Source of the DNA: an uncultured virus (IMG/VR IMGVR_UViG_3300011871_000032)
Taxonomy: Duplodnaviria; Heunggongvirae; Uroviricota; Caudoviricetes
Virus record (IMG/VR): IMGVR_UViG_3300011871_000032
Strand: one strand, 5' to 3'
DNA length: 64,000 bases
The translations under genes were made by a program, and so were the position numbers. The notes beneath the pieces were generated by a model. The model was not told the origin of the DNA and ran no database searches. It saw only the letters and a list, made by a program, of their open reading frames with translations. Every line of letters begins with the position of its first letter. The first letter of the stretch is position 1. Shown in pieces: positions 1 through 64,000 of this stretch.

Positions 1-364
1 AACCGCTCGTCCATTTTACAGGGATACGAAGTTTTTCATTAGCTTGCTTTGCCTTTTCCCTTACAGCTTTCTCTCTTTGTCTTCTTTTATTTTCTTCTTT
101 CAAACGATATTCTTTAAGATCAGCTTCTCGTTCAGCTTTTTCTTTCTCAATTTCTTCTTCTGTTTTTCCTACTAAATGATAACTTGCCGGAATGATAACA
201 ACTTTTGTCCCAATAGCAGGAAGTTCTCCTTCAAGAAGATTTAATGTGTCAATAGAGGTTTTTACTGTATTTTCAGATATTACCTCTCCTTCTACAGCAT
301 CTCCTCTTACCTTAGCAGAAAACCAAAAAGGATTTGGGAAAGCAGGCCATTTTAGAAGAAACAT
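1..364 (-). CDS. Hypothetical protein, truncated by window edge (MFLLKWPAFPNPFWF...)
   Basis: Manual translation: GAGGTG RBS, ATG at 364, open to position 1; not in ORF track. Confidence 0.7.
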   Translation of the reverse strand, partial: MFLLKWPAFPNPFWFSAKVRGDAVEGEVISENTVKTSIDTLNLLEGELPAIGTKVVIIPASYHLVGKTEEEIEKEKAEREADLKEYRLKEENKRRQREKAVREKAKQANEKLRIPVKWTSG

Positions 365-416
365 AATCTCACCTCACGCCATTATTATGACAATATAATA
401 TCATAACTGAATATGA

Positions 417-440
417 AAAACCACCCGAAGGTGGCTTTTT
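417..440. terminator. Rho-independent terminator with cUUCGg loop
   Basis: AAAACCACCCGAAGGTGGCTTTTT hairpin just downstream of 448..855. Confidence 0.75.
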
Positions 441-447
441 ATTTAAC

Positions 448-855
448 TTATTCTTCTTCCTCTCTCGGATTATCAATAGCATCTTTAGCGCCATCAGGAA
501 CATTATTCTCCATCAATTGGAACTCTTCAAGTGGAGGAACTACAAAAGAGCTGCTACCTTCTGCTTCATCTACGTTAGCAATGAAATACATTCCACCGAA
601 TGAACCAAAAGCATAACCACCCTTATCAAGTTCAAAAATATCAATATCACCGATATCATCATGACTACGTTTCACATGAGATAGAAGCTCGTGAGCTTCT
701 TTAGAAATCGCAACACAACCTACATCAGCAATAACATAACCAAGAGAGCCTGTATCAAATGGTGTCGTTACAATGTCATTACTTTCTTTTGTTTTATATT
801 CTACTACGATGTGATTTTTATAAGCAGTTACTTCGGCATAGATAGGTTTAGTCAT
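448..855 (-). CDS. Hypothetical acidic protein
   Basis: 135 aa ORF, GGAG RBS, followed by terminator. Confidence 0.75.
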   Translation of the reverse strand: MTKPIYAEVTAYKNHIVVEYKTKESNDIVTTPFDTGSLGYVIADVGCVAISKEAHELLSHVKRSHDDIGDIDIFELDKGGYAFGSFGGMYFIANVDEAEGSSSFVVPPLEEFQLMENNVPDGAKDAIDNPREEEE

Positions 856-1103
856 GTTATCTCCAGTTATTTAATTTAGAACGATATTGTAACAATAAGC
901 TTAGTCATTATCAATAAAAAACTTACTTTATTATTTTATATCCAAAGTATTCACTGCAATAAAAAATATTAATTTTAAAATATTTTACAATCAAATTGAC
1001 CGCTCATAACTTTTTACATGAAGTTTTACACTGATCTATTGATTTAATTCAGTATATTTATTAGGTTGTTTTTATCATATTGGATTTATGTAAGGAAATA
1101 GAA

Positions 1104-1685
1104 ATGAAAGCTTTTAAAATAAATAAAAAAGGATTTAGTTTATTAGAATTACTTTTAGTTTTATCAATAATTGCAAGTCTTATTGTAGCAGCTTTTTTGA
1201 TTTACAAGAAAGTAGATACAAGTAATAAAATTGAAAAAGAAAGAAATAATATATCATTGATAGTATCAGCAACAAAAAGTCTTTTTGCCGGAAAAGTAGA
1301 TTATGAAGGATGGTCTTTAAAAACTTTAGATAATGCCAACCTACTTGCTGATAACTTTATTTATAATAAAGCGACTAATGATGATTTTGGTCAATATAGA
1401 GATGCTTGGGGAAATGAGGTTAATACAGGAACAATAACACCGGGCAATGGTTCTGTTAAAATAGCTGGAGTTTCTTTAGAATATGTTATTCCATCAGAGG
1501 CATGTGTGAAATTTGTATCTTCTGTATTTCCATTAATGGATCGTATAGATGTTAACTATTCTAATATAAAAGATACAACAGTATCTTATATTGACGCTAC
1601 CAAAATAGATGTTTCAGCAATTTCTACATCTTGTGGAAACTCTTCTTATGGCGATTTAAGCACTGTTTCATTAACTTTTTATTAA
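1104..1685 (+). CDS. Type IV (IVb, PilS-like) prepilin
   Basis: Class III signal KKG|FSLLELLLVL, hydrophobic helix, C-terminal Cys pair (EAC...TSC); AAGGA RBS before ATG 1104. Confidence 0.85.
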   Translation: MKAFKINKKGFSLLELLLVLSIIASLIVAAFLIYKKVDTSNKIEKERNNISLIVSATKSLFAGKVDYEGWSLKTLDNANLLADNFIYNKATNDDFGQYRDAWGNEVNTGTITPGNGSVKIAGVSLEYVIPSEACVKFVSSVFPLMDRIDVNYSNIKDTTVSYIDATKIDVSAISTSCGNSSYGDLSTVSLTFY

Positions 1686-1826
1686 TACATTAATAATATA
1701 ATATTATCATGTTTTATTGACTGCAATAAAAAAGAGCACCCGTAGGCACTCTTCTTATTTTTGAAATACTTAGTTTGCCCACCTCTCAGCTAAACACCTT
1801 ACGCAAACCTTCCACAGAAGTATTTC

Positions 1827-2039
1827 TTAACTACTTGTTATATCATACTCTTCTTCTTCATGAATCAGTTCCCCTTGGTAACGAACCTCAAGAGTTGCTG
1901 TTAAGGTTCTATCAGTAAAAGAACCATACCCATGAGAAAAACTTTCTTCTAAAACTAATCTTATATCAATATCACTTAAAACACTTTCCACATCTACATC
2001 TTCTGAAAGAAATGGTTGAACAATATCTAATAAACGCAT
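1827..2039 (-). CDS. Hypothetical protein
   Basis: ORF; AGGAG RBS before MRLL. Confidence 0.6.
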   Translation of the reverse strand: MRLLDIVQPFLSEDVDVESVLSDIDIRLVLEESFSHGYGSFTDRTLTATLEVRYQGELIHEEEEYDITSS

Positions 2040-2121
2040 TTTATATCTCCTGTTGAATTGAATTTTAATGGGATTCACTCATACAAGAAAATATATTATT
2101 AACGCTTCCTTTTGTTATTTA

Positions 2122-2361
2122 TTAGAAATCTAACTCTTTACTTTCATTTTCACGCATAAAATTGTAAATTTGTTGTTCTGACATTAAATCAACTTCATTT
2201 TGAGATAAATTGGATTCATAGAAATAAACTTGAAACCCGATCATTCCCATTTTTTCTTCTGAATAATCTTCGAAATCTTTTGCTGCTTGTAACGTAGTAG
2301 GAATCACTTTAACAAACTGAATACCAGAGCTTTGATCACTCATTTCACAAATTGCTATCAT
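2122..2361 (-). CDS. Hypothetical protein
   Basis: 79 aa ORF with RBS. Confidence 0.6.
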   Translation of the reverse strand: MIAICEMSDQSSGIQFVKVIPTTLQAAKDFEDYSEEKMGMIGFQVYFYESNLSQNEVDLMSEQQIYNFMRENESKELDF

Positions 2362-2398
2362 TATAAATCCCCACCTTTATAATCAATAATATTTTAAT

Positions 2399-2469
2399 TT
2401 GTATGATAGGATTTGAACCTACACCTCCCTAGTCTTAACAGGGGCGCAATACCGTTATGCTACACTACA
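2399..2469 (-). pseudogene. Degenerate tRNA-like element (possible AAG loop)
   Basis: T arm GTAGG-TTCAAAT-CCTAT, D arm, bulged acceptor, loop TTAAGAC, no CCA. Confidence 0.5.
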
Positions 2470-2477
2470 AATTAGAA

Positions 2478-2565
2478 TGGTGTCTCAAGAGGGACTTGAA
2501 CCCTCACGCCCATTACAGGCACTGGCATCTTAAACCAGCGTGTCTACCAATTCCACCATCAAGAC
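2478..2565 (-). tRNA. tRNA-Leu(AAG)
   Basis: Full cloverleaf with long variable arm; anticodon arm CTGGT-TTAAGAT-GCCAG; A73 and encoded CCA. Confidence 0.85.
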
Positions 2566-2570
2566 ATAAA

Positions 2571-2748
2571 GGCAATTTTCGGTTATTCTTCTTCGCTTCT
2601 CAACGAAATAGAATAACCTAGCTGCGTGGAAAGTGTGAACACTATAACATCAATGTCAGGAACTTTCTATGTGTTTCGCCAAAACACATCCAAGAATAGC
2701 GCCGCAGACTTCCAGACTTACCTGCAGATAAGAACTGGCATTCTCTAG
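2571..2748 (-). ncRNA. Candidate structured ncRNA inside tRNA cluster
   Basis: No ORF; several stems (GGTTATTCT/AGAATAACC, ATGTGTTT/AAACACAT, CTGCG/CGCAG, GAAAGT/ACTTTC). Confidence 0.45.
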
Positions 2749-2749
2749 T

Positions 2750-2821
2750 TGTTCAGTACTGGATTCGAACCAGTCTCATTGGAGTTCTCTCCGCTCGATA
2801 TACCACTAATCGCACCTGAAC
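2750..2821 (-). ncRNA. tRNA-like RNA with collapsed anticodon loop
   Basis: Acceptor GTTCAG/CTGAAC, D stem CGAT/ATCG, T arm ACTGG-TTCGAAT-CCAGT; anticodon arm GGAG-AGAA-CTCC. Confidence 0.6.
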
Positions 2822-2830
2822 ATTATTGTT

Positions 2831-2895
2831 AGCCTGTTAGTTCCCGCTCATCTGGAACTCTTCCCCTTTCGGTTGAGAGCACTATTTAACAGGCT
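2831..2895 (-). ncRNA. 65-nt branched RNA abutting a CCA end
   Basis: Closing stem AGCCTGTTA/TAACAGGCT, CC-GAAA-GG and AGTTCC/GGAACT hairpins. Confidence 0.45.
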
Positions 2896-2971
2896 TGGTG
2901 GAGGTTATCGGAATCGAACCGATCAAGGTGCTTGAGTTACAAACAGAGCTGCTTAGCCAAGACTGACCCCC
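2896..2971 (-). ncRNA. tRNA-like RNA with alanine identity (G3:U70, A73, CCA) and no canonical anticodon arm
   Basis: GGGGGTC...ATCGG-TTCGATT-CCGAT-AACCTCC-A-CCA. Confidence 0.6.
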
Positions 2972-3010
2972 ATTAAAACAGCTTTTATACTGTATTATCG
3001 CTAATACAAC

Positions 3011-3226
3011 TTAAAGGCTGTTAGATCTACAAATTACTTGCATTACATCTGAACTACTTTCTTTCAATACATATGTTGGATTACCTTCATACTTAATACA
3101 ACGTTCTGTATACGATTTTAACTCTTGATTTGTTAATGGTTGCTGCTTAGGCAACAACATAAAACTGAAAATAAATAATGATAATAAGGACAAAAATATT
3201 ACATTATTAGATTTTAATGTTCTCAT
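3011..3226 (-). CDS. Small membrane-anchored hypothetical protein
   Basis: N-terminal TM, Cys pair, GAGGTG RBS. Confidence 0.65.
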   Translation of the reverse strand: MRTLKSNNVIFLSLLSLFIFSFMLLPKQQPLTNQELKSYTERCIKYEGNPTYVLKESSSDVMQVICRSNSL

Positions 3227-3242
3227 TTTATCACCTCGTTAG

Positions 3243-3361
3243 TGGCCTTTGCTGGATTCGAACCAGCGCAAAGTAACCCAATACTTAAAAGTTAACGCTT
3301 TAAAATAAGGGTTTTAACGCACTACCCGCTGGTAGCTGCTCTCCCGCTGAGCTAAAAGACC
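3243..3361 (-). ncRNA. 119-nt tRNA-like RNA with non-canonical anticodon loop and ~50-nt extra arm
   Basis: Acceptor GGTCTTT/AAAGGCC, D stem GCTC/GAGC, GCTACC-AGCG-GGTAGT, long AACCC/GGGTT hairpin, T arm GCTGG-TTCGAAT-CCAGC. Confidence 0.7.
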
Positions 3362-3367
3362 GAAATT

Positions 3368-3556
3368 TGGAGCCGCATTAGGGAATCGAACCCTATCAGT
3401 CAAAAGTAACCACCCGATTACTGCTTAAAAATCTAAGCTTAAGTAGATGCCTCTACCGACCTATTTGCAAACCAATCCATACTCACGAGATACTTATGTA
3501 CAATTTTCACCCGCTTTCTTTCGCAAAATGATTTGGAGTCGAACCAAACCACGGCT
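3368..3556 (-). ncRNA. 189-nt CCA-ended double-T-loop RNA, family A copy 1
   Basis: AGCCGTG/TGCGGCT-CCA closing stem, two TTCGA hairpins; paralog at 5447..5635. Confidence 0.75.
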
Positions 3557-3632
3557 TGGTGCATTCGGAGGGATTTGAACCCCCGACACCCGGATCTTCA
3601 ATCCAGTGCTCTACCAACTGAGCTACAAATGC
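3557..3632 (-). tRNA. tRNA-Phe(GAA)
   Basis: 76-nt cloverleaf, loop TT-GAA-GA, CCA. Confidence 0.9.
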
Positions 3633-3737
3633 ATTTCATGAAAAACATAATAACAACTTTTTGATTAAAGTACAACTGTTTTTTCGTATTTTTTATCATA
3701 TGCTAAGGATTTTTTACATCTGCCTTAGCAATGATAG

Positions 3738-4265
3738 TTAAATAGCTGATAAAGATAATTTTTGCTTAAGATATTCTTCACATAGTTTAATTGTAAAGTC
3801 TTTAGGCATTTGTCTTTTCCAATAATCAAGATTACGTAATGTTTCTTGAGCTGCTTTTTCTATTGCCCAAATATTTATATTTGAAGCACAGATTAATACT
3901 TTATTAAAACAACGCTGATCATGATAAATATTTAAATAGGGAATAGAGTGTTCTTTTGGCAATTCTCCCCATGTAAATATTTTTACAAACATCGGAACAT
4001 TTGTCTTAAAAAGACGCTCAAGAAAAGACAGTAATTTAGTATCGCTTAAATTACGGACACTTTTATAATTTTCATCCGTTTCAAGCTCAATAGTTATTAA
4101 TGATCGATCTATATCAATTTTAATTGGCCTGAAAGAAATCTTTGTATCCCATACTTCTTGATATTCCTGAGTTTCTAAGGCTTTTTGAATACCTTCTTTT
4201 AAAGATGAGCACATTTCATCTACTCTAAGATATTTCTTTTTCATAATATTAATAATATTCTCCAT
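3738..4265 (-). CDS. Hypothetical protein
   Basis: 175 aa ORF. Confidence 0.65.
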   Translation of the reverse strand: MENIINIMKKKYLRVDEMCSSLKEGIQKALETQEYQEVWDTKISFRPIKIDIDRSLITIELETDENYKSVRNLSDTKLLSFLERLFKTNVPMFVKIFTWGELPKEHSIPYLNIYHDQRCFNKVLICASNINIWAIEKAAQETLRNLDYWKRQMPKDFTIKLCEEYLKQKLSLSAI

Positions 4266-4268
4266 TAT

Positions 4269-4403
4269 TTTACACGACAGGACTTGAACCTGCAGCCTAC
4301 TTTACGGATAATCAGCAGTATACGGCCTTTCTCCAACCAGATGTTTTTTACGGGGCGTTTCCCCATCATAGTCTGGTGACGTTCTACATTGAACTACGCA
4401 TAA
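4269..4403 (-). ncRNA. 135-nt tRNA scaffold with a large structured insertion replacing the anticodon/variable region
   Basis: Acceptor TTATGCG/CGTGTAA, D stem GTTC/GAAC, ACCAGA/TCTGGT enclosing GGGG-AAACG-CCCC, T arm GCAGG-TTCAAGT-CCTGT. Confidence 0.7.
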
Positions 4404-4487
4404 TGGTGCATAGTGAAGGATTTGAACCCCCGGCGCGATTCCACGGCTTTGCCCACGAATCCGCTCTACCAACTGAGCTAACTATGC
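4404..4487 (-). ncRNA. tRNA-like RNA with extended anticodon arm (15-nt loop)
   Basis: Perfect acceptor GCATAGT/ACTATGC-A-CCA, canonical D and T arms; GATTC-GTGGGCAAAGCCGTG-GAATC. Confidence 0.75.
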
Positions 4488-4541
4488 AATGAAAGTATTA
4501 TACTTATTTTCAGTTTTAAGTACAATACTTTTTACTATTTT

Positions 4542-5057
4542 TTAAGCTTTTATTTTAATTTTACTGCTTATCTCATCTACTTCACCCACGAGTTCGAAAA
4601 GTAGATTATTGATACCTTCTTTTCTTTTTAGCTTTCTTACTATTGCTGGCACTAATTGTTCTTTTAAGGCTAACTTATAACTTTCATTTTGAGATTTTAA
4701 AATTTTCTCTATATTATGGTATAAATTATGCGAATTTAAAATACGTCTAATGTTTTCTCTCATTCTTTCTTCTATAACAATATCAATAGTTTCCTCAACT
4801 ATTTTTTTCGCTAACTCTTCTTTTTCTTGCATTGATAGGCTTAGTATCCTATTAATTACTAAATCTACAAGAATATCATAGAGGTCATCTATCTTTATTT
4901 TAGCATTAAATGGCCTATATTGCTCAAAACAGTTTTCCTCTAATAAATCTTTTTCAGTAAAATATTTATCTACATCATCTTTATTAACAAAAAAATCGCA
5001 AGCATTCTCATGCAACATTTCTTTTAATTCGTTAAAAATTCTTTCTGAGCTTTTCAT
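4542..5057 (-). CDS. Hypothetical protein
   Basis: 171 aa ORF, GAGG RBS. Confidence 0.7.
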   Translation of the reverse strand: MKSSERIFNELKEMLHENACDFFVNKDDVDKYFTEKDLLEENCFEQYRPFNAKIKIDDLYDILVDLVINRILSLSMQEKEELAKKIVEETIDIVIEERMRENIRRILNSHNLYHNIEKILKSQNESYKLALKEQLVPAIVRKLKRKEGINNLLFELVGEVDEISSKIKIKA

Positions 5058-5109
5058 TTTTTACCTCATTTCAATGTAAAAATCCCAGCCCGAAGACTGA
5101 GATTTTATA

Positions 5110-5292
5110 TTATAAATCACCATAGTTTGAGATAACTAACCCTTGTTTAACTTCATAGATTTCCATTTCTGTATCAGGACTATAGTTATATTGAGTTTTC
5201 ATCAACTCCCTTGCGGAAGCTTCATCTTTCTCAATAACTACAATATTACCAGCCCAACCAAAATCAACAACAAACACTTTTAAATCATTCAT
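5110..5292 (-). CDS. Small hypothetical protein
   Basis: 60 aa, AGGAG RBS, terminator after. Confidence 0.7.
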   Translation of the reverse strand: MNDLKVFVVDFGWAGNIVVIEKDEASARELMKTQYNYSPDTEMEIYEVKQGLVISNYGDL

Positions 5293-5365
5293 AAAAATCT
5301 CCTATGTTAAGTTAATTTTTTAGCATAGAAAGATTATGAATTTTTATCATTACAATGTTTTATTT

Positions 5366-5441
5366 TGGTGGCCCTTGTTGGATTTGAACCAACGACCAAT
5401 CGATTATGAGTCGACTGCTCTAACCACTGAGCTAAAGGGCC
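5366..5441 (-). tRNA. tRNA-Ile2(CAU, lysidine type)
   Basis: GGCCCTTTAGCTCAGTGGTTAGAGCAG..CTCATAA..; closely resembles enterobacterial ileX/ileY. Confidence 0.9.
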
Positions 5442-5446
5442 AAAAT

Positions 5447-5635
5447 TGGAACCACAAGGCAAACTACACCCTTTCAGTCAAACATAATCACCAGATTATG
5501 AGGATATATCAAACTTCCATATATCCTTTGGTAGATGCCTCTACCAGACCTATCTATTTGATCCACGAGGTACTTATGTACACTTTTCTCTCACTTCTCT
5601 TTATAGATCATTCGGAATCGAACCGAACAGTGGTT
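5447..5635 (-). ncRNA. 189-nt CCA-ended RNA, family A copy 2
   Basis: AACCAC/GTGGTT-CCA; shares TGTACATAAGTA, GGTAGAGGCATCTAC and TTTGACTGA with copy 1, with compensatory changes. Confidence 0.75.
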
Positions 5636-5639
5636 GTTG

Positions 5640-5726
5640 TGGTACCTGAGACGAGACTCGAACTCGTACAACCGTAAGGTCGAGGGATTTTAAGTCCCTT
5701 GTGTCTACCTATTCCACCACTCAGGC
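5640..5726 (-). tRNA. tRNA-Leu(UAA)
   Basis: Cloverleaf, loop CT-TAA-AA, long variable arm, CCA. Confidence 0.92.
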
Positions 5727-5824
5727 ATAAAGAGCATTCTCATGCTCTCATCTACGTTCACTTTTAATCAAACTTAAAGGTACTTCAATGAAAACCCCAA
5801 TTCATCAAACAATAAGGAGATTTC

Positions 5825-5900
5825 TGGTGCGCCATGCTGGATTCGAACCAGCGACCAATAGCTTAGAAGGCTACTGCTCTATCCACTGAGCTAACAGCGC
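5825..5900 (-). tRNA. tRNA-Arg(UCU)
   Basis: Cloverleaf, loop CT-TCT-AA, CCA. Confidence 0.92.
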
Positions 5901-5910
5901 ATTACTGTCT

Positions 5911-5956
5911 TCGTTTCGATGAAGTAATAATAGCAAAGAGCAGAATGAAGTACAAC
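5911..5956 (-). promoter_or_regulatory. Sigma70-like promoter of tRNA module
   Basis: TTGTAC-17-TATTAT then CATCGAAACG; similar at ~7941-7985 and ~8981-9025. Confidence 0.6.
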
Positions 5957-6066
5957 TTTTTTTTACTTTTTCTCTACTGTTTGCAGATTTTTTAAGCTAT
6001 TTAGCGAATTTTACATCTATTTTTACGAAACAAATAAAAAAGCCTCTTAGAGAGGCTTTTATTTGA

Positions 6067-6495
6067 TCAGATAGATGGTCTTTTGGGTTTTGGAGCATCT
6101 TCATTTGAACGATCTTTAAATTCAAGATACTGACCTAAATAACTGTAGATTTTTTCTTTCGCAATAGGATTTTGAGAATGAACGAAAAAGTTAAAATCCT
6201 TTGGCAAGAAAGATGGATCATCCATATCTTTTTCCACCAACCATTTTGCCAAATCTACACCTTCAAGCTCTCTCATTAAATCATTATCAAAAGAAATGAA
6301 GTTAGGGCAACCATTACGTTCAATGTAATCAATAGCTCCTTCAACAGTGGTATTTACAACGAGTTCACTGTTATATACTTTTTCCAACAGATCATCAGCC
6401 CCAATCAAAGGGTAGTAATAACGTGGATGCCTGATTTTATCAGGATGGAAAGCATCATCATCCAAAAACATAAATACACTTTTCTTTTCAGTCAT
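6067..6495 (-). CDS. Cyclic-phosphate processing receiver-domain protein
   Basis: Motifs FLDD, ISFDNDL, G-x-DLAKWLVE, VHSQNP typical of this receiver-like family. Confidence 0.75.
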   Translation of the reverse strand: MTEKKSVFMFLDDDAFHPDKIRHPRYYYPLIGADDLLEKVYNSELVVNTTVEGAIDYIERNGCPNFISFDNDLMRELEGVDLAKWLVEKDMDDPSFLPKDFNFFVHSQNPIAKEKIYSYLGQYLEFKDRSNEDAPKPKRPSI

Positions 6496-6565
6496 TTTCT
6501 TATTTCCATATCTTAAAGGTGATATTATATTACTATATTCTAATATTAAGATCAACCATTTAATG

Positions 6566-7084
6566 CTACATAAAACATTCTTCGCTTGAACTTCTTATCA
6601 ATAAATCTAAAATCTTTTTCTTTGTAAGTTCTGGAGAATGATGTCCAAAGATATGCGTTTCTCTTAAAACATCTAAAAAATCTTCTACAAAATCATCTTT
6701 TTCAAATCGTAGTTTTTTTATGAAATTATTTTTTAGCATTATATTTTTTTCATAATAAGTTTTATGGTTTATACCATTACCATCATAAATAATATCATTA
6801 TGAATAATCGCTATATGATCTATTCTTATAATGTCATTAAGAATAACCGAGTTTAGAGCTTCTTTTGATTTCTTGTCGATTATTTTGTTAATTTGAATTT
6901 TATCCCATTCTTCTTCATAAAAAATAAAAAGAGCAAATTCTACAAAACCATTATTCTTCATAAAGAAAGGTGTGAGATAATTAGCAAGGTGAGAACAACC
7001 ACCATTTAAAAAATAGTGCTTTGCATTCGCATCTTTTTTTATAGCATTAACGATTTTTTCAATCTCAAAGATGAATTCTTTCAT
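6566..7084 (-). CDS. Hypothetical protein, possible Cys-His-Asp papain/transglutaminase-like fold
   Basis: FLNGGC..A, HI, YDG motifs; similar to 34304..35038. Confidence 0.55.
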   Translation of the reverse strand: MKEFIFEIEKIVNAIKKDANAKHYFLNGGCSHLANYLTPFFMKNNGFVEFALFIFYEEEWDKIQINKIIDKKSKEALNSVILNDIIRIDHIAIIHNDIIYDGNGINHKTYYEKNIMLKNNFIKKLRFEKDDFVEDFLDVLRETHIFGHHSPELTKKKILDLLIRSSSEECFM

Positions 7085-7183
7085 TTTAGTCTCACTATAG
7101 ATAGAAGGTTTTTATTTTAACTATATAAATCGTTTTTAGAATAACAAAAAAGGACATGGCATGTCCTTTTTTAATTGTTTTAT

Positions 7184-7256
7184 AAAAATCTATCAAGAAT
7201 CGAACCTGATAACTTCATCTTATGAGGGCGCTGTTTTACCAATAAACTAAGATTTT
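7184..7256 (-). pseudogene. Degenerate tRNA(CAU)
   Basis: T arm and D arm, loop CT-CAT-AA, mispaired anticodon stem, AU-rich acceptor, no CCA. Confidence 0.5.
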
Positions 7257-7350
7257 TATAAAACTTATTAATAAATCATAAAACAATCTTCTATTGATTA
7301 CAATATTTTTATCTATTTTTTCCATAATTTATTAGAACAAAAGTAATCTT

Positions 7351-7426
7351 TGGTGGCCCCTGTTGGATTTGAACCAACGACCAATCGATTATGAGTCGAC
7401 TGCTCTAACCACTGAGCTAAGGGGCC
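7351..7426 (-). tRNA. tRNA-Ile2(CAU)
   Basis: ileX-like cloverleaf, CCA. Confidence 0.9.
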
Positions 7427-7429
7427 GAA

Positions 7430-7602
7430 TTTAGAGAATGTTGCAGCATTCTCCATTAGTCTCTTGCTAACGTCAATCTGTTTCGCTCGCTATACAGATA
7501 AATAGCACACAGGAGGACTTAAGCTTATCAATTATTTCAAATTAAACAAAATGAACATATTACTACTTCATTTAAAAATGTTTAATCCCGATTGATCACG
7601 GT
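7430..7602 (-). ncRNA. Structured ncRNA, family B copy 1
   Basis: Paralog of 8576..8749 with compensatory stem changes and invariant loop CATATTACTAC (plus strand). Confidence 0.65.
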
Positions 7603-7655
7603 GCCTACATTAATCAAACGTTAAAACAACCACAACACTACCACCACGTAGAGTT

Positions 7656-7742
7656 TGGTACCTGAAGTGGGATTCGAACCCACAAGCCCGTTACGGGCGG
7701 GAGATTTTAAGTCTCCTGTGTATACCATTCCACCATTCAGGC
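7656..7742 (-). tRNA. tRNA-Leu(UAA)
   Basis: Cloverleaf, loop CT-TAA-AA, CCA. Confidence 0.92.
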
Positions 7743-7833
7743 ATAAAAGAGTGGGAGAACACTCTTTAATTAAATGAAAACTTTTAGCAGTACTTTTATT
7801 CACAATCACAACAACACATAGAGGAGACTATGC

Positions 7834-7909
7834 TGGTGCGCCGTGCAGGATTCGAACCTGCGACCAATAGCTTAGAAGGCTACTGCTCTATCCACTGAGC
7901 TAACAGCGC
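7834..7909 (-). tRNA. tRNA-Arg(UCU)
   Basis: Cloverleaf, loop CT-TCT-AA, CCA. Confidence 0.92.
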
Positions 7910-8027
7910 ATTTATCATTTTAATCAATTACTTAGTGCTTCGTTTCAATGTGTTTATAATACCTAAAACCTTTATGAAGTACAACTCTTTTTTCAATATT
8001 TTGTTTATTTATTTTTTCTGTTTTTAC

Positions 8028-8312
8028 TTAATCTAAACGAATTGATGGATTAAGGAAAGGCGGATTACAGACGCTTCCTGATACTTCTTTATTTCCCGGA
8101 TCACGAGCTGTAAAGCTTGTTACTCTTTCGTGTTTAGCACATTTAAAGATATTTCCAGATGAAACTTTAACTTGTGTATAACCTTTATCTTCTAGAAAAG
8201 ATTTAGCTGTATCTTGCCCTGAAAAACAGTGGAAATAAATCGAGCCACTGAATATTGCAGCACCAATTATAAACAGCGGAATGTTTCCTGATTTTGTTTT
8301 ACGTTGAGCCAT
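8028..8312 (-). CDS. Membrane-anchored hypothetical protein
   Basis: N-terminal TM, C..FTA..G.VC pattern of a common small phage family. Confidence 0.7.
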   Translation of the reverse strand: MAQRKTKSGNIPLFIIGAAIFSGSIYFHCFSGQDTAKSFLEDKGYTQVKVSSGNIFKCAKHERVTSFTARDPGNKEVSGSVCNPPFLNPSIRLD

Positions 8313-8341
8313 TTCAAACCCCTTTTTACATTTATTTATTT

Positions 8342-8428
8342 TGGTGCCTCAGACCAGACTCGAACTGGTACAACCTAACGGTCGAGAGATTTTAAGTCTC
8401 TTGTGTCTACCTATTTCACCACTGAGGC
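8342..8428 (-). tRNA. tRNA-Leu(UAA)
   Basis: Cloverleaf, loop CT-TAA-AA, CCA. Confidence 0.92.
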
Positions 8429-8496
8429 ATTTAAGAACATTGCGAGTGTTCTTAAACTACAACCCGTAAAACTAAGCGCAGAGGATCGAAGTCTGC

Positions 8497-8572
8497 TGGT
8501 GGCCCCTGTTGGATTTGAACCAACGACCAATCGATTATGAGTCGACTGCTCTAACCACTGAGCTAAGGGGCC
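8497..8572 (-). tRNA. tRNA-Ile2(CAU)
   Basis: Matches 7351..7426. Confidence 0.9.
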
Positions 8573-8575
8573 GGA

Positions 8576-8749
8576 TTTAGAGAATGCGCCAACATTCTCT
8601 ATTAGTCTCTTCCTAATGTCACCCTGTCTCGCTCACTATACAGGTCAATAGCACAAAGGAGGTACATCGAGCTTATTAATTATTTCAAATTAGATATAAT
8701 GAACATATTACTACTTCATTAATGCTACCTAATCCCGATTAATCACGGT
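8576..8749 (-). ncRNA. Structured ncRNA, family B copy 2
   Basis: Paralog of 7430..7602. Confidence 0.65.
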
Positions 8750-8823
8750 TATGAACAAATGTCTACACAATAAACCACGAACAGCACTACACACAACAAA
8801 CTACACAAAACAAGCGTAGGGGT

Positions 8824-8900
8824 TGGCACGTTGTATAGGATTCGAACCTATGACCTACGGCTTAGAAGGCCGTTGCTCTATCCAACTGAGCTAACAACGC
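8824..8900 (-). tRNA. tRNA-Arg(UCU)
   Basis: argU-like cloverleaf, loop CT-TCT-AA, G73, CCA. Confidence 0.92.
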
Positions 8901-9122
8901 ATTATGTTATTACTATACCATTTTACTTCATTCAGTACAAATCTTTTTTATCTAACTTTTTGATACTTAAGAATATATCTCGTTTCGATGAAGTTATAAT
9001 AGCAAATCAGATCATTGAGTACAAGTCTTTTTTTAATGTTTTTAATCAATAGATTGTTTTTTGATCATATTGCGTATTTTACTATCTTTTAGCTACAAAA
9101 AAGCCGCTTTTCGCGGCTTTTC

Positions 9123-9632
9123 TTATACTTTCCAAAGTAAAAACTCAATGTTATTTTTATTGCCAGAACATTCTTCATGAAGTTGTTCAAAAGTGTTAAT
9201 TTTTATAGATTGTATATCTCGGTTATTTAATATGGTTTTAATTCCCTTTTTAGAACTTGTACTTCTATCCCTATAAAAAGACTCACACTCTGCTTGGGGC
9301 AGATTATTTATTTTTATACTTAATACATCGTTTTTTTCAGATATAGAATAATCAAATTTTGTTTTTTCATGATTAAATGAGTTTATATCTTTTTTATTGA
9401 TAACTTTTTTAAATTCTTCTGTTTTAGTAACGGGATATAATCCAGTATCAATTAATGATTTTATATAGAATATCTTTTGTTTTTCAGTCTGTACTGAAAC
9501 GCTATTCCATTCATACTTTAATTTTTTGTATATGATATCACCTCTTGTAATACCCATAACAGCAATGAGTAAAATAAATGCAGAAATTATAACTACTGGA
9601 AAATAATTTCTTTCATTTTTATTACTATTCAT
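9123..9632 (-). CDS. Pilin-like membrane protein lacking prepilin cleavage motif
   Basis: N-terminal TM; NNLPQAEC...ECSGNKNNIEF resembles type IVb pilin C-terminus. Confidence 0.55.
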   Translation of the reverse strand: MNSNKNERNYFPVVIISAFILLIAVMGITRGDIIYKKLKYEWNSVSVQTEKQKIFYIKSLIDTGLYPVTKTEEFKKVINKKDINSFNHEKTKFDYSISEKNDVLSIKINNLPQAECESFYRDRSTSSKKGIKTILNNRDIQSIKINTFEQLHEECSGNKNNIEFLLWKV

Positions 9633-9699
9633 TTTTTCACCTTTTGATTTGTCATACATATGACTTTATTTTATTTATAAAAAAAACCTCTTCCGAGGT

Positions 9700-10257
9700 T
9701 TAGTTTTTTATAAGCTCTTCAAATAACAGTTTATTATTCTCTTTAAATGAATAAAGATATTTTTTTGTTTCTAATGAAACGACATCTGGAACATCCATAT
9801 TTCCATAAAACATTTCTCTAATTTTAGTACTACTAATAACATCAATACCTTCAAAGTTAACTTCTTCGATAAAATCAGATTTCCACTCAGGGAATAGCTT
9901 TAGATAAAATGTGCTTTCATCACCTGTTTTTTGACATCCTGTAATAAAAACTTGATCGTCTTTATTTGAAATTGAAGAAACAAGTTTTTTAACTTCATCT
10001 ACCCAATCTTGATCTTTTTCAAAATCAGGCAGAGCAAGAATAGATACTTTTTTATTTCCTTTATATTTATTCGTAATATTTTGAACCATTTCTTTTCGTT
10101 CTTCAAAAGAAAAAGGATTTTTACGACTACGAGGTGTATTAGAACTACCAATCAAAATAAGAACTTCATCACCTTCATTAATGGCATGTTTCATTACACT
10201 TTCATGACCAAAGTGAGGAATTTGAAAACGACCAATGTAAACATAAACCTTACTCAT
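9700..10257 (-). CDS. Nicotinamide-mononucleotide adenylyltransferase (NadM-like)
   Basis: YIGRFQIPHFGH, IGSS..KNPFSFEER, ISSTKIR. Confidence 0.85.
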   Translation of the reverse strand: MSKVYVYIGRFQIPHFGHESVMKHAINEGDEVLILIGSSNTPRSRKNPFSFEERKEMVQNITNKYKGNKKVSILALPDFEKDQDWVDEVKKLVSSISNKDDQVFITGCQKTGDESTFYLKLFPEWKSDFIEEVNFEGIDVISSTKIREMFYGNMDVPDVVSLETKKYLYSFKENNKLLFEELIKN

Positions 10258-10348
10258 TGTTAATTCCTTTAATTTTTGTATCGTTCATTATACCTTATCT
10301 TTACATTAAAAGGTATTTTTATTAACCACTATTTCTAGTGGTTTTTCT

Positions 10349-11431
10349 TTATACTTTTGAAGCGATGGTTAATTTTTCAATCGTTTCATCAAGTGTTGCT
10401 TTACCAGATGTATAATCATTAAAAACAAGCCCTGCCATAATATGATTTACATTTTTACGTGCTCCATCAACATGGACACGAGAATCTTCAAGGAATAAAT
10501 TAATATTATTTTCATCCAGCATTGAAAGAGCCAAATGCTTTGGGCGACCATCAGCAAAATCAGCACGACTTACCTGAATACCATAATGAGTAAGCGTCTT
10601 TACAATACGAAAAGTCGCAGCACCACCCCGTGCAGTTAAAATACGAGTTTCAAAAGGAATATCTTTTGCCTTAATTTCATTAGCCAACATTTTCTTTTGA
10701 TAGTAAGCTACAATCAGACTTGATTTCTGTAAAAAACAGCCAAGAGGACCAAGCTCCATAGGCTTATTACGATTAGCAATTTCATTTAGGCGAAAAGCTT
10801 CAAGAGGTACCATACCATCTACTTTTTTCGCAGCCTGATAAACCATTTCTGACGTGTGATCTACTACTACACCATCAAAATCAAAAATAAAATTGATAGT
10901 GTTATTTCTATTTTGGAACATTTTCATGTTCTGCAGTTCACTGATGTTAGGGATCTCAGTAGAGGCCATACCATTATTATGATAGATTTTTGCGGAACTA
11001 TCAGAAGAAGTAAATACAATGTCAGCACCCTGCATTTTATGTGGGGATGCTTGCTCAAGACCACCTGTTAATGAAATATAATCAGGCATAAAATCTTCAT
11101 TATCATTAAAAAGATAGTGATCTAAGCTGTTAAAAAGAGTCACAGCCCCTTCATGCGCTGTATCGAAACGACTTGAAAGACCAAAACGCAACTGAATGAT
11201 ATTTGTAGGAATTTGTTTACGCAGACGATGTAAAGAAATATAAAGACCAAGAGCTGGACCCGGCTTAAACACCTGACCTTCTTTATTCATTTTTTCAAAA
11301 TACTTACGATATAGACCTTCACGATCTTCTTCGGTATTTTGCTCAAAGATGGCTTCAGCTTCTTTCATGTCAAACAGTGTTCCTGCGGTGAAACCCAATG
11401 TCAGAACAGTGTCTTTTTCGCTAATGTTCAT
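10349..11431 (-). CDS. 5'-nucleotidase (cN-I type, HAD)
   Basis: LFDM, PGPA, FDFDGV..SE, GPL, LTARG, FLEDS..HV motifs. Confidence 0.8.
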   Translation of the reverse strand: MNISEKDTVLTLGFTAGTLFDMKEAEAIFEQNTEEDREGLYRKYFEKMNKEGQVFKPGPALGLYISLHRLRKQIPTNIIQLRFGLSSRFDTAHEGAVTLFNSLDHYLFNDNEDFMPDYISLTGGLEQASPHKMQGADIVFTSSDSSAKIYHNNGMASTEIPNISELQNMKMFQNRNNTINFIFDFDGVVVDHTSEMVYQAAKKVDGMVPLEAFRLNEIANRNKPMELGPLGCFLQKSSLIVAYYQKKMLANEIKAKDIPFETRILTARGGAATFRIVKTLTHYGIQVSRADFADGRPKHLALSMLDENNINLFLEDSRVHVDGARKNVNHIMAGLVFNDYTSGKATLDETIEKLTIASKV

Positions 11432-11566
11432 TTTATAACCCTTATGTTGTCAATATTAGGATTATTGCATACCTTGATCTCCAATGCAAGCTTTTTAAAT
11501 AGCCTTTTCAACATTTTGACTTATTTTTTATTTGTGATTTACTTGGTTTAACAAAGGAGAATTTAA

Positions 11567-12271
11567 ATGCTTAAACAAGTAGATTTATTTAAAGAGGTAA
11601 GAAAAACATATAGAATTAAGGATAGTAATACTTTTTGGCCTTATATGTTTGAAAAGGCGAGAAATGAAGGTATAGAAGAACAATTTTTAAATAAAATAAA
11701 GGTTGATGGATGGACACCTTTCATTGGTGTTTTATCCTATGCTATGCCTCCTGCTTACTGGACAAAAGATAATTCCTATTACGAAGATAAAGCTGTTTCA
11801 TTTTTTTTGCTTTCTATATTAATTATTGGGGGCCTGTTATTAGGCGGCTTATTTTCTGATACACCTTTCTTTTACCATTTGGGATTTGCATTTTTGTTTT
11901 TACTAACTTTATTTTTATTATTTCCTACAAAATTTACCTCAAAATATTGGGAAAAAATACAATATTCCGATTATCTTAATTTCATTCAAGACAAAATGAA
12001 AGATAAACAAGAAATTACTGATTTAGAATTTCAACTTTTTGAGCAATCATATGGTAGAGAACATACGCTTTATGTTATAGAACAAATTTTACAGAAAGAT
12101 GAAGGTGTATTCAATATAAAAAGTTTTTTATATTATGCTGACAACTTATGTGATCATAGATGGGTTTCTAGCGCTTATTTTTGGGGACAAATAAAAAGAA
12201 ACAAAGAAAACACTCCAGAAGAAATAAAACAACAAGCACTCGATTTTTATAATAGAAAAATAAGTAAATAG
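11567..12271 (+). CDS. Two-TM membrane protein
   Basis: AAGGAG RBS, two hydrophobic helices. Confidence 0.7.
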   Translation: MLKQVDLFKEVRKTYRIKDSNTFWPYMFEKARNEGIEEQFLNKIKVDGWTPFIGVLSYAMPPAYWTKDNSYYEDKAVSFFLLSILIIGGLLLGGLFSDTPFFYHLGFAFLFLLTLFLLFPTKFTSKYWEKIQYSDYLNFIQDKMKDKQEITDLEFQLFEQSYGREHTLYVIEQILQKDEGVFNIKSFLYYADNLCDHRWVSSAYFWGQIKRNKENTPEEIKQQALDFYNRKISK

Positions 12272-12298
12272 CAGGGTTACCTGCTATTTTTCATTTAA

Positions 12299-12733
12299 TT
12301 AAATATTATGTTCTTCTTTAAATGCTGATTTTAGCTCTTCTACTGTAGATGATTTTAAGAAATATTCTGGAGTAACAATAGAACCAGCAGCATCTTGCCA
12401 TTCTTTAACTTTATCTTCTGAAATAGCAAATGGATTCTTTTTGTTCTTTTTCCATTTAGCAAAACAGCTCATTTCAGGAGTTGGTTGCCAATCAAGGTTA
12501 TCCTCTACTACTGGAGCAAAGGCAACAAAAGATACATTCACTCCTTGTTCAAGCTTTTCTGAAACATAAAGAACCTTATGCTTATCGAAGAAGAAAATTT
12601 TCGGATGGTGAGCTTCCATAAAATCAGCAAAGTCAATTTCAAGATGCTTTTCAAAGAAAATAAAATCAATAAGTCAGATAGCCCTCAGTGTAATTTCACC
12701 ATAGGATTGTGAATTATACTTAACTTTTATCAT
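12299..12733 (-). pseudogene. Hypothetical protein interrupted by in-frame TGA at codon 20
   Basis: GAGG-ATG at 12733 in frame with 12299..12619; TGA at 12674-12676. Confidence 0.55.
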
Positions 12734-12855
12734 GTTAACCTCTATCATTTAAGTTAAAGCTATTATACCTACTTAAAGTATTAAAGACAACAAAACAATC
12801 GAATTGATTAACATTTTCTTTTTCATTATACTATTTAAAACTATTGGAGAAAACT

Positions 12856-13752
12856 ATGCCAAGTATGAAAGAAACTATTGATTTCCCTGTCATGCGACAT
12901 GATGTATCTCGATACATCTTAAGGCCATCACATGACCTTATAAAAAGCTCAGAGGCTGTTTTAGATATCTATTTAAATACTGATGATGAAAAACTGAAAA
13001 AATCTTTAGAAACAGTAATTAATCATAATCAGTTAACTTTTTTATCTGATCTTGAAGCGGCATTGCTTTTCGATCAAACAAATAAAGATATTGAATCACC
13101 TATGACGATAAGTATTAAAGAATGGATTAAATATGCCCCATCTTTTAACTTACATTATATGGATATTATTTCTCATATATGTAGATATAGTCGAAGCATT
13201 CATTCTAATGATTTGCTCTCACAATATATTTCTAAAGATACACCGTTAGATGATATTTATGTTTTATTAAAACTGTCTATCAGACATTTTAATTTTTCTG
13301 TTATCGCATTTATTATGGATTTTATAAAAGATAATTATTCAGAAAAGCTGGAAGATTTCAGAAGATTTTTATCAAAAACAGGAAGTGAACAAAGAAACTT
13401 TGATAATCTTATATTAAGTTCCCATCAATCTCATGGTTATGCTGAAAAAGTATTATCTTATATGTATATTGAAGATTTTGATTTTCGAATGATTGTATCA
13501 TTGCAAAATAGTAGAGAAAATAATAAAGGAACTAATAGACGATATGAAACAATCAGATTTGATGAAAGATTTGGAGCATTAGTTAATTCTGGACTATTTG
13601 ATAATGATGAAGTTATTGTTAAAAAACTATTAGATAATATTCCTGAAATGGATAAAAACGCTAGACATACCATTTCTTATATTTATCATAGTTTCAAATT
13701 TGACTTTGAAAAAGAAAGATTCTTAGAACTTTTAAAAAGTAAATACATTTAA
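12856..13752 (+). CDS. Hypothetical helical protein
   Basis: GGAG RBS, ~298 aa. Confidence 0.7.
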   Translation: MPSMKETIDFPVMRHDVSRYILRPSHDLIKSSEAVLDIYLNTDDEKLKKSLETVINHNQLTFLSDLEAALLFDQTNKDIESPMTISIKEWIKYAPSFNLHYMDIISHICRYSRSIHSNDLLSQYISKDTPLDDIYVLLKLSIRHFNFSVIAFIMDFIKDNYSEKLEDFRRFLSKTGSEQRNFDNLILSSHQSHGYAEKVLSYMYIEDFDFRMIVSLQNSRENNKGTNRRYETIRFDERFGALVNSGLFDNDEVIVKKLLDNIPEMDKNARHTISYIYHSFKFDFEKERFLELLKSKYI

Positions 13753-13878
13753 ATATTTTTTACGAATATAATATTTAAATTTGATTCTTAAAGTAAAATC
13801 TCGTATTATGAAATATCCTGTTCCTTTCAGGCCACTTTTTAAATATGAGATTTTAATATTCTCATAATAGGAAAATAC

Positions 13879-14799
13879 ATGATAAGAGCTAATAAAAAAC
13901 TTATTTTCAAAACAGTCGAAGAAGCACAAAATAATATTCATAGGATACACCATATTGATAAAGAAGGTTTTACTTCATTATTCTTCTGCGAAGATCTAGA
14001 TGTTGTTTCTTTTTTGATTAAAAATGGACTTAATGTTAATCATCAAAGTAAAAAAGGTGTTTCCCCTCTCATGCTTTCTGTTTCCTGTCCTTACGATGAT
14101 ATTCAAAAAGAACAGCTCCTTTTGGATAATGGAGCAGATGTTAATCTTTTAGATAAAAATAATGAAAACGCATTGTTTTATGCTAATGGATTAACTTACG
14201 TTCAAATGCTTGTAGAGCATGGAATAAACATTCATCAAAGAAGTAAATATGGTCATAATATTTTAGCACATATGCTTCATCTTGAAGCTTATGAAACCTA
14301 TGAATATTTATTACATCTTGGCGTTGATCCTGATAATAAAGATTGCGATGGTGAAAACATTCTATTTCAAGGTGAATTAGGACTTAATAGCATAAAAGAA
14401 GTTATTTCATATGGTGCTGACGTTCTTCATATTAATAATCATGGTCAAAATGTTTTAAGATCAGCATTTAGCCCTGAAATTATGGAATATTTTATTGAAC
14501 AAGGTGTTGATCCTCTTGTTATTGATGATGATGGGCATAACTTATATTTTCAAAAAGCTAATCATTACAACAATGATATTTTTGATGTTATTGCTAAATA
14601 TGATATTGATATAAATAAGGTCAATAATAAACAAGAAAATCTTATTCAATATTTACTTAGTGATATTGATAATTATAAGGATATTATGGATAGGCTAAAA
14701 CCTTATTATGAAGAAAAAATAAATAAGTTTGTTTCTTTAGGCTTTATTATGGATAGTAAAACTGAAAAACTGATTCAAGAAAAAATATATAATGCTTAA
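13879..14799 (+). CDS. Ankyrin-repeat protein
   Basis: Repeated LLxNGADVN..D..GENAL units. Confidence 0.88.
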   Translation: MIRANKKLIFKTVEEAQNNIHRIHHIDKEGFTSLFFCEDLDVVSFLIKNGLNVNHQSKKGVSPLMLSVSCPYDDIQKEQLLLDNGADVNLLDKNNENALFYANGLTYVQMLVEHGINIHQRSKYGHNILAHMLHLEAYETYEYLLHLGVDPDNKDCDGENILFQGELGLNSIKEVISYGADVLHINNHGQNVLRSAFSPEIMEYFIEQGVDPLVIDDDGHNLYFQKANHYNNDIFDVIAKYDIDINKVNNKQENLIQYLLSDIDNYKDIMDRLKPYYEEKINKFVSLGFIMDSKTEKLIQEKIYNA

Positions 14800-14831
14800 A
14801 AGAAAAAGACTGCCGAGGCAGTCTTTTTTAT

Positions 14832-15851
14832 TTAAAATTTTTCTATTTCAATAATATCATTACTAAGATCTATATTATCTTTAATAACTCCTAATACTTC
14901 CTCATCTCCACCCCATCCTTCAAAACCACAAATATATCCATCATCATCAAAATAAAACACTGGAAGGTATCCTACGCACTCTCTTGTATCTTTAAAAACA
15001 ATGCCTTTAACTTTATCAACATCAGCTTCATTATAGAGTTCAAGAGAACAAGCATCCATACTGTAATTATCCCAATCATTTCTATTTTCCATCACGATAA
15101 ATTTCATTTTTTCTCCTTTAGTGAACTTTTTATCTTTAATATTTTCATGCTCTTTCATTAGCAGATATTCTTTTTTTGTATAAATAGGATACTCAAATAA
15201 CATTAACATTGGGCTATCTTCGCTTCCATGAAAACTCTTATCAATATGAAGATAATGATCAATACCATCGACATCTGCTAAATAAATACCTTCCTTCATT
15301 TTGTAGATGTCTCTATCAAATAAAAAACTACGCTCACGGAAAATCTTACCTTTATGATCTTTCAAAGATACAAAACAATATTTATTATTTATTGTGCTGA
15401 ACTTAATCTTTTCTGATTCGTCAGAAATAAATATAGGACTACCAGAAAATAATCCATGTGGGATTTCTTCATTACTTTTTAAATAAATATCATAGTTACT
15501 AAAAGGTTTATTCAGGTTCTTACAGACAACTCGACCTAATACATTATTTGGAATAATATAAAAGTTAACTTTATGTTTCTTATCTTTTTTATTTGGGCTG
15601 TCATAAGAAAACAAAACAGAACCATTATATTTTTTCGCTGTTTTTAATAGGTTAATAACATCTTTTTCTTTCAGAAAATTAAATACTTCTGCATGTCTTT
15701 TCAGCATTAACTCTTTTACGGCTTCATTAATGCCATAATTTTTTAAAATAGATTCAATATTATTTCTTGAGTAATAAGGATTAGCAGCATCATACTTAAA
15801 TACAATACTCATAACAGCTTTTGGCTTGATAGTTCCAGTATTTACAAACAT
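14832..15851 (-). CDS. Hypothetical protein
   Basis: Long ORF; GAGG RBS before MFVNT. Confidence 0.7.
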   Translation of the reverse strand: MFVNTGTIKPKAVMSIVFKYDAANPYYSRNNIESILKNYGINEAVKELMLKRHAEVFNFLKEKDVINLLKTAKKYNGSVLFSYDSPNKKDKKHKVNFYIIPNNVLGRVVCKNLNKPFSNYDIYLKSNEEIPHGLFSGSPIFISDESEKIKFSTINNKYCFVSLKDHKGKIFRERSFLFDRDIYKMKEGIYLADVDGIDHYLHIDKSFHGSEDSPMLMLFEYPIYTKKEYLLMKEHENIKDKKFTKGEKMKFIVMENRNDWDNYSMDACSLELYNEADVDKVKGIVFKDTRECVGYLPVFYFDDDGYICGFEGWGGDEEVLGVIKDNIDLSNDIIEIEKF

Positions 15852-15867
15852 TTTTATGCCTCTTATT

Positions 15868-16752
15868 TTAGGATAATTGTGCTTTGATTTTAGCAATTTT
15901 TTCTTCATAACCAGTGATAATATCTAACATTTCTTGTTTCGCCTCATCTTTTGTTAAATATACACCCGGATTAGAAAAAACATATTTATTATAGTCTACA
16001 TCATAATCTAATTGCTGATAGTTGTAAGCCATTTGCGTTTCTGTTTCAAAAGTAAGACTCATAGCATTTGCTTTTTTATCGTAAAACGCTGAATAGAGAG
16101 TAGCTTTCGCTTTTGACATTTCTTCAAATGAAACAAAATTTAAATAAAACCCTTTGTCATTAACAATAGTATCCCAATTCTCTGGAACAAAAACTTTTTT
16201 ATTTTCATCCTCATATTCATAAATAACATTAACATTCATCAGGCTATCAAATGATATATTTTTAAGCATGTCTCGATGCCTCATTAGATAATCAAGCTTT
16301 TTACCTAAAGAAGTTTTTAAAACAAATTTTTTGGCAAAGTTGTCTTTTTTAATAGCATTTACTATGAAATTTCTATCTTTATTGTAAATCAATACATCAA
16401 GATCAAGAAGGAGTTTTCTTTTAATAGATTCTTTTACGTTTTCCATACTTAAAAACAGATCGCTTCTATCTCTTAATTTTGTAGCAGCAATAACATGATG
16501 AATAAAGAAACGCTCCTTTACTTCTAGGAATAAGCCTTTTTTCTTATATTCACCAGAAAATACTGCATATAAAAACTCAACATGATCTTTAAAATTTTTA
16601 TTGTAGTTATTAATCCAAATTTTTAGAAAATTATTGGTAGAAAAAGGAGGTGTGTTATTATAGTCGTTAGAGTTGAAACGGGTATCAATAGAGAAGTGAA
16701 CACCAATATCATCTTTGATTTCTTTGATGGATTTTGTGATAGGGGATGTCAT
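15868..16752 (-). CDS. Hypothetical protein
   Basis: 294 aa, AAGGA RBS. Confidence 0.75.
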   Translation of the reverse strand: MTSPITKSIKEIKDDIGVHFSIDTRFNSNDYNNTPPFSTNNFLKIWINNYNKNFKDHVEFLYAVFSGEYKKKGLFLEVKERFFIHHVIAATKLRDRSDLFLSMENVKESIKRKLLLDLDVLIYNKDRNFIVNAIKKDNFAKKFVLKTSLGKKLDYLMRHRDMLKNISFDSLMNVNVIYEYEDENKKVFVPENWDTIVNDKGFYLNFVSFEEMSKAKATLYSAFYDKKANAMSLTFETETQMAYNYQQLDYDVDYNKYVFSNPGVYLTKDEAKQEMLDIITGYEEKIAKIKAQLS

Positions 16753-16825
16753 TTTTTATTCCTTATAGAGTTTCTTAACACGTATGATATCAAAAAACTC
16801 TATAGAATACAATATTTGATTGCTT

Positions 16826-17116
16826 TTATTCGTATTGAACAACTAACACTTTGAGGTTTTCGTGATTTTTGACAGGCATTAAAATCGTTTTTACAGGCGT
16901 TTCCGCATTTAATGAGGTTGCATAAATACTTTGACTTGCTTTTACCATTTTACCATTCTTATAACAGCTTGTATCCATTGTTTCATTTTGAAGATTAGTT
17001 TTTATCTCACATGTAGGGGATACAATTTCTCCTCTAAAATGAATTACTCCATCTACAGCATAACTTGACGCAGAAAGCATAAGAGAAACTAGCAAAAATA
17101 CGATATTCTTTTTCAT
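16826..17116 (-). CDS. Small type-1 fimbrial-subunit-like secreted protein
   Basis: Signal peptide ..SSYA|VDGVIHFRGEIVSPTC, C-terminal VxYE. Confidence 0.7.
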   Translation of the reverse strand: MKKNIVFLLVSLMLSASSYAVDGVIHFRGEIVSPTCEIKTNLQNETMDTSCYKNGKMVKASQSIYATSLNAETPVKTILMPVKNHENLKVLVVQYE

Positions 17117-17256
17117 TATCAATCCTTGTATTAACATTTTAAAAACATTATACAGAATATTGAATATAAAGCAATAAGAAATTAACTATTAGGGAGTAAG
17201 ATTTTTCTTACGAAAATAAAAAACTCCGCTATAAAGGCAGAGTTTGATATGAAAAA

Positions 17257-17730
17257 TTAAGCATAGCTAATGGCTGCCATTTCTCTTGGATGTTTTCTAA
17301 TCCATTTTTTTATTTCTTTTGGTAATGTATTTCTTACTCTCTTTTCTTGCTCGTATACAACTGCCGAAAGAATATAGACGTATTCTATTTTTTGGTTATT
17401 TGACTTTAATTCTTTAGCTACTTTATACAAATCATTTAAACTCAAATGTTTTTCCATATATTTTAATCTATTTTCTGCTTGATTGATCAAGCTTTTATAT
17501 ACTTTATTATCATACGGAGATTCATCAAGCCATTTGTTTTTTATAATACAGTTAAAACCGCCAAAAAATAAAAGGGAGGATAAAATTGATAGTGGAATAT
17601 AAAGACTTATATTTTCCATAGTTATATTTCCACCTTTAGAGATACCAACGACACATACAAATAGAACCATTACAGTTGTTGATATAAGCATGAATATTGG
17701 AAAGATATTTTCATCAAAAAACTTTTTCAT
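17257..17730 (-). CDS. Two-TM membrane protein
   Basis: AGGAG RBS, two TM helices. Confidence 0.7.
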   Translation of the reverse strand: MKKFFDENIFPIFMLISTTVMVLFVCVVGISKGGNITMENISLYIPLSILSSLLFFGGFNCIIKNKWLDESPYDNKVYKSLINQAENRLKYMEKHLSLNDLYKVAKELKSNNQKIEYVYILSAVVYEQEKRVRNTLPKEIKKWIRKHPREMAAISYA

Positions 17731-17833
17731 ATATTACTCCTTTTAATAGATTAATAGCATTATATTATAAACATCATATTTTAATCAATAAAAAAGCCCT
17801 CCGAAGAGAGCTTATTATTTTTTAAATCATTAT

Positions 17834-18436
17834 TTATGCCGCGATAGGAGCAATAAGTAATTCAAATTCTTGCGTATCAGCATGGTATTTTACCAAACCT
17901 GTTTTATCAAGAGCGCGGTTTGATACCAGATTACGAATGACCTGACGATATTTTGGTTGACCACCTTTACTCATCACTAGATCTTCGGAAACCAGATTTT
18001 GAGCTACTTTTTCATTTAGCGTTTTCAACAGATCTACTGATTTTACCATACCATTTTCGCTTACTGCAGAAAGCTCACGTAATGCAATAAGAGCAGGGAT
18101 AACAAGATCAAGCTGAGATAGACGCACTTTAATACCAAACTCTTTTACAGCTTTTTCTGTAATATAAACTTCTTTCGTTGATTTATCATAAACGCCATAA
18201 CCACTTTTAAGCAACGCCCCACCATAGATCATGTTATTAAAAGCACGTTCAATCATACGAATCTTACCACCACTAAAATGACCATCAATAACAGTCATCA
18301 TAGGCTTGTACGCTTCCAGAACATTACGACGAACCTCTTTAAGTGCTACACCACCATTAGTCGCACCATTCATCTTACGAGCGATGTAACGAGCTGTAGG
18401 CTTAACCAGTTCTTTAGACGTAGTGAAAATTTTCAT
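17834..18436 (-). CDS. Hypothetical protein, possible tandem winged-helix DNA-binding domains
   Basis: Basic; G.GVY..T and LVIPALIAL..KY.Q.IRNLVS patterns. Confidence 0.55.
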   Translation of the reverse strand: MKIFTTSKELVKPTARYIARKMNGATNGGVALKEVRRNVLEAYKPMMTVIDGHFSGGKIRMIERAFNNMIYGGALLKSGYGVYDKSTKEVYITEKAVKEFGIKVRLSQLDLVIPALIALRELSAVSENGMVKSVDLLKTLNEKVAQNLVSEDLVMSKGGQPKYRQVIRNLVSNRALDKTGLVKYHADTQEFELLIAPIAA

Positions 18437-18573
18437 ATGTTTTCCTGTTTAGATAGTTAGTGTTCTTCGCTTCAATAAAAACAGTATACTATATGTTGTC
18501 GGTATACACAAGTTTATTTTACGATAAAATAAAAAAAGATGCCCGAAGACATCTTTCTGTATTTTATTGAATT

Positions 18574-19038
18574 TTAGTAGAAATCAACACGCTTGAAATC
18601 ATCACCTTCTTTGTAGAACAAATCAAAATCTGGCTCGAAATACATATTTTCTAAAACTTCTCCATCGTATTTAAAGCCTAAAATACGGAAATCACGTTTA
18701 CCAAGATAAACTTCTTTTTCAAGCTCTAAAGGTTCAGAGAAGTAGTCATCAGGAACAGGGTAGAAGCTTTGGCGCACTTCCAATTCAGTTAAATCACTTT
18801 CAACGATTTTTGGAATATTATCAATATTAGCCATTTTATTGAAGTTATCAATAACAGTTTTCAGATCCTGCTCTGAAACTGATTGATTCCAATTACCTAA
18901 TTTCTCTGGTTTAATATCATCCATACTCATATAATAACCAAAATCATCTTCAGTTCCATCCTCAAGCGCTCCTGTCGAACAAGCGCTTTCAGTTAAAACA
19001 TTAATGATCATAAAATATAAATCTGATTTGAGTTTCAT
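18574..19038 (-). CDS. Hypothetical acidic protein
   Basis: AAGGA RBS. Confidence 0.7.
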   Translation of the reverse strand: MKLKSDLYFMIINVLTESACSTGALEDGTEDDFGYYMSMDDIKPEKLGNWNQSVSEQDLKTVIDNFNKMANIDNIPKIVESDLTELEVRQSFYPVPDDYFSEPLELEKEVYLGKRDFRILGFKYDGEVLENMYFEPDFDLFYKEGDDFKRVDFY

Positions 19039-19051
19039 TATTTTTCCTTGT

Positions 19052-19399
19052 TTAGGCACGATGGATTGCAAGGCCATGATTTAAGAAAGGCCAACCATTT
19101 TTTGTAAAAATACCAATTACTTCAATACTTCCACCTTTTTGGTTAATGAAGCGCACACAGTATGTGCGATCAGCCGGTTTCGCATCACCATCAAGTGTAT
19201 AAACTTCTACTTTCCAACCATCTACAGCAGCAAGAAAACCTTCATCATCGAGATGATTTAAGGCATACTTTGTCAATCTTTCAGCTAAACCTTGAGTAAT
19301 TACTTCATTCATAACACTTAAAGGATAACCAAGAAATGTTCCAACCATATCAAATCTTGCTTCTTCTCGCTTCATGACTGTTGTAGTTATTTGGGACAT
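19052..19399 (-). CDS. Hypothetical protein
   Basis: ORF, RBS, upstream promoter. Confidence 0.7.
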   Translation of the reverse strand: MSQITTTVMKREEARFDMVGTFLGYPLSVMNEVITQGLAERLTKYALNHLDDEGFLAAVDGWKVEVYTLDGDAKPADRTYCVRFINQKGGSIEVIGIFTKNGWPFLNHGLAIHRA

Positions 19400-19494
19400 T
19401 TTAGACACCTTGATAGTTATTTATTCAGGCTTCATTATAACAACATATTGTATGATGCACAATAAAAAAGCGCCGCAGCGCCTTTTTATTTATG

Positions 19495-19854
19495 TTATTT
19501 ACCAAGTTTGACATTTAGATTGTATCGAACTTTTTTCAGATTTTTTAGAACCTTAGCAACAAACAAACGGTATTCTTTCTTTTTGTTCCCCATCTGTTTA
19601 CGTTCTTCCTCGGTAAAATAACTTAGCAAGCTATCAATCTTGTTAAGATTTACCTGTAAGTTTTTAGAAATGAATTTTTTTAGAGTATCGATCTCACTAA
19701 CTGCTTCAGCATTCTTCTTACGATTCTTTTCTGAAACACCATGAATCAAAACAGATTTTAAAGAACGATTATATTTAAACAACATATCTTTGATTTCTTT
19801 TTCAAAACCAGAAAACATCATTTTTTCACGTTCTTGCAAAGTCATAGGCAACAT
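19495..19854 (-). CDS. Hypothetical basic protein
   Basis: AAGGA RBS. Confidence 0.7.
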   Translation of the reverse strand: MLPMTLQEREKMMFSGFEKEIKDMLFKYNRSLKSVLIHGVSEKNRKKNAEAVSEIDTLKKFISKNLQVNLNKIDSLLSYFTEEERKQMGNKKKEYRLFVAKVLKNLKKVRYNLNVKLGK

Positions 19855-19920
19855 ATTTTTTCCTTAAATAATTTTAGATGGCAAGTATACCGCTCTGAAT
19901 ATACCTGCACAAGTCTTTTT

Positions 19921-20310
19921 TTACATTTCTACCAAAAATTCGTTAGCAAGCTCATCAACATATTTTACGCTAACAATATCGTAATGATTAAAGAACAATT
20001 TATCTTGATTATCTTCTGTTGTTTTTCTTTCAAAAGAAACCATTTTACTGCCGATTTTAACCTTTAATTCATTTTCTGATGTACTAATACTCAAATAATT
20101 ATGAGTACGAGAACGCATCAGGTTATACACTCCTTCATTCGCATCTACACCATTTTCGGCCCATTCTTTTACTTTTTTGTTAATCAGTAAAAAAGAATGA
20201 TAAAAATCTTCAAAATCATCATCATCCATAGCAACAAATAGAGGAGCATAAGCTACAAAGTTAATAAAGAAACCTACTTTAATACCTTCTTTTACCAGAG
20301 TCTTTTTCAT
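19921..20310 (-). CDS. Hypothetical protein
   Basis: 129 aa ORF with promoter. Confidence 0.7.
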   Translation of the reverse strand: MKKTLVKEGIKVGFFINFVAYAPLFVAMDDDDFEDFYHSFLLINKKVKEWAENGVDANEGVYNLMRSRTHNYLSISTSENELKVKIGSKMVSFERKTTEDNQDKLFFNHYDIVSVKYVDELANEFLVEM

Positions 20311-20329
20311 TTTAGTATCTCTTTAATAT

Positions 20330-20370
20330 TTAATGACAATATTATAGCGTCTTACTTTATTCAATGCAAC
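20330..20370 (-). promoter_or_regulatory. Sigma70-like promoter with downstream TTGTCAT motif
   Basis: TTGCAT-17-TATAAT-ATTGTCAT. Confidence 0.65.
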
Positions 20371-20405
20371 AAAAAAGAGGCCGTAACCTCTTTTTTTTAC
20401 TTATG

Positions 20406-20552
20406 TTATGCTGCTTGTGGAAGGTTAGCAGGTTTGTTTGCTTCGCCACCGGGATACACCCTACTTTCTACTTGAGTTCTGATAGCATCAACATTATAAA
20501 TAAGGTTATCTAAAAAATTTTTAACATTCTGGTTTGCTGTGTTATTTGACAT
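20406..20552 (-). CDS. 48-aa small protein (MSNNTANQ...NLPQAA)
   Basis: Manual translation; GAGG RBS, followed by terminator; below ORF-track cutoff. Confidence 0.6.
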   Translation of the reverse strand: MSNNTANQNVKNFLDNLIYNVDAIRTQVESRVYPGGEANKPANLPQAA

Positions 20553-20855
20553 AATAGCCTCGACAAGTGTTTGTTTTTACATTTTACCGCTCTTCTTCAA
20601 TGAAAATAGTATACCTAACTATACCATATTATAAAGAGAGCTAAGTCACATTTTATTAAGTAAAAAATCTATATAAATCAATTATTTATTTAGTTACAAA
20701 TATTCTGTTTTACTTTTATTTTTTCCATAAATATTCATAAAATTTTTCAATTTATAAAAGCAAATTTTTTATTTAAAATATAAAGTTCTATCTCATATAA
20801 TTATTATATCGGGGTTTTTAAAAAAAGAAAAGCCACCCGAAGGCAGCTTTTTTTA

Positions 20856-21221
20856 TTATTTTAGATCAGCGGTCACAATTCTATCAATATTTGAACGTAA
20901 TTGTTTTAGTTCTTTTGTTTTTTCTGAAACCAAACACCAAATATCATGAATGAATGCTTTTTTTAGAGTCTTACTCAGTTCAATACCATTGAAGGTTTCC
21001 ATCTCTCCTTTAAAGAGATTGAATTCCTCAAGAAGTAGTTCTCTTAGTTTTTGGATTTGAGAAATAGCAATACAATTATCTTCTGAATATAACTTTTCAG
21101 CGTTCTCTCTGGATTTTGTAATATATCCAAAACCATCTTTCTCGAAAGAATGGATATTAGAAATAGTAGTCTCGTACAAAGAAGTTAAACGAGCATTGCC
21201 AAGAAGTTTTACAGTCAACAT
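20856..21221 (-). CDS. Hypothetical protein
   Basis: GGAG RBS. Confidence 0.7.
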   Translation of the reverse strand: MLTVKLLGNARLTSLYETTISNIHSFEKDGFGYITKSRENAEKLYSEDNCIAISQIQKLRELLLEEFNLFKGEMETFNGIELSKTLKKAFIHDIWCLVSEKTKELKQLRSNIDRIVTADLK

Positions 21222-21287
21222 TTTACTCTCCAAATAATCATTAGGACAATAATGTATCACATTATTTTATTATGCACAAATCATTTT

Positions 21288-21530
21288 TTAAAAAACCTCA
21301 CCTTTTGATGCTTTATATTCTTTTAAGGCTTTTTCAAATCGGATGTAGTCACTTTCTCTTACTTCCACTTCTTCTACTCCATCTTCATCTGCGGGTAAAA
21401 TAGATTTCATGAAAGAATCAAGCAAAAGTATCTGAGCTACTCCACCAGCTACTTTTAACAACTTACCTTCTTTATCTGCTTCATCAAAAGCATCAAGGAA
21501 TTTAATTGCCACCTGTTTTGAAATTTTCAT
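21288..21530 (-). CDS. Hypothetical protein
   Basis: GAGG RBS, TAATG coupling to upstream frame. Confidence 0.65.
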   Translation of the reverse strand: MKISKQVAIKFLDAFDEADKEGKLLKVAGGVAQILLLDSFMKSILPADEDGVEEVEVRESDYIRFEKALKEYKASKGEVF

Positions 21531-21871
21531 TAACACCTCTCAAGTTCTTTAAGTTGTTTATCGATTATCTTTATAGACGCGAATGCTGCTTTTTTAACAG
21601 CTTCTCTTTCATCCTTAAACGGTATGGCTATTAGTGTCCATTTATGGAAAAATAAAAAAACAGAGTCTTTCTTCTGTAAATAAATTTTACCATTTAAATG
21701 GCTTTTTACTACTCGATAGTATAAAAGTGTATTTACAACACTATTATTTTACCATTTCCAAATTAATAAGGAAGTAAGTACAGCAATAATAAAAAGAAGT
21801 GGGAACGATGTCTGCCGTTGCATACGAATCATTAGTACAGCAACAATTAAAAATTCAATTATTTTTCTCAT
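21530..21871 (-). pseudogene. Membrane protein gene interrupted by in-frame TAA at codon 41
   Basis: AGGTG-ATG 21871; TAA at 21749-21751; frame continues to TAA at 21530. Confidence 0.5.
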
Positions 21872-21921
21872 TTTTTCACCTACAATACTAAAAGAGCCGC
21901 CGAAGCAGCCCTTTTTATTTT

Positions 21922-22233
21922 TTAAGCAACGATAGATTCTTTTTGAACCAATCCAACCAAATCTAACAGATCATATAGAGCGTCTGCGACTGCATAATAA
22001 CCTGCTGAATGAGCTGATTCCCATGCCATAGCAAAAACCTTATCTTTAACTGCTTGTGGCAGATCACCATAACCATAAACACCGATTACTTTTTCTTTAA
22101 ATTCAGCACGTAAAACATCGTCAGCTTTACGACGATCTGGATAACTTTTAAAATCATGATAGTTCTGATTTTGTTTATCAGTGCAAGCCTGACAAAATGC
22201 ATAAAGATTAAAAGTAGTGTTTTGCGTATTCAT
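21922..22233 (-). CDS. Hypothetical protein
   Basis: AAGGA RBS; AWESAHSAG motif. Confidence 0.75.
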   Translation of the reverse strand: MNTQNTTFNLYAFCQACTDKQNQNYHDFKSYPDRRKADDVLRAEFKEKVIGVYGYGDLPQAVKDKVFAMAWESAHSAGYYAVADALYDLLDLVGLVQKESIVA

Positions 22234-22316
22234 CGTATTTTTCCTTAGCCTTCTTTATAAGATGCGAGTAGTTTAACAAAGTCTATTGTCAGATACAAGC
22301 TTTTTTTGACAACATT

Positions 22317-22814
22317 TTATACCTTTAAAATTTGTTCTTTTACCATTAACCATTTTTCCTCAAAATGCCATAAATCTGATACAAAATAATATTCTTTAAT
22401 TGGATAGTCGTGGTACATGTTTTCACCATCCCAACGAGGGCGTCCATAATGCGCGTAAGCAAGCATAGTTATAACAGGTGTTCCATCTCTATATGAATAT
22501 GATGTTAACGCAACTTCGACGTATTCAGCGCTCATTTCTTTGAGATCTTCATGGTTTTTCTTAGACATAGAAAATCGTGAATAATAAGGCATTATGAACT
22601 TATCATTTGGCCTTACTTTTCTATTAAATGCCTTTGATAATACATCTAAAATATCATCAGTTAAGATGATTGTTTTAAAATGTTTGTGCTCGTTCTCCCA
22701 AAGATACTTATAATTTCTATTGTAATCAGCTCTAAGATATTTGATTTTTCGCTTGCAAGAAGGATAAAAACAAATAACCAAGACAAGCAAGACGATTGTA
22801 ATCAGTATTTCCAT
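22317..22814 (-). CDS. Membrane-anchored hypothetical protein
   Basis: GAGGAG RBS, N-terminal TM. Confidence 0.7.
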   Translation of the reverse strand: MEILITIVLLVLVICFYPSCKRKIKYLRADYNRNYKYLWENEHKHFKTIILTDDILDVLSKAFNRKVRPNDKFIMPYYSRFSMSKKNHEDLKEMSAEYVEVALTSYSYRDGTPVITMLAYAHYGRPRWDGENMYHDYPIKEYYFVSDLWHFEEKWLMVKEQILKV

Positions 22815-22868
22815 TTTTATACTCCTCTTAGAAAATTTAAAATGAGGCCGAAGCCTCATTATTGTTAT

Positions 22869-23201
22869 TTACCAGCACACATCAATAATATACTCACCGC
22901 GAGGAATTACTTCTTTATGAATAAGGAAGTTTACAAGATCATCATTGATAAATGAATAACGACCTTTTTTTAATTTTTCAAGCATATCGTTAAAATAACC
23001 GTCTTTAAAATTTGGTTCATTTGTTCCAAAATCATGGGTAGAATCATTACCGCATTCTTCAGCAGCTACAAAGCTATATTCCTCAATATCTTTACATTCA
23101 GCAATCTTTGGAAGCTCTGCTTTTACTAAATTTTCAAAGTCATCATAATCAATTTTATAAACGGCTTTTGAAACAATACCATATTCATTCAGGTTAATCA
23201 T
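22869..23201 (-). CDS. Hypothetical protein
   Basis: 110 aa, coupled to upstream ORF. Confidence 0.75.
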   Translation of the reverse strand: MINLNEYGIVSKAVYKIDYDDFENLVKAELPKIAECKDIEEYSFVAAEECGNDSTHDFGTNEPNFKDGYFNDMLEKLKKGRYSFINDDLVNFLIHKEVIPRGEYIIDVCW

Positions 23202-23722
23202 TTTACATCCTCTTTAATCAGTTTTTGGTATGCTTTATGAAACTCTACAGTTTTATGTTTAATATCTTTCATCTTAACAGAAAAAATAGCATTTTTTCTT
23301 TTCATTAAAACTCTTTTAGTGCTTTTACTTTCAGTGAGTTCGTTTAACTTTTTCTCAAACTCTTTAAAATCTTCGATTAATGCTTTTTTAGCCATGCTTA
23401 AAAATGATACTTTATCGCGCATAACAAAAGAACCACGCTCAGTATAATTCTCAAGAAGCTTTTCCATTACATTTTTGGAATAATCATAAACTGTTTTCTT
23501 ATCAAAAATGTTAGTCAGAACATCAAGTTTTGATAGCACTTCCTCTACTGTTCCATTAAAAAACAACTGATCTTCATCCTTGTAAACAACAATTTTATCT
23601 GCTGAAATACCTTCATCAATCAATGAAACTTTAAATCCTTTATAATCAATTACACAAACTCCTTTGCATGGCTGGTTTTGAACAACATCTAACATTGTAA
23701 AACCATGAGTGTTTTTCAGCAT
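23198..23722 (-). CDS. Hypothetical protein
   Basis: 174 aa ORF. Confidence 0.7.
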   Translation of the reverse strand: MLKNTHGFTMLDVVQNQPCKGVCVIDYKGFKVSLIDEGISADKIVVYKDEDQLFFNGTVEEVLSKLDVLTNIFDKKTVYDYSKNVMEKLLENYTERGSFVMRDKVSFLSMAKKALIEDFKEFEKKLNELTESKSTKRVLMKRKNAIFSVKMKDIKHKTVEFHKAYQKLIKEDVK

Positions 23723-23734
23723 TTTTAAATTTCC

Positions 23735-23947
23735 TTAATTAATTTTAGCAAAAAGTTCTACTTTTGAAACTTTAAGCATTCCGGGATAAGCATATTTATT
23801 TAAATTCTCACAAACTTCTTTTGCTGTTTGCTCTGAAAAACCAACACTTCTTATGGTATCAATAGTTAGGTCATATTCATGACCATCAGCATCAAAAATT
23901 TTTTCACCATCAGTAACTACATATACTTCATCAAGCTGTTTCATCAT
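23735..23947 (-). CDS. Hypothetical protein
   Basis: TAATG coupling. Confidence 0.65.
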   Translation of the reverse strand: MMKQLDEVYVVTDGEKIFDADGHEYDLTIDTIRSVGFSEQTAKEVCENLNKYAYPGMLKVSKVELFAKIN

Positions 23948-24147
23948 TAATCCTTATATTCTACAGAACTTAGTTTTTCAAAGTTGTGATGTTCAATCAT
24001 ATCTTCCATCTGTTTAATAGAAGCCGATGGCAGTACAAGCCACATACGATCATTTTCACAATAGTTGTTGATTCCAAAACCAGCATCTAAAGCACGATTA
24101 AAATCACCTTCACCTTTCTTAACCAGACAATGAACATACTTAGACAT
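23947..24147 (-). CDS. Hypothetical protein
   Basis: GAGGA RBS. Confidence 0.65.
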   Translation of the reverse strand: MSKYVHCLVKKGEGDFNRALDAGFGINNYCENDRMWLVLPSASIKQMEDMIEHHNFEKLSSVEYKD

Positions 24148-24272
24148 TTTTAAATCCTCGTTGATTTGATATTGTCATTATACCAACAATGACTTTCATC
24201 CTCAAGCTTTTTCTTTCTGGCAAAGAATAAAAGCTACCCGAAGGTAGCTTTTATCTCGAATAACACATTGTA

Positions 24273-24743
24273 TTATTTATTTGGATGATTAATCAAATCA
24301 ATAGCAAGTTCTACACTGGAAGCAATCATTCCATTTTCCATTTTTGCTGATTCATCTGAAAGAATGGTAATTTTCTGTCCTTTATACATAAAGCTAGTCA
24401 CTTCTGTAGGAGCATTATATTCTTTTTCTGTTTGAATGTATGAAATATAAGCATCATTATAATAGTAATCTGAATGATAACTACCAGAACGCATCTGACC
24501 AATTCCAACATAAAATTTATGACCTTCCAAAGTAAAGCAGGATACAGCATCTTCTAAGCTCTGATATTTTCCATCGGCATTCCAATCGCCATCATTAATC
24601 TGTTTAATTTCAATTGAATAACCTTTTGCTTCTAAATCACATTCAACTTTTTCTAATGTGTTTTCATAATGCTCATCACTAACACTTGAAAAAGCTGATT
24701 CAAGAGAAGTACGTAGAAGTTCTTTCAATTCATTATTAGTCAT
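24273..24743 (-). CDS. Hypothetical protein (paralog of 26754..27209)
   Basis: Shared DEH, GDW..GK, FYxG, ILSD motifs. Confidence 0.75.
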   Translation of the reverse strand: MTNNELKELLRTSLESAFSSVSDEHYENTLEKVECDLEAKGYSIEIKQINDGDWNADGKYQSLEDAVSCFTLEGHKFYVGIGQMRSGSYHSDYYYNDAYISYIQTEKEYNAPTEVTSFMYKGQKITILSDESAKMENGMIASSVELAIDLINHPNK

Positions 24744-24786
24744 TTATTAATACCTTTTAAGTTATGTAGATTTTATTGTGCAATAA

Positions 24787-25386
24787 TTACTTTCCGTTTT
24801 TCTTGCCTTTTCTTACAACTTCTGAAAAAACATAGCTCGGTGATGGTTTAAATGCCTTAATTGATTTTTCCAAATCAAATAAAAACCATCTCAGTTTTTC
24901 AGCATCAAGTTTATATTCAATAGAAATATTAAATAATTTCAAACGATAATCATTAAATGTGCATTTGTTTTTCGATACATCTTTATGCACTTCAAACAAC
25001 TCTTTAATGACACATTCAGGCAGAATGTTACAAAAATCTGACTCTCTTTTATTTGGAATAGCTTCCAGCTTTTCGAATGCTAATTGAACTGGTGTTTTAG
25101 GTTTTTCAATTTCATAGATAACATGCTTTTCATCTTTACCTTCACGGCAAATATAAAAGTTATTTTGACCAATTCTTAAAACCGAATCTGAATCAAGCTC
25201 TTTACCTTCTACTTTCACATAACCGAAAGAAAAGCTATTACCTTCTTTATCTTTTCCAGTTAAACGATATTCAGTGCTTTTAGGGTGTTCTTGAATTTTT
25301 TCATGAGTTACAGAAAAACCCTTCTTTCCTACCAACGGAGAATCATTTAAAAGCAATTCAACATCTTTTTTAGAAAAAGCAGTCAT
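24787..25386 (-). CDS. Hypothetical protein
   Basis: 199 aa ORF. Confidence 0.7.
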   Translation of the reverse strand: MTAFSKKDVELLLNDSPLVGKKGFSVTHEKIQEHPKSTEYRLTGKDKEGNSFSFGYVKVEGKELDSDSVLRIGQNNFYICREGKDEKHVIYEIEKPKTPVQLAFEKLEAIPNKRESDFCNILPECVIKELFEVHKDVSKNKCTFNDYRLKLFNISIEYKLDAEKLRWFLFDLEKSIKAFKPSPSYVFSEVVRKGKKNGK

Positions 25387-25543
25387 TATCCATTTCCTCT
25401 TTCAAATTTATATAATGATTATAGCAAAAAATGCTATCAAATTCTACCATTTTATAAAAAATTCATCAACTATATACCTAATATAAACAATGATTTATAA
25501 TGCATTTTTAATAAAAAAGCCACTCCAAAGTGGCTTCTATTTT

Positions 25544-26188
25544 TTAGTTCACTTTAACTTTCCCTTCGAAGTTTTTTCTCCAGATAGTAAACGATTTTCC
25601 TGTAGTTTTAGAACGAGTACTATAGAGTTTCCCTAATTGGATTTTTTTATGGGTTGGCCCCGGAATCATAACCTTACTTCCATCATCCAAGGTATATACA
25701 TAACGGTATATCGCTCTTTTCTTCGCTGATTCCAGCGTTGAGTATTTTTCTTTACTGATAGCCGCTGGTCTTCCACCCAAACGAGAACAAATATCTTTCC
25801 ATTCTTTACCATGTGGCTTAACCTTATAACCTTTAACATGATAATTAACATAGCATACCAAATGAGCTACTTCATGAGGAATAACATCTTCCATCATATG
25901 TTCAAATTTTTCTTCTAAAGCGTTTTTATTTAACTCGATTTTAAGCTCATATTTTTTTAGACTTGTGTTAAATTTAATCCCAGCCCTTCCTAAATATCGA
26001 CTACTCTTAGGGAATTCTACAACAAGCTTATAATCAGACACTTTACCAGATAGATTAAGTTCGTTATCGGCTTTTAAAATTACTTCATGGATACGGTTGA
26101 TGATTTTTTCTTTTACGTTTTCGAAGAAAATTTCAGATGAACGAGCAGGAATAGTTGTATTACTGCGAAGATGCTCAATAGAAATCAT
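25544..26188 (-). CDS. SprT-like zinc metalloprotease
   Basis: GRAG, IELN, IPHEVAH, PHGKEWK. Confidence 0.85.
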   Translation of the reverse strand: MISIEHLRSNTTIPARSSEIFFENVKEKIINRIHEVILKADNELNLSGKVSDYKLVVEFPKSSRYLGRAGIKFNTSLKKYELKIELNKNALEEKFEHMMEDVIPHEVAHLVCYVNYHVKGYKVKPHGKEWKDICSRLGGRPAAISKEKYSTLESAKKRAIYRYVYTLDDGSKVMIPGPTHKKIQLGKLYSTRSKTTGKSFTIWRKNFEGKVKVN

Positions 26189-26282
26189 GATATAATCCTC
26201 TTGTTTTCAATACAATTATTATACACTATTCTATTTTTAATGACAATAAAAAAGGCACTTCCAAGTGCCTTTTTCTTATTAT

Positions 26283-26630
26283 TTATGCTTCTTCTCGCTG
26301 ACGCTCCATCTCAGCAAAGTATCCTGTTTTATCTAATGCTTGATACGCTTCGGAACCATATTCAGGATCAATCTCACGCCAGTTATCCAGATTTAAGCGA
26401 CCACCTTTAGCAATATGTTCTTTAATCTTTTTAATACGACGTTCTTGAATGTCATTAATATCTTCTAAAGATAATGAAATATTATCTAAATCAGAATCGT
26501 TTAGAGCAAAACGACGACCATCAGTATCTTGACACACAATGTAAATATTTGACTTAATGATTTCGCCACCATCTTCATTAAATCCGTTAGAAAACCAATC
26601 ATCACGAGTAAAAAAATCTAAATCTTTCAT
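26283..26630 (-). CDS. Hypothetical protein
   Basis: W.EIDPEYGSEAY motif of a phage family. Confidence 0.7.
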   Translation of the reverse strand: MKDLDFFTRDDWFSNGFNEDGGEIIKSNIYIVCQDTDGRRFALNDSDLDNISLSLEDINDIQERRIKKIKEHIAKGGRLNLDNWREIDPEYGSEAYQALDKTGYFAEMERQREEA

Positions 26631-26753
26631 TAGTGCTTCTCCCGCTTAAGATGTTGTCATTATAGCATAATGAAGGATGATGTACAGAGATTTCTTAAAA
26701 TATTTAATAATAAAAAAGCCACCCGAAGATGGCTTTCAAAATGTTTTTCTTTA

Positions 26754-27209
26754 TTACAGTAAAGATTTAACAGCTTCTTCAACAGTTGGAAAAACCTGTT
26801 TTCCAATTTTAGCACTTTTGTCAGATAAAATTACAATAGTCTGGTTATTAAAGATAAAATCAGTAATTTTCTTCGGCTTGTTATATTCTTCTTTAGTTTT
26901 TAAGAAACGGATTTCAGCCTCATCAAAATAAGGATCCTCACCTTTTGAACATGTTTGAGAAACTCCAAGATAGAATGTATTACCATCTACAGTAATTTCA
27001 ACCAACGCATTATCCATTAACTCATTTTTACCATTAGAAATCCAATCACCTTCATTTACAATATCATAAGATACTTCATAACCTTTCTTTTCCATATCTT
27101 CAATCAAATCATCAATAGAATGCTCAAAATGTTCATCACATTTAGAACTAAAAACATTTTGAATAGACTGTTTTAGCATTTCTTTAGTATATAACATTGT
27201 ATGCCTCAT
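26754..27209 (-). CDS. Hypothetical protein (paralog of 24273..24743)
   Basis: Sequence similarity by eye. Confidence 0.75.
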   Translation of the reverse strand: MRHTMLYTKEMLKQSIQNVFSSKCDEHFEHSIDDLIEDMEKKGYEVSYDIVNEGDWISNGKNELMDNALVEITVDGNTFYLGVSQTCSKGEDPYFDEAEIRFLKTKEEYNKPKKITDFIFNNQTIVILSDKSAKIGKQVFPTVEEAVKSLL

Positions 27210-27589
27210 ATACCTAAATTAAAATTAAAATGAGTAAGAAGAAGTTGGACAATAAAAAATAAATATCCAAAAAGAATAGGAAATAAAAATAAAGAAATTC
27301 CAACTATGATATTCGCTTTGTTAATATCATTTGGCTTTAAACTAAGACTACTCAATCTTGTTTCAAAAATATGCCCTGTTTTCAAATCCTGAATTTTAGA
27401 GAATTTTAGAACAACAGGTTTTTTATCATTACCACCTATAATCTTATCAAAGATCTCTAATAACAAAAACGAATCAGAAGATGTGTAAGAAAAAGATTGT
27501 TTACGGCTAATAGGAAAAACCTTTTTTCTATTCTCATAGATGAAAACTGTATCACCAACATCAACATTATTTAAATTTAATACTTCCAT
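27206..27589 (-). CDS. Hypothetical protein with C-terminal TM
   Basis: GGAGG RBS. Confidence 0.7.
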   Translation of the reverse strand: MEVLNLNNVDVGDTVFIYENRKKVFPISRKQSFSYTSSDSFLLLEIFDKIIGGNDKKPVVLKFSKIQDLKTGHIFETRLSSLSLKPNDINKANIIVGISLFLFPILFGYLFFIVQLLLTHFNFNLGI

Positions 27590-27753
27590 AACGCCTCCGA
27601 TCAGGATTGCTTTTTAGTAGGAGGTCATTATAACAGCAGTAAAAGTGATATACAATAAAAAGTTTGCTTTATTTATCTTTTACTTTCATGAGCTTATGAT
27701 TCTTTAAGGATAAGCGTTAAAATAAAAAAGACCATTTAGATGGTCTTTTGGAG

Positions 27754-27945
27754 TTATACTGATTTCCTTTCTCTAATCTTCGCATTCCAGCCTTCGCAAT
27801 AAGCTCCAACTCCACGAATCAAAGATAGTTCATCAACTATAGAAGCGTCTTCCCATCCTTTGGCAGCATCTTCTTTAAAGTTCAGATTTTTATCCTTATG
27901 CCGTTCTTGATTATTCCACCAATCCTCAAATGTTAATTCATTCAT
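27754..27945 (-). CDS. Small hypothetical protein
   Basis: GAGGAG RBS. Confidence 0.65.
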   Translation of the reverse strand: MNELTFEDWWNNQERHKDKNLNFKEDAAKGWEDASIVDELSLIRGVGAYCEGWNAKIRERKSV

Positions 27946-27992
27946 CTTTATCTCCTCAAAAAGAATATTATACTTTATACCTATTCAATCTA

Positions 27993-28436
27993 TCAATTAA
28001 TTATGGCATACTCTATTAGATTGATATCATCTTTTATTATTTCAGTATCTATGAACCTTTCCAGCATTATTTTTTCCTTGTAGCATTCTTCCTCTATTGT
28101 TTTAATCGCTGTATTTATATCAACTGAAAAAAACTCTTTACTAATTCTGTATTTTTTCAGTTTTTTATGTATTTTGCTTTCAACAATAAACTGATTAAAA
28201 ACGGGGAGCGAAAATAAAACTTCATAAGATGAAAGGACTCCTGTAGAGGATAAACTTTTTGCCCTCTCCATTGGATGTTTTGCTGTTCTTCCTATCTTTA
28301 AATAAACATTATCATCTGTTTTAACAATGTATATCCATCCCATTTTCTTTTTAAAATATTTCTTTAAATCCTCTGCCTCTCTCAAGGCAGATATTTTATA
28401 TTTAAAATCGTCATCAAATAATTTATCGTAATTCAT
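27993..28436 (-). CDS. T5orf172/GIY-YIG family protein
   Basis: GWIYI..LKIGRT..ERA..L..TGV..E..IH..L..KEFF. Confidence 0.85.
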   Translation of the reverse strand: MNYDKLFDDDFKYKISALREAEDLKKYFKKKMGWIYIVKTDDNVYLKIGRTAKHPMERAKSLSSTGVLSSYEVLFSLPVFNQFIVESKIHKKLKKYRISKEFFSVDINTAIKTIEEECYKEKIMLERFIDTEIIKDDINLIEYAIIN

Positions 28437-28439
28437 TTT

Positions 28440-30932
28440 TTAACCTTTTTTTGCTATTCTAACTTCTTTTTGTTTTTTTATTAACCATTCCATTGCCTGC
28501 ATTGGAGACATATTGTTAATATCAAGCTCAGCAAGTTCATTATCAATTTCAGATGATGTTATAACTTTGTTCTCTTTCTTTTCAAGCTTTTTAAGCTTAT
28601 CTCTTGCATTAAATAATATCTCACTATTCAATCCGGCAAGCTCAGCAACATGAATACCATAACTTTTATTCGTTGCTCCATCTTCTATTAAATGTGTGAA
28701 TACTATTCCGTTACCCTGATCTATTGCTGATACATGTAGATTTTTCATATTTTCATAAAGATTAGGAAGCTCTGTCATTTCTAAATAATGTGTAGCAAAT
28801 AAAGTGAAAGATTTACTTTTGTTTCCTAAATATTCTGTAACACTCCACGCTAAAGATAAACCATCATAAGTTGCTGTTCCTCGACCTAATTCATCAAGAA
28901 GAATTAGACTTTTTTCTGTTGCATTATTCGTTATATAAGCTGTTTCACTCATTTCTACCATAAAAGTAGACATACCATTAGCTATATCATCATTCGCTCC
29001 TATACGAGTGAATATAGCGTCTATATCAGGCACGTTGAATGCTGTAGCAGGGACAAATGAACCAATATGAGCTAACACTACTAATAATGCTAACTGACGC
29101 ATTACTGTTGATTTACCACCCATATTAGGACCTGTTATAATACCTACATTTTTATGTTGATCTAGATACAATGTATTTGGAACAAAGTTCTTATTATTTA
29201 TTTCAATAACAGGATGACGACCATTAACCATTTCAATTTTATTTTCATCATTAAATATTGGCCTAACATAGTTGTAAGTATCAGCCATCTCAGCAAAAGC
29301 ACTTAATACATCCCACTCCGCAAGTATTTTAGCTTGTTTTTGTAACATGCTTACATAAGGTTGCAGTTTACTTAAAAGTTCTTCGTAAAGAATCTTTTCT
29401 CTTGCTAACCCTCTCTCTTTTGATGACAATGCTTTCTGCTCATACTCTTTTAATTCTTTAGTTATATATCTTTCACTACTTTTTAATGTTTGTTTTCTTT
29501 GGTAGTGAGCTGGAACTTTATCTAAATGAGATTGTGAAACAGCAATATAAAATCCTTGCTGACTATTAAACTCTACTTTTAGATTAGGAATATTTGTGCT
29601 TATTTTTTCTTTGGCTTCAAAATCTTTTAAATATTGACTATGCCCTTGACTCATTTGACGACATTCATCAAGCTCAGCATCGACACCATTAGCAATAACA
29701 TCACCATCTCTTACCCATACTTTTGTTTCCTCTAATAAGTATTTTTCAAGTATTTTGTTTATACCTTCTGATGGTAACGAATGTGATAAAAATCCTTTCA
29801 GACTATGAGGCATCTTTTCTGACCATGCAGCAAGTTTTGGCATACCACGTAATGTATCTCTTAATGCTGTTAGCTCTCTTGGTCTAACTGTTCTTAATGA
29901 TATTTTTGTTGCTACCCTTTCAATATCACACCAATCACTTGCTATCCCTTTCCAACTTAAATAAGGTTTTTCTTGGCTTTTTAAATAATCGACCCTATCA
30001 AATCTTGATTTGATAACATCTCTATCTTTTATAGGATTATTCAACCAATCCTTTAATGCCCTTGAACCCATTGCAGTAGAACACTTATCCATTATATTCC
30101 ATAGAGTGTCTTTATTATTGCTAGATGTTATTTCCAAGTGTTTTTTTGTATTGCTATCTAATTGTATATAATCTTCATTACGTACCCATTTTATATTTTG
30201 AAAATGTTTTACTTCTGTGCATTGAGTTTCTTCTAAATAAGCAACAAGATTATCATCGACCAAACCATATTTTTGAATATAATGCTGACCAAATTTATTT
30301 GTCATATTATGATGAGCAATATCTTTATCAAATGACCATTCAGGTATTTTCTTAACAGATATATGATCAGGGAAATAGAAATAAGAATCCTGCCTTTCAG
30401 ATATAATTATTTCACTAATATCTAACTTAGATATTTCTGTAAGACTCTTAGAAAATGGATATTTATTACACCAAATCTCACCAGATGAAAAGTTAATCCA
30501 AGCAATATAAACATTATCTCTTTTCTTATAAACAGATGCTAAATATTTTGTTTCTTTATCTTCAAGTATTCCACTATCTAGAATAGTTCCCGGCGTTATT
30601 ATTTTTGTTACTTTTCGTGGCATTATACCTTTTTCAGTCGTTGGCATTTGCTCACATATAACAACAGAACAACCTTTTTTTACCGCTTTATTTAAATAAG
30701 ATTCGGCAGCATGAAAAGGAATACCCGCCATCTCTATCGGCACTCCATCTACACTTCCTCTTTTTGTTAATGTAATACCTAACACTTTTGAAGCTCTAAC
30801 AGCATCTTCTAAAAACATTTCATAAAAATCTCCCATACGATAAAAAATAATTTTATCAGGATGCTCATTCTTTATTTTTAAATATTGCTGCATCATGGGA
30901 GTATGTTTTTTTATTTGTTCTTCAGTGTACAT
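28440..30932 (-). CDS. mutS: DNA mismatch repair protein MutS (MutS1)
   Basis: [53 protein letters not shown]. Confidence 0.95.
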
Positions 30933-31196
30933 TTTAAATCCTTATTATTTAGACATCTATCAATGATATACGCTCTACTATAAAATTTCAATATTTTAAT
31001 ATTTTAACAAAAAGATATTTATATGCTTAATTAAATGTATATGTAATATAAAAAACTCAATATATTGATTTATTTAACCTAACATCACCGTTAGGTAAAT
31101 GAAAACCTATATTTATAGCTATAAAACTTGACTTTAATGTAATATGTTAAAAAAATAAAAATGTGAATAAATTTAAATCATTTATAAGGAGGAAAA

Positions 31197-32129
31197 ATGA
31201 AAATCAGAAATAAAGGATTTAGTTTACTTGAATTAATATTGGTATTAGGAGCTATATTTATATTAGTTGCTGGCGCTTTTTTACTTTATAAAAAAGTTGA
31301 GGAAAATGTAAGAGTAAAAAATGAATCTCAGTTTGTTAATAAACTTAAAGTTGATGTTATTAACTTTTATGATAATCAAACAACGTATGAACAAATTAGT
31401 AGTAAAACGCTTATTGCCTATAACTTAATTGATTCTCAAAATATTCAAGGAGATACTATTAAGGATTCATTAGGGACAAGCTTTGATGCTAATAGTTATA
31501 ACGGAGGGACAGGATTTAGCTTTATTATTAAAGGTATTTCTCAATCAAGCTGTATGAAGCTGCTACCTTATGTTTCATCAAGCTTTAGTCAAATAAATGA
31601 AAAAACGTCTTCTAATATAAAACCAGAAAATTATGGCGATATATGTCAGGATGGCACATTAACTTTAACTTATAGTGATATTATAAAAAAATCATTTAAT
31701 ACAGGTATTGGCATGAATGGTATTAATGTTGAAACCTTCCCCGATAAGTTTAATCGAGATAATACGTTATCTATAGCTGGAAATGATTTTAATATGAAAA
31801 TTACAGAATCTAATCAAGGTGATAGTTTAGTTAATTATATTTCTAAAGAGTTAGGAATATCTGATCAGATTAAAACAAATACAAGTAGCACAGGTTATAC
31901 AAACTCCACTTGTGGTGCTTTTTCTAACTCATCAACATGTGGTAATATTAGTGTAGATAAAATACTCAACGCTATTTTATCCGCTCCTGATTCTGTAAAA
32001 GAAGGTGCCAAACTGACTATGGGAACAAATGTTAGTAAAGAAAATGTTAATGCAATATGTTCTACTTTTTCTTGCTCAACTCAGCTTAACTCTAATGGTT
32101 ATCCTGAAATTGTTGTTGATATTAAGTAA
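31197..32129 (+). CDS. Type IV prepilin-like protein with C-terminal extension
   Basis: NKG|FSLLELILVL, PilS-like domain with Cys pair, extra Cys-containing domain. Confidence 0.82.
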   Translation: MKIRNKGFSLLELILVLGAIFILVAGAFLLYKKVEENVRVKNESQFVNKLKVDVINFYDNQTTYEQISSKTLIAYNLIDSQNIQGDTIKDSLGTSFDANSYNGGTGFSFIIKGISQSSCMKLLPYVSSSFSQINEKTSSNIKPENYGDICQDGTLTLTYSDIIKKSFNTGIGMNGINVETFPDKFNRDNTLSIAGNDFNMKITESNQGDSLVNYISKELGISDQIKTNTSSTGYTNSTCGAFSNSSTCGNISVDKILNAILSAPDSVKEGAKLTMGTNVSKENVNAICSTFSCSTQLNSNGYPEIVVDIK

Positions 32130-32251
32130 CGAATAAAGCCACCTGCAGGTGGCTTTATCAACAACTATTGACGCAAGAGACTTTTTTAAGCTACTCTGCT
32201 TTTAGATAATCATTATAACACAATTTCAATGCTTATCAAATATTTTTAAAT

Positions 32252-32557
32252 TCAGCTATAATCAGGATTATACGTGTTGGTCAAAAGAACAAGATCTGAT
32301 TCATAACCAAAACTTTTACCATCAATAACGCAAAGCTGATTTCCATGTTCGCGCTGTAAAGCTTCAAGCTTATCAATATTACCTTTATTTGAACTCAGAA
32401 AAACAGTTTCAGTTCCTACAACTTTGTCATTTTCAACATAATCCAAAGTCAGACTATTAATGTTTTTCGGCAAAGACTGACCCGGATGAGTTACAAAACT
32501 TGCTACAACTTCGTTACTTTCTTTAGATACTACAGCGTATACGCCAATCATAGTCAT
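32252..32557 (-). CDS. Hypothetical protein
   Basis: AAGGA RBS. Confidence 0.7.
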   Translation of the reverse strand: MTMIGVYAVVSKESNEVVASFVTHPGQSLPKNINSLTLDYVENDKVVGTETVFLSSNKGNIDKLEALQREHGNQLCVIDGKSFGYESDLVLLTNTYNPDYS

Positions 32558-32656
32558 TTTATTTCCTTAGCATGTCATGTAAGATTTTGTATTGTCATTA
32601 TAATAGGTTTAAATATGATACGCAACAAAAAACCACCCGCAGGTGGCTTTTATTTT

Positions 32657-33301
32657 TTAGTGCATGATGTTTAATCCCGGAAGCAGCGCCCTTACACCAT
32701 CTGCTATTAACTCAACTGCTAATGCCATGAGCAATAGGCTTAAAACTTTTGTCAGGATGTTCATACCTGTTACACCTATTACTCTTTTAATTTTATCAGC
32801 ACTTCTCAGTATTTGATAAACAATGAAAGAAATAAACAGTGCCGAAATAATGATATAAAAATAACCTAAAAAACTGTGATATTTACTTGCTGTAACAATC
32901 GCAAGACTCATTGTACCCGGACCTGTAAGCATTGGTATTGTTAAAGGAACAACAGCAATACCTAAACCTCTATTAGCGCTGGCCTCTTTTTCTTCTGGTG
33001 TCTGAATCTTCTGCTCATCTTTTGCCATCATCATATTATAAGATATTGTACTTAAAAGAATACCTCCACCCACTTGGAATGCTGATATACTTATTCCAAA
33101 TACTTTCAGTATAATTTCACCCGCTATAGCTGATACAAATAATACACAAAAAGCACTAACAGCCGTTATTTTTACAACTTTTCTTTTGGATTCCAGATCC
33201 ATATTACTTGTTAATGATAGATATACAGGGATTATAGCAAGCGGATTCATAATCACAAACAATGCTATACATGTTTTTAATAGTTCTGTAGCGTATTCCA
33301 T
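32657..33301 (-). CDS. MarC family integral membrane protein
   Basis: LFVIMNPL, FGISI.AFQVGGGILL, VPLTIP..GPG. Confidence 0.92.
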   Translation of the reverse strand: MEYATELLKTCIALFVIMNPLAIIPVYLSLTSNMDLESKRKVVKITAVSAFCVLFVSAIAGEIILKVFGISISAFQVGGGILLSTISYNMMMAKDEQKIQTPEEKEASANRGLGIAVVPLTIPMLTGPGTMSLAIVTASKYHSFLGYFYIIISALFISFIVYQILRSADKIKRVIGVTGMNILTKVLSLLLMALAVELIADGVRALLPGLNIMH

Positions 33302-33427
33302 TTCTTTTTTAACCTAAATAATAACGTCGATATTGACGAATGCATTTAATACTATTTGTTAAAAAATAACAATAGGTTATTAAAAATAAAAAAAGCTACC
33401 CGAAGGTAGCTTTTTCTTTCTTTTTCT

Positions 33428-33982
33428 TCATTTGGCAAAATCTATTTTTTGACCATCAATCTCAATAATACTTTCAATTTTCTTTTTCACGATATTAACC
33501 TTGTAATAATCAGAAAAAATAGAAAACTCATTATTATTATGTAAAACTTTCATAATATTATCAACAGTTAACTTGGATTGTAAATCTTTTACCGATTTAT
33601 ATAATCCGGCAATATCTTTATTTCGATTATAAGCCTTCCTTACTTTCAGATAACTTACATAAATCTTTAGACCATCCTTTAATCTTTCTTCATAGTCATT
33701 TCTTTTCTTATCAATACTGAATCCATCATTAACATAAAATACTCCAGCATTTAATGATAGTGAACTACTCATGAAAGTTACAGAGTATTGGTCAGTGTCA
33801 TCATAACGTTTTTTGGAAGCTTCAATCTTATCTAAAAAGGTTTTTACTGTTCCATAAGCGCCTGTTATACTCGCTATTAAATCAGAATAATTTATTACGT
33901 TTTCTTTTAGATATTGGGAATTATTTTCTTTATTCTGTACAATATTCTTCCACAAACTATTTACCTGAACTTGAGTTACCAT
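33428..33982 (-). CDS. Hypothetical protein
   Basis: GAGGAG RBS. Confidence 0.7.
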   Translation of the reverse strand: MVTQVQVNSLWKNIVQNKENNSQYLKENVINYSDLIASITGAYGTVKTFLDKIEASKKRYDDTDQYSVTFMSSSLSLNAGVFYVNDGFSIDKKRNDYEERLKDGLKIYVSYLKVRKAYNRNKDIAGLYKSVKDLQSKLTVDNIMKVLHNNNEFSIFSDYYKVNIVKKKIESIIEIDGQKIDFAK

Positions 33983-34093
33983 GCATTACTCCTCATATAG
34001 GATTGTATTCATATTCTAGCATTTTCCTTTTTCATGTACAACAAAAAAGCCACCGAAAGGCAGCTTTTATTTACATATTTATTTTAAACGTTA

Positions 34094-34285
34094 TTATAGT
34101 ATTACATTATATGTATTTAAAATTTTTCTAGCAAGCTCAATAGCATGTTCTTTACTTAAAGAATATTGTCCTGTTCCATAAATATCGCTTCCTGATGGAT
34201 CGTATAATTCTACTTCATTGGTGTTAATATCTACTTGTGTTTCACCTTCTTCATCTTTCATAACAAAAGAAGCTAAATTAACCAT
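34094..34285 (-). CDS. Small hypothetical protein
   Basis: GGAG RBS. Confidence 0.65.
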   Translation of the reverse strand: MVNLASFVMKDEEGETQVDINTNEVELYDPSGSDIYGTGQYSLSKEHAIELARKILNTYNVIL

Positions 34286-34303
34286 TTTTGTATCTCCAAT
34301 ATT

Positions 34304-35038
34304 TTAATAACCTTTATAACCAACATATGAATCATACTTAAAAATGACATTTCTATTTTCATCACGCCCAAAGTTTTGGCGCATAGTATTAAACATTTCC
34401 CCAATATCATCAAAAAGATTGCTGGTGTGTTCACCTAAAATGTAATGAACATAACCTTTTTGTTTGGTGGTATCTTTCTTTTTAGCTTTCCAAAGTTCGC
34501 CATTTACAAATTCTGTTAAATAGTATTCACCAGTTAGATTACCTGATCTTGTCTCCCTTTGAATATAATCTTTGTAATATTCCTTACAATGCTCTAAGAC
34601 TTCTTCTTTTGAATCATATTCACCACAAGCATCATAATACTTTCCTTCATGCTTATAAAGGATATGAGAGAAGCCACAACATTCTCCAACAAAATCTAAT
34701 CTTTCACATTCGTTTTTAGAATCAAAAATCTCTGGAACATTTTCCCTGTCTTTACGACCCAATGAAAGAATCAGGAATCCACTGTTTTCATTACCAAAAT
34801 AAAGATCTAAAAGGCTAGCAAAATAACCACATCCACCTTTCATAAAAGCTGTCGTCTCGCTTTTATCTGCTTTAGAAAAATATGATACAAATGAAGAGAT
34901 ATCTTTGTTATTTGAAGCAATGCGACAAAGCGTATCGTAAGATTGTGCGAAACTTTCAACCTCACTCTTCAAAACAGAGCGACCAATAGAACGCAAGATA
35001 AAACGAAAATATTTTTTAGCTTCATCACAAGTAAACAT
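34304..35038 (-). CDS. Hypothetical protein, possible Cys-His-Asp triad
   Basis: FMKGGCGYFA, SHI, YYDACG; similar to 6566..7084. Confidence 0.6.
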   Translation of the reverse strand: MFTCDEAKKYFRFILRSIGRSVLKSEVESFAQSYDTLCRIASNNKDISSFVSYFSKADKSETTAFMKGGCGYFASLLDLYFGNENSGFLILSLGRKDRENVPEIFDSKNECERLDFVGECCGFSHILYKHEGKYYDACGEYDSKEEVLEHCKEYYKDYIQRETRSGNLTGEYYLTEFVNGELWKAKKKDTTKQKGYVHYILGEHTSNLFDDIGEMFNTMRQNFGRDENRNVIFKYDSYVGYKGY

Positions 35039-35086
35039 TACTATATCCTCATAAGATTATGTATAGATTATACGACAATATTGTGT

Positions 35087-35518
35087 TTACATCAAGCCCT
35101 GATTTCTATATTCTTTCACTTTTTTAAAGAATGTCATAATTCTATTATATGCTTCCATTTGAGCTACTCCCTCTGATTTAACTTTTAGATATAGCTTATC
35201 GTCTTGGGTGATATTAAAAATTTCATTGGCAAGTTTCGCATTTTGTTTTTGAGCATAATCAAAGATCATAGCAAGATTTCGGTAATCTTCCTCTGTAAGT
35301 TCATCTACAAGCTCTGGTTCTGTTTGAGAGTGAGTAAACAACTTCGCATACATTAAGAAAACAGCCCGATCATGCTTATCTCTTGTATCAATTATTTTTT
35401 TAGTCAGTTCATCTGAGTAGCTTAAAAGAATCGCTTTATCACATTTTTTAATATAATTATCAAGATAAGATACCAGCATCGGTTTTACTACATCAATATC
35501 AGCTTTATTAAGAAGCAT
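35087..35518 (-). CDS. Hypothetical protein
   Basis: GAGGA RBS. Confidence 0.7.
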   Translation of the reverse strand: MLLNKADIDVVKPMLVSYLDNYIKKCDKAILLSYSDELTKKIIDTRDKHDRAVFLMYAKLFTHSQTEPELVDELTEEDYRNLAMIFDYAQKQNAKLANEIFNITQDDKLYLKVKSEGVAQMEAYNRIMTFFKKVKEYRNQGLM

Positions 35519-35574
35519 ATTATATCCTCATTAGTTTTTTCTTATTCTAGCATCTTTTCTTTTTCGTTACAATG

Positions 35575-36609
35575 TTAATCGTTTACTTTTAAAAATGATT
35601 TAATATTACTTACAACATTATCTTTATTATATTCGTGCATTTCTATTTTCTTTAATTTTGCCGTAAACATGTTTTCATTAAATAACATTAGATTTTCTTT
35701 TATTTTTAAATATTGATCTCGTTTAAAAGAATCTCCAGTATATTCATAAACTGAGCTATTTATGGTTATTTTAGGTTTTAAATCATAAAATGATAACGCT
35801 AATATTAAATCATTAATATCTTCTATTTCTGGCGCTTTACACCCTGTTTTATTACTTATTTCATTAACTAATGTATTCGGCATAATTACTAATGGACAAA
35901 TAACAATATTTTCCTCAATATTATATCTTTCTTTTATTATTTTCACATCATTAATAATTGTTTGTAATGATTCTTTATTATTAAGGAATGGTATTCCATA
36001 CATTAAAAATACGCGAGGTATATATCCATAAGCCTTTAGATTGTTTATAGCATTAGATAAATCATTTTCAGAGAAATTAGATAATATTGCATATTCTCTT
36101 AAAAAAGTGTCCATTGTTTGAACACCCATAGCAACATGTAGTTTTATATTAGGGCAAGCATCTTTAAAACTTTGCAGTTTTTGTTCTGTTATGGTTTGCG
36201 GTAGACTCTCAACAACAAAATGAGAGATATCAAGATTAGATATATAGGAATATATTTTATTTCTTAAATCAGGAGATATTTCATTATCAGCAAAGAAATT
36301 ACCATTATGATATAATGTAAGCATATCATATTTTTCTTTTTTACAACCCGAACTATTTAACTGCTCAAAAACATATTTATCATCAATACTTGTTGATATT
36401 CCATCATTAGGAAATGGACACATAGAGCATACTTTTACCTTACAGCTTTTATAATTTAAAGAAACTCTTTTTCTTTTTAATACTTTTCCAGAAACTATTA
36501 CTGTATCGTTTACAACAGTATCTGCAATATTAATATCTTTATTTTGTTCAACTATCCCCTTTCTTGATAATAAGGATTTCTTTTTCAGTTCTTTTAATAT
36601 TGTATTCAT
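35575..36609 (-). CDS. Radical SAM protein, RaSEA-like
   Basis: CxxxxCxxC (CKVKVCSMC), NGNFF..EI, VES.P, VAMGVQT. Confidence 0.7.
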   Translation of the reverse strand: MNTILKELKKKSLLSRKGIVEQNKDINIADTVVNDTVIVSGKVLKRKRVSLNYKSCKVKVCSMCPFPNDGISTSIDDKYVFEQLNSSGCKKEKYDMLTLYHNGNFFADNEISPDLRNKIYSYISNLDISHFVVESLPQTITEQKLQSFKDACPNIKLHVAMGVQTMDTFLREYAILSNFSENDLSNAINNLKAYGYIPRVFLMYGIPFLNNKESLQTIINDVKIIKERYNIEENIVICPLVIMPNTLVNEISNKTGCKAPEIEDINDLILALSFYDLKPKITINSSVYEYTGDSFKRDQYLKIKENLMLFNENMFTAKLKKIEMHEYNKDNVVSNIKSFLKVND

Positions 36610-36697
36610 AACTTATATCCCTTAAATAATAAATTATAACACAACTTGTTATTTTTATCTTTGACCAAAATCAAAAAGGTGGCCCAGCCACCTTTAT

Positions 36698-37045
36698 TTA
36701 ATATTTAGCAAAAGAAACGCCTTTTTTTACTCGCTCACAAATATCTCGATAGTTTTCAACTTTTTCATATCTTGAACCATCAGCATTCTCATATGTAACA
36801 AGCTCGAAGCCCCATACGCTATTAATAGGAATATCCCGCCATGTATTACAGTGCTTGGAAACATAAAGCCTATTCCATACATAGCCTGTTTTAACGTCTT
36901 TAATCGTGATATAAACATGTTTAGGCTGATCAAGATCAAGTAGTTCATATTGTCTGTATTCACGAGAAACTTCTTTTGCTGGCTCTACATGATCGCAACC
37001 TGACAAAAATAAAATCATACTTAATACTATAAATATATTTTTCAT
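36698..37045 (-). CDS. Lipoprotein
   Basis: Lipobox LSGC. Confidence 0.8.
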   Translation of the reverse strand: MKNIFIVLSMILFLSGCDHVEPAKEVSREYRQYELLDLDQPKHVYITIKDVKTGYVWNRLYVSKHCNTWRDIPINSVWGFELVTYENADGSRYEKVENYRDICERVKKGVSFAKY

Positions 37046-37096
37046 TTGTTTCCTTTATCTTCTTTTATATGAAAAACCGCCCGAAGGCGGCATTTA

Positions 37097-37651
37097 TTAT
37101 GGATTCAGTTCAAGCCATACACTGTAGTATGTTTCCAGTTTTTCACTGGTATAGCCATCAAGTTCTTTTTTACGTTGTGATACCAAATCTTCTTTTTTAA
37201 CATTTGTTTCTTTTGCCAGTTTGGTTTCCAAATACCAATCTTCAAACGAATCAAGTTTAATCGTCAGTTCGTGGGCGATTTTGTTAATATTATCTTTGGT
37301 ATACTCTTTTACAGCTTTTGCTTTAAAACTTGCTTCCACAGATACAATTTCAAATACATCATTTGGCACTTCTCTTGGGGATTTTTCAGACAAGAATTTT
37401 ACAGTTTTAAAAAGCTTGATTTTAGCTTCTTCTTCAGTATTAAAACGAAGAACCTTTCCACTATCATATTCATAATTACAAACAGCTTCGTCAACTAAAT
37501 TCCAAAAGCCATTATCAAGATAAGCTTCATTAAAAAGATGACCTACATGTTCTACATCTTTCAGAAAATGCGTTTTTTTGCCTTTCAGACGGATAACAAA
37601 AAATTTCTCACTACCAGACATAGGAATCGTTTTTTCAGCTTTACTTGCCAT
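37097..37651 (-). CDS. Hypothetical protein
   Basis: ORF with RBS and promoter. Confidence 0.7.
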   Translation of the reverse strand: MASKAEKTIPMSGSEKFFVIRLKGKKTHFLKDVEHVGHLFNEAYLDNGFWNLVDEAVCNYEYDSGKVLRFNTEEEAKIKLFKTVKFLSEKSPREVPNDVFEIVSVEASFKAKAVKEYTKDNINKIAHELTIKLDSFEDWYLETKLAKETNVKKEDLVSQRKKELDGYTSEKLETYYSVWLELNP

Positions 37652-37720
37652 TTTATACACCTTTCAGTTAGCTAATTAATTAAACTAAGTATACTCTTTT
37701 GTCATCTTATGCACAAGCTT

Positions 37721-38317
37721 TTATAGTGATTTTTGCGTGCTCTCTACAGGTACAAAATCAGTTGGAAGATTGTATTTCTTATCCCATCCAAGACCTGAAA
37801 TAAGATCAGCGATTTCTTCTTTAACTGTCGAAGCGAAGTTGTTTTTTATAAAATTATCAAATGCTTTTTTGTGAGGATAGTTAATAAAGTGAATTGGCAT
37901 AACAGCTATAATTTCGCTCATAAAATGTTCTGCTTTTGAAAAGCCTTTTACAGCTTCTTGCATAAGCTCTGGCGAAATAGAGATAGCCATTAAATGTGTA
38001 ACTTGTTTTTCTGTTTGATGTGACGAGACAAGCTTTGCACTTTTTAGCTCGCTCTCATTAAGCATCAAACCAATTTCTTCAAAGCATTCACGCTCTACAG
38101 CATCTTTTAGGCTTTCACCTTCTTCTACTTCTCCACCAACAAAACCTTGCTGACCATCCCAACGCTGAAGCATTAATACCAATGGTATAACAGTCTGTTT
38201 TGCTTCCTCAGAAATACCTTCGTAGTTTTTCCATACTTGGCTTTCAGTGGTTAACGCTACAAAAACAGCCTGTTTCTGATTTTCTGGATTAGAACCAAGT
38301 TCAATAGGCTTAAGCAT
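37721..38317 (-). CDS. Nudix hydrolase, NUDT16-like
   Basis: LMLQRWDGQQGFVGG plus Nudix box GEVEEGESLKDAVERECFEEIG. Confidence 0.85.
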   Translation of the reverse strand: MLKPIELGSNPENQKQAVFVALTTESQVWKNYEGISEEAKQTVIPLVLMLQRWDGQQGFVGGEVEEGESLKDAVERECFEEIGLMLNESELKSAKLVSSHQTEKQVTHLMAISISPELMQEAVKGFSKAEHFMSEIIAVMPIHFINYPHKKAFDNFIKNNFASTVKEEIADLISGLGWDKKYNLPTDFVPVESTQKSL

Positions 38318-38425
38318 AATAGTTTCCAATAAGATTGTTTATATATTGTCATTATAATGAAGGTAAAGATTAAGTACAAGCTCTTTAACAAAAAAGACCG
38401 CATAGCGGCCTTTTATTTTTAAAAT

Positions 38426-39094
38426 TTAGAATAAATGGTATTCTTGTTCAAGGAATCCTTTTGCTTCTACTTTTTCTGTCCCGATACTACTGATAAAGTT
38501 ACGATCTTCTGTTACCTTACCTTCAAGTTTATTGAAGACAGCATGAGAAAAACTTTTGAAGGTTCCTTTATCATTTAATACACCTACAAAACGATAGAAA
38601 TATCCCTGATGCCCTTCAAGCATTACAAAACCTTCTGATTCCATTACTTCAACCAGTTTCTTTTCTTGTTCAGATGTTAGTTTTTTGATTTTAAAGCTAA
38701 CTACGCGCAAAGTATCAAAGTCAACAAGTCCTTTTAATTCTTCCAATGCCTTAACAGACAGCTTATTAATTTTTTCCTGTAACGCTTTTTTAGCTTCTCG
38801 ACGATCATCAAGACCAACATAGATTTTTCGTTCAAGTTCAACAAGATGATTTCTCAATGCACCAAGCTCTTTTGACATACTTTTCGGTGTTACGACTTGA
38901 TTCTTAAGCGCCTGAATAACATCCAGAAGCTGAACACCTTCTTCTTCGCCATACTTATCTTGTTTTAGGCCAAATACTTCTACGTTATCAAATAGTTTCT
39001 CATCCATCTCTTCAGACAGAGACTTACGTAAATCTTCAACAGCCTTATGATAACTGGAACGCTTTGAACGCAGCAACTCTAATAATTCTTTCAT
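38426..39094 (-). CDS. Hypothetical coiled-coil protein
   Basis: 222 aa ORF. Confidence 0.75.
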   Translation of the reverse strand: MKELLELLRSKRSSYHKAVEDLRKSLSEEMDEKLFDNVEVFGLKQDKYGEEEGVQLLDVIQALKNQVVTPKSMSKELGALRNHLVELERKIYVGLDDRREAKKALQEKINKLSVKALEELKGLVDFDTLRVVSFKIKKLTSEQEKKLVEVMESEGFVMLEGHQGYFYRFVGVLNDKGTFKSFSHAVFNKLEGKVTEDRNFISSIGTEKVEAKGFLEQEYHLF

Positions 39095-39158
39095 TTTTTA
39101 ACCTTATTTTTAAAAGATGAGGTGATTATAGCAATAAAAATTATCTAAAACAACAACT

Positions 39159-39458
39159 TTATGCTGCCCATTCGTTTATGGTGATATCAAGCTGACTATT
39201 AATGGATATTTCTTGATTTTTTTCTATTGATGACAAAAGATGTGATATGTTTTTGTTTCTAAGCTCCAAAAAAGTTGTAACAATACTTGTTTTTCTTAAT
39301 CTTTTTTCTGATTTATTTACTTTTATTGCCAACTTTTTTACTAACTCTTTTTTTAATAAATCATAGTTTTCATTAAGTGCTGAATCAATGATTTCATAAA
39401 GAATATTCTGCCATCCACCAGATTCTTTTTTAAGTAATACACTGATTGAAAGCTTCAT
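39159..39458 (-). CDS. Hypothetical protein
   Basis: GAGGA RBS. Confidence 0.6.
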   Translation of the reverse strand: MKLSISVLLKKESGGWQNILYEIIDSALNENYDLLKKELVKKLAIKVNKSEKRLRKTSIVTTFLELRNKNISHLLSSIEKNQEISINSQLDITINEWAA

Positions 39459-39609
39459 TATTTTATTTCCTCTATGATTTTCTATTAATGATTATATCAA
39501 ACATAGAGTGATTCACAAATACGATTTTTTTATAAGTTATCCAATAAAAGGATATAAAAAGCCACCCGGAGGTGGCCTTAAGATTTACTCATAATCTTGA
39601 AATATAATA

Positions 39610-39915
39610 TTATTGGTCAAATACTCCACGACTAAACAGACCAAAACCATATTCGGAACCTAACAGGCGCTCCAGAACCATCGCTTCTTCTTCACCGATT
39701 TCACGAATTTCAAAGTTATCGATACTTACATCATCATCTTGAGTATAGAAAGAATCAATAAGCTCAAACTCTTGACTATCTTCAAAAAGCTCATTAATAC
39801 CCTTCTTGATAAGCTTTTCTACTTCTTTGCGAGTTGTATCTTTAAAAATTTTAAAATCTTCCATATCATGATCGTTTACAGAGATACGAGATTTAACCAA
39901 GAAAATGCCTTTCAT
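39610..39915 (-). CDS. Hypothetical acidic protein
   Basis: AAGGT RBS. Confidence 0.7.
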   Translation of the reverse strand: MKGIFLVKSRISVNDHDMEDFKIFKDTTRKEVEKLIKKGINELFEDSQEFELIDSFYTQDDDVSIDNFEIREIGEEEAMVLERLLGSEYGFGLFSRGVFDQ

Positions 39916-39950
39916 ATTTATTTACCTTATCTGTTTAAATTTATGAAATA

Positions 39951-40094
39951 TTATTTCTGTTCTACAGTTTTTACTTTAGAACCGGGACGAATGACTTTTT
40001 CAATAATCTGACGAGCTTGTGTCTTATTTTCAGCAAGAACAATCAATGAATCTTCAACATCATTAAGAACAAAAACAGTAATATACTCTTTCAT
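39951..40094 (-). CDS. 47-aa small protein (MKEYITVFVL...)
   Basis: Manual translation; GAGGA RBS. Confidence 0.6.
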   Translation of the reverse strand: MKEYITVFVLNDVEDSLIVLAENKTQARQIIEKVIRPGSKVKTVEQK

Positions 40095-40204
40095 TTTTAA
40101 TCCTCACTAATAGAAGCGTTAAGTATATCAATATTTAAAGACAATATCAAGTTGTTTATGCAGCAACCGCCTCTCTCAGCATAGTTTGAACACGAGCCAA
40201 AAAC

Positions 40205-40585
40205 TCACGATGCGTTTCTTTTTGAATTTCTGTTCCTTCGCTCCTCATTTCTTCCAAGATCACGAGCATGGAAGAAATGAGGAGCGAAGGTCATCTTCTC
40301 ATCAAGATCAAAGCCTTTAGCCTGCAGTTCTTTTTGAAGAGAAGAATGTAGTTGACTAATGAACTCATCAAGAGTTACATCTTGTTTTTGATGCTGTTCA
40401 ATGAAATCATGGAAGTTAAAAGAACGAGAAGATACAGGCTTAGCCGTTTCTTCTCGATAATCACGCCAGCCTTTATCAGACATCTTTTCCAGAGCTTTTT
40501 CAATTTCAAGCTCACTATAGAATGCTTTAGCACCAAAACGTTTAGCCAAAACATCACGTAATTCATTGATATTTAAAATTTTCAT
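40205..40585 (-). CDS. Hypothetical protein, probably frameshifted near its 3' end
   Basis: Alternative frame continues to TAA at 40156. Confidence 0.6.
   Translation of the reverse strand: MKILNINELRDVLAKRFGAKAFYSELEIEKALEKMSDKGWRDYREETAKPVSSRSFNFHDFIEQHQKQDVTLDEFISQLHSSLQKELQAKGFDLDEKMTFAPHFFHARDLGRNEERRNRNSKRNAS
40235..40290. repeat. Perfect 22-bp inverted repeat with 12-nt spacer
   Basis: CCTTCGCTCCTCATTTCTTCCA-N12-TGGAAGAAATGAGGAGCGAAGG. Confidence 0.9.
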
Positions 40586-40730
40586 AACTTTCTCTCTCTC
40601 GTTTAAGATAAAGGCAATATAACACATTTAAGATATCCTTATCAATATATTTATTATAAATATATTGTTGTATTCGATTTATGATAATGTTATAATAAAA
40701 CATCTTGAAATTTTTACTTAGGGGTATACT

Positions 40731-41327
40731 ATGATTTCTAAAAATAATTTATTTTTTTTCGAAGATAATGATTCATTTTCATCAATTCATAAACTTTTTC
40801 AAAAATTAGCGGAGAGTGAAAGAAATATCAAATTAAGATTAAAACAAAATGAAAACTCTTCTATGACGCAAATCATAAAATTATTGAATAATTATAATTA
40901 TGAATTATTAAATGTAGAAGAAAAACAAAGTATACTTAATTTATTAAAAAAAGAAGAAAATCATTTATTAGTAAAAGAAAATAATATATATGAACAAAGG
41001 TTTTATCTTTTTTTTGCTTTGCTTGATTTTATAGAAAGAAAAAATATTGAACATTCTTTTAATTATCATTTATGTGAATTTAATTATATTGCTTCATTTC
41101 ATGGTGAATTTTCAAATGAATTAAATAGTATCGAAAAAGTTTGTGATTGTGCTGTTTTAAATTTTTATATTGAAATTAATAAAAACAAACCTATTATTAA
41201 CTTCAATGATGGATGGAAAAAAATTGCTCAAAAGATTGGGAGAAATTTTATTTGTGATATGGAATTAAAAGAATACTCATCCTTTATTAAAAAATATGAA
41301 AAATTCAGAAACAGCATTTTAGGGTAA
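40731..41327 (+). CDS. Hypothetical protein
   Basis: 198 aa, RBS, bidirectional terminator after. Confidence 0.7.
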   Translation: MISKNNLFFFEDNDSFSSIHKLFQKLAESERNIKLRLKQNENSSMTQIIKLLNNYNYELLNVEEKQSILNLLKKEENHLLVKENNIYEQRFYLFFALLDFIERKNIEHSFNYHLCEFNYIASFHGEFSNELNSIEKVCDCAVLNFYIEINKNKPIINFNDGWKKIAQKIGRNFICDMELKEYSSFIKKYEKFRNSILG

Positions 41328-41365
41328 AAACAATATAAGACCTACAGCCTTGTAGGTCTTTTTAT

Positions 41366-41698
41366 TTAAATACCAAAAGATGAGCCACAACCACAGGTTG
41401 TTTTAGCATTAGGATTTTTAATAACAAATCTTGAACCTTCTAAACCTTCTTGAAAATCTAAAACACTCCCAATCAAATATTGCATACTCATTGGATCTAC
41501 GATTATTGAAACACTTTCTTTTTCTATTATTAAATCATCGTCTGATTTATTACTATCAAACGTAAATCCGTATTGAAAGCCACTACAGCCTCCTCCAGTG
41601 ATATATATTCTTAGCTTAGTGTTTTTATCTTCCTCATCTTTTAAGAGCGTAGAGAGCCTTTTAATCGCTGATTCTGTTATATCTATATAGTTATCCAT
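41366..41698 (-). CDS. erpA: Iron-sulfur cluster insertion protein ErpA (HesB/IscA family)
   Basis: [40 protein letters not shown]. Confidence 0.92.
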
Positions 41699-41707
41699 AA
41701 TACATCC

Positions 41708-42121
41708 TTAATTCGTGAAACACGTACAACTCATTTTTTCACAATAAGTTAAAATATCAAGCCATGTTATTTCTTTTGAATACAATATATCTTCTGAAAC
41801 AACACCATTAAAAATATATTCTTCGATATAGTCTTTTATTTCTTTTTTAATATCTTGTGATGTATTTTTATATATTGTTAATACACCATTTTTAAAATCG
41901 TATAAATATTCTCTTTTTGTTAAGAAATTAAAAAATATATCAGAGTTATTAATAATAGCTTGAGGATGAACAATAACACATTGTAGATTATCATTAAAGA
42001 AATTAGCCCCATTTTCTGATAATATAGATCTTACTTTAACTATTAAATCTAATCTATTATTTGAAGTATCTTCTTTCTTAATGATATTTTCAATACTTTT
42101 AAAATCGCAATCTATCTGCAT
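41708..42121 (-). CDS. Hypothetical protein
   Basis: 137 aa ORF. Confidence 0.65.
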   Translation of the reverse strand: MQIDCDFKSIENIIKKEDTSNNRLDLIVKVRSILSENGANFFNDNLQCVIVHPQAIINNSDIFFNFLTKREYLYDFKNGVLTIYKNTSQDIKKEIKDYIEEYIFNGVVSEDILYSKEITWLDILTYCEKMSCTCFTN

Positions 42122-42240
42122 ATAATATTCCTATTTAAGTTTTTTCAATAAAATACCATATTTTATCAAGCCTTACCAATTTTATTAACCAATAAAAAAG
42201 CAGCCCGAAGGCTGCTCTATATTATAAAATAATGCTGGTA

Positions 42241-42933
42241 TTATTTTTTATTCTTCTTTTTCATCATATCAATATAACTATTAACTTCTTTCCAGCCTTT
42301 AAAACCTTTTTCCTTAAGCTCTAAAAGCTCCTCAATGGTGTTATCTTCATCTTCTCCATACCATTCTTGTAAAGTCTTTTCTTTCTCAGTTGAAATCACA
42401 GTTGGAACAATACCTGCTTTTTCAATCTCCTGAAACATCGCTTTTGAATGCGATACAACAACAAGACCAACAATATTTTCAAACTCTTTGAGTTCTTCGA
42501 AGACAGATGCAATGTATTTGCCCATTGCTTTTTCAAAACCCAAAGATAAACCGATTGTTGGCTCATCAAGGATTAACAGCATTTTCTGATTGTTTTCTAC
42601 CGCATGAAGTTTAATGTTTTTAAAACCGCCAATAACAGAATCTAGCGTGGTAGCACCTGTAGACTGCTCTGCTTCATTACCATAAACAAAACAGGCTTCC
42701 ATACCACCACCAGCTCGTTTAGCCATACCGATGTGATAACCATTAATTTTATGCCATGCTTTACCAATAACAGACAGAGTAGAAGTAACAAAACTTTTAC
42801 CAGTGGCGTTATCACCTATAACAGCAACAAACTTAGGATCTGCTTCTACTGATACAAAAGATTTTAATGGAAAAGCATCATCAAACAGAATAGAGCTTTC
42901 TTGAGCAACCTTAACTAAATCCAGAGCGTTCAT
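42241..42933 (-). CDS. ABC-type P-loop ATPase
   Basis: GDNATGKS, QSTG, LILDEP..GL, VSH. Confidence 0.85.
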   Translation of the reverse strand: MNALDLVKVAQESSILFDDAFPLKSFVSVEADPKFVAVIGDNATGKSFVTSTLSVIGKAWHKINGYHIGMAKRAGGGMEACFVYGNEAEQSTGATTLDSVIGGFKNIKLHAVENNQKMLLILDEPTIGLSLGFEKAMGKYIASVFEELKEFENIVGLVVVSHSKAMFQEIEKAGIVPTVISTEKEKTLQEWYGEDEDNTIEELLELKEKGFKGWKEVNSYIDMMKKKNKK

Positions 42934-43018
42934 TATCTTTCCTCATTATTTATAATGACAATATTATAAAATTTATCGATATGACATGCAACAAAAAACC
43001 GCTTTTCAGCGGTTTATA

Positions 43019-43330
43019 TTAAAATGGTCCACCTGACATACCAGACATGCTTGGCATACCTGTCGCTGTTACTGGTGTGTCATCATCAAACAGTGAACTT
43101 TCCTTTTTTTCTACTACCTTGCCATCAATATCATCTCTTGTGCGACAATCAACAAATATTACACCGCTTTCTTTATGCCCCTGTTTTACAAAAGTATACC
43201 ACGGAATCATTTTCTGCGATTCGCATTTCTTCACTTTTTCCTGAACTTCAGCTTCTGTCAAAATTTTATTACATCCAGACAACATCAATGAAGCAAAAAC
43301 AATCATCAAAATCGTAGTAATGCTTTTCAT
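43019..43330 (-). CDS. Lipoprotein
   Basis: Lipobox LSGC. Confidence 0.75.
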   Translation of the reverse strand: MKSITTILMIVFASLMLSGCNKILTEAEVQEKVKKCESQKMIPWYTFVKQGHKESGVIFVDCRTRDDIDGKVVEKKESSLFDDDTPVTATGMPSMSGMSGGPF

Positions 43331-43364
43331 ATCATCACCTCATTTATTTAATGGCAATATCATA

Positions 43365-44081
43365 TCACTTTTCATTATTTTGCACAACAAAATTCTCTTT
43401 TATTTTATGTGTTGATTTAAAATATTCATAGTTTTCGATGCTTGATGTAATATTTAAAAGTTTTATTAAATACATTTTATTAAGATTCATCATATTCTTT
43501 CTGTCTTTCTCATCAAATAATTTACTTACTCTTACTATTTTACAAAGTTCATTAGATACATATTTCTCATTTAGATCTTTATCAAAATAATATTTTATTA
43601 TATCTTTAAAATCCATTTTTTTCTTTTTAGCGCTTCTATTTATGAAAAACATTATTATTTTATCTTCTATTTTTTTTAACCTATTTTTAGAAGAAAATAA
43701 TAATAAGTATAACCAATCACAAATTAAAAATAACAAAATTAAAACACCAATAATCGTTACTTCGATAGTATTTAATGGAATACATGGTGCTATTTGAACA
43801 TATATAGTAAAAATGCCAATAACAACAAATAAAGATATATAATATAAAATCTCTTTTATATTATTAAGATCTCCGACAGTTAAAGTACTCAATGGTGGTT
43901 TTTCTTCATCATTTTTCCAGTCATGCTCTTTTTTTGATACATCTTTTCTATAATATTGTTTCCGAATGAAATTTTCTTCCTTATATATAATACTTTCTTT
44001 GGAACTTACTTCCTCATAATAAGTATTATATTCTTTTTGGGCCATTTTATTAATACTATTTAATTCATTTTTAATATCCAT
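43365..44081 (-). CDS. Two-TM membrane protein
   Basis: Two hydrophobic helices. Confidence 0.7.
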   Translation of the reverse strand: MDIKNELNSINKMAQKEYNTYYEEVSSKESIIYKEENFIRKQYYRKDVSKKEHDWKNDEEKPPLSTLTVGDLNNIKEILYYISLFVVIGIFTIYVQIAPCIPLNTIEVTIIGVLILLFLICDWLYLLLFSSKNRLKKIEDKIIMFFINRSAKKKKMDFKDIIKYYFDKDLNEKYVSNELCKIVRVSKLFDEKDRKNMMNLNKMYLIKLLNITSSIENYEYFKSTHKIKENFVVQNNEK

Positions 44082-44082
44082 T

Positions 44083-44820
44083 TTAACTCCAATAAGTTAC
44101 AATCGCAGGTTCAAGTAATTTTATAAAATCAACATAACTAACATCTTCCTTGAACAGATTTAACTCCTTTATTATTAAATATGTTATTGGATTCATATAA
44201 GGATGAAAATATTTTTTGTTACCTTCTTTTGGATAAGTCCATTCTCTGTTATCTATATTTTTTCTTTCTTCACCTTTCACACTTAATAAATATAAATCAT
44301 TTATTGTTACTGTACTTCCTATTTCAATCGGCTTCCCATTTCTTTTAGGATAAGTAAGATTAAGTTCCTCTAAAGAATCCTCCGTTAGATCTGGTTTTTC
44401 AATACAAATATAAAATGAATCTGGATAGATAGGAGTTCTTAAATATTTTACAACAGTTTCTGGATTATCTACATGCTCATAATAATCAATCAAATCATCA
44501 TAACGTGATTTGCCAATAAGTTCTGGTGTAGAAAATAAAATACCATTATCCTCATAACCATTATTAATAACATTAATTAAAGAATATAGGCTTATACTCT
44601 TTTCATTTTTGAGATATCTTTTAAATTGGAGCTTAAATAAAAAGAAACTATCAGATTCGCTTTCATATAATTCTTTTACCTTTGACTCTATTTTTTTTAA
44701 GAAAGCATTATCTATATCCTCATTATCCTCCATAATATCGCTATAATTATCTACTAATAATTGAGATACCATTTCTTGAGGTAAATAAAATCCTATGTTT
44801 TTATGAATTCTTATTCCCAT
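44083..44820 (-). CDS. Hypothetical protein
   Basis: MGIRIHK..G, RYDDLIDYY, ..P...TYWS. Confidence 0.75.
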   Translation of the reverse strand: MGIRIHKNIGFYLPQEMVSQLLVDNYSDIMEDNEDIDNAFLKKIESKVKELYESESDSFFLFKLQFKRYLKNEKSISLYSLINVINNGYEDNGILFSTPELIGKSRYDDLIDYYEHVDNPETVVKYLRTPIYPDSFYICIEKPDLTEDSLEELNLTYPKRNGKPIEIGSTVTINDLYLLSVKGEERKNIDNREWTYPKEGNKKYFHPYMNPITYLIIKELNLFKEDVSYVDFIKLLEPAIVTYWS

Positions 44821-44895
44821 TATTGCACCTGTTTTATTTTTTATTAATTATATTATATTAAATATTATAAACAAAAAAAAGCTAACGGAGGAGCT

Positions 44896-45495
44896 TTAAA
44901 AATATTCCTTTTCCTTTTTGTTTAATGATGTATATGCATTAAAGCTCGATGTAGCATTATAAACATCTATAACTTTAACGATTCCATTACCTTTAATTTT
45001 TAAATATTTAATATCATCATCGTTAATAACATTATCTTCTTTTGCTTTTTTTAGCGTATCCTCATTAAGTGGCATTTGCATACCTTCTTCATAAAACAAT
45101 TTAGCAAAGAAAGCGTTAGTTCTTTTTTTAATTGATTTTTTTACGCTTCTTAAAATCATTTTATCAATCAAACCAAAGAAATCTTTATTTAGCATATATA
45201 TAAAGAGTGCAGAGACCGCAATAATATATGAAAATAACAATACATAACGATAGCTTTCAAAATATACCCCAAATACTTTCATATCCATAAACATTACTGT
45301 AGACATGAGCATCATGGATACAAGCAAAGGAAACATTTCAACAGCAAAACATACGTTCAATGTTTTGGGAGACATTCCTTCTTTAGCATGCAGTTCTTTT
45401 TGTTTTTTCATAATATTTTCTGGTGTTGCTTTATCAAGCGCAAAGATTGCTACTTGAGAACTTGCCATATTACGAATATTTTCAACATTATCCAT
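44896..45495 (-). CDS. Two-TM membrane protein
   Basis: Two hydrophobic helices. Confidence 0.7.
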   Translation of the reverse strand: MDNVENIRNMASSQVAIFALDKATPENIMKKQKELHAKEGMSPKTLNVCFAVEMFPLLVSMMLMSTVMFMDMKVFGVYFESYRYVLLFSYIIAVSALFIYMLNKDFFGLIDKMILRSVKKSIKKRTNAFFAKLFYEEGMQMPLNEDTLKKAKEDNVINDDDIKYLKIKGNGIVKVIDVYNATSSFNAYTSLNKKEKEYF

Positions 45496-45504
45496 TTTTT
45501 ATCC

Positions 45505-46071
45505 TTAGCTTGATTTTAAAATAATGATTGGAGCTTTAAAAAGAGGCTGCTCATCATTATAGAATGGTTTAGCTCTTACAGGCACTTCGTCTTTACCTTC
45601 ACCTAAAATACCATGAGCACCCTCACTCATATAGGCTACAGGCTTTTGCTCTTGAACTGCCTTAATATATTGAGCCATTAACTTAATTTCTTCTTCTGAT
45701 GGCTTGTATGTGCCGATTACCATCTCCTGAATACGTTCTGGAGTAATAGTAAAACCACTAAAAATCTCTTGAAGTGAATAATCTTCTTCGGCAATAATTT
45801 TGTATGATATTGTTTTATTTCTTTTTCCAACTTTAATAAAATGCTCAACTTCACTTTTAACAAAATTATCTGACGTGTATAAATCATCAATATTTAGTAC
45901 ATGTTTTTTTGATGATTTGAAATTATCTGTATTATTTGAAAAAATATTAGCAACTGTTTTTGCTTGCTTGAATGAAAATCCCGTTTCATTCATGAACTCT
46001 TTCATCCACAAGATCTCATCTCGTGTATTTTTATTTGATTCTATCGATTCCATTGTCAGAATAATCTTCAT
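45505..46071 (-). CDS. Hypothetical protein
   Basis: AAGGA RBS. Confidence 0.7.
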   Translation of the reverse strand: MKIILTMESIESNKNTRDEILWMKEFMNETGFSFKQAKTVANIFSNNTDNFKSSKKHVLNIDDLYTSDNFVKSEVEHFIKVGKRNKTISYKIIAEEDYSLQEIFSGFTITPERIQEMVIGTYKPSEEEIKLMAQYIKAVQEQKPVAYMSEGAHGILGEGKDEVPVRAKPFYNDEQPLFKAPIIILKSS

Positions 46072-46082
46072 TAAAATATTCC

Positions 46083-46589
46083 TTATTGCATTTCCAGTTC
46101 GCCAAGCATACCCAATAACTTTTTACGATGATCTTCACTTTGAGGAACACCAGCAAAGTTCAGGCTCAGGAAGTATTTAATTTTTTCAGCTTCATTGGCA
46201 TCATAAAGACGAATCATAGGCAAAGGTGCGCTTTCGAAAGCGTTTCGTTCAGCCATAGTCAGGTCTTTGTAATAAATGCTCACACCATTCAGATGAATAG
46301 GAATCTCATTCTCTACAAACATTTTAAGAGTAGTCAGGCGCTGTTTACCATCAACAATTTCGTAAATAAAAGCATCCTGTTCTTTAACAGTAGAGATAGC
46401 GCTAACAGGGAGGCCAGAAATCAGGTTGCGCAGGAAATGCTGCTGTTCAGAGAACCCCCAAACATAATCACGCTGGTAAGAAGGAGAAAGATTCAGACGA
46501 TTACGCTCAATAAAAGAAACCCATGTTTCTACAGAATAGTCTGATACATCAGTACGATATTTACGGTTTTCTTTAATGCGATTAATCAT
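46083..46589 (-). CDS. DUF262 (ParB-like) domain protein
   Basis: PSYQRDYVW, IVDGKQRLTT, F..LN..G. Confidence 0.85.
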   Translation of the reverse strand: MINRIKENRKYRTDVSDYSVETWVSFIERNRLNLSPSYQRDYVWGFSEQQHFLRNLISGLPVSAISTVKEQDAFIYEIVDGKQRLTTLKMFVENEIPIHLNGVSIYYKDLTMAERNAFESAPLPMIRLYDANEAEKIKYFLSLNFAGVPQSEDHRKKLLGMLGELEMQ

Positions 46590-46617
46590 GTTTTTTATCT
46601 CTTTTTAATAAATTATA

Positions 46618-46693
46618 TGGCGCGTCCTGCAGGATTCGAACCTGCGACCAATAGCTTAGAAGGCTACTGCTCTATCCACTGAGCTAAGAACGC
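46618..46693 (-). tRNA. tRNA-Arg(UCU), isolated fourth copy
   Basis: Cloverleaf, loop CT-TCT-AA, CCA. Confidence 0.92.
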
Positions 46694-46695
46694 AT

Positions 46696-46740
46696 CGTTT
46701 CAATGACAACATTATATTACAGTAAATTTTGACATGCAAG
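46696..46740 (-). promoter_or_regulatory. Promoter of tRNA-Arg/DUF262 unit
   Basis: TTGCAT-17-TATAAT-GTTGTCAT. Confidence 0.65.
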
Positions 46741-46855
46741 CTTTTTTTGCATCATTTTAAATACTATTAGATATGATAGGGGCTACTTATTTTTTTTGAT
46801 TAATATAAAAACTAAATGTTATATTAGTGATTATATACAAAAGAGGTATTAATTC

Positions 46856-47416
46856 ATGTCAAACAATAATAACAAAAGTATTCTTCACAGAATTCTTTTC
46901 TTTGGTTTTTTTATTTTTTTATTCGTAGGTTATAAATTTATTATATATTTTACTCCGGGAGAACAATTAACCGAAGTATTTAAAATACAAAATGTTTTTG
47001 AAAGATTAAAAGTTTCAAAACAAATAGATAATCAAAAGGATATTGATTATACTTTGGTAAACTCTATATTTCCAAGTAAAGGTTATTTTGTTTCTATTAA
47101 ACCTGATTCAATTGCTAAACCGCAGCCTAATGGTTATAGCAACTTCTATTATGTGGATAATACAAAAACAAAAACGCTTTATATTCATTCTAATGGATAT
47201 AATAAAGACTTATGTAATGATTTAATTGATTGGGCTAATATGTCAGATTTAAGAAAAAGTTCTTTTGGGAAAGCTTTAAGATCACACATGGATAATTATT
47301 TTAACACTTATAATGATATGGTTGAAAATAATCTTACGATGAATGGAAAGAGTCTTAAAGATTCCTCTTTGGAATGTCAAGATAAAAATGATTTGGTTTA
47401 TACCGGAACATATTAA
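46856..47416 (+). CDS. Pilin-like membrane protein lacking prepilin cleavage motif
   Basis: N-terminal TM; NGYNKDLC...MNG...ECQDKNDLVY. Confidence 0.5.
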   Translation: MSNNNNKSILHRILFFGFFIFLFVGYKFIIYFTPGEQLTEVFKIQNVFERLKVSKQIDNQKDIDYTLVNSIFPSKGYFVSIKPDSIAKPQPNGYSNFYYVDNTKTKTLYIHSNGYNKDLCNDLIDWANMSDLRKSSFGKALRSHMDNYFNTYNDMVENNLTMNGKSLKDSSLECQDKNDLVYTGTY

Positions 47417-47435
47417 AAAAGGGCTTGCGCCCTTT

Positions 47436-47852
47436 TTATTTATTTTTAAATAACTGAACTACATTATTTCTCTCTACTTGCCGTTCCCTGTTATATTTTA
47501 AAATTTGTGCTGTATAAAAGATTTTATCATCTATTTCCATAACACCATAAGTATGAGATTCCCCATCTATATTAAAAATGTAATGCCCAAATCCATTTTG
47601 TTCATACTCATCATTCGCCAGAGCTTGTGCGATTTTATATTTAAAAACAGCACGTTGTTTATCTCTTATTTCAAAATAAAAATCCGACTTCTCGAAGAAC
47701 TCTTTAATCTTCTTTTTAAAAAAGAATGAAAAATAACGATAAAAGAAAAAATATGAATAAACATTTTCATCGAAATACTTTCTTGATATTTCATATTTTT
47801 CTTTTTGTTCGGTTGTTAAAATAACGGGTTCAGGTTGCTTTAACAATTCCAT
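47436..47852 (-). CDS. Hypothetical protein
   Basis: 138 aa ORF. Confidence 0.65.
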   Translation of the reverse strand: MELLKQPEPVILTTEQKEKYEISRKYFDENVYSYFFFYRYFSFFFKKKIKEFFEKSDFYFEIRDKQRAVFKYKIAQALANDEYEQNGFGHYIFNIDGESHTYGVMEIDDKIFYTAQILKYNRERQVERNNVVQLFKNK

Positions 47853-47855
47853 ATT

Positions 47856-48143
47856 TTATTTTCCATTATCGCTTTTGATAGCCAAAACCCACTGATTTGC
47901 TTTTCGGGTATGATCTAACATCTTATCAAGATTATCTTTAGCAATGTTATCTTCACGCTTTTTATCATGCTGTTCTTTAAGCATTGTCTCAAGCATTTCT
48001 AAAAGACTATTCCTTTTTTCTTCTGTTAGTTCTCCATCACCTTTCAATGAGTTAACTAAAACGTTTAGACCTCTTACGGTATTTTCGTAACAATTATTAC
48101 TACAAATATTTTGTTTTACTTGATAGCCTGATCTTGTAGTCAA
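47856..48143 (-). CDS. Hypothetical protein
   Basis: 95 aa ORF, TTG start. Confidence 0.55.
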   Translation of the reverse strand: MTTRSGYQVKQNICSNNCYENTVRGLNVLVNSLKGDGELTEEKRNSLLEMLETMLKEQHDKKREDNIAKDNLDKMLDHTRKANQWVLAIKSDNGK

Positions 48144-48165
48144 TTCAAGCTGCTCAGTAATTTTA

Positions 48166-48801
48166 TTATTCCTCGTCTTTATAACCGTATTTAGAAATGA
48201 TAGCTTCTTTTGTATCTAGAATTACTTGTTTCAGATCGTGAGACCATTCTGCAAATACTTCATTATGATAACGCTCTAAAGTCATTACTTTATATTGACC
48301 ATTATCCTCAAGCAAATACACATTTGAGAACATTACGTCTGTATCTACATCCAATGAGCCATAATTTAATCTGATTAAATGATATTCATTTATTTCCTTT
48401 TCCCTAAAACGCTCATGAATAGGTTTAATCAAATGAAACATATTTTCTAATGATTTAACAGATAGTTCAAGTTCTTCCTCAGAACGGGACAAATCAATTT
48501 CTAAACCATATTGTGATGAAGAAGGGAAATAGCCAGAAATATTCAGACCAAGATCTTTAAAATATTTTTCACGATATTTATACAGCACATCACTATCATA
48601 TAGTGTTTCCATCATAAACAGGATATCTTCATCACTATTCGTAAATGCTTCAATAAACGCATTACCAATAGCCTCACGGTTTACTTTTGAGGCAGCAATA
48701 AGAATTTCTTGCTCTTTATGTAAAGCAGCAAACTTATCCCCAATTTTTTGTTTTTCTATCAACAAATCTTTGATTTTTTCGTTTTGCATTTTATTTTCCA
48801 T
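48166..48801 (-). CDS. Hypothetical protein
   Basis: 211 aa ORF. Confidence 0.7.
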   Translation of the reverse strand: MENKMQNEKIKDLLIEKQKIGDKFAALHKEQEILIAASKVNREAIGNAFIEAFTNSDEDILFMMETLYDSDVLYKYREKYFKDLGLNISGYFPSSSQYGLEIDLSRSEEELELSVKSLENMFHLIKPIHERFREKEINEYHLIRLNYGSLDVDTDVMFSNVYLLEDNGQYKVMTLERYHNEVFAEWSHDLKQVILDTKEAIISKYGYKDEE

Positions 48802-48880
48802 TTATTATTTTATGACAATAGTATAATACTTTTACCTATTCTATTCAAGAAAAAAGGCTATGTCCCCATAGCCTTTTGGA

Positions 48881-49120
48881 TTATTTTTTTGTTTCCAGAG
48901 AAACAAGCTCATCAAACTTTTCAAATGTTAACTTAATGGCTTCTGCTTTAAGTCGGGCATAATTAAAATCTGAACCTAATGTTGAAGAGTGTCCAACCGC
49001 CCATTTACCACCAATATGATTATGGATTCTCAAAATATCATCATCACCAACAAAACCGGTGATACTCATTTTTTCTTTATCTCTAACTACTTCTACATAA
49101 ACTTTTTTATCTTCTGACAT
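48881..49120 (-). CDS. Hypothetical protein
   Basis: AAGGA RBS. Confidence 0.65.
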   Translation of the reverse strand: MSEDKKVYVEVVRDKEKMSITGFVGDDDILRIHNHIGGKWAVGHSSTLGSDFNYARLKAEAIKLTFEKFDELVSLETKK

Positions 49121-49130
49121 TTTAATTTCC

Positions 49131-49910
49131 TTAAAAATCATTTACCTTCATAAAAAGTATATCAAGCTGTTGACGAGCAATCTTAATATAACCCGGTTGC
49201 AACTCAATAAAGTTAGCATCAACACAAGATAAGGCAAAGAGAGAATGCGTTGCTACAATGATCTGCATGTTCTTTTCTTTTGCGGCTTTGCTTAACATCG
49301 CAAAAATGTTATTTTGGACATGAATAGCTAAACCAGATTCAGGTTCATCCAATAAGATAGATTGCTGCCCTTTCTCGATTTGAGGAACAAGGAGTTTTTT
49401 ACGATCTTCTTTGAGCTGATCTTCTGGAACCCGATATTCGATTTTACTTTCAAAAGGGGCGTTCCCACCGATAACACCTAAAACCCTACCCAAACGAGCA
49501 ATAGTTGTTTTTCCTGTAGATTCATTAAGTTTAAGATCGTAAAGACCTTCATCAAAAAATTCATCATCAAAAGCCGCTTGACCACCAATCAATCCAACCG
49601 CTTGACGAGGATTACAATACATTACCGCCTGACCATCATGAGCAACATTAATACCATCCATACATTCAGTATCAAAACGACCATTCCAGTCTCGTGTAAC
49701 TACAGAATAACCGCCTTGCTTACTGGCAGTGGCTGTAGCCATCATAGATAAAATAGTTGATTTTCCGGTACCATTAGGAGCAAAGATGATATTAAGACCC
49801 GGCTTAAACTCCACTTCACTGTTTTCTTTGAAAAAAGGAAGTTTTGTAGCGTAGCCATAATCTTTGTTTTTACTTTTTGCTAAGTCTTTAAAGGACACTT
49901 TACTAAACAT
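49131..49910 (-). CDS. ABC-type P-loop ATPase
   Basis: FKPGLNIIFAPNGTGKST, ESTG, LLDEPESGL, VATHS. Confidence 0.87.
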   Translation of the reverse strand: MFSKVSFKDLAKSKNKDYGYATKLPFFKENSEVEFKPGLNIIFAPNGTGKSTILSMMATATASKQGGYSVVTRDWNGRFDTECMDGINVAHDGQAVMYCNPRQAVGLIGGQAAFDDEFFDEGLYDLKLNESTGKTTIARLGRVLGVIGGNAPFESKIEYRVPEDQLKEDRKKLLVPQIEKGQQSILLDEPESGLAIHVQNNIFAMLSKAAKEKNMQIIVATHSLFALSCVDANFIELQPGYIKIARQQLDILFMKVNDF

Positions 49911-49978
49911 TTTTTAGCTCTCTATAGTCATTTTATAATCAACATTATATCGCTGTCTTAGATGCTTTTCAATGATTT

Positions 49979-50632
49979 TTAATAGGTTAACATAGCAATG
50001 TTTTGACCTTCTACGAAATCTGGCAAATCACATTTTTCACTAAAATCATTGATATTTCTCCAATTTTCATAATCATCTTCTTTGGTTATGAAAGCTAAGT
50101 CATTATCAAATACGTATGTTTTAGGATAGTTTCTTCTAAAAGAGTTTCTATCCATTCGACAGGCGGTATTCTCATATGATATTGGTTTAAATGTAATAAC
50201 CTCTATCTCTTTTTTGGTTAGTGTTCTATCTGGAGTATAAATAATACTTCCTGTTTTGAAAGAACAATTTTCCCATTGCCTTAAAACTTCATTTTGAAGA
50301 AGGTTAAAATCATACGAATTTAAGTCAAAGCCAAGTTCATTTGGTTTTCCCCATAGATCATAACCAATATAAATATATTGAGATACGTCATTCTCATTTA
50401 TCTGAGTTAATAGATCTTCTTCTGAAGATAAACAATCAAATTTTACAGTTCTTGTGTCATAAAGAGATTTTAAATATTCAAAACTCCAGAAAGAATTGTT
50501 TAAATTGAAATTTTTATGACCCCAATCATCAATATCAATAAATGGGTTACTAAAGAATGTTAAGTTACCTTTGGAAAAAGGTAAAACATCGTTATCTTTT
50601 ATAAAAAGTTTTGTTTCTCCGTTATAGCTCAT
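49979..50632 (-). CDS. Hypothetical protein
   Basis: 217 aa ORF. Confidence 0.7.
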   Translation of the reverse strand: MSYNGETKLFIKDNDVLPFSKGNLTFFSNPFIDIDDWGHKNFNLNNSFWSFEYLKSLYDTRTVKFDCLSSEEDLLTQINENDVSQYIYIGYDLWGKPNELGFDLNSYDFNLLQNEVLRQWENCSFKTGSIIYTPDRTLTKKEIEVITFKPISYENTACRMDRNSFRRNYPKTYVFDNDLAFITKEDDYENWRNINDFSEKCDLPDFVEGQNIAMLTY

Positions 50633-50692
50633 ATTCTACCTTTTGTTTAAATTTTCACCTATTATACAAGACTCTATTATTCGTAACAATCT

Positions 50693-51490
50693 TTATTTTG
50701 TTAAAAAATCCTGATAGTCTGGAACGATTAAATCAATATTAAAGTCACTAATATATCTATCGTCATTATCATTCCAATATTGATAATAGCCATCTTTAAA
50801 TATACATTGGATATTGAGAGTATTTTCATCGCTCGGATGAGTTATAGAAAATAAATATTGATTATTTTGAGATTGCTCTACTTTTATTTGTTTTTCAGAT
50901 AATGAAAAACCTCTATCAACAAAAGAATCTATTATATACTTACTAAATACTTTTTCTATTATTCGTCTATAACCTTTGCTTTCATAATAATAAAACGATA
51001 ATATTTCATAAGAGGAATATCTAAAGCCTTCTATTAACTTTTTATCCATTCTTTCATTAGCAAAACCTTGATACATGATACTTCCAAAAACGTTCATTGG
51101 ATTAACGATAATTCTATGTGCCGCTCTTTCATTCTCAAGATAACAATAAGCGTCAAGTATTCCTATTAGTTCATCTTCAAAATTTGATAATGGTAGTTCA
51201 TTCATTTCTTCTGTTTTTATATTCTCTACGTCTACTTGTAGAATAGCATCAAAGAAAACAGCTTTTGTCTTATCCATATTTGAATATACCAATAACTCTT
51301 CTCTTTCATCTTCTTTTATATGTTTAGGAAAACTTTCAGCATATTTTTTATTATACTCTTTAGCGATGCTTCCTAAATAAGTATCGATAGTATCCTGATA
51401 AGTTCCTTCATTTATTTTTGAATAATAACCTTTTATTATTTCTTCAAATAATCTTTTTTTATTTACAGAGTTGGAGTTTGTCTTTTCCAT
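50693..51490 (-). CDS. Hypothetical protein
   Basis: 265 aa ORF. Confidence 0.7.
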   Translation of the reverse strand: MEKTNSNSVNKKRLFEEIIKGYYSKINEGTYQDTIDTYLGSIAKEYNKKYAESFPKHIKEDEREELLVYSNMDKTKAVFFDAILQVDVENIKTEEMNELPLSNFEDELIGILDAYCYLENERAAHRIIVNPMNVFGSIMYQGFANERMDKKLIEGFRYSSYEILSFYYYESKGYRRIIEKVFSKYIIDSFVDRGFSLSEKQIKVEQSQNNQYLFSITHPSDENTLNIQCIFKDGYYQYWNDNDDRYISDFNIDLIVPDYQDFLTK

Positions 51491-51624
51491 ATATTTACCT
51501 TTTTGTTTTTTATTTATTATTTCATTTTTATATTGTTATATCAAAAATATCTTATTATTTAATGCTTGCTTTAGATACCTTAAAACCATATAATGACAAC
51601 TATCCCAAAAGTGAGAATAGTAAA

Positions 51625-51912
51625 ATGACAACTAAATTTTCCTTATCAGAACTTTCCGCATTAAAAAAACTTAAAGATGAAGGAAGTATTTTAACAAGTA
51701 AAATTCCTGACAAAAATGAAACAGAGTTTCTTTCTGATAGAGTTATAGCTGGAATGTCAGTTTACAAAAAACTGATTAAAAAAGATCTTTGCTTCATTAC
51801 AGAAGAAGAACCTCTTATTTTAGATGATGGCGAAGAGTTTGAATTTACTCCATCCATTGAACTGACTGATGAAGGTCAAAAAGTTATTTCTGAACTTGTT
51901 TTTCCTTTTTAA
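51625..51912 (+). CDS. Small protein, possible winged helix
   Basis: Promoter TTGCTT-17-TATAAT upstream; C-terminal ELTDEG. Confidence 0.6.
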   Translation: MTTKFSLSELSALKKLKDEGSILTSKIPDKNETEFLSDRVIAGMSVYKKLIKKDLCFITEEEPLILDDGEEFEFTPSIELTDEGQKVISELVFPF

Positions 51913-51969
51913 AATATCATTTTTTAAATAAAAAAGCAGCCCGAAGGCTGCTTTCTTTTTTTCTTGCTA

Positions 51970-53337
51970 TCAGTAAAATTTCTTCAATCCATACTGACCT
52001 CGGATTTTATTATTTTTGAAATCTACCTCAATGCTTTCATAATCACGAAGTTTACTAATCGCATCTTTCATAATAATAACCGGGAACATTTCTTCACGTC
52101 CAACAATAACAAGGTGTGATACTGCCCCACCTCTTTCTGTAATTACCATACCTGCTTTTTTTGCCAGTTTTTCATATTTTAGACCAGCATTAGGCAACAC
52201 TAAGATATCACGATCCGTAATTTCCTTACTGTCTTCAAATACAATCTTACCTGTAAAGCTACCCATCTTAACATCGTTTAATGTTAAAAAGTCGCCTACA
52301 GATTTATAACCAAAACGAAGATTATCGATAATATCATAAAAACGTGAGGTTTCAGGATTATCATGGTTATACTCTTCACCATTTAAATCATAACCCATTG
52401 CTAACCACAAATCAGAATGGAATGCTGAATCGTCTTCCATTTTTAAACCGCTTTCACATACCGGATTCCAAATCTTACTGTCGCGGGTAATATAAGCATC
52501 TACAAGCTGCATAGGAACAGTTGTTGTGTAGGTTTCACCAGAAGCCCGATCTGTAACAACAACTTCTTCCCACGACACTTTTCTTTCTTCACATGCTTTT
52601 AATACCTTTTCACGTAAATCTTTAGTCATAGAAGGAATATCGTTATAACCACGCTCTTTTGCAGAAGATTCAAGATAAGACAAGCGATACTGTTTTAAAT
52701 ACGCTGGCATTTCTGTTGTTTTTTCTTCTTTTTTAACTTTTACTTCTTTTTCAATAACAGGCTTTGTTTCTTCTACCGTTTTAATACCATACATAATGTT
52801 ATAGCATCTTTCGGCAGATTTTGCGAAATCTGAACGCTTAAGCCACATTGGTACCGTATTGGGATTCTCTTTACGAGCTACCAAGAAACGATCAGAACCG
52901 AGACGGAAAACCTTTTCATTTTTCATATCACTCATATAACGTGTCGCGGCATTTAGCATTTCTTGGTGACCAAAATGAGGACCATGATAAAGACCACGCA
53001 TATCCATCATGTAATTAAAATCACGACTTTCGATAATACGGTCAAACTTAAAGAAATCACCATGATCGTAAAAATAATCTTCTACATAAATTTCACGAAC
53101 GGTTTGTTTGTAATCTTCTGAATCATTATCATCAACTACATCAATGTTATCATTAAAACCTTTAAGAGTTTTATCACCACGAAGGATAGCAAGCGCAATC
53201 TCCATAGGAAAGTCTTCAAGATTTTCTTCGAAGGTATTTAAAGCTTTAGCCCATTCTCCCGCTAAAACCATATCACGAGCCATTTCAACGATAGCAGAAC
53301 CATAAACCTTAAAACCAGCCAGCGAAATTGTTGACAT
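51970..53337 (-). CDS. Protein with C-terminal PEP-utilising phospho-histidine (mobile) domain
   Basis: DILVL..AGMVITERGGAVSHLVIVGRE..PVI. Confidence 0.75.
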   Translation of the reverse strand: MSTISLAGFKVYGSAIVEMARDMVLAGEWAKALNTFEENLEDFPMEIALAILRGDKTLKGFNDNIDVVDDNDSEDYKQTVREIYVEDYFYDHGDFFKFDRIIESRDFNYMMDMRGLYHGPHFGHQEMLNAATRYMSDMKNEKVFRLGSDRFLVARKENPNTVPMWLKRSDFAKSAERCYNIMYGIKTVEETKPVIEKEVKVKKEEKTTEMPAYLKQYRLSYLESSAKERGYNDIPSMTKDLREKVLKACEERKVSWEEVVVTDRASGETYTTTVPMQLVDAYITRDSKIWNPVCESGLKMEDDSAFHSDLWLAMGYDLNGEEYNHDNPETSRFYDIIDNLRFGYKSVGDFLTLNDVKMGSFTGKIVFEDSKEITDRDILVLPNAGLKYEKLAKKAGMVITERGGAVSHLVIVGREEMFPVIIMKDAISKLRDYESIEVDFKNNKIRGQYGLKKFY

Positions 53338-53451
53338 TTTTAAACCCTCAAAAGTTTTTTCTATGAATCGATTATAACAACACTTCACTTTAAAGACAAG
53401 TTTTTGTTGTTATTTTATATTCAAAAAAAAGAGGCCGAAGCCCCTTTTATA

Positions 53452-53979
53452 TTACTGCTTATAATTTATCGCATCCAGTAAGCTTTGATTTATTGATGTT
53501 ATCTCATTTCTAACAAGGATATCTCTTTTTTCTACTAATAGCGTATTATTTTTTAGATATTCTTGAAAATCAGATATCAAAAGCACATCGATTATCATGG
53601 CATCATAGGCAATTAGCTTTGGATTAAAATGTAAATTTAATACAATCGTATTACCATAATCAAAAACTTCTTTTTCAAAGTCCTTATTTTTATTTTGTAA
53701 TACTTTTAAAGAATCTTTTATTTTTCCAACTACTTTACTTCTTATCTTATCATTTGAAAATGTAAAAGTATAACTAATTGTTTTTTTACCAATCTCTTCT
53801 TTTTTCATTAATGCTAAAGCTGTATTATAGTTTTTGTATCCTATTTGTTTAGCAACAATCTCATAGCTTTCCATTAAAGTAATATTTTGACCTATTATTT
53901 TCAATTCTTCCTTTAGCTTTTTAGCCATACTTTTTAATTTAGCTATATCTATATTAAGATTTATATTTGATGAGTGCAT
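53452..53979 (-). CDS. Glyoxalase-superfamily-associated N-terminal helical domain protein
   Basis: LK.MAKKL...L..SYEIVAKQIGYKNYN. Confidence 0.6.
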   Translation of the reverse strand: MHSSNINLNIDIAKLKSMAKKLKEELKIIGQNITLMESYEIVAKQIGYKNYNTALALMKKEEIGKKTISYTFTFSNDKIRSKVVGKIKDSLKVLQNKNKDFEKEVFDYGNTIVLNLHFNPKLIAYDAMIIDVLLISDFQEYLKNNTLLVEKRDILVRNEITSINQSLLDAINYKQ

Positions 53980-54178
53980 ATTTAATATCCTATTATTAAA
54001 TTCTGTTATAAGTGTTGGCATTAATATAAAAAATATTAAATATGTTATTTTATATGAGTTTATGATTTTATTTAGAATACAATAATTGCGCCAACTCTAG
54101 GTTAAAATCATACCTTAATGATTTACAGTTTATATAAAATAATTATACAAGTCAAAAAAAAGAGGCAGAAGCCTCTTT

Positions 54179-54532
54179 TTATATTGCGGAGATAAACGCC
54201 AAACGGTCTTTTTCGGGGATATTCAAAATGGGAATTGTTTTCAGTATTTTTTCTAGACCTTCTTTGTGTTCATTTAAAAAAGCAAAACCATTTTTACACA
54301 TAATACCTTTATCTTCTATCTGGAATGCTACAGCACTATCATTAGCATAATAGAAAGACACACCAATTTTTACTTTACGGCTAACTAGTCCTTTTTCAAT
54401 ACCAAACTTTAACAATGAATAGAAAATAGAAGCGTAATCTTTATCTACTACATAGTAGGTCTTCGCAGGTTTTAATTTTGCCATATTTTCAACAAATGAC
54501 TTAAGTAGTTCTTGTGGATTAGTATGTTTCAT
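54179..54532 (-). CDS. Hypothetical protein
   Basis: AGGA RBS. Confidence 0.7.
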   Translation of the reverse strand: MKHTNPQELLKSFVENMAKLKPAKTYYVVDKDYASIFYSLLKFGIEKGLVSRKVKIGVSFYYANDSAVAFQIEDKGIMCKNGFAFLNEHKEGLEKILKTIPILNIPEKDRLAFISAI

Positions 54533-54611
54533 ATCTTATCCTTTTTGATTAAGAGATGACATTTTATCATTTTTCATCATTTAAAACAAACAAAAAAGAG
54601 GCCGCAGCCTC

Positions 54612-55415
54612 CTATTTTTTATCGATTTGCTCAAAAAGAATACGATAGGCATTAAGCGTATTTTCTAGGTAATCATCATCATCAACCAAACTAATTACAT
54701 TTACATTTGGAAGGAGCAAAACAAAGGGAGAATGAGTTGCTATGATCCATTGAAACTTATTAAAATTTTTCTGTTCTCCTAAATTACTAAAGAAGTTTCC
54801 CTGAAAAATGGCAGAAAGCCCTGATTCTGGTTCATCCATCAAAATAGTTGGTTTACCTTTTGGGATTTTTCCTTCTAATACTGCTTTAAAACACTCTGGC
54901 AATTTATCTTTATTGCACTTGTATTCCATTTCTTTAGGTAAAGATTTGAAATCATCTAAATATTGGAAAACTCGCTTTGTTCTGTTGATTGTTTTAAAAC
55001 CATCGGAACGCTTTTCTAACAATTCATCTAAACCTTCTTTTTGAAAATCATCATCTAATTCCATTTTTACATTTAGACCAACTTTTTTACGTGCATCAGC
55101 ATAGACGGCTGGTTTACCATCATGAAAAATATTAATACCATCCAGAATAGTTCCTTTTTGATCTGATGAAATTAAACCTGACATAATATCAAAACGCCAC
55201 TGATCAGTAACTTTAGAAATTCCTCCTTGTTCACATGCCAAAGAATAAGCAAGCATCTTTAGTAAAGATGATTTACCAGCTCCATTGGGAGCAAAAAGGA
55301 TATTAACACCATCTGTAAACTGAATTTCTTTAGTTTTTTTGAAAAAGTTTAAATTCTTCAAAAAGTGAAAGCCCTTACTTTTACTTAAATCTTCTAATAC
55401 GATTTTTTCAATCAT
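54612..55415 (-). CDS. ABC-type P-loop ATPase (paralog of 49131..49910)
   Basis: GVNILFAPNGAGKSS, LMDEPESGL, IATHSP. Confidence 0.87.
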   Translation of the reverse strand: MIEKIVLEDLSKSKGFHFLKNLNFFKKTKEIQFTDGVNILFAPNGAGKSSLLKMLAYSLACEQGGISKVTDQWRFDIMSGLISSDQKGTILDGINIFHDGKPAVYADARKKVGLNVKMELDDDFQKEGLDELLEKRSDGFKTINRTKRVFQYLDDFKSLPKEMEYKCNKDKLPECFKAVLEGKIPKGKPTILMDEPESGLSAIFQGNFFSNLGEQKNFNKFQWIIATHSPFVLLLPNVNVISLVDDDDYLENTLNAYRILFEQIDKK

Positions 55416-55426
55416 TTTATTCTCTT

Positions 55427-55780
55427 TTATTTAGAAATATTGTTTAAAACAGCTTTTAAATGCTCCATATCTGTTTTAATTTTTTTACGAAGGTTTTTGA
55501 TAGCTTCTCTTGGAGTATCTCCAGAGCCTATATAGCCTGACATCATATCGTCATGGTGATGAATAAGGAATCTATCTTTACTGCCACCATTTGGAGTTGC
55601 TACAGTGCTATGATAAGAATAAAGTTGTTCTTTCTTATTAAAAAACTCAATAAGAAATCTTTTTCCATTATTTGAATGTGGTGTTTCTCTTACTTTACAT
55701 TCCCATCCTTCTGGAAAGGAACCGAGTATTTCATTTCCAATTTTAAGAGCTTCTTCATGAGTTAAGAACAAAGTTTTCAT
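55427..55780 (-). CDS. Hypothetical protein
   Basis: GAGGA RBS; GDTPREAI. Confidence 0.7.
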   Translation of the reverse strand: MKTLFLTHEEALKIGNEILGSFPEGWECKVRETPHSNNGKRFLIEFFNKKEQLYSYHSTVATPNGGSKDRFLIHHHDDMMSGYIGSGDTPREAIKNLRKKIKTDMEHLKAVLNNISK

Positions 55781-55893
55781 TTATAATCCTCAGATGATTT
55801 CTGGTATTATAAATGATTTTTCTGTTATGCACAAGCTTTATTTTAATAATCATTCCAACCATGAAAATATTCTTTTTTTGCATTTTATTTCCT

Positions 55894-56029
55894 TAAAAGC
55901 TCATATGTAATTCATTATATAGCTTAAAGTATCATATATGAACTCTTAAATTATTTTTTTTACATAAGAGGTTAAATATGACACTTTAGGAGCCTTAAAT
56001 AACAATAAGAGGTCATATTTGACCTCTTA
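55894..56029. repeat. Four imperfect 24-bp palindromes (TAARRNNTCA-N4-TGANNYYTTA)
   Basis: Copies start at 55894, 55925, 55965, 56006. Confidence 0.5.
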
Positions 56030-56034
56030 ACATA

Positions 56035-56274
56035 TTAAGAAAGTGTTTCGTTATTAACAATAATATCAACTTCACCGAAGCTCTTGATAAGATCGTTAAG
56101 TGATTCTTCATGAGACACTTCAACGCGATAAATATCATCAGGATTGCCACCCATCATAAGCAGGATATGTTTACCGTCTACAGTTTCTCCAGTAAAATTA
56201 AATGAGAACTTATAAAAACTTGAAAATTGAAAATAAGTCTCTCCATAATGCTTGATGAAATCGTCTTTACTCAT
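56035..56274 (-). CDS. Hypothetical protein
   Basis: AGGAG RBS. Confidence 0.7.
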   Translation of the reverse strand: MSKDDFIKHYGETYFQFSSFYKFSFNFTGETVDGKHILLMMGGNPDDIYRVEVSHEESLNDLIKSFGEVDIIVNNETLS

Positions 56275-56277
56275 GAA

Positions 56278-56607
56278 TTACTCCTTCTTTAAGGTTACAA
56301 TAACAGTGTCTGCTTTTATATAACGATTATCACCGATAGGTTTGTAACATTTTCTATCAATCATTATATCTTCTTTGTTTTTACAATATTGAATTTGTTT
56401 ATTATAATCTTTACCGTCAAAATAGAAATTAATAGAATACATCAAAGTAGCAGATACAATACCAACTGCTAATACTTTAAAAAACCAGATTTTAAGATTT
56501 TTTTCTTGTTTACGAATATCATAGAAAAATAAAAATGCTCCAAGCCCCATTATTAAATAAAACATTCCAAATTGTTTAAACCCTTCAATAGAAAAATAAT
56601 CGTACAT
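56278..56607 (-). CDS. Two-TM membrane protein
   Basis: Two hydrophobic helices. Confidence 0.7.
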   Translation of the reverse strand: MYDYFSIEGFKQFGMFYLIMGLGAFLFFYDIRKQEKNLKIWFFKVLAVGIVSATLMYSINFYFDGKDYNKQIQYCKNKEDIMIDRKCYKPIGDNRYIKADTVIVTLKKE

Positions 56608-56615
56608 ATTATCCC

Positions 56616-56834
56616 TTACTTAATCAGATCTACATAATCGCCAAATTCACGATCAAAAATTTTAATCAGGTTATCGTAATCACCATCCATCATTTCTTTA
56701 CGAATTTCACCAATACGTTCTTGAGAAAGGCCAATTTGCTTACCAAAAGTTCTAACATATCCAATTAAGGAAAAAGCATTGCCTTGAGAAGAGTTCAGAT
56801 CGATAGTTGGTTTTTCATTTCCGCGATTTTTAAA
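56616..56834 (-). pseudogene. Phage-type small protein frame lacking an in-frame start
   Basis: ..KPTIDLNSSQGNAFSLIG...GDYDNLIKIFDREFGDYV; GAGG RBS present but nearby ATG out of frame. Confidence 0.5.
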
Positions 56835-56894
56835 ACCTCACCTTATTTAATGACAATATTATAGCATAATATTATATCATGCACAAGGAAAAAC

Positions 56895-57095
56895 TTACAC
56901 ACAAATTTTAATTTCAACAAAAGCACTTACGGTCTTTGGCTTAGGGCATCCATCTTTAGGAGGATTAACGATACGAGTAATATTATTTTCCTCACCGATA
57001 GATAATAGGCATTTCATACTTTCTCCCTGCGCCTGATAGAGAGCTTTACATCCTTCGCAAGTTTTTGGTTTTTTTAGTTTCATGATATTACTCAT
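56895..57095 (-). CDS. Small Cys-containing protein
   Basis: C..C, C, CPKP. Confidence 0.55.
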   Translation of the reverse strand: MSNIMKLKKPKTCEGCKALYQAQGESMKCLLSIGEENNITRIVNPPKDGCPKPKTVSAFVEIKICV

Positions 57096-57169
57096 AGTGT
57101 TTAGTAAGGCTTTATTATATGACAACACTGAATCTTATACAAGAAAAAACCACCCGAAGGTGGTTTATT

Positions 57170-57436
57170 TTAACTATGGATAAAACCTTTGTTTGACTGA
57201 TTCTTTACATCTTTTTCTGTCGTTTCGAAAGCCATTTCTAATCCTGATTTTGCATCATGCAAATCTTTTCTTTTGAGGCTTCTTCTGATCATGTTTCCAT
57301 GAGCTTTGACTTCAGAATCCATTCCACCAGCTTTAGCGTTATAAGCATCAGAATGGTATCTGTTTACACCTTTTTTATCTTCAGCGAATCTCAACATGAA
57401 TTTATCGCCTTTAGTTCTTCTTACTGTTCTACTCAT
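57170..57436 (-). CDS. Small basic protein
   Basis: MSRTVRR.., AAGGAG RBS. Confidence 0.7.
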   Translation of the reverse strand: MSRTVRRTKGDKFMLRFAEDKKGVNRYHSDAYNAKAGGMDSEVKAHGNMIRRSLKRKDLHDAKSGLEMAFETTEKDVKNQSNKGFIHS

Positions 57437-57445
57437 TTATGCTCC

Positions 57446-57901
57446 TTAAAAAATGACTTCATCATCATCCTCTACTTCTGTTTCTCTTACGACTCTCATT
57501 GATCTAATATGAGTAAAGGTATCTTCATCCCAAAATGCGCTAACAATCTGACGTTCACCATTATCAAGTTCTACAGACATTTGATAACCTAAGAAAACAC
57601 CTGTTTCATGGAATACCATCCAATCAAAAACTTCTTCAACATCTTCTTTTTTACGGATTTTCCATGAGTGCTCATTCATAAAAGCTCTGCGAGTTAAGAT
57701 TTCCTTCATCACTTTTTTAGCTTTATCTTTGCTTTTCCACAGGATTGGTAAGCATGACGTTTTCTCATACGTTTTTTCACTATCACCTGTTGAATAGCGG
57801 ATTTCTAGCTTCTACACATCATAATTTTTGTTTTTCTCGCGCTCCATTTCTTCTTGTTCTTCTAAAGAATAATGATCATCACCTAAATAATGCATAGTCA
57901 T
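57446..57901 (-). pseudogene. Hypothetical protein interrupted by in-frame TAG at codon 30
   Basis: GGAG-ATG 57901; TAG at 57812-57814; frame continues (IRYSTGDS..) into 57446..57712. Confidence 0.6.
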
Positions 57902-57975
57902 AGCAATCTCCAAAAAATAAGGTCACTTAAATAATAACCTTATCATAACACTACTCTATCTCTATCACAAGCTTT

Positions 57976-59634
57976 TTATCTTACGCATATAGCATATGCT
58001 GTGAAGCAACCAGCATCGTTACCACCCGGAGGATTTACTATAAATCTGTTATTCACAACATCTGGATAAGATGTATCTGGAGCGTTTCGTCCATCATCAT
58101 CTCTCCATTGACTTAATGCATATCCACCACCAGTTAGCTTGTATCCAGCAGGACAGTTAGCATATGATGGTAGTCTACCATCACCACCACATCTGGATGG
58201 TCCATTTGTTCTTATAACTTCACCTATTCCAGCAGAAGCCCAAACACCACTAACACATGATAATATTGAACCTGCAGCATCTCTACCTTGAAGACCATTA
58301 GGTGAACATCCAGCACCAGCAGTGGCTACGCCATTTATTTGAACAAATTCACCAGATGTTAATCTTCCTCCTGATGATATATTTCCAGAAGCTGTAATAC
58401 TCCCTGAGCTGTTTCCATCTCCTCTAACAGATAAGTCTCCAAGGTTATCTTGACGCCCCCATACTTGAAGGCGTTGTTCATTTGATAAACCACCCGATCT
58501 CCATAAAGTTAATGGTTTATTTGAACCTAATCTGAATTCGTAGTCATTGGCATCACCACCACCTATAACATACGTATCTCCACCACCATTATGACCAATA
58601 ATCTGACCACCTGCTGTTATATTGCCTCCAGTGCTTAAAGCTCCACCGATAGTGCCATTACCAGAAGCATATACTCCACCTGTAATATTAACTGTATTTA
58701 AGTCACCTCTATTACTGTTCATATGAATAGATAGTGGTTTGTCCTGCATCATTTTTATTTCATAATCATTCGCCCCAGCATCTCCACCTAAACCTATAAC
58801 ATCTCCATACCCATTTTTTGCCCAAACCCAATTACCAGCAGTTATTGCTCCTGTTGAGTTAATGTTATTATTTACTTGTAAAGCTCCTTGTAAGGTTGTT
58901 GAGCCTCCAATACTTAGATTTCCAGCGGCAGTTATATCTTTAGCATTGTTAATGCTTTGACCACCCATATTTAAGTTTCCAGTCATAGGAAGAGTACCAT
59001 CACGGCGCAAATAAACAGAATACATTGCTGAGTTAAATCCTGTTCTATAAGCAAGTAAGCCATCTCTTGTTATATTATTAAAATTAGTTGAGTTCTCTGT
59101 CCATTGGGAATTATATCCAGATACTGATGTTGCTGATTTTGAAACACCACTATCTATTCCTGCAGATTGCATAGCTTTACCTAATAAATCATAACGAATT
59201 GCACCACCTTCTATCCAAGCAGCAGAGGTAGTTATTAAACCATTTATTAAATAATTAGGAGATGTTCCTGATCTTTTGAATATTATTTTGTAAGGAGAAC
59301 GAAAAGAGTTAGTATCCTTATAAGTTGTAGGCAATAAACCTTCATTAACTAATGTTGCTACTGTTATTTCACATCCAGATGCATTACATGTTCTTGGACC
59401 CGGATCTGTTGATTGACTAGAACTTGATGTTAATGTTGATAGTTTATCATATCTTATATTTATATACCCATTTACAGCATCTCCTATTTGCCTAATTTGT
59501 TGACCTACAGCAGATGCTACGACATTTTCCTGTTCATTTCTCATGTCCTGAAATTTAATAAAAGTAATCATAGTGCCTACACCAAGCACTAATATTAATT
59601 CCAATAGAGAGAAACCTCCTTTCTTCAACTTCAT
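57976..59634 (-). CDS. pilV: PilV-like (shufflon-type) type IVb pilus tip adhesin
   Basis: KKGG|FSLLELILVL, PilV-like constant region, Gly-rich repeats, C...G..LSCVSGVW junction, Cys-rich C-terminal domain. Confidence 0.8.
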   Translation of the reverse strand: MKLKKGGFSLLELILVLGVGTMITFIKFQDMRNEQENVVASAVGQQIRQIGDAVNGYINIRYDKLSTLTSSSSQSTDPGPRTCNASGCEITVATLVNEGLLPTTYKDTNSFRSPYKIIFKRSGTSPNYLINGLITTSAAWIEGGAIRYDLLGKAMQSAGIDSGVSKSATSVSGYNSQWTENSTNFNNITRDGLLAYRTGFNSAMYSVYLRRDGTLPMTGNLNMGGQSINNAKDITAAGNLSIGGSTTLQGALQVNNNINSTGAITAGNWVWAKNGYGDVIGLGGDAGANDYEIKMMQDKPLSIHMNSNRGDLNTVNITGGVYASGNGTIGGALSTGGNITAGGQIIGHNGGGDTYVIGGGDANDYEFRLGSNKPLTLWRSGGLSNEQRLQVWGRQDNLGDLSVRGDGNSSGSITASGNISSGGRLTSGEFVQINGVATAGAGCSPNGLQGRDAAGSILSCVSGVWASAGIGEVIRTNGPSRCGGDGRLPSYANCPAGYKLTGGGYALSQWRDDDGRNAPDTSYPDVVNNRFIVNPPGGNDAGCFTAYAICVR

Positions 59635-59747
59635 TTGTTTCACCTTCGACTAAATATAATGTATATGTTTCATTTATATTATATTTAATCAAAAACTCAA
59701 CTTTTTTGTTTTAAAAAACTAAATAAAGTAAAATGATTAGTATTCCT

Positions 59748-60128
59748 TCATTTTATTTTTATTCTAAGTTCTATATCTTTAATATTTAAAGGAATAGTAG
59801 TTATTTTATTTTTGCTTGATTCTACTATGTAACATTTCATATTATTACTTTCTTTTTTTGAAGTTGATAATGTTATATGCTTACCTATTTTATCCAAATA
59901 AAAATCTTTTTCCATCTCTTTATCTGAAATGGTTATGCTTAATGGATCTTTTGTATATGTTTCTACTTCAATTGTATTTTTTACTTCTTTTTTATTAATA
60001 TTTTTTGTAACTATAACATCGAATTTTAAAGGTGATTCGTAACGATCTTTAAGATTTAAACATATTTTTTCAGCGCTTGCTATGTTTGAAAAAGCTAGTA
60101 TAAAAGCTATTGTTAATATTTTTTTCAT
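59748..60128 (-). CDS. Secreted hypothetical protein
   Basis: Signal peptide ..IASA|E. Confidence 0.7.
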   Translation of the reverse strand: MKKILTIAFILAFSNIASAEKICLNLKDRYESPLKFDVIVTKNINKKEVKNTIEVETYTKDPLSITISDKEMEKDFYLDKIGKHITLSTSKKESNNMKCYIVESSKNKITTIPLNIKDIELRIKIK

Positions 60129-60214
60129 TTTTATCTCCTAATATTTAGAAAATAATAATGACATCTATATTTTCCTAATTCAAATAAAAAACCACCCGCA
60201 GGTGGCTTTACTTA

Positions 60215-62017
60215 TTATCTGATCTTAGGTTTGGATGCTTCAATATTATTAGAACTATTTTCACCTAACTCCATAACTCTATCTCTGCCAATCATACTTA
60301 CCATATAAAGATTAAGTTCGGTTTTTTCAGTAAAATAACCACCACCATATCCGCTATTAGTTAATGGATTACCATTTTTCAATAAATTAAAAATAGCTCC
60401 TGTCTCCAAACTTGATAAAGCAGCACTTTTCAGCTCTTTATTATTTTGAGGGAAAATATCATCTCTTGACATATCTAATAAAGCGCGAGCATTTTCTTCA
60501 TCATTGAAAATAGATTTAAGACTAATATTTTTTAATATTTCAGGATCATAACCTTTTCCTGTTTTATTATTAAAGGCATAAATATCCAACTCAGGGAATT
60601 GATGAGGATTAAATTTAAAATCAGTATTAGGTGCTTCTTTTTTACCATTTAATTTATAAGGCAAATCTATTTTTAAACCAACTAATACTTCTACTTCACC
60701 TAATGCCTGAAGTTTTTCAAGTTCTTTATTCAATTTCTGATTATTTAAAGATTTTAAATTATCAATATTAACTAAATAAGTTTTTTCAAAATCTACATCT
60801 TTTATTTCATCAGATAATGATTGGCTTGATTTTTTTACTTCAACTGTTTCTTTTGATCTATGGAATAAAACAGACGCATCTTTTAAATGATCTAATAATT
60901 CTTGCAACTCACCTTTTAAAAGATTTCTTTCACCTATTTGATGCCCCCAATCATGATATGATGCTTTTAATTCTAAATATCTTGTGTCAGCTTCATTAGC
61001 TTTGGCTTCAACAATAATAACTTTTGCTTCTTCTGGAATATCGTATTTCTCTTTTAGCTCTAAACTTAAGTCATTTGTTTTAATATTATAACTATCTCCA
61101 TCTTGAACTGTTTGTTTAGGTCCAATAATTTTACTTATAACTTTCGTCATATCAGAAACAGAAATAAAGGACTTTTCTTTACTTCTAACTCTATCTACAT
61201 AATTTAAATGTTCAACAAATTCATAGTTATTAAAAAACTTTTCCATATTTTTATGACCAAGACGAGCATAACTCCCGCTTACTCTTTCATATCTTTTTTC
61301 GTCTACTGAATATTCTGCTGCTTCTTTCTTCATTCTTCTAATACTTTCTGAAATAGCATCTTCTGAGCTTTGACCTTTTCTTGCTTTGTCTACTCCATCG
61401 AAAAAATATGAACCTTGGGAATCCGTCGCCCAAATATCAAATACCATTTCATAATATGGATTAATTATCGCACCTTGCTCATCTTTATAAAAACCATATA
61501 GATTATTAGTAGAACTTGAGCGATTATCTTGATAATGAAAGCTAAAGAATATATTTTCAATACCATAATCTTTCATTTCCGCATACTTTTCAAAATAGTC
61601 CTCACTTGCTACGTTTTTTAATCCTTTAATAAAATCTTTGTAAGGCAAATGAAAAACATCTCCGTCATGGAAAGTATCATAATCCATTTTCACTACTGAT
61701 CTAAGGCTTCTTTCTTCTGATAACGGGGTGCCTTGTATTTTTTCTACATTTTCAAATTTACTAATAAAACTCAGCATATCATTAACATGAAAAGGCATCT
61801 TTATGCCTTCAATAACTTCTTTCTTTTCATTTAAAAATTCTTGACGAGGCTCTATAAAACCATTTGTGGTTTCTTCAAATATAAACTTAACGAAGGTTGC
61901 TCCTGTCTTATCAAGCATTTCTACAGCTTTTTTGGCTCCGTTTTTTTCAGCCATATTTCTGATATCAGCCACTTCAACAAAGTAAACATCATTTGGTCCA
62001 ACGATAATTTGTGACAT
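60215..62017 (-). CDS. Large hypothetical protein (tandem paralog of 62142..63977)
   Basis: Shared GFI, DGDV, YGI.NIF, NPY, ATD..G..FF.G, FPE motifs. Confidence 0.8.
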   Translation of the reverse strand: MSQIIVGPNDVYFVEVADIRNMAEKNGAKKAVEMLDKTGATFVKFIFEETTNGFIEPRQEFLNEKKEVIEGIKMPFHVNDMLSFISKFENVEKIQGTPLSEERSLRSVVKMDYDTFHDGDVFHLPYKDFIKGLKNVASEDYFEKYAEMKDYGIENIFFSFHYQDNRSSSTNNLYGFYKDEQGAIINPYYEMVFDIWATDSQGSYFFDGVDKARKGQSSEDAISESIRRMKKEAAEYSVDEKRYERVSGSYARLGHKNMEKFFNNYEFVEHLNYVDRVRSKEKSFISVSDMTKVISKIIGPKQTVQDGDSYNIKTNDLSLELKEKYDIPEEAKVIIVEAKANEADTRYLELKASYHDWGHQIGERNLLKGELQELLDHLKDASVLFHRSKETVEVKKSSQSLSDEIKDVDFEKTYLVNIDNLKSLNNQKLNKELEKLQALGEVEVLVGLKIDLPYKLNGKKEAPNTDFKFNPHQFPELDIYAFNNKTGKGYDPEILKNISLKSIFNDEENARALLDMSRDDIFPQNNKELKSAALSSLETGAIFNLLKNGNPLTNSGYGGGYFTEKTELNLYMVSMIGRDRVMELGENSSNNIEASKPKIR

Positions 62018-62141
62018 TATTTCTCCTTGAATTTTCATCATTATTTATCTATTTTAAAACATTAAATTTGTTATGTATATAGAATGCTATCTCTTAGCAA
62101 AAATAAAAAAGAGACCCGGAGATCTCTTCTTAAATTTTTTC

Positions 62142-63977
62142 TTATAACTTAGGTCTTGATGGAGATACTTTGCTTTTTAAAGTTTTTTCACCCACCTGAT
62201 TTATAATATTCACACTAAACTCACTTCTATCTTTAAATAAATAATCATTAAACTCAACTAATGCTAAAGAATTACTATTTATTATTTTAAATATACTGTT
62301 TGTTTCTAATGTCCCTATAGAGGCTGTCTTATAATTCACAGGAACAATCCTCGATGGTATTCTTTCTTTATCTGCTTCTCTCAATAAATGCTCTCTAACA
62401 GCATCTGGATTAGCCATGATCTGTTCTATATTTATTTCTTTCAATGATTCTGGTTCAAAGGCTTTTCCTGTCGCATTATCAAAACCATAAACATTCATTT
62501 CAGGGAAATTAGATGCATCAAAACCTACTATTTTATTAAACTTCTGGCTCAAACAATCAGTATGACCATTTGGTATATAAGGAAAATCAAATTTAAAACT
62601 GACTAATACATTATCATTACCTAACTCTTTTAATTTATTTAACTCTATATTTAGGGCGTTGTTTCCAAGATTCAATATAGTCTCAATATCCACAGAATAA
62701 GCTTTTGCCATAGTAATATTTTCACCATCTAATGTTGTTAAAATATGAGCATTAGGGCTTATTTCATAATGAGGAACTCTTTCAGCTTCTGTTCTTGCAA
62801 CACCTATACCATTCCTTGTAGATACCAACAGCTCATTTAACTCATTCTTTAAAAGATATCTTTCGCTTATTAATGCTCCCATTCCATCAGTAAAAGACAT
62901 TTTTATATTATAATAACGCTCATCATTTTTATTTGCCAAAATATCAACATACATATCTTTCACATTATCGTTAATGTTGTATTTCTCTTTTACTCTTTCA
63001 TTTAAATCATCAACAATAAGATAATATTGATCTCCAGCCTTGGCTGTTATTTTAAATCCAAGTTCCTTAGAAGCAATATTATGCATATCTGCTAAAGATG
63101 TGAAAGCATATTCATCGTTATGAATATTTTCTACAAAACGTAGCTTATTTTTTATTTTTTCATCATTAAATAAAAGCTCTATATTATTCGGCTCAAGAAC
63201 CATATAACAATTGCTATAATTTTTACTATCTTCTAAATTTTTAGCTCCTGTTTCTATAGCATGATTTAAACGCATACCCCAAACATCTTCTGAAATAAAG
63301 TTCCTTCTATCATCTTGGGAGTTTTGTTTTTCTAACTGTTTATATGAATCTCCCTCAAAGAAAAATGTTCCGTGTTCATCAGTAGCAAATATTTCCATAC
63401 TTGGGCTATGATAAGGATTTAGAAAATATTGCTGATCTTTGATATTATTAATAGAAAAGTTTTTATCCCTTGGCATTTTTCTATTATCATTATAATGCAT
63501 GGATATAAAGATATTTTTTATACCATATTCTTTCATTACTTCTGCTCTCGTATAATTTTCTTCATGAGCATAGTTTTTAAGACTCAATAAAAAATCATCA
63601 ATAGATAATTGATATACATCACCATCTTTTAAATTGAATCCTCCTACATTCACTGTAGAATTAATATCTCTGACAATATTACTTTCACCTTTTTTATATT
63701 CGACACCTTCAACTTTATTTATTAAATATAACATATCCCTTTCTGTAAAGTTCATAGAACTATTTTCAATAGATTTTCCTTTATTATCTAAAATAGTAAA
63801 TTGTGTTTTAATAAAACCGCTTGGCGTTTCTTTAAAATCAAAAATGACTTTATTTGCTTGTGGATTTTGATCTATTTTATCCATCCAAGCTTTATTTTCG
63901 TTTTGTTCCATTAACTCTCTAATCTTACCTATTTCAATAATGAATTTGTCGTTTAATCCAATAATATTCTTTGACAT
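62142..63977 (-). CDS. Large hypothetical protein (tandem paralog)
   Basis: 611 aa, colinear similarity with 60215..62017. Confidence 0.8.
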   Translation of the reverse strand: MSKNIIGLNDKFIIEIGKIRELMEQNENKAWMDKIDQNPQANKVIFDFKETPSGFIKTQFTILDNKGKSIENSSMNFTERDMLYLINKVEGVEYKKGESNIVRDINSTVNVGGFNLKDGDVYQLSIDDFLLSLKNYAHEENYTRAEVMKEYGIKNIFISMHYNDNRKMPRDKNFSINNIKDQQYFLNPYHSPSMEIFATDEHGTFFFEGDSYKQLEKQNSQDDRRNFISEDVWGMRLNHAIETGAKNLEDSKNYSNCYMVLEPNNIELLFNDEKIKNKLRFVENIHNDEYAFTSLADMHNIASKELGFKITAKAGDQYYLIVDDLNERVKEKYNINDNVKDMYVDILANKNDERYYNIKMSFTDGMGALISERYLLKNELNELLVSTRNGIGVARTEAERVPHYEISPNAHILTTLDGENITMAKAYSVDIETILNLGNNALNIELNKLKELGNDNVLVSFKFDFPYIPNGHTDCLSQKFNKIVGFDASNFPEMNVYGFDNATGKAFEPESLKEINIEQIMANPDAVREHLLREADKERIPSRIVPVNYKTASIGTLETNSIFKIINSNSLALVEFNDYLFKDRSEFSVNIINQVGEKTLKSKVSPSRPKL

Positions 63978-64000
63978 AATAATTCCTTCGCATTTATTTA

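What the first reader, a model, noticed from the sequence alone, without database searches (positions are those of the whole stretch)
2399..4487. Array of tRNA-scaffold RNAs with intact acceptor/D/T arms but rebuilt anticodon arms
Seen: at least four minus-strand elements keep a paired acceptor stem, D stem and a TTC(G/A)A T-loop. In each, the 7-nt anticodon loop is replaced by different, still base-paired structure: a 4-nt loop (2750-2821), a 4-nt loop plus ~50-nt hairpin arm (3243-3361), a ~60-nt branched insertion (4269-4403), and a 15-nt loop that extends the stem (4404-4487). They sit head-to-tail with true tRNAs. Decay would hit all arms, but here the change is concentrated in the decoding arm. 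Known: the elbow and acceptor are what RNase P, the CCA-adding enzyme and EF-Tu read, and host anticodon nucleases (PrrC, RloC, PARIS AriB) attack anticodon loops. Inference: these are processed, non-decoding tRNA mimics, either nuclease decoys or tRNA chassis carrying RNA payloads.
Basis: partly seen in the sequence, partly recalled or inferred. Interest (0 to 1): 0.9.

Follow-up and report, generated by a model that had tools for sequence, protein, structure and literature searches.

The report
Array of non-decoding tRNA look-alikes
A large virus-like mobile element carries, among its real tRNA genes, at least four conserved tRNA-shaped RNA genes that cannot read codons, the same little-understood kind of RNA long known from phages T4 and T5.

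Summary
On the minus strand of 2397-4487 lie 11 head-to-tail RNA units in three clusters, each cluster followed by a small ORF. Two are ordinary tRNAs (Phe, Leu-AAG) and one is an odd short-arm AAG tRNA. Four keep a tRNA frame but have no 7-nt anticodon loop: U1 4404-4487, U2 4269-4403, U5 3243-3361 and U8 2750-2821. Three of these pass Rfam's tRNA threshold (45.7, 33.4, 41.5 bits); U8 does not match. Four further units (U4, U6, U7, U9) are other structured RNAs, two of them ending in an acceptor-like stem plus CCA. All 11 units recur in the only relatives found, two close strains. U8, U9 and the U4 family show compensatory pair changes. No spliced form and no splicing enzymes were found, so an intron reading is unlikely. 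The design and layout match phage T5's annotated "tRNA-like stable RNAs with unknown functions" and T4 rnaC/rnaD. My best reading is non-decoding tRNA-frame RNAs matured by host tRNA-processing enzymes and acting through the tRNA body. Expression, RNA ends and any decoy or payload role remain untested. This is a new member of a known but unexplained kind.

The parts
4496..4535 (-). Promoter-like site of cluster 1: A-tract, TTGTACT, 15-16 nt spacer, TATAAT
   Evidence: Motif scan: 8 minus-strand matches in 64 kb, 5 of them in the RNA island (9024, 7984, 5955, 4525, 3675). The generic sigma-70 scan was not enriched.
4404..4487 (-). U1: tRNA frame closest to tRNA-Phe. The anticodon arm is lengthened: 5-bp stem, 3x3 internal loop, 3-bp stem, AAA triloop. 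It ends ACCA and abuts U2.
   Evidence: RF00005 45.7 bits; MFE fold; frame likeness. One difference from G001 and two from OKEV, all in the T loop or discriminator.
4269..4403 (-). U2: tRNA frame with 77 nt in place of the anticodon arm (7-bp stem carrying a G/C hairpin, then a loosely structured stretch). No encoded CCA. The first ATG of the next ORF lies 4 nt downstream.
   Evidence: RF00005 33.4 bits; fold. Variant 4342 in G001, OKEV and all 4 RNA-library contig sets adds a C-G pair to the stem.
3738..4265 (-). ORF of 175 aa, no known family, following cluster 1
   Evidence: no PHROG or Pfam match. Only 2 relatives, at 99% and 87% identity. Structure model unusable, pLDDT 44.
3646..3685 (-). 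Promoter-like site of cluster 2
3557..3632 (-). U3: canonical tRNA-Phe(GAA), ends CCA and abuts U4
   Evidence: 69.4 bits
3368..3556 (-). U4: 189-nt structured RNA closed by an acceptor-like stem plus CCA, with a T-loop-like hairpin at the 5' side and a T arm at the 3' side. A paralogue of the same length lies at 5447-5635.
   Evidence: Consensus fold over 6 sequences: 43 pairs, 6 with compensatory changes, 99.6% of cells paired against 35-47% when partners are slid
3243..3361 (-). U5: tRNA frame closest to tRNA-Met. The anticodon arm is a 6-bp stem with a 4-nt loop, and there is a ~53-nt extra arm. No CCA. The ORF start lies 17 nt downstream.
   Evidence: RF00005 41.5 bits; G001 copy 43.1 bits; fold z -2.91; alignment
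3011..3226 (-). ORF of 71 aa with a hydrophobic N-terminal stretch, following cluster 2
   Evidence: translation read
2896..2971 (-). U6: 76-nt RNA with an acceptor stem carrying G3-U70, a discriminator A, CCA and a canonical T arm, but no clear D or anticodon arm. It abuts U7.
   Evidence: Sequence; fold z -0.99; identical in G001 and OKEV; no tmRNA call
2829..2895 (-). U7: 67-nt hairpin-closed RNA with a 9-bp terminal stem
   Evidence: Fold z -2.96
2750..2821 (-). U8: tRNA-shaped RNA whose anticodon arm is a 4-bp stem with a 4-nt loop; no CCA
   Evidence: No Rfam match; MFE fold. 19% diverged in G001, yet 2 pairs changed on both sides and stayed paired, while 2 cells are unpaired.
2566..2749 (-). 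U9: ~184-nt structured RNA, not tRNA-like
   Evidence: 7 of the 9 compensatory pairs of alignment A3 lie here
2478..2565 (-). U10: long-arm tRNA-Leu(AAG) with CCA
   Evidence: 48.7 bits
2397..2471 (-). U11: short-arm tRNA with a 7-nt loop and anticodon AAG. One acceptor base is bulged and there is no CCA. An ORF follows.
   Evidence: 39.1 bits
2122..2361 (-). ORF of 79 aa following cluster 3

Best explanation
U1, U2, U5 and U8 are working, non-decoding RNAs built on a tRNA frame. They belong to the same kind as phage T5 RNA1/RNA2/RNA3 and T4 rnaC/rnaD. Shown here: they derive from tRNA genes, lack a 7-nt anticodon loop, and lie in the sense direction behind recurring promoter-like sites together with true tRNAs and other structured RNAs. 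They are kept in all three genomes, and where sequence has diverged (U8) the pairs have co-varied. Inferred: each cluster is transcribed as one precursor. Host RNase P cuts at the 5' end of each unit, which also frees the encoded CCA end of the unit before it (U1|U2, U3|U4 and U6|U7 abut with 0 nt between them). Units without CCA (U2, U5, U8, U11) need an endonuclease cut and host CCA addition, or stay attached to the downstream mRNA. The mature RNAs fold into an L shape but cannot pair with codons. I think they most likely act through the tRNA body (elbow and acceptor end) as competing ligands for host proteins that bind tRNA, in a counter-defence neighbourhood. The rebuilt arm would serve mainly to keep the fold while abolishing decoding. 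I put about 0.55 on the class and its biogenesis, and about 0.25 on the competing-ligand role specifically.
For: tRNA model scores are 45.7, 41.5 and 33.4 bits, against a threshold of 29. Unconstrained folds give cloverleaf-like structures. The U1 frame scores 39 of 59 against the neighbouring tRNA-Phe, and the U5 frame 29 of 50 against a tRNA-Met. All 11 units are present in the same order in G001 and OKEV. Units U1-U7, U10 and U11 differ from G001 at 13 of 909 nt, while the ORF175 segment differs at 21 of 531 and the ORF71 segment has 11 substitutions plus a 30-nt indel in 232 nt. For U8+U9, 9 of 77 pairs changed on both sides and stayed paired; shuffles gave a mean of 2.8 and 0 of 500 reached 9, and slid controls gave 0-2. 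Two of those pairs are in U8. Five of five units with encoded CCA are followed by another RNA unit within 0-7 nt (read). The promoter-like motif stands before clusters 1 and 2 and three more tRNA sub-clusters. T5 has the same layout of promoters, small ORFs, tRNAs and annotated 'tRNA-like stable RNA with unknown functions'. T5 RNA1 fits the tRNA model over 131 nt at 24 bits and folds as a tRNA frame with a replaced loop. Engineered tRNA scaffolds whose anticodon stem-loop is replaced by an insertion region holding a foreign RNA, kept as a hairpin, are recognised by E. coli cellular factors and protect the embedded RNA (PMC3753655, passages). T-even phage tRNA dimers less than 5 nt apart are processed by RNase P (PMC11143913, passages). 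The neighbourhood holds a cREC_REC gene, linked in print to RNA repair, plus cytidylyltransferase-like and 5'-nucleotidase genes (PMC7824862 passages).
Against: There is no evidence of transcription, discrete RNAs, RNA ends, CCA addition or charging. The four RNA-library runs were available only as contigs, and these cover ORFs and RNA units at similar flat depth, so DNA carry-over cannot be excluded. Comparative depth is shallow: the only relatives are two close strains, at 94% and 98.9% identity. U1, U2 and U5 therefore show almost no informative change, and their conservation is no better than that of the adjoining promoter regions. Between strains the frames are only slightly less variable than the arms. 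U8 fails the Rfam tRNA model, and in G001 it has lost its first acceptor pair. No protein partner is known. That the replicon is a phage rests on the IMG/VR label and a few PHROG matches; 3 informative capsid or terminase Pfam families gave no match in G001.
Confidence: 0.55

Rival explanations
1. They are cis-acting processing and stability modules. The tRNA frames serve only as cut sites ('punctuation') or as protective 5' structures for the co-transcribed RNAs and the small ORFs that end each cluster. The released tRNA-shaped pieces would have no job of their own.
For: Each of the three clusters ends in a CCA-less tRNA-shaped unit placed 4, 17 and 36 nt before an ORF start (U2, U5, U11). 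Selection on the frame alone would explain why arm loops vary while hairpins persist. RNase P is known to process mRNAs and other non-tRNA substrates (PMC11143913 passages).
Against: Real tRNAs would serve equally well as cut sites, and the island has many. U1 and U8 are not next to ORFs. U1's rebuilt arm is invariant in both relatives and carries one loop variant in 1 of 4 RNA-library contig sets, which frame-only selection does not need.
Confidence: 0.2
2. They are decaying duplicates of tRNA genes with no function: pseudo-tRNAs.
For: ARAGORN and Rfam give low or no scores for U2 and U8. The U2 D loop lacks GG. The U5 arm carries a 7-nt tandem duplication in one strain. The U8 stem has a mismatch in OKEV, and its first acceptor pair is lost in G001. 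The available relatives are too close to prove purifying selection on U1, U2 and U5.
Against: Acceptor, D and T stems are intact in all four units, and the replaced arms are themselves paired. At 19% divergence U8 keeps its fold, with two compensated pairs. The neighbouring non-tRNA units show strong covariation, so the island as a whole is under selection for RNA structure. The same design is an experimentally named stable RNA in T5 (annotation).
Confidence: 0.1
3. They are tRNA genes interrupted by short introns or insertions that are removed to give decoding tRNAs. ARAGORN reads U1 as Pro-GGG with an 8-nt intron and U5 as Lys-UUU with a 40-nt intron.
For: ARAGORN -i makes these calls.
Against: ARAGORN's anticodon stem for U5 has only 3 Watson-Crick pairs (read from the sequence). 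The inserts of 8-77 nt are far shorter than group I introns, and no intron family matched in Rfam. The U1 arm is a symmetric internal loop, not a bulge-helix-bulge. G001 has no match to tRNA_int_endo, RtcB or RNA_ligase. No contig from four RNA libraries shows a joint across any unit, though contigs can hide rare forms.
Confidence: 0.04
4. They are partners of the element's own Ro60-like (TROVE) protein, that is, functional analogues of bacterial Y RNAs, which also mimic tRNA.
For: G001 encodes a 559-aa TROVE-domain protein: Pfam 26.8 bits against a cut-off of 23, and E 6e-17 to solved TROVE proteins 9kop_A and 9l5y_A. Y RNAs with tRNA-like domains occur in 22 bacteriophages (PMC4201824 passages).
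Against: The TROVE gene lies about 150 kb from the island in G001, whereas nearly all YrlA genes lie within 4 kb of their Ro gene. The motif GNCGAAN0-1G is absent from every RNA unit. YrlA carries its ends in the Ro-binding stem, whereas these RNAs have open acceptor ends.
Confidence: 0.06

Closest known systems
Phage T5 RNA1, RNA2 and RNA3 (annotated in NC_005859 as 'tRNA-like stable RNA with unknown functions' and 'putative tRNA-like RNA')
   Same: They lie inside a tRNA gene region broken up by promoters and small ORFs, head-to-tail with tRNAs and other stable RNAs. T5 RNA1 fits the tRNA model across 131 nt, so it is a tRNA frame with a large insert (24 bits; fold). T5 RNA2 has an acceptor stem, a T arm and an internal T-loop-like hairpin, like U4.
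   Different: No sequence likeness: blastn of 2200-4700 against 50,697 phage records listed only tRNA-Leu and tRNA-Phe segments among its 30 best places. The units here are closer to tRNA, at 33-46 bits against 24 bits or no match. There are four of them within 2.1 kb.
Phage T4 rnaC and rnaD (annotated as species 1 and species 2 RNA; small stable RNAs at the end of the tRNA cluster)
   Same: They stand head-to-tail directly after a tRNA gene. rnaC keeps a T arm and a closing stem. Their function is still unknown (recalled).
   Different: Neither matches RF00005; rnaC scores only 17.5 bits to tRNA-Sec. No D arm is evident, so they are much less tRNA-like than U1, U2 and U5.
Engineered 'tRNA scaffold' RNAs (PMC3753655)
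   Same: Acceptor stem, T and D arms are kept, and the anticodon stem-loop is turned into an insertion region kept as a hairpin. Such fusions are recognised by E. coli cellular factors and protect the embedded RNA (passages).
   Different: They are man-made. They show that the design can work, not what the natural RNAs do.
Bacterial and phage Y RNAs (YrlA) bound by Ro60/Rsr
   Same: They are tRNA-mimicking non-coding RNAs. One (M. smegmatis YrlA) is cut by RNase P and receives CCA. The relative G001 encodes a TROVE protein.
   Different: The Ro-binding motif is absent, the units are not next to the TROVE gene, and the topology is opposite (open acceptor ends here).
tmRNA tRNA-like domain
   Same: U6 has a G3-U70 pair, a discriminator A, CCA and a T arm but no anticodon arm.
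   Different: There is no tag reading frame and no ARAGORN tmRNA call. Rfam tmRNA families reach only 10.7 bits, E 1.6. There is no SmpB match in G001. U6 is 76 nt long.

Membership tests
Canonical decoding tRNA (Rfam RF00005) | Covariance-model score at or above the gathering score of 29 bits | tested here: met
   U1 45.7, U5 41.5 and U2 33.4 bits. Not met for U8, which has no match at E<=10.
Canonical decoding tRNA (Rfam RF00005) | 5-bp anticodon stem closed by a 7-nt loop that carries the anticodon | tested here: not met
   Loops are 15 nt (U1), 4 nt (U5) and 4 nt (U8). U2 has a 77-nt insert.
Intron-bearing tRNA gene | A recognisable intron type: a group I intron, or a bulge-helix-bulge motif with a splicing endonuclease and ligase | tested here: not met
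   No intron family matched in Rfam. G001 has no match to tRNA_int_endo, RtcB or RNA_ligase. The U1 arm is a symmetric 3x3 internal loop.
Intron-bearing tRNA gene | Spliced RNA exists | tested here: inconclusive
   No joints in the contigs of 4 RNA libraries. Contigs drop rare forms and may derive from DNA.
Phage tRNA-like stable RNAs (T5 RNA1-3, T4 rnaC/rnaD) | Encoded within the tRNA gene region, same strand, head-to-tail with tRNAs | tested here: met
Phage tRNA-like stable RNAs (T5 RNA1-3, T4 rnaC/rnaD) | Partial tRNA architecture (acceptor-like stem and T arm) without a decoding loop | tested here: met
   for the window; for T4 and T5
Phage tRNA-like stable RNAs (T5 RNA1-3, T4 rnaC/rnaD) | Accumulates as a discrete stable RNA in infected cells | not testable with these tools
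   Only contigs of RNA libraries could be laid
Phage tRNA-like stable RNAs (T5 RNA1-3, T4 rnaC/rnaD) | Sequence homology to the T4 or T5 RNAs | tested here: not met
   blastn against the phage collection listed only tRNA-Leu and tRNA-Phe segments among the 30 best places. The kinship is one of design, not of sequence.
Y RNA / YrlA | GNCGAAN0-1G motif near the 5' end (PMC4201824) | tested here: not met
   One match on the minus strand of 1-10000, at 837 and outside the RNA units; shuffles give a mean of 2.1
Y RNA / YrlA | Encoded within about 4 kb of the Ro60/TROVE gene on the same strand | tested here: not met
   The TROVE gene is at G001:28-30 kb and the island at 180-182 kb
tmRNA (considered for U6 only) | tRNA-like domain plus a tag reading frame; detected by ARAGORN or Rfam | tested here: not met
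   No tmRNA call; best Rfam tmRNA match 10.7 bits, E 1.6

The most novel reading that the evidence does not exclude
The island is a natural 'tRNA-scaffold' platform. The tRNA frame supplies processing by RNase P, CCA ends and nuclease resistance. The exchangeable arm (U1's lengthened helix, U2's G/C hairpin domain, U5's long arm, and the 131-nt paralogue at G001:298298-298428 with a different ~60-nt domain on a U5-like frame) would be an effector that binds or soaks up a host or element protein. Candidates are a tRNA-directed immune enzyme acting at the acceptor end or elbow, or the element's own Ro60-like protein. If so, the long-unexplained T4 and T5 stable RNAs would belong to a widespread class of RNA-based counter-defence.
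Probability: 0.15. Interest if true: 0.85.

Novelty: new member of a known kind. Interest (0 to 1): 0.5.

Why it matters
tRNA-shaped stable RNAs have been annotated in T4 and T5 for decades without a known function. This element packs at least four of them, plus at least four other structured RNAs, into 2.1 kb. It occurs in public sequencing runs from 15 studies, including runs filed under organism names, so it may be reachable at the bench. If the frames prove to be decoys or carriers, that would add an RNA layer to phage counter-defence and give a natural precedent for tRNA-scaffold engineering. If they are only processing signals, that would still explain a common oddity in the annotation of viral tRNA arrays, where finders mislabel them as in the 'tRNA-Pro' and 'tRNA-Lys with intron' calls here.

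Tried and rejected
1. Intron reading. The ARAGORN -i calls were rejected for the reasons given under the rival explanations.

2. tmRNA reading of U4 and U6. There is no ARAGORN call. An apparent tag frame in U4 is broken by a 1-nt indel in its paralogue and lies in a conserved hairpin. There is no SmpB match in G001.

3. Y RNA reading. The motif, adjacency and topology tests all failed.

4. Expression evidence. Four RNA-library runs were laid, but they are contigs with flat depth over ORFs and RNA units alike. Gaps in cover and contig ends were not used as evidence.

5. Deeper relatives.
- The 15-mer scan of IMG/VR gave 75 loci, and only the G001 locus carried the units.
- The ORF175 locus search found only G001.
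- The ORF175 protein search found 2 clusters, both at 87% identity or more.
- The gapped U4 pattern found 0 loci in genome contigs and 3 loci on 2 contigs in metagenome contigs, both near-identical strains.
- The plasmid collection matched only tRNA segments among the rows listed.
- No earlier scan notes exist for this genome or for the U4 sequence.

6. Function of the flanking ORFs. There are no PHROG or Pfam hits. The ESM Atlas gave nothing usable. The AlphaFold models have pLDDT 44 and 43, so no fold search was run.

7. Generic sigma-70 scan. It was not enriched: 25 sites found against 29.8 expected.

8. Stop-codon recoding. The window reads well under the standard code.

9. Phage hallmark genes. 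Terminase_6N, Phage_capsid and TerL_ATPase gave no match in G001. The Gp23 search rang in no control genome, so it says nothing.

10. Habitat.


Full report
**What is there.** The window is AT-rich (about 30% G+C), and nearly all its genes lie on the minus strand. Between 2397 and 4487 the minus strand holds 11 RNA units (sequence). They form three clusters, and each cluster is followed by a small ORF.
- Cluster 1: U1 (4487-4404) and U2 (4403-4269), then a 175-aa ORF.
- Cluster 2: U3, tRNA-Phe (3632-3557); U4 (3556-3368); U5 (3361-3243); then a 71-aa ORF.
- Cluster 3: U6 (2971-2896), U7 (2895-2829), U8 (2821-2750), U9 (2749-2566), U10 tRNA-Leu(AAG) (2565-2478) and U11 (2471-2397), then a 79-aa ORF.

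A recurring promoter-like motif (A-tract, TTGTACT, 15-16 nt, TATNAT) stands before clusters 1 and 2 and before three more tRNA sub-clusters upstream. Five of its 8 minus-strand matches in the 64 kb are in this island. A generic sigma-70 scan was not enriched.

**Checking the observation.** ARAGORN at default settings genes in the range: two Leu-AAG, Phe, and U1 as 'Pro-GGG'. With introns allowed it relabels U1 as carrying an 8-nt intron and calls U5 'Lys-UUU with a 40-nt intron'. It never calls U2 or U8, even at 80% threshold.
- U1 matches Rfam's tRNA model at 45.7 bits, with 15 nt where the 7-nt loop belongs.
- U2 scores 33.4 bits, with 77 nt in place of the arm.
- U5 scores 41.5 bits. It is missing from the E-value scans, which I cannot explain, but its G001 copy scores 43.1 bits.
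- U8 has no match at E<=10.

Unconstrained folds give cloverleaf-like shapes with paired replacement arms:
- U1 has a 5-bp stem, a 3x3 internal loop, a 3-bp stem and an AAA triloop.
- U5 has a 6-bp stem with a 4-nt loop plus a ~53-nt arm.
- U8 has a 4-bp stem with a 4-nt loop.
- U2 has a 7-bp stem bearing a G/C hairpin.

Energy z-scores run from -1.7 to -2.9, like those of the true tRNAs (-1.6 and -1.95).

**Origin.** The U1 frame is closest to the neighbouring tRNA-Phe (score 39 of 59), and the U5 frame to a tRNA-Met (29 of 50). U2 and U8 have no clear parent. They therefore look like duplicated tRNA genes whose decoding arm was rebuilt.

**Relatives.** The window's own assembly is not held. 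The nearest record, G001, is a 341,648-bp IMG/VR record labelled provirus, 97% complete by CheckV. It aligns at 94% identity over 2200-4700. A metagenome contig (OKEV, 162,793 bp) is 98.9% identical, and a short contig (PPYF) covers only the U4 paralogue. Nothing more distant was found. All 11 units are present and in the same order in G001 and OKEV.

Units U1-U7, U10 and U11 differ from G001 at 13 of 909 nt. The ORF175 segment differs at 21 of 531 nt, and the ORF71 segment has 11 substitutions and a 30-nt indel in 232 nt. U8 and U9 differ at 14 of 72 and 37 of 184 nt. Because divergence is patchy and shallow, conservation alone proves little for U1, U2 and U5.

**Covariation.** The informative patches point to selection on structure.
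- In the U8+U9 alignment, 9 of 77 predicted pairs changed on both sides and stayed paired. Shuffles gave a mean of 2.8, and 0 of 500 reached 9; slid controls gave 0-2.
- Two of these pairs are in U8, one closing the D arm and one in the short stem. U8 also has two unpaired cells: its first acceptor pair in G001 and one stem pair in OKEV.
- The U8 loop letters differ in every genome.
- The U5 long arm carries two substitutions at its base in G001 and a 7-nt tandem duplication at its tip in OKEV.
- The U4 family (two 189-nt paralogues in 3-4 genomes) has 43 pairs, 6 of them compensated. In it, 99.6% of cells are paired, against 35-47% when partners are slid.

Variants seen in four RNA-library contig sets fall in the U1 triloop, T loop and discriminator, and one of them adds a pair to the U2 stem. 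Summed over the four tRNA-shaped units, 12 of 222 frame positions vary. In the 188 arm positions, 10 are substituted and there is one duplication. That difference is only modest.

**Are they spliced?** No contig from the four RNA libraries joins across any unit. G001 has no match to the tRNA splicing endonuclease, RtcB or RNA_ligase families. No intron family matches. The inserts are far too short for group I introns. I rate the intron reading at about 4%.

**Processing signals.** U1|U2, U3|U4 and U6|U7 abut with no spacer, and the upstream unit ends in an encoded CCA. In all, 5 of 5 units with encoded CCA are followed by another RNA within 0-7 nt. The three units that directly precede ORFs (U2, U5, U11) lack CCA. 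This is the arrangement of T-even tRNA dimers, where RNase P cleavage is part of maturation (PMC11143913, passages). G001 has no match to the CCA-adding enzyme family PolyA_pol, so any CCA addition would fall to the host.

**Comparison with what is known.** The T5 record annotates RNA1 (144 nt) and RNA2 (125 nt) as 'tRNA-like stable RNA with unknown functions', RNA3 as 'putative tRNA-like RNA', and five further 'stable RNA with unknown functions'. All lie in a tRNA region cut up by promoters and small ORFs. T5 RNA1 fits the tRNA model over 131 nt at 24 bits and folds as a tRNA frame with a replaced loop. T4 annotates rnaC and rnaD directly after tRNA-Arg, but these do not match the tRNA model.

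Engineered tRNA scaffolds show that such frames are recognised by E. coli factors and protect the embedded RNA (PMC3753655, passages). Rfam holds no family for any of the units. A 2026 preprint on three bacterial tRNA-mimic families concerns other motifs (abstract only). Six literature searches found no paper on arrays of anticodon-less tRNA frames in phages. The library lacks most subscription journals, where the original T4 and T5 work lies. Earlier notes of this scan report similar RNAs in other viral arrays. I used them only as a pointer to T4 and T5, which I then checked.

**Context.** The island continues to about 9.1 kb, with three Met-Leu(UAA)-Arg(UCU) sets. It also holds a cREC_REC gene at 6067-6555, a domain proposed to process cyclic phosphate RNA ends (PMC7824862 passages). 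Cytidylyltransferase-like and 5'-nucleotidase genes follow. G001 holds 38 matches to the tRNA model, including another rebuilt frame of 131 nt at 298298-298428 and two CUA-anticodon tRNAs. It also encodes a TROVE (Ro60-like) protein. Tests for Y-RNA membership failed.

The viral nature of the replicon is not proven here. Most ORFs are orphans, and PHROG matches were found for 5 of 20 and 18 of 66 ORFs. Three informative hallmark Pfam families gave no match in G001. The window also holds a pilin-like gene and a shufflon-domain gene.

**Verdict.** The finding is real and well placed. It is a new and unusually dense example of a kind of RNA already named in T5 and T4, whose function is still unknown. 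The biogenesis I propose follows from the anatomy and from established tRNA processing. The competing-ligand role is inference. Nothing here supports cleavable anticodon-nuclease decoys.

Noticed in passing
window 3368-3556 and 5447-5635 (minus strand): Two 189-nt paralogous RNAs (U4 and U4p), about 69% identical. Each has an acceptor-like closing stem plus CCA and a T-loop-like hairpin right after the 5' strand. Six pairs are compensated. No Rfam family matches.
   Followed up: yes
window 2566-2749 (minus strand): U9, a ~184-nt RNA with several hairpins. Its stems are rewritten between the window and G001 while one loop (UGGCG) is kept. Seven compensated pairs.
   Followed up: partly
window 7427-7655 and 8573-8823 (minus strand): Two long spacers between tRNA genes share a ~175-nt core, 81-86% identical when measured against the G001 copies. 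They are probably another family of non-coding RNA.
   Followed up: no
window 2896-2971 (minus strand): U6 has the alanine identity pair G3-U70, a discriminator A and CCA on a frame without an anticodon arm. It might be chargeable with alanine, like the tRNA-like domain of tmRNA.
   Followed up: partly
window 2397-2471 and 2478-2565: Two adjacent AAG-anticodon tRNAs, one with the long Leu arm and one short-arm type with a bulged acceptor base and no CCA. A34 Leu tRNAs are unusual in bacteria (recalled).
   Followed up: no
window 7184-7256: A weak, very AT-rich 'tRNA-Met(CAU)' (29.7 bits), directly followed by a terminator-like hairpin.
   Followed up: no
L083 8815-8889 and L085 7375-7448 (G001): Two tRNAs with anticodon CUA, which reads the amber stop. 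In the window, TAG ends only 2 of 67 ORFs of 100 aa or more, and the standard code fits. Stop-codon recoding elsewhere in the element is possible.
   Followed up: partly
L085 6796-7054 (G001:89.8-90.1 kb): A HEARO RNA (the RNA that goes with IscB-type nucleases) at 137 bits, next to tRNA genes.
   Followed up: no
L093 6033-7712 (G001:28.0-29.7 kb): A 559-aa TROVE/Ro60-like protein. About 2 kb downstream lies a ~300-nt gene-free stretch with a promoter-like site and a terminator-like hairpin that could hold a small RNA.
   Followed up: partly
L086 3299-3429 (G001:298298-298428): A 131-nt tRNA frame (46 bits) with a ~60-nt structured insert that includes a UUCG-capped hairpin. Its frame resembles that of U5.
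   Followed up: partly
window 28440-30932; 1080-1685; 57976-59643; 13879-14799: A full-length MutS (five MutS domains), a type IV pilin-like gene, a protein with a shufflon N-terminal domain that also hits a tail-fibre PHROG, and an ankyrin-repeat protein. This is an odd mix for a phage.
   Followed up: no

What the first reader, a model, noticed from the sequence alone, without database searches (positions are those of the whole stretch)
3368..5635. Family A: two 189-nt CCA-ended RNAs with a T-loop at the D-arm position and covarying stems
Seen: 3368-3556 and 5447-5635 are both 189 nt and start 0-4 nt after a tRNA CCA. Each closes with an acceptor-like stem plus CCA (AGCCGTG/TGCGGCT; AACCAC/GTGGTT) and has a T-loop hairpin right after the 5' strand (TTTGG-TTCGACT-CCAAA vs TTCGG-TTCGATT-CCGAA). 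Copy 1 has a second T-loop before the 3' strand. Invariant blocks are TGTACATAAGTA, CTCGTG, GTAGA-GGCA-TCTAC (GNRA hairpin) and TTTGACTGA. Compensatory pairs are TTTGC/GCAAA vs TCTAT/ATAGA and AGTAATC/GGTTACT vs CATAATC/GATTATG. Known analogues only by context: T4 species I/II stable RNAs, YrlA Y RNAs, GOLLD/ROOL. I recognise none of them in this sequence. Inference: a conserved, possibly undescribed structured RNA class.
Basis: partly seen in the sequence, partly recalled or inferred. Interest (0 to 1): 0.88.

Follow-up and report, generated by a model that had tools for sequence, protein, structure and literature searches.

The report
tRNA-framed structured RNAs in phage
Two related 189-base genes in the tRNA cluster of a very large AT-rich phage-like element encode folded RNAs that start and end like a tRNA but carry a large conserved insert; they are a new example of the "tRNA-like stable RNAs" long known in phages T4 and T5, whose job is still unknown.

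Summary
Window 3368-3556 and 5447-5635 (minus strand) are two 189-nt paralogs. Each starts 0 or 4 nt after a tRNA CCA and ends in its own CCA. A covariance model built from copy 1 alone aligns copy 2 end to end (103 bits). Across six distinct sequences, 99.1% of cells in 55 pairs are standard pairs, and 12 pairs change on both sides. The fold has an acceptor-like stem plus CCA, a true T arm directly after the 5' strand, and two conserved inner domains. The pairing works only on the tRNA strand (10 and 4 G-U pairs). Repeated promoter-like sites lie upstream of tRNA-Phe→copy 1 and of Arg→Leu→copy 2→Met.

No Rfam family matches, even at E≤10. No relative turned up outside one phage lineage: the window, a 341-kb IMG/VR record and two metagenome contigs. 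The models do not match T4 rnaC/rnaD or T5 RNA1/RNA2, but the design and context are the same.

Best reading: stable RNAs on a tRNA-minihelix chassis, matured by the tRNA-processing enzymes, with an unknown effector domain. Transcription and RNA ends are not shown.

The parts
3368..3556 (-). Family A copy 1 (c1), 189-nt RNA gene
   Evidence: R1/R2 score 239/186.7 bits. The minimum-energy fold equals the consensus fold.
5447..5635 (-). Family A copy 2 (c2), 189-nt RNA gene
   Evidence: A model built from c1 alone aligns it over 1-189 at 103.1 bits.
3550..3556 (-). c1 acceptor-like stem, 5' strand (RNA 1-7). It pairs with 3371-3377 (RNA 180-186). The encoded CCA is at 3368-3370.
   Evidence: Helix 1 has 2 pairs changed on both sides between the copies.
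3531..3549 (-). c1 P1: a T arm placed directly after the 5' acceptor strand (6-bp stem, loop UUCGACU, closing G-C)
   Evidence: Read from the sequence. Pair probabilities 0.94-0.96. Helix 2 is 100% paired with 1 double change.
3464..3527 (-). c1 P2 domain. P2 is RNA 30-34/89-93 and P2b is 43-47/68-72. An 8-nt purine-rich bulge holds GAAAA. The P2a hairpin GUAC-AUAA-GUAU lies at 3490-3501. The blocks UGUACAUAAGUA and CUCGUG lie here.
   Evidence: P2 has 3 of 5 pairs changed on both sides; P2b changes only on one side.
3398..3461 (-). c1 inner three-hairpin domain, closed by P6 (GGUC/GACU; RNA 96-99/156-159). P3 is at 3442-3457 (loop GGCA), variable P4 at 3423-3438, and P5 at 3405-3422 (loop GGGU).
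   Evidence: P4 has 3 double changes and P5 has 2. P6 never varies, so it has no covariation support.
3379..3395 (-). c1 second T arm (UAGGG-UUCGAUU-CCCUA), 1 nt before the 3' acceptor strand
   Evidence: pair probabilities 0.81-0.96.
5610..5628 (-). c2 P1 T arm (loop UUCGAUU)
5553..5607 (-). c2 P2 domain (P2 is RNA 29-33/79-83, P2b 42-46/67-71, P2a 55-58/63-66)
   Evidence: Alignment. In c2 alone these helices have low thermodynamic probability (0.03-0.13), and the minimum-energy fold uses GAUCUAU/AUAGGUC instead. The PPYF variant U43C turns U-G into C-G in P2b.
5476..5550 (-). c2 inner domain: P6 is RNA 86-89/157-160, P3 is at 5530-5545, P4 at 5502-5526, P5 at 5483-5500 (loop UGGU)
   Evidence: G001 and one RNA-library contig carry the double change G111A+C133U in P4.
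5447..5473 (-). c2 3' end: a degenerate hairpin (RNA 163-180, 10-nt loop, no T-loop consensus), then the 3' acceptor strand 5450-5455 and CCA 5447-5449
   Evidence: pair probabilities 0.05-0.06. G165C in G001 breaks one pair.
3647..3675 (-). Promoter-like site TTGTAC-N17-TATTAT upstream of tRNA-Phe, then c1, then the 119-nt tRNA-like gene
   Evidence: 16 matches in the window against 2.29 expected; 6 of them lie in the tRNA array, all on the minus strand.
5927..5955 (-). Promoter-like site upstream of tRNA-Arg, tRNA-Leu, c2 and tRNA-Met
3557..3632 (-). tRNA-Phe(GAA). Its CCA abuts c1 position 1.
5640..5726 (-). tRNA-Leu(UAA), 4 nt upstream of c2
5366..5441 (-). tRNA-Met(CAU), 5 nt downstream of c2's CCA

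Best explanation
Family A RNAs are stable non-coding RNAs built on a tRNA chassis.

Biogenesis (inferred). They are transcribed from phage sigma-70-like promoters as part of polycistronic tRNA transcripts. RNase P then cuts at position 1; for c1 that same cut would also free the CCA end of tRNA-Phe. The 3' end is trimmed back to the encoded CCA, as for the neighbouring tRNAs.

Chassis (inferred). The acceptor-like stem stacks on the T arm that follows its 5' strand, giving about 13 bp. This is a tRNA minihelix carrying a roughly 150-nt insert. The chassis supplies processing signals and resistance to exonucleases.

Effector (inferred). The working part is the conserved insert, which has two domains:
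- the P2 domain, with the UGUACAUAAGUA hairpin and purine-rich bulges;
- a three-hairpin domain closed by GGUC/GACU, whose GG-bearing tetraloops could dock on a T-loop the way a D-loop does.

It most likely acts in trans as a tRNA mimic or protein-binding scaffold, within this element's investment in tRNA supply and RNA repair.

Shown: the paralogy, the strand, the covarying helices, the tRNA-like ends and the operon-like context. Not shown: transcription, processing, the stacking, and everything about the partner.
For: - Paralogy and fold. A model built from c1 alone aligns c2 over its full length at 103.1 bits, in the proposed structure.
- Pair counts. With 4 sequences: 55 pairs, 99.1% of 217 cells paired, 13 pairs changed on both sides. 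With 6 distinct sequences: 99.1% of 324 cells, 12 pairs changed on both sides. In both counts 0 of 500 shuffles reach the covariation score, and sliding the partners drops pairing to 35-42%.
- Strain variants. 5 events at paired positions keep pairing (G8A, G147A, C105U, G111A+C133U, U43C), 2 break a pair, and 10 fall in loops or linkers.
- Strand. c1 folds at -49.9 kcal/mol on the minus strand against -31.3 on the plus strand; c2 at -55.0 against -43.6. The structures hold 10 and 4 G-U pairs.
- Composition. GC is 0.42 and 0.39 in a window of 0.305.
- tRNA-like ends and 0-6 nt spacers to the flanking tRNA genes.
- Promoter-like motif upstream of both operons, 16 found against 2.29 expected.
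- Precedent for the design. Two neighbours, 3243-3361 and 4269-4403, keep tRNA acceptor, D and T arms but replace the anticodon arm by 60 and 77 nt. T5 RNA1 and RNA2 are annotated 'tRNA-like stable RNA', and RNA2 folds with an acceptor stem, a T arm and an inner UUCGAUU hairpin. T4 rnaC folds with a closing stem plus T arm.
Against: - No direct evidence of a transcript or of its ends. The four RNA-library runs are contigs that cover genes and spacers alike, and DNA carry-over is not excluded.
- c1's folding energy is not better than that of shuffled sequence (z = -1.13).
- In c2 taken alone, P2, P2b, P6 and the 3' hairpin have pair probabilities of 0.03-0.13. The consensus fold is 3.8 kcal/mol above the minimum-energy fold.
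- P6 never varies and P3 changes only G-C to G-U, so neither has covariation support.
- All covariation comes from one old duplication plus a few strain variants, and the alignments were fitted to the structure.
- The family was found in one lineage only and is absent from the 388-kb relative G002, so a dispensable or recently arisen element is possible.
- There is no discriminator base if A1-U186 pairs, and c2 lacks the 3' T-loop, so recognition by tRNA enzymes is not assured.
- No partner has been identified.
Confidence: 0.55

Rival explanations
1. Family A is a Y-RNA-like partner of the element's own Ro60 (TROVE) protein. The tRNA-like module would play the role it plays in bacterial YrlA, with GGUC/UUGACU (P6) as the Ro-binding helix. 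The resulting particle would recruit host PNPase or RNA-repair enzymes.
For: - The near-identical relative G001 encodes a 559-aa TROVE protein (Pfam 26.8 bits against a cut-off of 23; PHROG 850 at 133 bits). It matches the solved Thermus phage phiLo Ro60, PDB 9kop/9l5y, at E = 6e-17.
- That phage Ro60 binds phage-encoded Y-like RNAs and host PNPase (PMC12135203, passages read).
- No YrlA match lies in the 20-kb stretch of G001 that holds this gene, so its RNA partner is unassigned.
- Bacterial Y RNAs mimic tRNA, can be made in one precursor with a tRNA, and one is cut by RNase P and gains CCA (PMC4201824).
- Vertebrate Ro60 contacts GGUCCGA (same paper), and Family A has an invariant GGUC paired to the GACU of UUUGACUGA.
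- G002 lacks both the TROVE gene and Family A.
- The array also carries a cREC_REC gene, and G001 carries an Rnl1-like ligase.
Against: - Rfam's YrlA and Y_RNA models give nothing on either copy at E<=10.
- The bacterial motif GNCGAAN0-1G is absent from c2 and only loosely present in c1.
- GGUC/GACU is only 4 bp, closes a junction rather than a bulged 5'/3' stem, and never varies.
- Family A lies about 150 kb from the TROVE gene in G001, whereas known YrlA genes lie within 4 kb on the same strand.
- Five other TROVE-bearing viral contigs hold no Family A; the one 14.8-bit hit lies inside ORFs.
- Co-occurrence rests on two genomes.
Confidence: 0.12
2. Family A is a decoy or sponge. It would act on host factors that recognise the acceptor/T-arm half of tRNA, such as tRNA-directed defence toxins acting on the CCA end or acceptor stem, or processing and modification enzymes. 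This would protect the phage's tRNA supply.
For: - It presents one or two consensus T arms and a CCA-ended acceptor stem, but no anticodon arm.
- It sits in an array dominated by repeated tRNA(CAU), tRNA-Leu(UAA) and tRNA-Arg(UCU) units, beside a predicted cyclic-phosphate-processing gene. G001 adds an Rnl1-type RNA ligase.
- Together these read as a tRNA supply-and-repair programme, as discussed for jumbo phages in PMC7824862 (passages).
Against: - The idea is purely contextual, and no target is known.
- The most conserved parts are the inner domains, which a simple acceptor/T-arm decoy would not need.
- Only two copies exist, and expression level is unknown.
Confidence: 0.15
3. The elements are decaying tRNA-derived filler. 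They would be duplicated relics kept only as processing spacers between tRNAs, with no function in trans.
For: - Narrow distribution.
- The c2 3' T arm has degenerated.
- In sister array units the same slot between tRNA-Leu and tRNA-Met holds an unrelated 229-nt element.
- c1's energy z-score is unremarkable.
Against: - Two copies that differ at about a third of positions still keep 99% of 55 pairs, 12-13 of them by double changes.
- They also keep long invariant unpaired blocks: GAAAA, UGUACAUAAGUA and UUUGACUGA. Relics would lose both.
- Strain variants avoid breaking stems.
Confidence: 0.12
4. They are real tRNA genes interrupted by an intron or insert, or they act at the DNA or protein level.
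For: - The ends look like tRNA.
- A 113-codon ORF on the plus strand (5336-5677) overlaps c2.
Against: - Removing the insert leaves no D arm and no anticodon arm. ARAGORN and the Rfam tRNA model do not call either copy.
- No group I or II intron model matches.
- The plus-strand ORF also overlaps tRNA-Met and is frameshifted, with stops, in G001.
- The G-U pairs make the fold strand-specific.
Confidence: 0.03

Closest known systems
Phage T5 RNA1 (144 nt) and RNA2 (125 nt), annotated 'tRNA-like stable RNA with unknown functions'. T5 also has RNA3, RNAI, RNAIII, RNAIV, RNA2H and RNAX in the same tRNA region.
   Same: - They lie between tRNA genes, small ORFs and repeated promoters.
- RNA2 folds with an acceptor-like stem, a 3' T arm and an inner hairpin with a UUCGAUU loop, so it also has two T-loops.
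- Function is unknown.
   Different: - There is no detectable homology. With filters off, R2 hits only T5 tRNA genes (at most 16.8 bits) and neither RNA1 nor RNA2 at E<=0.1.
- The T5 RNAs keep a D-arm position, whereas Family A puts a T arm there.
- Family A has a five-way junction, is longer, and encodes its CCA.
Phage T4 rnaC / rnaD (species 1 and 2 stable RNAs)
   Same: - They are encoded at the end of the tRNA cluster, directly after tRNA-Arg.
- rnaC folds with a closing stem and a consensus T arm next to the 3' strand.
- Their roles are still unknown (passages in PMC3014915 and PMC9697503).
   Different: - No model match: at most 13.6 bits over the whole region, at the level of tRNA noise.
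- No encoded CCA and no 5' T arm.
- 139 and 119 nt long, with different inner helices.
Bacterial and phage Y RNAs of the YrlA type (Rfam RF02553)
   Same: - They are non-tRNA RNAs with a tRNA-like module that includes a consensus T arm.
- One member is cut by RNase P and gains CCA, and another is co-transcribed with a tRNA (PMC4201824).
- A Ro60-like gene exists in the relative G001.
   Different: - No RF02553 match and no conserved GNCGAAN0-1G motif.
- Not next to the Ro60 gene.
- The ends form an acceptor stem with CCA rather than a Ro-binding stem.
Canonical tRNA and the acceptor/T-arm minihelix
   Same: - A 6-7 bp acceptor stem and a 3' CCA.
- A T arm with UUCGA and a closing G-C.
- Placement in a tRNA operon.
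   Different: - No D arm and no anticodon arm.
- About 150 nt inserted between the T arm and the 3' acceptor strand.
- The stack is about 13 bp rather than 12 bp.
- No unpaired discriminator base if A1-U186 forms.
Engineered 'tRNA scaffold' for expressing recombinant RNAs in E. coli (recalled from memory; no call)
   Same: A functional RNA is inserted in a tRNA frame so that the cell processes and stabilises it like a tRNA. This is what Family A and its two neighbours look like.
   Different: The engineered version is man-made and places its insert in the anticodon stem. Family A keeps only the minihelix half.

Membership tests
tRNA (RF00005) | Cloverleaf with D arm and anticodon arm, recognised by the tRNA model or ARAGORN | tested here: not met
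   ARAGORN tRNAs and neither copy. RF00005 has no match on either copy at gathering score or at E<=10.
tRNA (RF00005) | Acceptor stem with 3' CCA, and a T arm with U54 U55 C56 R57 A58 and the G53-C61 pair | tested here: met
   Read from the sequence. P1 in both copies and the 3' T arm of c1 meet it. The 3' hairpin of c2 does not.
YrlA / Y RNA | Match to Rfam YrlA (RF02553) or Y_RNA | tested here: not met
   No hit on either copy at E<=10. The only YrlA row (18.2 bits, E = 5.2) lies at 7781-7889.
YrlA / Y RNA | GNCGAAN0-1G motif near the 5' end (PMC4201824) | tested here: not met
   c2 has no CGAA. c1 has GCGAAAG inside P2, not in register with the motif (sequence; motif).
YrlA / Y RNA | Encoded within about 4 kb of the Ro60 gene on the same strand | tested here: not met
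   In G001 the TROVE gene is at 28,035-29,711 and Family A at 181,131-183,398. The strand is the same but the distance is about 150 kb.
YrlA / Y RNA | Binds Ro60 | not testable with these tools
   No RNA-protein test is available here.
Phage tRNA-cluster stable RNAs (T4 rnaC/rnaD, T5 RNA1/RNA2) | Encoded among phage tRNA genes, on the tRNA strand, abutting tRNAs | tested here: met
Phage tRNA-cluster stable RNAs (T4 rnaC/rnaD, T5 RNA1/RNA2) | Sequence or structure homology to the T4 or T5 RNAs | tested here: not met
   R2 with filters off over the T4 and T5 tRNA regions gives only noise-level or tRNA hits.
Phage tRNA-cluster stable RNAs (T4 rnaC/rnaD, T5 RNA1/RNA2) | Accumulates as a stable processed RNA in infected cells | not testable with these tools
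   Only contigs of RNA libraries were available.
tmRNA | tRNA-like domain plus tag reading frame, found by ARAGORN or the Rfam tmRNA models | tested here: not met
   ARAGORN finds no tmRNA. The only tmRNA row is 10.7 bits at 2831-2923.
GOLLD / ROOL and other large phage RNAs, self-cleaving ribozymes | Match to the Rfam model | tested here: not met
   None listed for the region at E<=10.

The most novel reading that the evidence does not exclude
Family A is a trans-acting effector RNA that a giant phage delivers on a tRNA-minihelix chassis. The chassis hijacks RNase P and CCA maturation. The conserved inner domains then bind a protein: the phage's own Ro60-like ring, or a host tRNA-directed defence or repair enzyme. 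This would make it a new class of tRNA-mimic ribonucleoprotein in phage counter-defence. It would also offer a handle on what the 50-year-old orphan T4 and T5 stable RNAs are for.
Probability: 0.2. Interest if true: 0.8.

Novelty: new variant of a known kind. Interest (0 to 1): 0.5.

Why it matters
Phage tRNA clusters have been known since the 1970s to encode extra stable RNAs, and none has a known function (passages in PMC3014915 and PMC9697503).

Family A adds a well-defined case with an unusually clear design:
- only the minihelix half of a tRNA is kept, with the T arm moved to follow the 5' strand;
- two invariant inner domains are mounted on it.

It sits in an RNA island that also holds two tRNA frames with replaced anticodon arms and other unexplained elements of 230-250 nt. 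The island belongs to an element that encodes a Ro60-like protein, an Rnl1-like ligase and a cyclic-phosphate-processing domain.

If the chassis idea is right, these RNAs are natural counterparts of the engineered tRNA scaffold. They would also be a tractable entry point to the function of tRNA-like phage RNAs. The weakness is the narrow distribution, which limits comparative proof.

Tried and rejected
**Homolog searches that found nothing beyond the lineage**
- Exact-pattern scans of viral contigs with two different block patterns found only G001.
- The metagenome-contig scan gave 9 loci. Three of them, from two contigs, hold true copies and 6 are chance.
- The genome-contig scan gave 1 chance locus.
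- blastn in 'distant' mode, each copy against 50,697 phage records, gave only matches of 19-34 nt at E>=0.6; the longer ones lie on the tRNA-like ends.
- R2 was run over Serratia phage BF, Xanthomonas phage XbC2 and E. coli phage 121Q, over G002 and over 5 TROVE-bearing viral contigs.
- The 14.8-bit hit in G006 has no T-loop and no CCA, has many broken pairs, and lies inside ORFs, so I rejected it. Ordinary tRNA-Leu genes score 12-14 bits with the same model.
- There is no third copy in window 1-12000 with filters off, nor in G001.

**Reads**
- Contigs of four RNA libraries were laid on 3200-5800. Cover is roughly even over genes and spacers, contig ends fall at repeated tRNA sequence, and nothing shows a start or an end. 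This is no evidence for or against transcription.

**Neighbouring ORFs**
- ORF175 (3738-4265) and ORF171 (4542-5057) have no Pfam or PHROG family, and the protein atlas gave no usable hit.
- Their homologs are unnamed.
Those contigs may carry diverged c2 copies.
- tblastn of one such relative against the phage collection found nothing, and a viral-contig scan with another found only G001.

**Other dead ends**
- 'Acinetobacter phage MD-2021a' records hit by the MutS gene look like bacterial chromosome and were dropped.
- Stop-codon recoding was checked because of two CUA-anticodon tRNAs in G001. Reading TAG or TGA as sense does not lengthen the longest ORFs.
- Terminase_6C was not found in G001, so the capsid and terminase lineage is unassigned.
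- Supplements of PMC10690425 were searched for the motifs and the contig name with no hit, but 3 of its files were not searched.
- Idea not pursued: the invariant loop region reads CAUAA, like the anticodon loop of the array's many tRNA(CAU). A 5-mer match in a 4-nt loop is not evidence.


Full report
**What is there**

All 15 tRNA genes that ARAGORN finds in the window lie on the minus strand, and 14 of them lie between 2397 and 8900. Read on that strand, 3368-3556 (c1) and 5447-5635 (c2) are two 189-nt elements.

- c1 starts at the base after the CCA of tRNA-Phe. c2 starts 4 nt after the CCA of tRNA-Leu(UAA).
- Both end in CCA. They are followed after 6 and 5 nt by a tRNA-like gene and by tRNA-Met.
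- Those blocks occur twice each, against 0.03 and 0.05 expected by chance.
- GC is 0.42 and 0.39 in a window of 0.305.

**Structure**

c1's minimum-energy fold is a five-way junction. In c1 RNA numbering the parts are:

| Part | Positions | Notes |
|---|---|---|
| Acceptor-like stem | 1-7 / 180-186 | followed by CCA |
| P1 | 8-13 / 21-26 | loop UUCGACU |
| P2 | 30-34 / 89-93 | encloses P2b and P2a |
| P2b | 43-47 / 68-72 | |
| P2a | 56-59 / 64-67 | hairpin, loop AUAA |
| P6 | 96-99 / 156-159 | GGUC/GACU; closes P3, P4 and P5 |
| P3 | within the P6 domain | loop GGCA |
| P4 | within the P6 domain | variable |
| P5 | within the P6 domain | loop GGGU |
| T arm | 162-166 / 174-178 | |

The same architecture can be drawn for c2 with no non-standard pair. 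A covariance model built only from c1 and its G001 allele aligns c2 over all 189 positions, in this structure, at 103.1 bits.

Pair counts on the model-fitted alignments:

| Alignment | Cells in standard pairs | Pairs changed on both sides | Shuffles reaching the covariation score |
|---|---|---|---|
| 4 sequences | 99.1% of 217 cells, 55 pairs | 13 | 0 of 500 |
| 6 distinct sequences | 99.1% of 324 cells | 12 | 0 of 500 |

Sliding the 3' partners by 1-3 columns drops pairing to 35-42% in both counts. Double changes support the acceptor stem (2), P1 (1), P2 (3), P4 (3), P5 (2) and the T arm (1).

Weak points:
- P6 never varies.
- P3 and P2b change on one side only.
- The alignments were fitted to the structure.
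- Nearly all the signal comes from one duplication.
- In c2 alone, P2, P2b, P6 and the 3' hairpin have probabilities of 0.03-0.13. The consensus fold is 3.8 kcal/mol above its minimum-energy fold, which pairs GAUCUAU with AUAGGUC instead.
- c1's energy is ordinary for its composition: z = -1.13, 26 of 200 shuffles as good. For c2, z = -3.40.

**Strain variation**

Variants come from G001, the contigs OKEV01000019.1 and PPYF01376352.1, and contigs of RNA libraries.

- At paired positions, five events keep pairing: G8A and G147A in c1; C105U, U43C and the double change G111A+C133U in c2.
- Two events break a pair: G165C in c2's degenerate 3' hairpin, and G119U at the end of c1's P4.
- Ten changes fall in loops or linkers.

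**Strand, and coding**

The proposed folds hold 10 (c1) and 4 (c2) G-U pairs. The plus strand folds much worse: -31.3 against -49.9 kcal/mol for c1, and -43.6 against -55.0 for c2. The 113-codon plus-strand ORF over c2 also covers tRNA-Met and is frameshifted in G001.

**Transcription context**

A motif TTGTAC-N17-TATWAT occurs 16 times in the window against 2.29 expected. Six of these are in the array, all on the minus strand. One lies upstream of tRNA-Phe, c1 and the 119-nt tRNA-like gene. Another lies upstream of tRNA-Arg, tRNA-Leu, c2 and tRNA-Met. Terminator-like sites lie elsewhere, at 6038-6060 and 7145-7173.

That the RNAs are co-transcribed with tRNAs and released by RNase P and 3' trimming is an inference from this layout. 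The four RNA-library runs that hold the region are contigs and show neither ends nor levels.

**What it is not**

- Rfam 15 gives only tRNAs at gathering score. Nothing overlaps either copy at E<=10, including YrlA, Y_RNA, tmRNA, GOLLD, ROOL and the ribozymes.
- ARAGORN calls neither copy.
- Without the insert there is no D arm and no anticodon arm, so these are not interrupted tRNA genes.

**Distribution**

- The nearest record, G001, is a 341,648-bp IMG/VR record labelled provirus, and it holds both copies.
- Pattern scans of viral, metagenome and genome collections added only two contigs of the same lineage.
- blastn against 50,697 phage records found nothing beyond short matches at E>=0.6.
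- The model found nothing credible in three Rak2-like jumbo phages, in a 388-kb relative (36% identity in a 704-aa protein), in five TROVE-bearing viral contigs, or in the T4 and T5 tRNA regions.
- Sequencing runs from 13 studies (wastewater, chicken gut, food, bioreactor, soil, plant) hold the stretch, so the element itself is widespread.
- More diverged relatives exist: ORF171 homologs at 72-86% identity. Their DNA could not be fetched.

**Comparison with known RNAs**

- T5's tRNA region carries eight annotated stable RNAs, two of them called 'tRNA-like stable RNA with unknown functions'.
- T5 RNA2 folds with an acceptor stem, a 3' T arm and an inner UUCGAUU hairpin.
- T4 rnaC folds with a closing stem and a consensus T arm. 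Its role was still unknown in 2010 and 2022.
- In the window itself, 3243-3361 and 4269-4403 keep acceptor, D and T arms but replace the anticodon arm by 60 and 77 nt.

Family A therefore belongs to this kind by context and design, but not by homology. It differs in three ways: it keeps only the minihelix half, its T arm follows the 5' acceptor strand directly (a stack of about 13 bp), and it has a five-way junction. P1 keeps the full T-arm consensus in both copies while c2's 3' T arm has decayed. That points to P1 as the essential arm.

**The Ro60 lead**

- G001 encodes a TROVE protein that matches the solved Thermus-phage Ro60. That Ro60 binds phage Y-like RNAs and host PNPase (PMC12135203).
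- G001 also encodes an Rnl1-like ligase, and the window's array holds a cREC_REC gene.
- No YrlA lies in the 20-kb stretch of G001 that holds the TROVE gene.
- Bacterial Y RNAs mimic tRNA, and one is cut by RNase P and gains CCA (PMC4201824).
- Against the lead: no model match, no conserved GNCGAA motif, a distance of about 150 kb, and a 4-bp invariant GGUC/GACU as the only resemblance. I keep it as a rival at about 0.12.

**Verdict**

This is a real, strand-specific, structurally constrained pair of tRNA-framed RNA genes. It is absent from Rfam and limited to one lineage as far as could be searched.

The best-supported mechanism is a tRNA-minihelix chassis that secures processing and stability for an unknown effector domain (confidence 0.55). 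Function is untested.

Noticed in passing
window 3243-3361 (-) and 4269-4403 (-): Two genes match the tRNA model in the acceptor, D and T arms (41.5 and 33.4 bits), but 60 and 77 nt replace the anticodon arm. ARAGORN misses both. The first ends in CTA rather than CCA. They look like natural tRNA-scaffold RNAs of the T5 RNA1/RNA2 type.
   Followed up: partly
window 7427-7655 (-) and 8573-8823 (-): Two related non-coding elements of 229 and 251 nt sit between tRNA genes. By eye they share the blocks CCGTGATYAATCGGGATTA, AATGAAGTAGTAATATGTTCATT and GAGACTAATRGAGAATG. The first occupies the same Leu-to-Met slot that c2 fills in the sister unit. There is no Rfam match and no R2 match.
   Followed up: no
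window 2575-2975 (-): More unannotated tRNA-like sequence. A tRNA-shaped gene at about 2897-2975 ends in CCA and is missed by ARAGORN. An isolated T arm lies at about 2758-2774, inside a GC-richer stretch with no long ORF.
   Followed up: no
window 2397-8900; G001 whole: The tRNA set is dominated by repeated units of tRNA(CAU), tRNA-Leu(UAA) and tRNA-Arg(UCU), the decoders of AUA or AUG, UUA and AGA. G001 has 34 tRNA calls, 24 of which carry one of these three anticodons, plus two with a CUA anticodon (amber-suppressor-like). Reading TAG as sense does not lengthen ORFs.
   Followed up: partly
window, 16 sites, e.g. 3647-3675, 4497-4525, 5927-5955, 7956-7984, 8996-9024 (-): A promoter-like motif TTGTAC-N17-TATWAT, often behind an A-tract, occurs 16 times against 2.29 expected, and 15 of the 16 are on the minus strand. 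The built-in sigma-70 scan misses it.
   Followed up: partly
window 6067-6555 (-); G001 28,035-29,711 and 52,819-53,955: RNA-repair-type genes are present. A cREC_REC (cyclic-phosphate-processing receiver) ORF lies inside the tRNA array. G001 has a Ro60/TROVE protein and a T4 Rnl1-like RNA ligase.
   Followed up: partly
G001 15,518-16,813 and 88,391-89,686 (L033, L037): Two 431-aa ORFs carry RRXRR plus HNH domains. From memory, this is the IscB-type RNA-guided nuclease family. Any guide RNA beside them was not examined.
   Followed up: no
window 28440-30932 (-): A full-length five-domain MutS is encoded by the element. Its best matches are bacterial, or phage records that look like bacterial DNA.
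   Followed up: partly
G001 whole; ORF 3738-4265 cluster: The element is odd for a jumbo phage. In G001 no open stretch between stops exceeds 840 codons, Terminase_6C was not found, and no capsid or terminase family appeared among the ORFs of at least 300 aa that I scanned. It does have type IV pilin-like and shufflon-like genes. The ORF175 protein cluster sits on a contig of 541,068 bp, so the full genome may be far larger than 341 kb.
   Followed up: no

Follow-up and report, generated by a model that had tools for sequence, protein, structure and literature searches.

Additional stable RNAs have long been recognized in phage tRNA clusters, and to our knowledge none of them has an assigned function. 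For RNAC and RNAD of T4, a trans-acting role through the binding of a partner has long been supposed. In E. coli, 3'ETS-leuZ is an sRNA sponge derived from a tRNA-precursor spacer, an example of a processing by-product that is able to act in trans. The roles of RNAC (species 1, rnaC) and RNAD (species 2, rnaD) are given as unknown (PMC3014915, PMC9697503), and GOLLD and ROOL are presented as structured RNAs of unknown function from phages and prophages, often found near tRNA islands (PMC12286853).

The window analyzed here is the whole 64,000-nt stretch of IMG/VR record IMGVR_UViG_3300011871_000032, in which the RNA is read as the minus strand. An earlier note on this DNA had reported two diverged paralogs of a structured RNA (family B) directly 5' of tRNA-Ile2. 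Both copies are present where it placed them, on the minus strand and 82.1% identical (147/179 aligned positions), and a tRNA-Ile2(CAU) begins 3 nt past the 3' end of B1, and likewise of B2. These two downstream tRNA(CAU) genes are identical in sequence and resemble enterobacterial tRNA-Ile2. Both copies match R1, a covariance model built from four close sequences, and lie among their neighbors as follows.

7427..7606, minus strand: B1, family B copy 1, conserved core of about 180 nt (R1, 205.6 bits, and alignments)
8573..8753, minus strand: B2, family B copy 2, conserved core of about 181 nt (R1, 208.5 bits)
7351..7426, minus strand: tRNA(CAU), Ile2-like, downstream of B1
8497..8572, minus strand: tRNA(CAU), Ile2-like, downstream of B2
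7656..7742, minus strand: tRNA-Leu(UAA), upstream of B1
8824..8900, minus strand: tRNA-Arg(UCU), upstream of B2
7607..7655, minus strand: 5' flank of B1, G/U-rich, with a small hairpin CUAC..GUAG; not alignable between types
8754..8823, minus strand: 5' flank of B2, with a weak terminator-like hairpin at 8819-8801

Like RNAC and RNAD, family B consists of small non-coding RNAs encoded in a phage tRNA cluster, on the same strand as the tRNAs, and B2 and a distant copy in another viral record (G003, described below) directly follow tRNA-Arg, as rnaC and rnaD do. The T4 genes are nevertheless no homologs of B: there is no blastn match to B among 50,697 phage records (nor among 72,556 plasmids), and model R2 does not match rnaC or rnaD (L050:1909-2172, E<=10). 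T4 rnaC also has a T-arm-like CCGGGUUCGAAUCCCGG, which is missing from B and has a counterpart in another element of the window (family A), and RNAC folds far better than its shuffles (z -4.6), whereas B does not. GOLLD and ROOL resemble B in their position near a phage tRNA island; unlike them, B has no Rfam match, measures about 180 nt rather than >500-800 nt and offers no evidence of multimers, the only palindrome in its loop being AUAU (AAUAUU in G003). With 3'ETS-leuZ, B would share an origin as a by-product of tRNA operon processing, which for B is our proposal, but B is long and elaborately folded and has no target complementarity beyond chance in the window. By analogy with RNAC/RNAD or GOLLD/ROOL, B is most likely a stable RNA cut from tRNA precursors. 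The family is new, while its kind, the tRNA-cluster RNA, is already known. Overall, we put at roughly 60% the probability that family B, found in a small lineage of giant phage-like replicons with AT-rich DNA, is a genuine, uncatalogued gene for a structured non-coding RNA, predicted to yield a stable trans-acting product.

ARAGORN identified 15 tRNA genes in the window, all on the minus strand and 14 of them within 2397-8900. The G+C content of the window is 28-34%, and most of its ORFs are without a family; those that could be assigned include a MutS-like protein, an NMN-adenylyltransferase-like protein and a 5'-nucleotidase. B lies on the tRNA strand within tRNA operons, which begin with a predicted sigma-70-like promoter motif a short distance before tRNA-Arg(UCU). 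The window has seven matches to this motif, TTGTAC-N16-18-TATWRT, where 0.26 would be expected; all seven are on the minus strand, and six of them fall in the tRNA cluster, before tRNA-Phe, tRNA-Pro and three tRNA-Arg genes. From these predicted signals we infer that B1 and B2 sit within two promoter-to-terminator tRNA units.

3647-3675, 4497-4525, 5927-5955, 7956-7984, 8912-8940, 8996-9024 and 38351-38379, minus strand: matches to TTGTAC-N16-18-TATWRT
7956..7984, minus strand: promoter-like TTGTAC-N17-TATTAT, head of the unit Arg-Leu-B1-Ile2-tRNA
8912..9024, minus strand: two promoter-like motifs (8996-9024 and 8912-8940), head of the unit Arg-B2-Ile2-Leu-ORF
7145..7173, minus strand: terminator-like hairpin of 13 pairs with a T run, end of the B1 unit

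Other features were recorded in and around the cluster. A cREC_REC protein (6067-6555, minus strand; E 1e-16), whose receiver domain is tied to cyclic-phosphate RNA processing, is encoded inside it. At 3243-3361 (minus strand), an Rfam tRNA match of 41.5 bits over 119 nt, which ARAGORN did not call, may be a tRNA-like gene interrupted by about 45 inserted nt. At about 2730-3000 (minus strand) there are further pieces shaped like tRNAs, which contain GGTTCGATTCC or GGTTCGAATCC, have CCA-like ends and were called by neither tRNA tool. The window also encodes a PilS/bundlin-type pilin with an N-methylation motif (1080-1685, plus strand) and a tail-collar-fiber-like protein that ends in a Shufflon_N segment (57976-59643, minus strand).

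An Rfam scan and a homolog search had both been suggested by the earlier note. In the scan of the window only tRNA reached the gathering score (16 matches), and B corresponded to no Rfam family, at gathering thresholds or at E<=10; the best scores inside B, 23.4 and 14.2 bits, belonged to unrelated families. A 21-kb stretch of the window likewise had no match among the plasmids. Among the records compared, the nearest was G001, a viral record of 341,648 bp that has 35% of the window's sampled words in common with it and carries orthologs of both B1 and B2, so the duplication happened before G001 and the window diverged. When viral, genome and metagenome collections were scanned for exact patterns, the only additions were near-identical strains, namely two metagenome contigs, one identical to B2 (L089) and one equal to B1 with two changes (L074). 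In viral contigs, one pattern gave two loci, both in G001, another gave five loci, three of them chance matches in GC-rich coding DNA, and further patterns led to G001 and G003 only; all 35 loci from genome contigs were chance matches by blast check, and 2 of the 27 loci from metagenome contigs were true (L089, L074).

Synteny provided a route to more distant relatives, as two further viral records, G003 (259 kb) and G004 (135 kb, 64% complete), encode 69% identical homologs of the 5'-nucleotidase beside the tRNA cluster. Model R1 detected one distant homolog in G003 (75.4 bits, E about 1e-16), which lies behind the same promoter motif, between tRNA-Arg(UCU) and tRNA-Leu(UAA), and is 58.5% identical to B1 and 55.8% identical to B2. 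We found no further copies of B in the window, G001 or G003, none in the 64% complete G004, and none in G002, a 458-kb record with the shared cREC-like protein. When the G003 copy and its flanking tRNAs were compared to phage records, the tRNA parts alone matched (best cover 39%), and a scan for the promoter motif returned one unrelated record (G005), which is without B. Searches for a terminase (PF03237) in G001 and for relatives of a 611-aa protein of the window yielded nothing.

The fold was derived from six sequences of three lineages, aligned with MAFFT blind to structure and then analyzed with RNAalifold, which returned five helices (P0/P1, P2, P3, P5 and P7). These make up a three-helix arm (P0/P1, internal loop, P2, bulge, P3, loop), then P5, a small hairpin whose AUAG..GCGA loop is conserved, and the 3' hairpin P7.

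7523..7599, minus strand: domain 1 of B1, comprising P0-P1, an internal loop (CG / GAAAUA), P2, a 5' bulge, P3 and the 11-nt loop GUAGUAAUAUG at 7556-7566
8671..8746, minus strand: domain 1 of B2, loop at 8704-8714 (alignment and pair counts)
7476..7499, minus strand: hairpin P5 of B1, AUCUGU-AUAGCGAGCGAA-ACAGAU, with the conserved loop motif AUAG..GCGA (2/6 pairs changed on both sides)
8622..8645, minus strand: hairpin P5 of B2
7432..7455, minus strand: 3' hairpin P7 of B1, stem GGAGAAUG/CAUUCUCU, variable loop, ending 5 nt before the tRNA
8578..8601, minus strand: 3' hairpin P7 of B2

Across this alignment 98.3% of 240 cells are paired, compared to at most 45% in slid controls. Both sides have changed in 15/40 pairs, a count that none of 500 shuffles reached (mean 4.5) and that was at most 2 in the slid controls; these counts rest on three independent lineages, which are too few for a formal statistic such as R-scape. 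An alignment fitted to the model gave the same covariation picture, and domain 1 of the G003 homolog, folded alone, takes the same architecture as that of B1 and B2. The four compensated helices described in the earlier note all hold as minus-strand RNA: between B1 and B2, P1 reads AUCAAU/AUUGAU vs AUUAAU/AUUAAU, P2 reads GGAUUAAACA/UGUUUAAUUU vs GGAUUAGGUA/UAUCUAAUUU, a base pair in P3 is A-U vs U-A, and P5 reads AUCUGU/ACAGAU vs (A)CCUGU/ACAGG(G).

That note had also said that the differences preserve pairing. To compare this with chance, we took the structure from one copy alone and re-placed the substitutions at random. With the structure of copy 1 (its centroid), pairing was preserved beyond chance, as copy 2 contains five compensated pairs (0.70 expected, P=0.0003) and six broken pairs (11.9 expected, P=0.012). 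With the structure of copy 2 the result was weak (two compensated pairs, P about 0.15, not significant), because in the fold of copy 2 the register of P1 is shifted. Folding energies were no better than those of shuffled sequences (z from -0.26 to -1.2) and were unremarkable for either strand (-0.74, -1.17, -1.21).

The pairing pattern also points to the strand. On the tRNA strand 248/252 cells pair, 29 of these as G-U, compared to 219/252 on the other strand, and this G-U pattern indicates that the tRNA strand is the RNA. It likewise bears on the idea that the conserved unit acts as DNA, with its inverted repeats serving as a protein-binding or recombination site, or with TTGACG-N17-GAGAAT serving as an internal promoter for the downstream tRNA. 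A promoter scan does mark TTGACG/GTGACA-17-GAGAAT in both copies (7476-7448 and 8622-8594), and the tRNA modules have clearly been rearranged. However, DNA symmetry would not require a strand-specific fold such as the G-U pairs create, the region holds 12 promoter-like matches where shuffles lead one to expect 15.5, and the TTGACG-N17-GAGAAT block lies in a dispensable linker and is absent from the G003 homolog. We therefore regard an element acting at the DNA level as very unlikely.

Within the fold, helices and loops are conserved in different ways. In P2 (GGAUUAAACA / GGAUUAGGUA / GGGCUGAGCU) and P3 (AAUGAA / AGAAAG) the pairing is conserved and the sequence is not, while the sequence itself is conserved in P1, the internal loop (CG opposite GAAAUA or AAAAUA), the loop core UAAUAU and the P5 loop AUAG...GCGA. 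The 11-nt loop and further segments that had been described as invariant are so between the two copies of the window, but not beyond them: among the G001 orthologs the loop is GUAAUAAUAUG in one copy and CGGGA has become CGGGG in the other, and of these motifs the G003 homolog keeps only UAAUAU, CG and AAAUA. We also considered an outer helix pairing CCUCCU with AGGAAGAG and dropped it, as it contains C-C and A-C cells in the B1-type sequences and is absent from G003. CCUCCU itself resembles an anti-Shine-Dalgarno sequence and was located in both copies.

7511..7516, minus strand: CCUCCU, anti-Shine-Dalgarno-like, in B1 (in five close sequences, not in the G003 homolog)
8657-8662, minus strand: CCUCCU, anti-Shine-Dalgarno-like, in B2

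Its retention in the five close sequences (as ACCUCCUU in B2) would fit a decoy or regulator that pairs with the ribosome-binding sites of mRNAs. We consider such a function highly improbable for the family, since the G003 homolog has a shorter, unrelated linker at this place and the motif is thus no defining part of B.

The 3' hairpin stands apart from the rest. P7 covaries but is not specific to B, as it is a generic pre-tRNA leader hairpin of the tRNA cluster: equally strong hairpins end 3-5 nt ahead of each of the three tRNA-Leu(UAA) genes, so that 5/16 tRNAs examined have one, including the two Ile2 genes behind B.

5730-5749, 7746-7767 and 8429-8457, minus strand: tRNA-Leu(UAA) leader hairpins of 8-11 bp, 3-5 nt before the tRNA, P7-like

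This part of the family B element may therefore be a tRNA-processing feature instead. No intrinsic terminator (a G+C-rich hairpin with a U run) was predicted at P7 or within the B cores, the only one, a weak one, being in the 5' flank of B2.

The leader hairpins raise the question of whether the whole of B might serve its neighbors in cis, as a spacer whose fold aids the maturation or folding of adjacent tRNAs (for example a landing site for RNase E or RNase P, or an insulator against misfolding) and which is degraded after processing with no trans role. Its place inside the tRNA precursor, the shared type of 3' hairpin and the small hairpin in the 5' flank right after the upstream tRNA are what such a spacer might look like. 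The evidence on the other side comes from where B does and does not occur. Each genome has only one or two copies beside at least 14 clustered tRNAs, and the tRNA that follows differs (Ile2 in the window, Leu in G003, where B lies between tRNA-Arg(UCU) and tRNA-Leu(UAA) and is thus not tied to Ile2). The same tRNA-Ile2 is elsewhere preceded by family A or, in relatives, by ORFs, and a mere spacer needs no sequence-conserved loops. The occurrence of Ile2 without B and of B before tRNA-Leu speaks against a cis function specific to a single tRNA, and together with the copy number makes a purely cis role less likely; we judge it unlikely, if conceivable.

The slot before tRNA-Ile2 was examined across these records. 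In the window it holds B twice and family A once, the latter before the first tRNA(CAU) (5442-5639), where the sequence is different, as the earlier note had said, and R1 gave no match at E<=10. Between tRNA-Arg and tRNA-Ile2, an extra module of G001 has a 48-aa ORF (L051:6747-6893), and G003 (L107:12074-12235) and G004 (L108) have a 53-aa Cys-rich ORF with a ribosome-binding site. Hence the proposed "exchangeable RNA cassette position" is sound in that the slot 5' of tRNA-Ile2 is variable, but the slot is not specific to RNA and B is not bound to Ile2. The position before tRNA-Ile2 in these replicons is a hot spot for RNA genes and tiny protein genes alike. As for family A, its elements at 5442-5639 and 3362-3556 (minus strand) are about 69% alike and have a T-arm-like hairpin (GGTTCGATTCC) at the start or end, which recalls the T-arm-like 3' part of T4 rnaC.

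The rate of change is less telling than its pattern. The B1 core differs from its G001 ortholog at 8/180 positions, compared to 28/132 in its two adjacent spacers (Fisher P=8e-6), and the B2 core at 13/180, compared to 19/133 in neighboring spacers (P=0.058, borderline). The pooled cores (21/360, 5.8%) are not significantly below third codon positions (95/1157, 8.2%; P=0.17), so the case for B rests on covariation, not on rate. Outside the cores, the 5' flank of B1 shows 21% substitutions and 11 gap columns relative to G001, and the G/U-rich flank that separates the core from the upstream tRNA is barely alignable between B1 and B2. Coding potential was examined as well. Stops occur in all frames of B (7427-7655, which is B1 plus its 5' flank, has 12 in frame 1), and no ORF of at least 20 aa is common to the three types (B1, B2 and G003). 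A neutral duplicated spacer, or a small gene that has decayed and lost its function, could account for the pooled rate and would be in keeping with the small ORFs that fill the slot in relatives. It would not account for 15/40 compensated pairs across copies that are 56-82% identical, and the stops in every frame and the lack of a common ORF do not favor a former gene; we consider this explanation extremely improbable.

We also turned to public sequencing runs. The stretch was found in 20 runs listed, from 11 studies, and six of these runs are on record as RNA, of which we examined four, each from a different study (4 of 11 studies). In these four libraries the depth was flat across the ORF, the spacers and the DNA upstream of the promoter, contigs of 204-293 nt covered B1, and contigs ended about 30 nt inside the repeated tRNAs; flat depth and contig ends at the tRNA repeats make these libraries uninformative on transcription and RNA ends. 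The DNA at 7427-7655 was found in runs labeled freshwater, marine, gut, air, soil and mouse, including RNA libraries.

Considering the fold kept in a homolog of 56-58% identity, the absence of a shared ORF, the strand pattern of the G-U pairs and the lack of an Rfam match, the suggestion that B is a second class of non-coding RNA in this cluster is supported. For the stable, trans-acting RNA that we favor, a route can be proposed. B would be transcribed as part of a polycistronic tRNA precursor. Cleavage by RNase P at the 5' end of a tRNA is established in bacterial tRNA maturation, and such a cut at the downstream tRNA, together with 3' maturation of the upstream tRNA, would free B. The 3' hairpin P7, 3-5 nt before the tRNA, could then shield the new 3' end from exonucleases, leaving a stable product of about 180-230 nt. 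This RNA would work in trans, with its unpaired motifs of conserved sequence as the likely contact sites for a partner, most probably a protein or a second RNA. As both close genomes keep two diverged copies, dosage or divided roles are suggested.

The 11-nt loop had been put forward as a possible antisense seed. It is only partly conserved, as noted above, and no sequence complementary to it in the window exceeds chance expectation. More generally, no antisense target or partner for B exceeded chance within the window, where the longest exact antisense match was 13 nt (E 0.17).

Family B is convenient for pull-downs, deletion and structure probing, being short, with a simple covariation-supported fold, two paralogs and a distant homolog, and its constrained and free parts are clearly separable. 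A bolder and more doubtful version of the trans-acting reading is that B is an abundant phage RNA, cut from tRNA precursors, that uses its invariant internal loop and its loop motifs to capture a factor of the host or the phage. The captured factor would be, for example, a translation, RNA-repair or anti-phage defense protein, and B might also pair with itself through its AU-palindromic loop. If this is true, B would be a tractable small model for the RNAs of tRNA islands, such as T4 RNAC/RNAD, GOLLD and ROOL.
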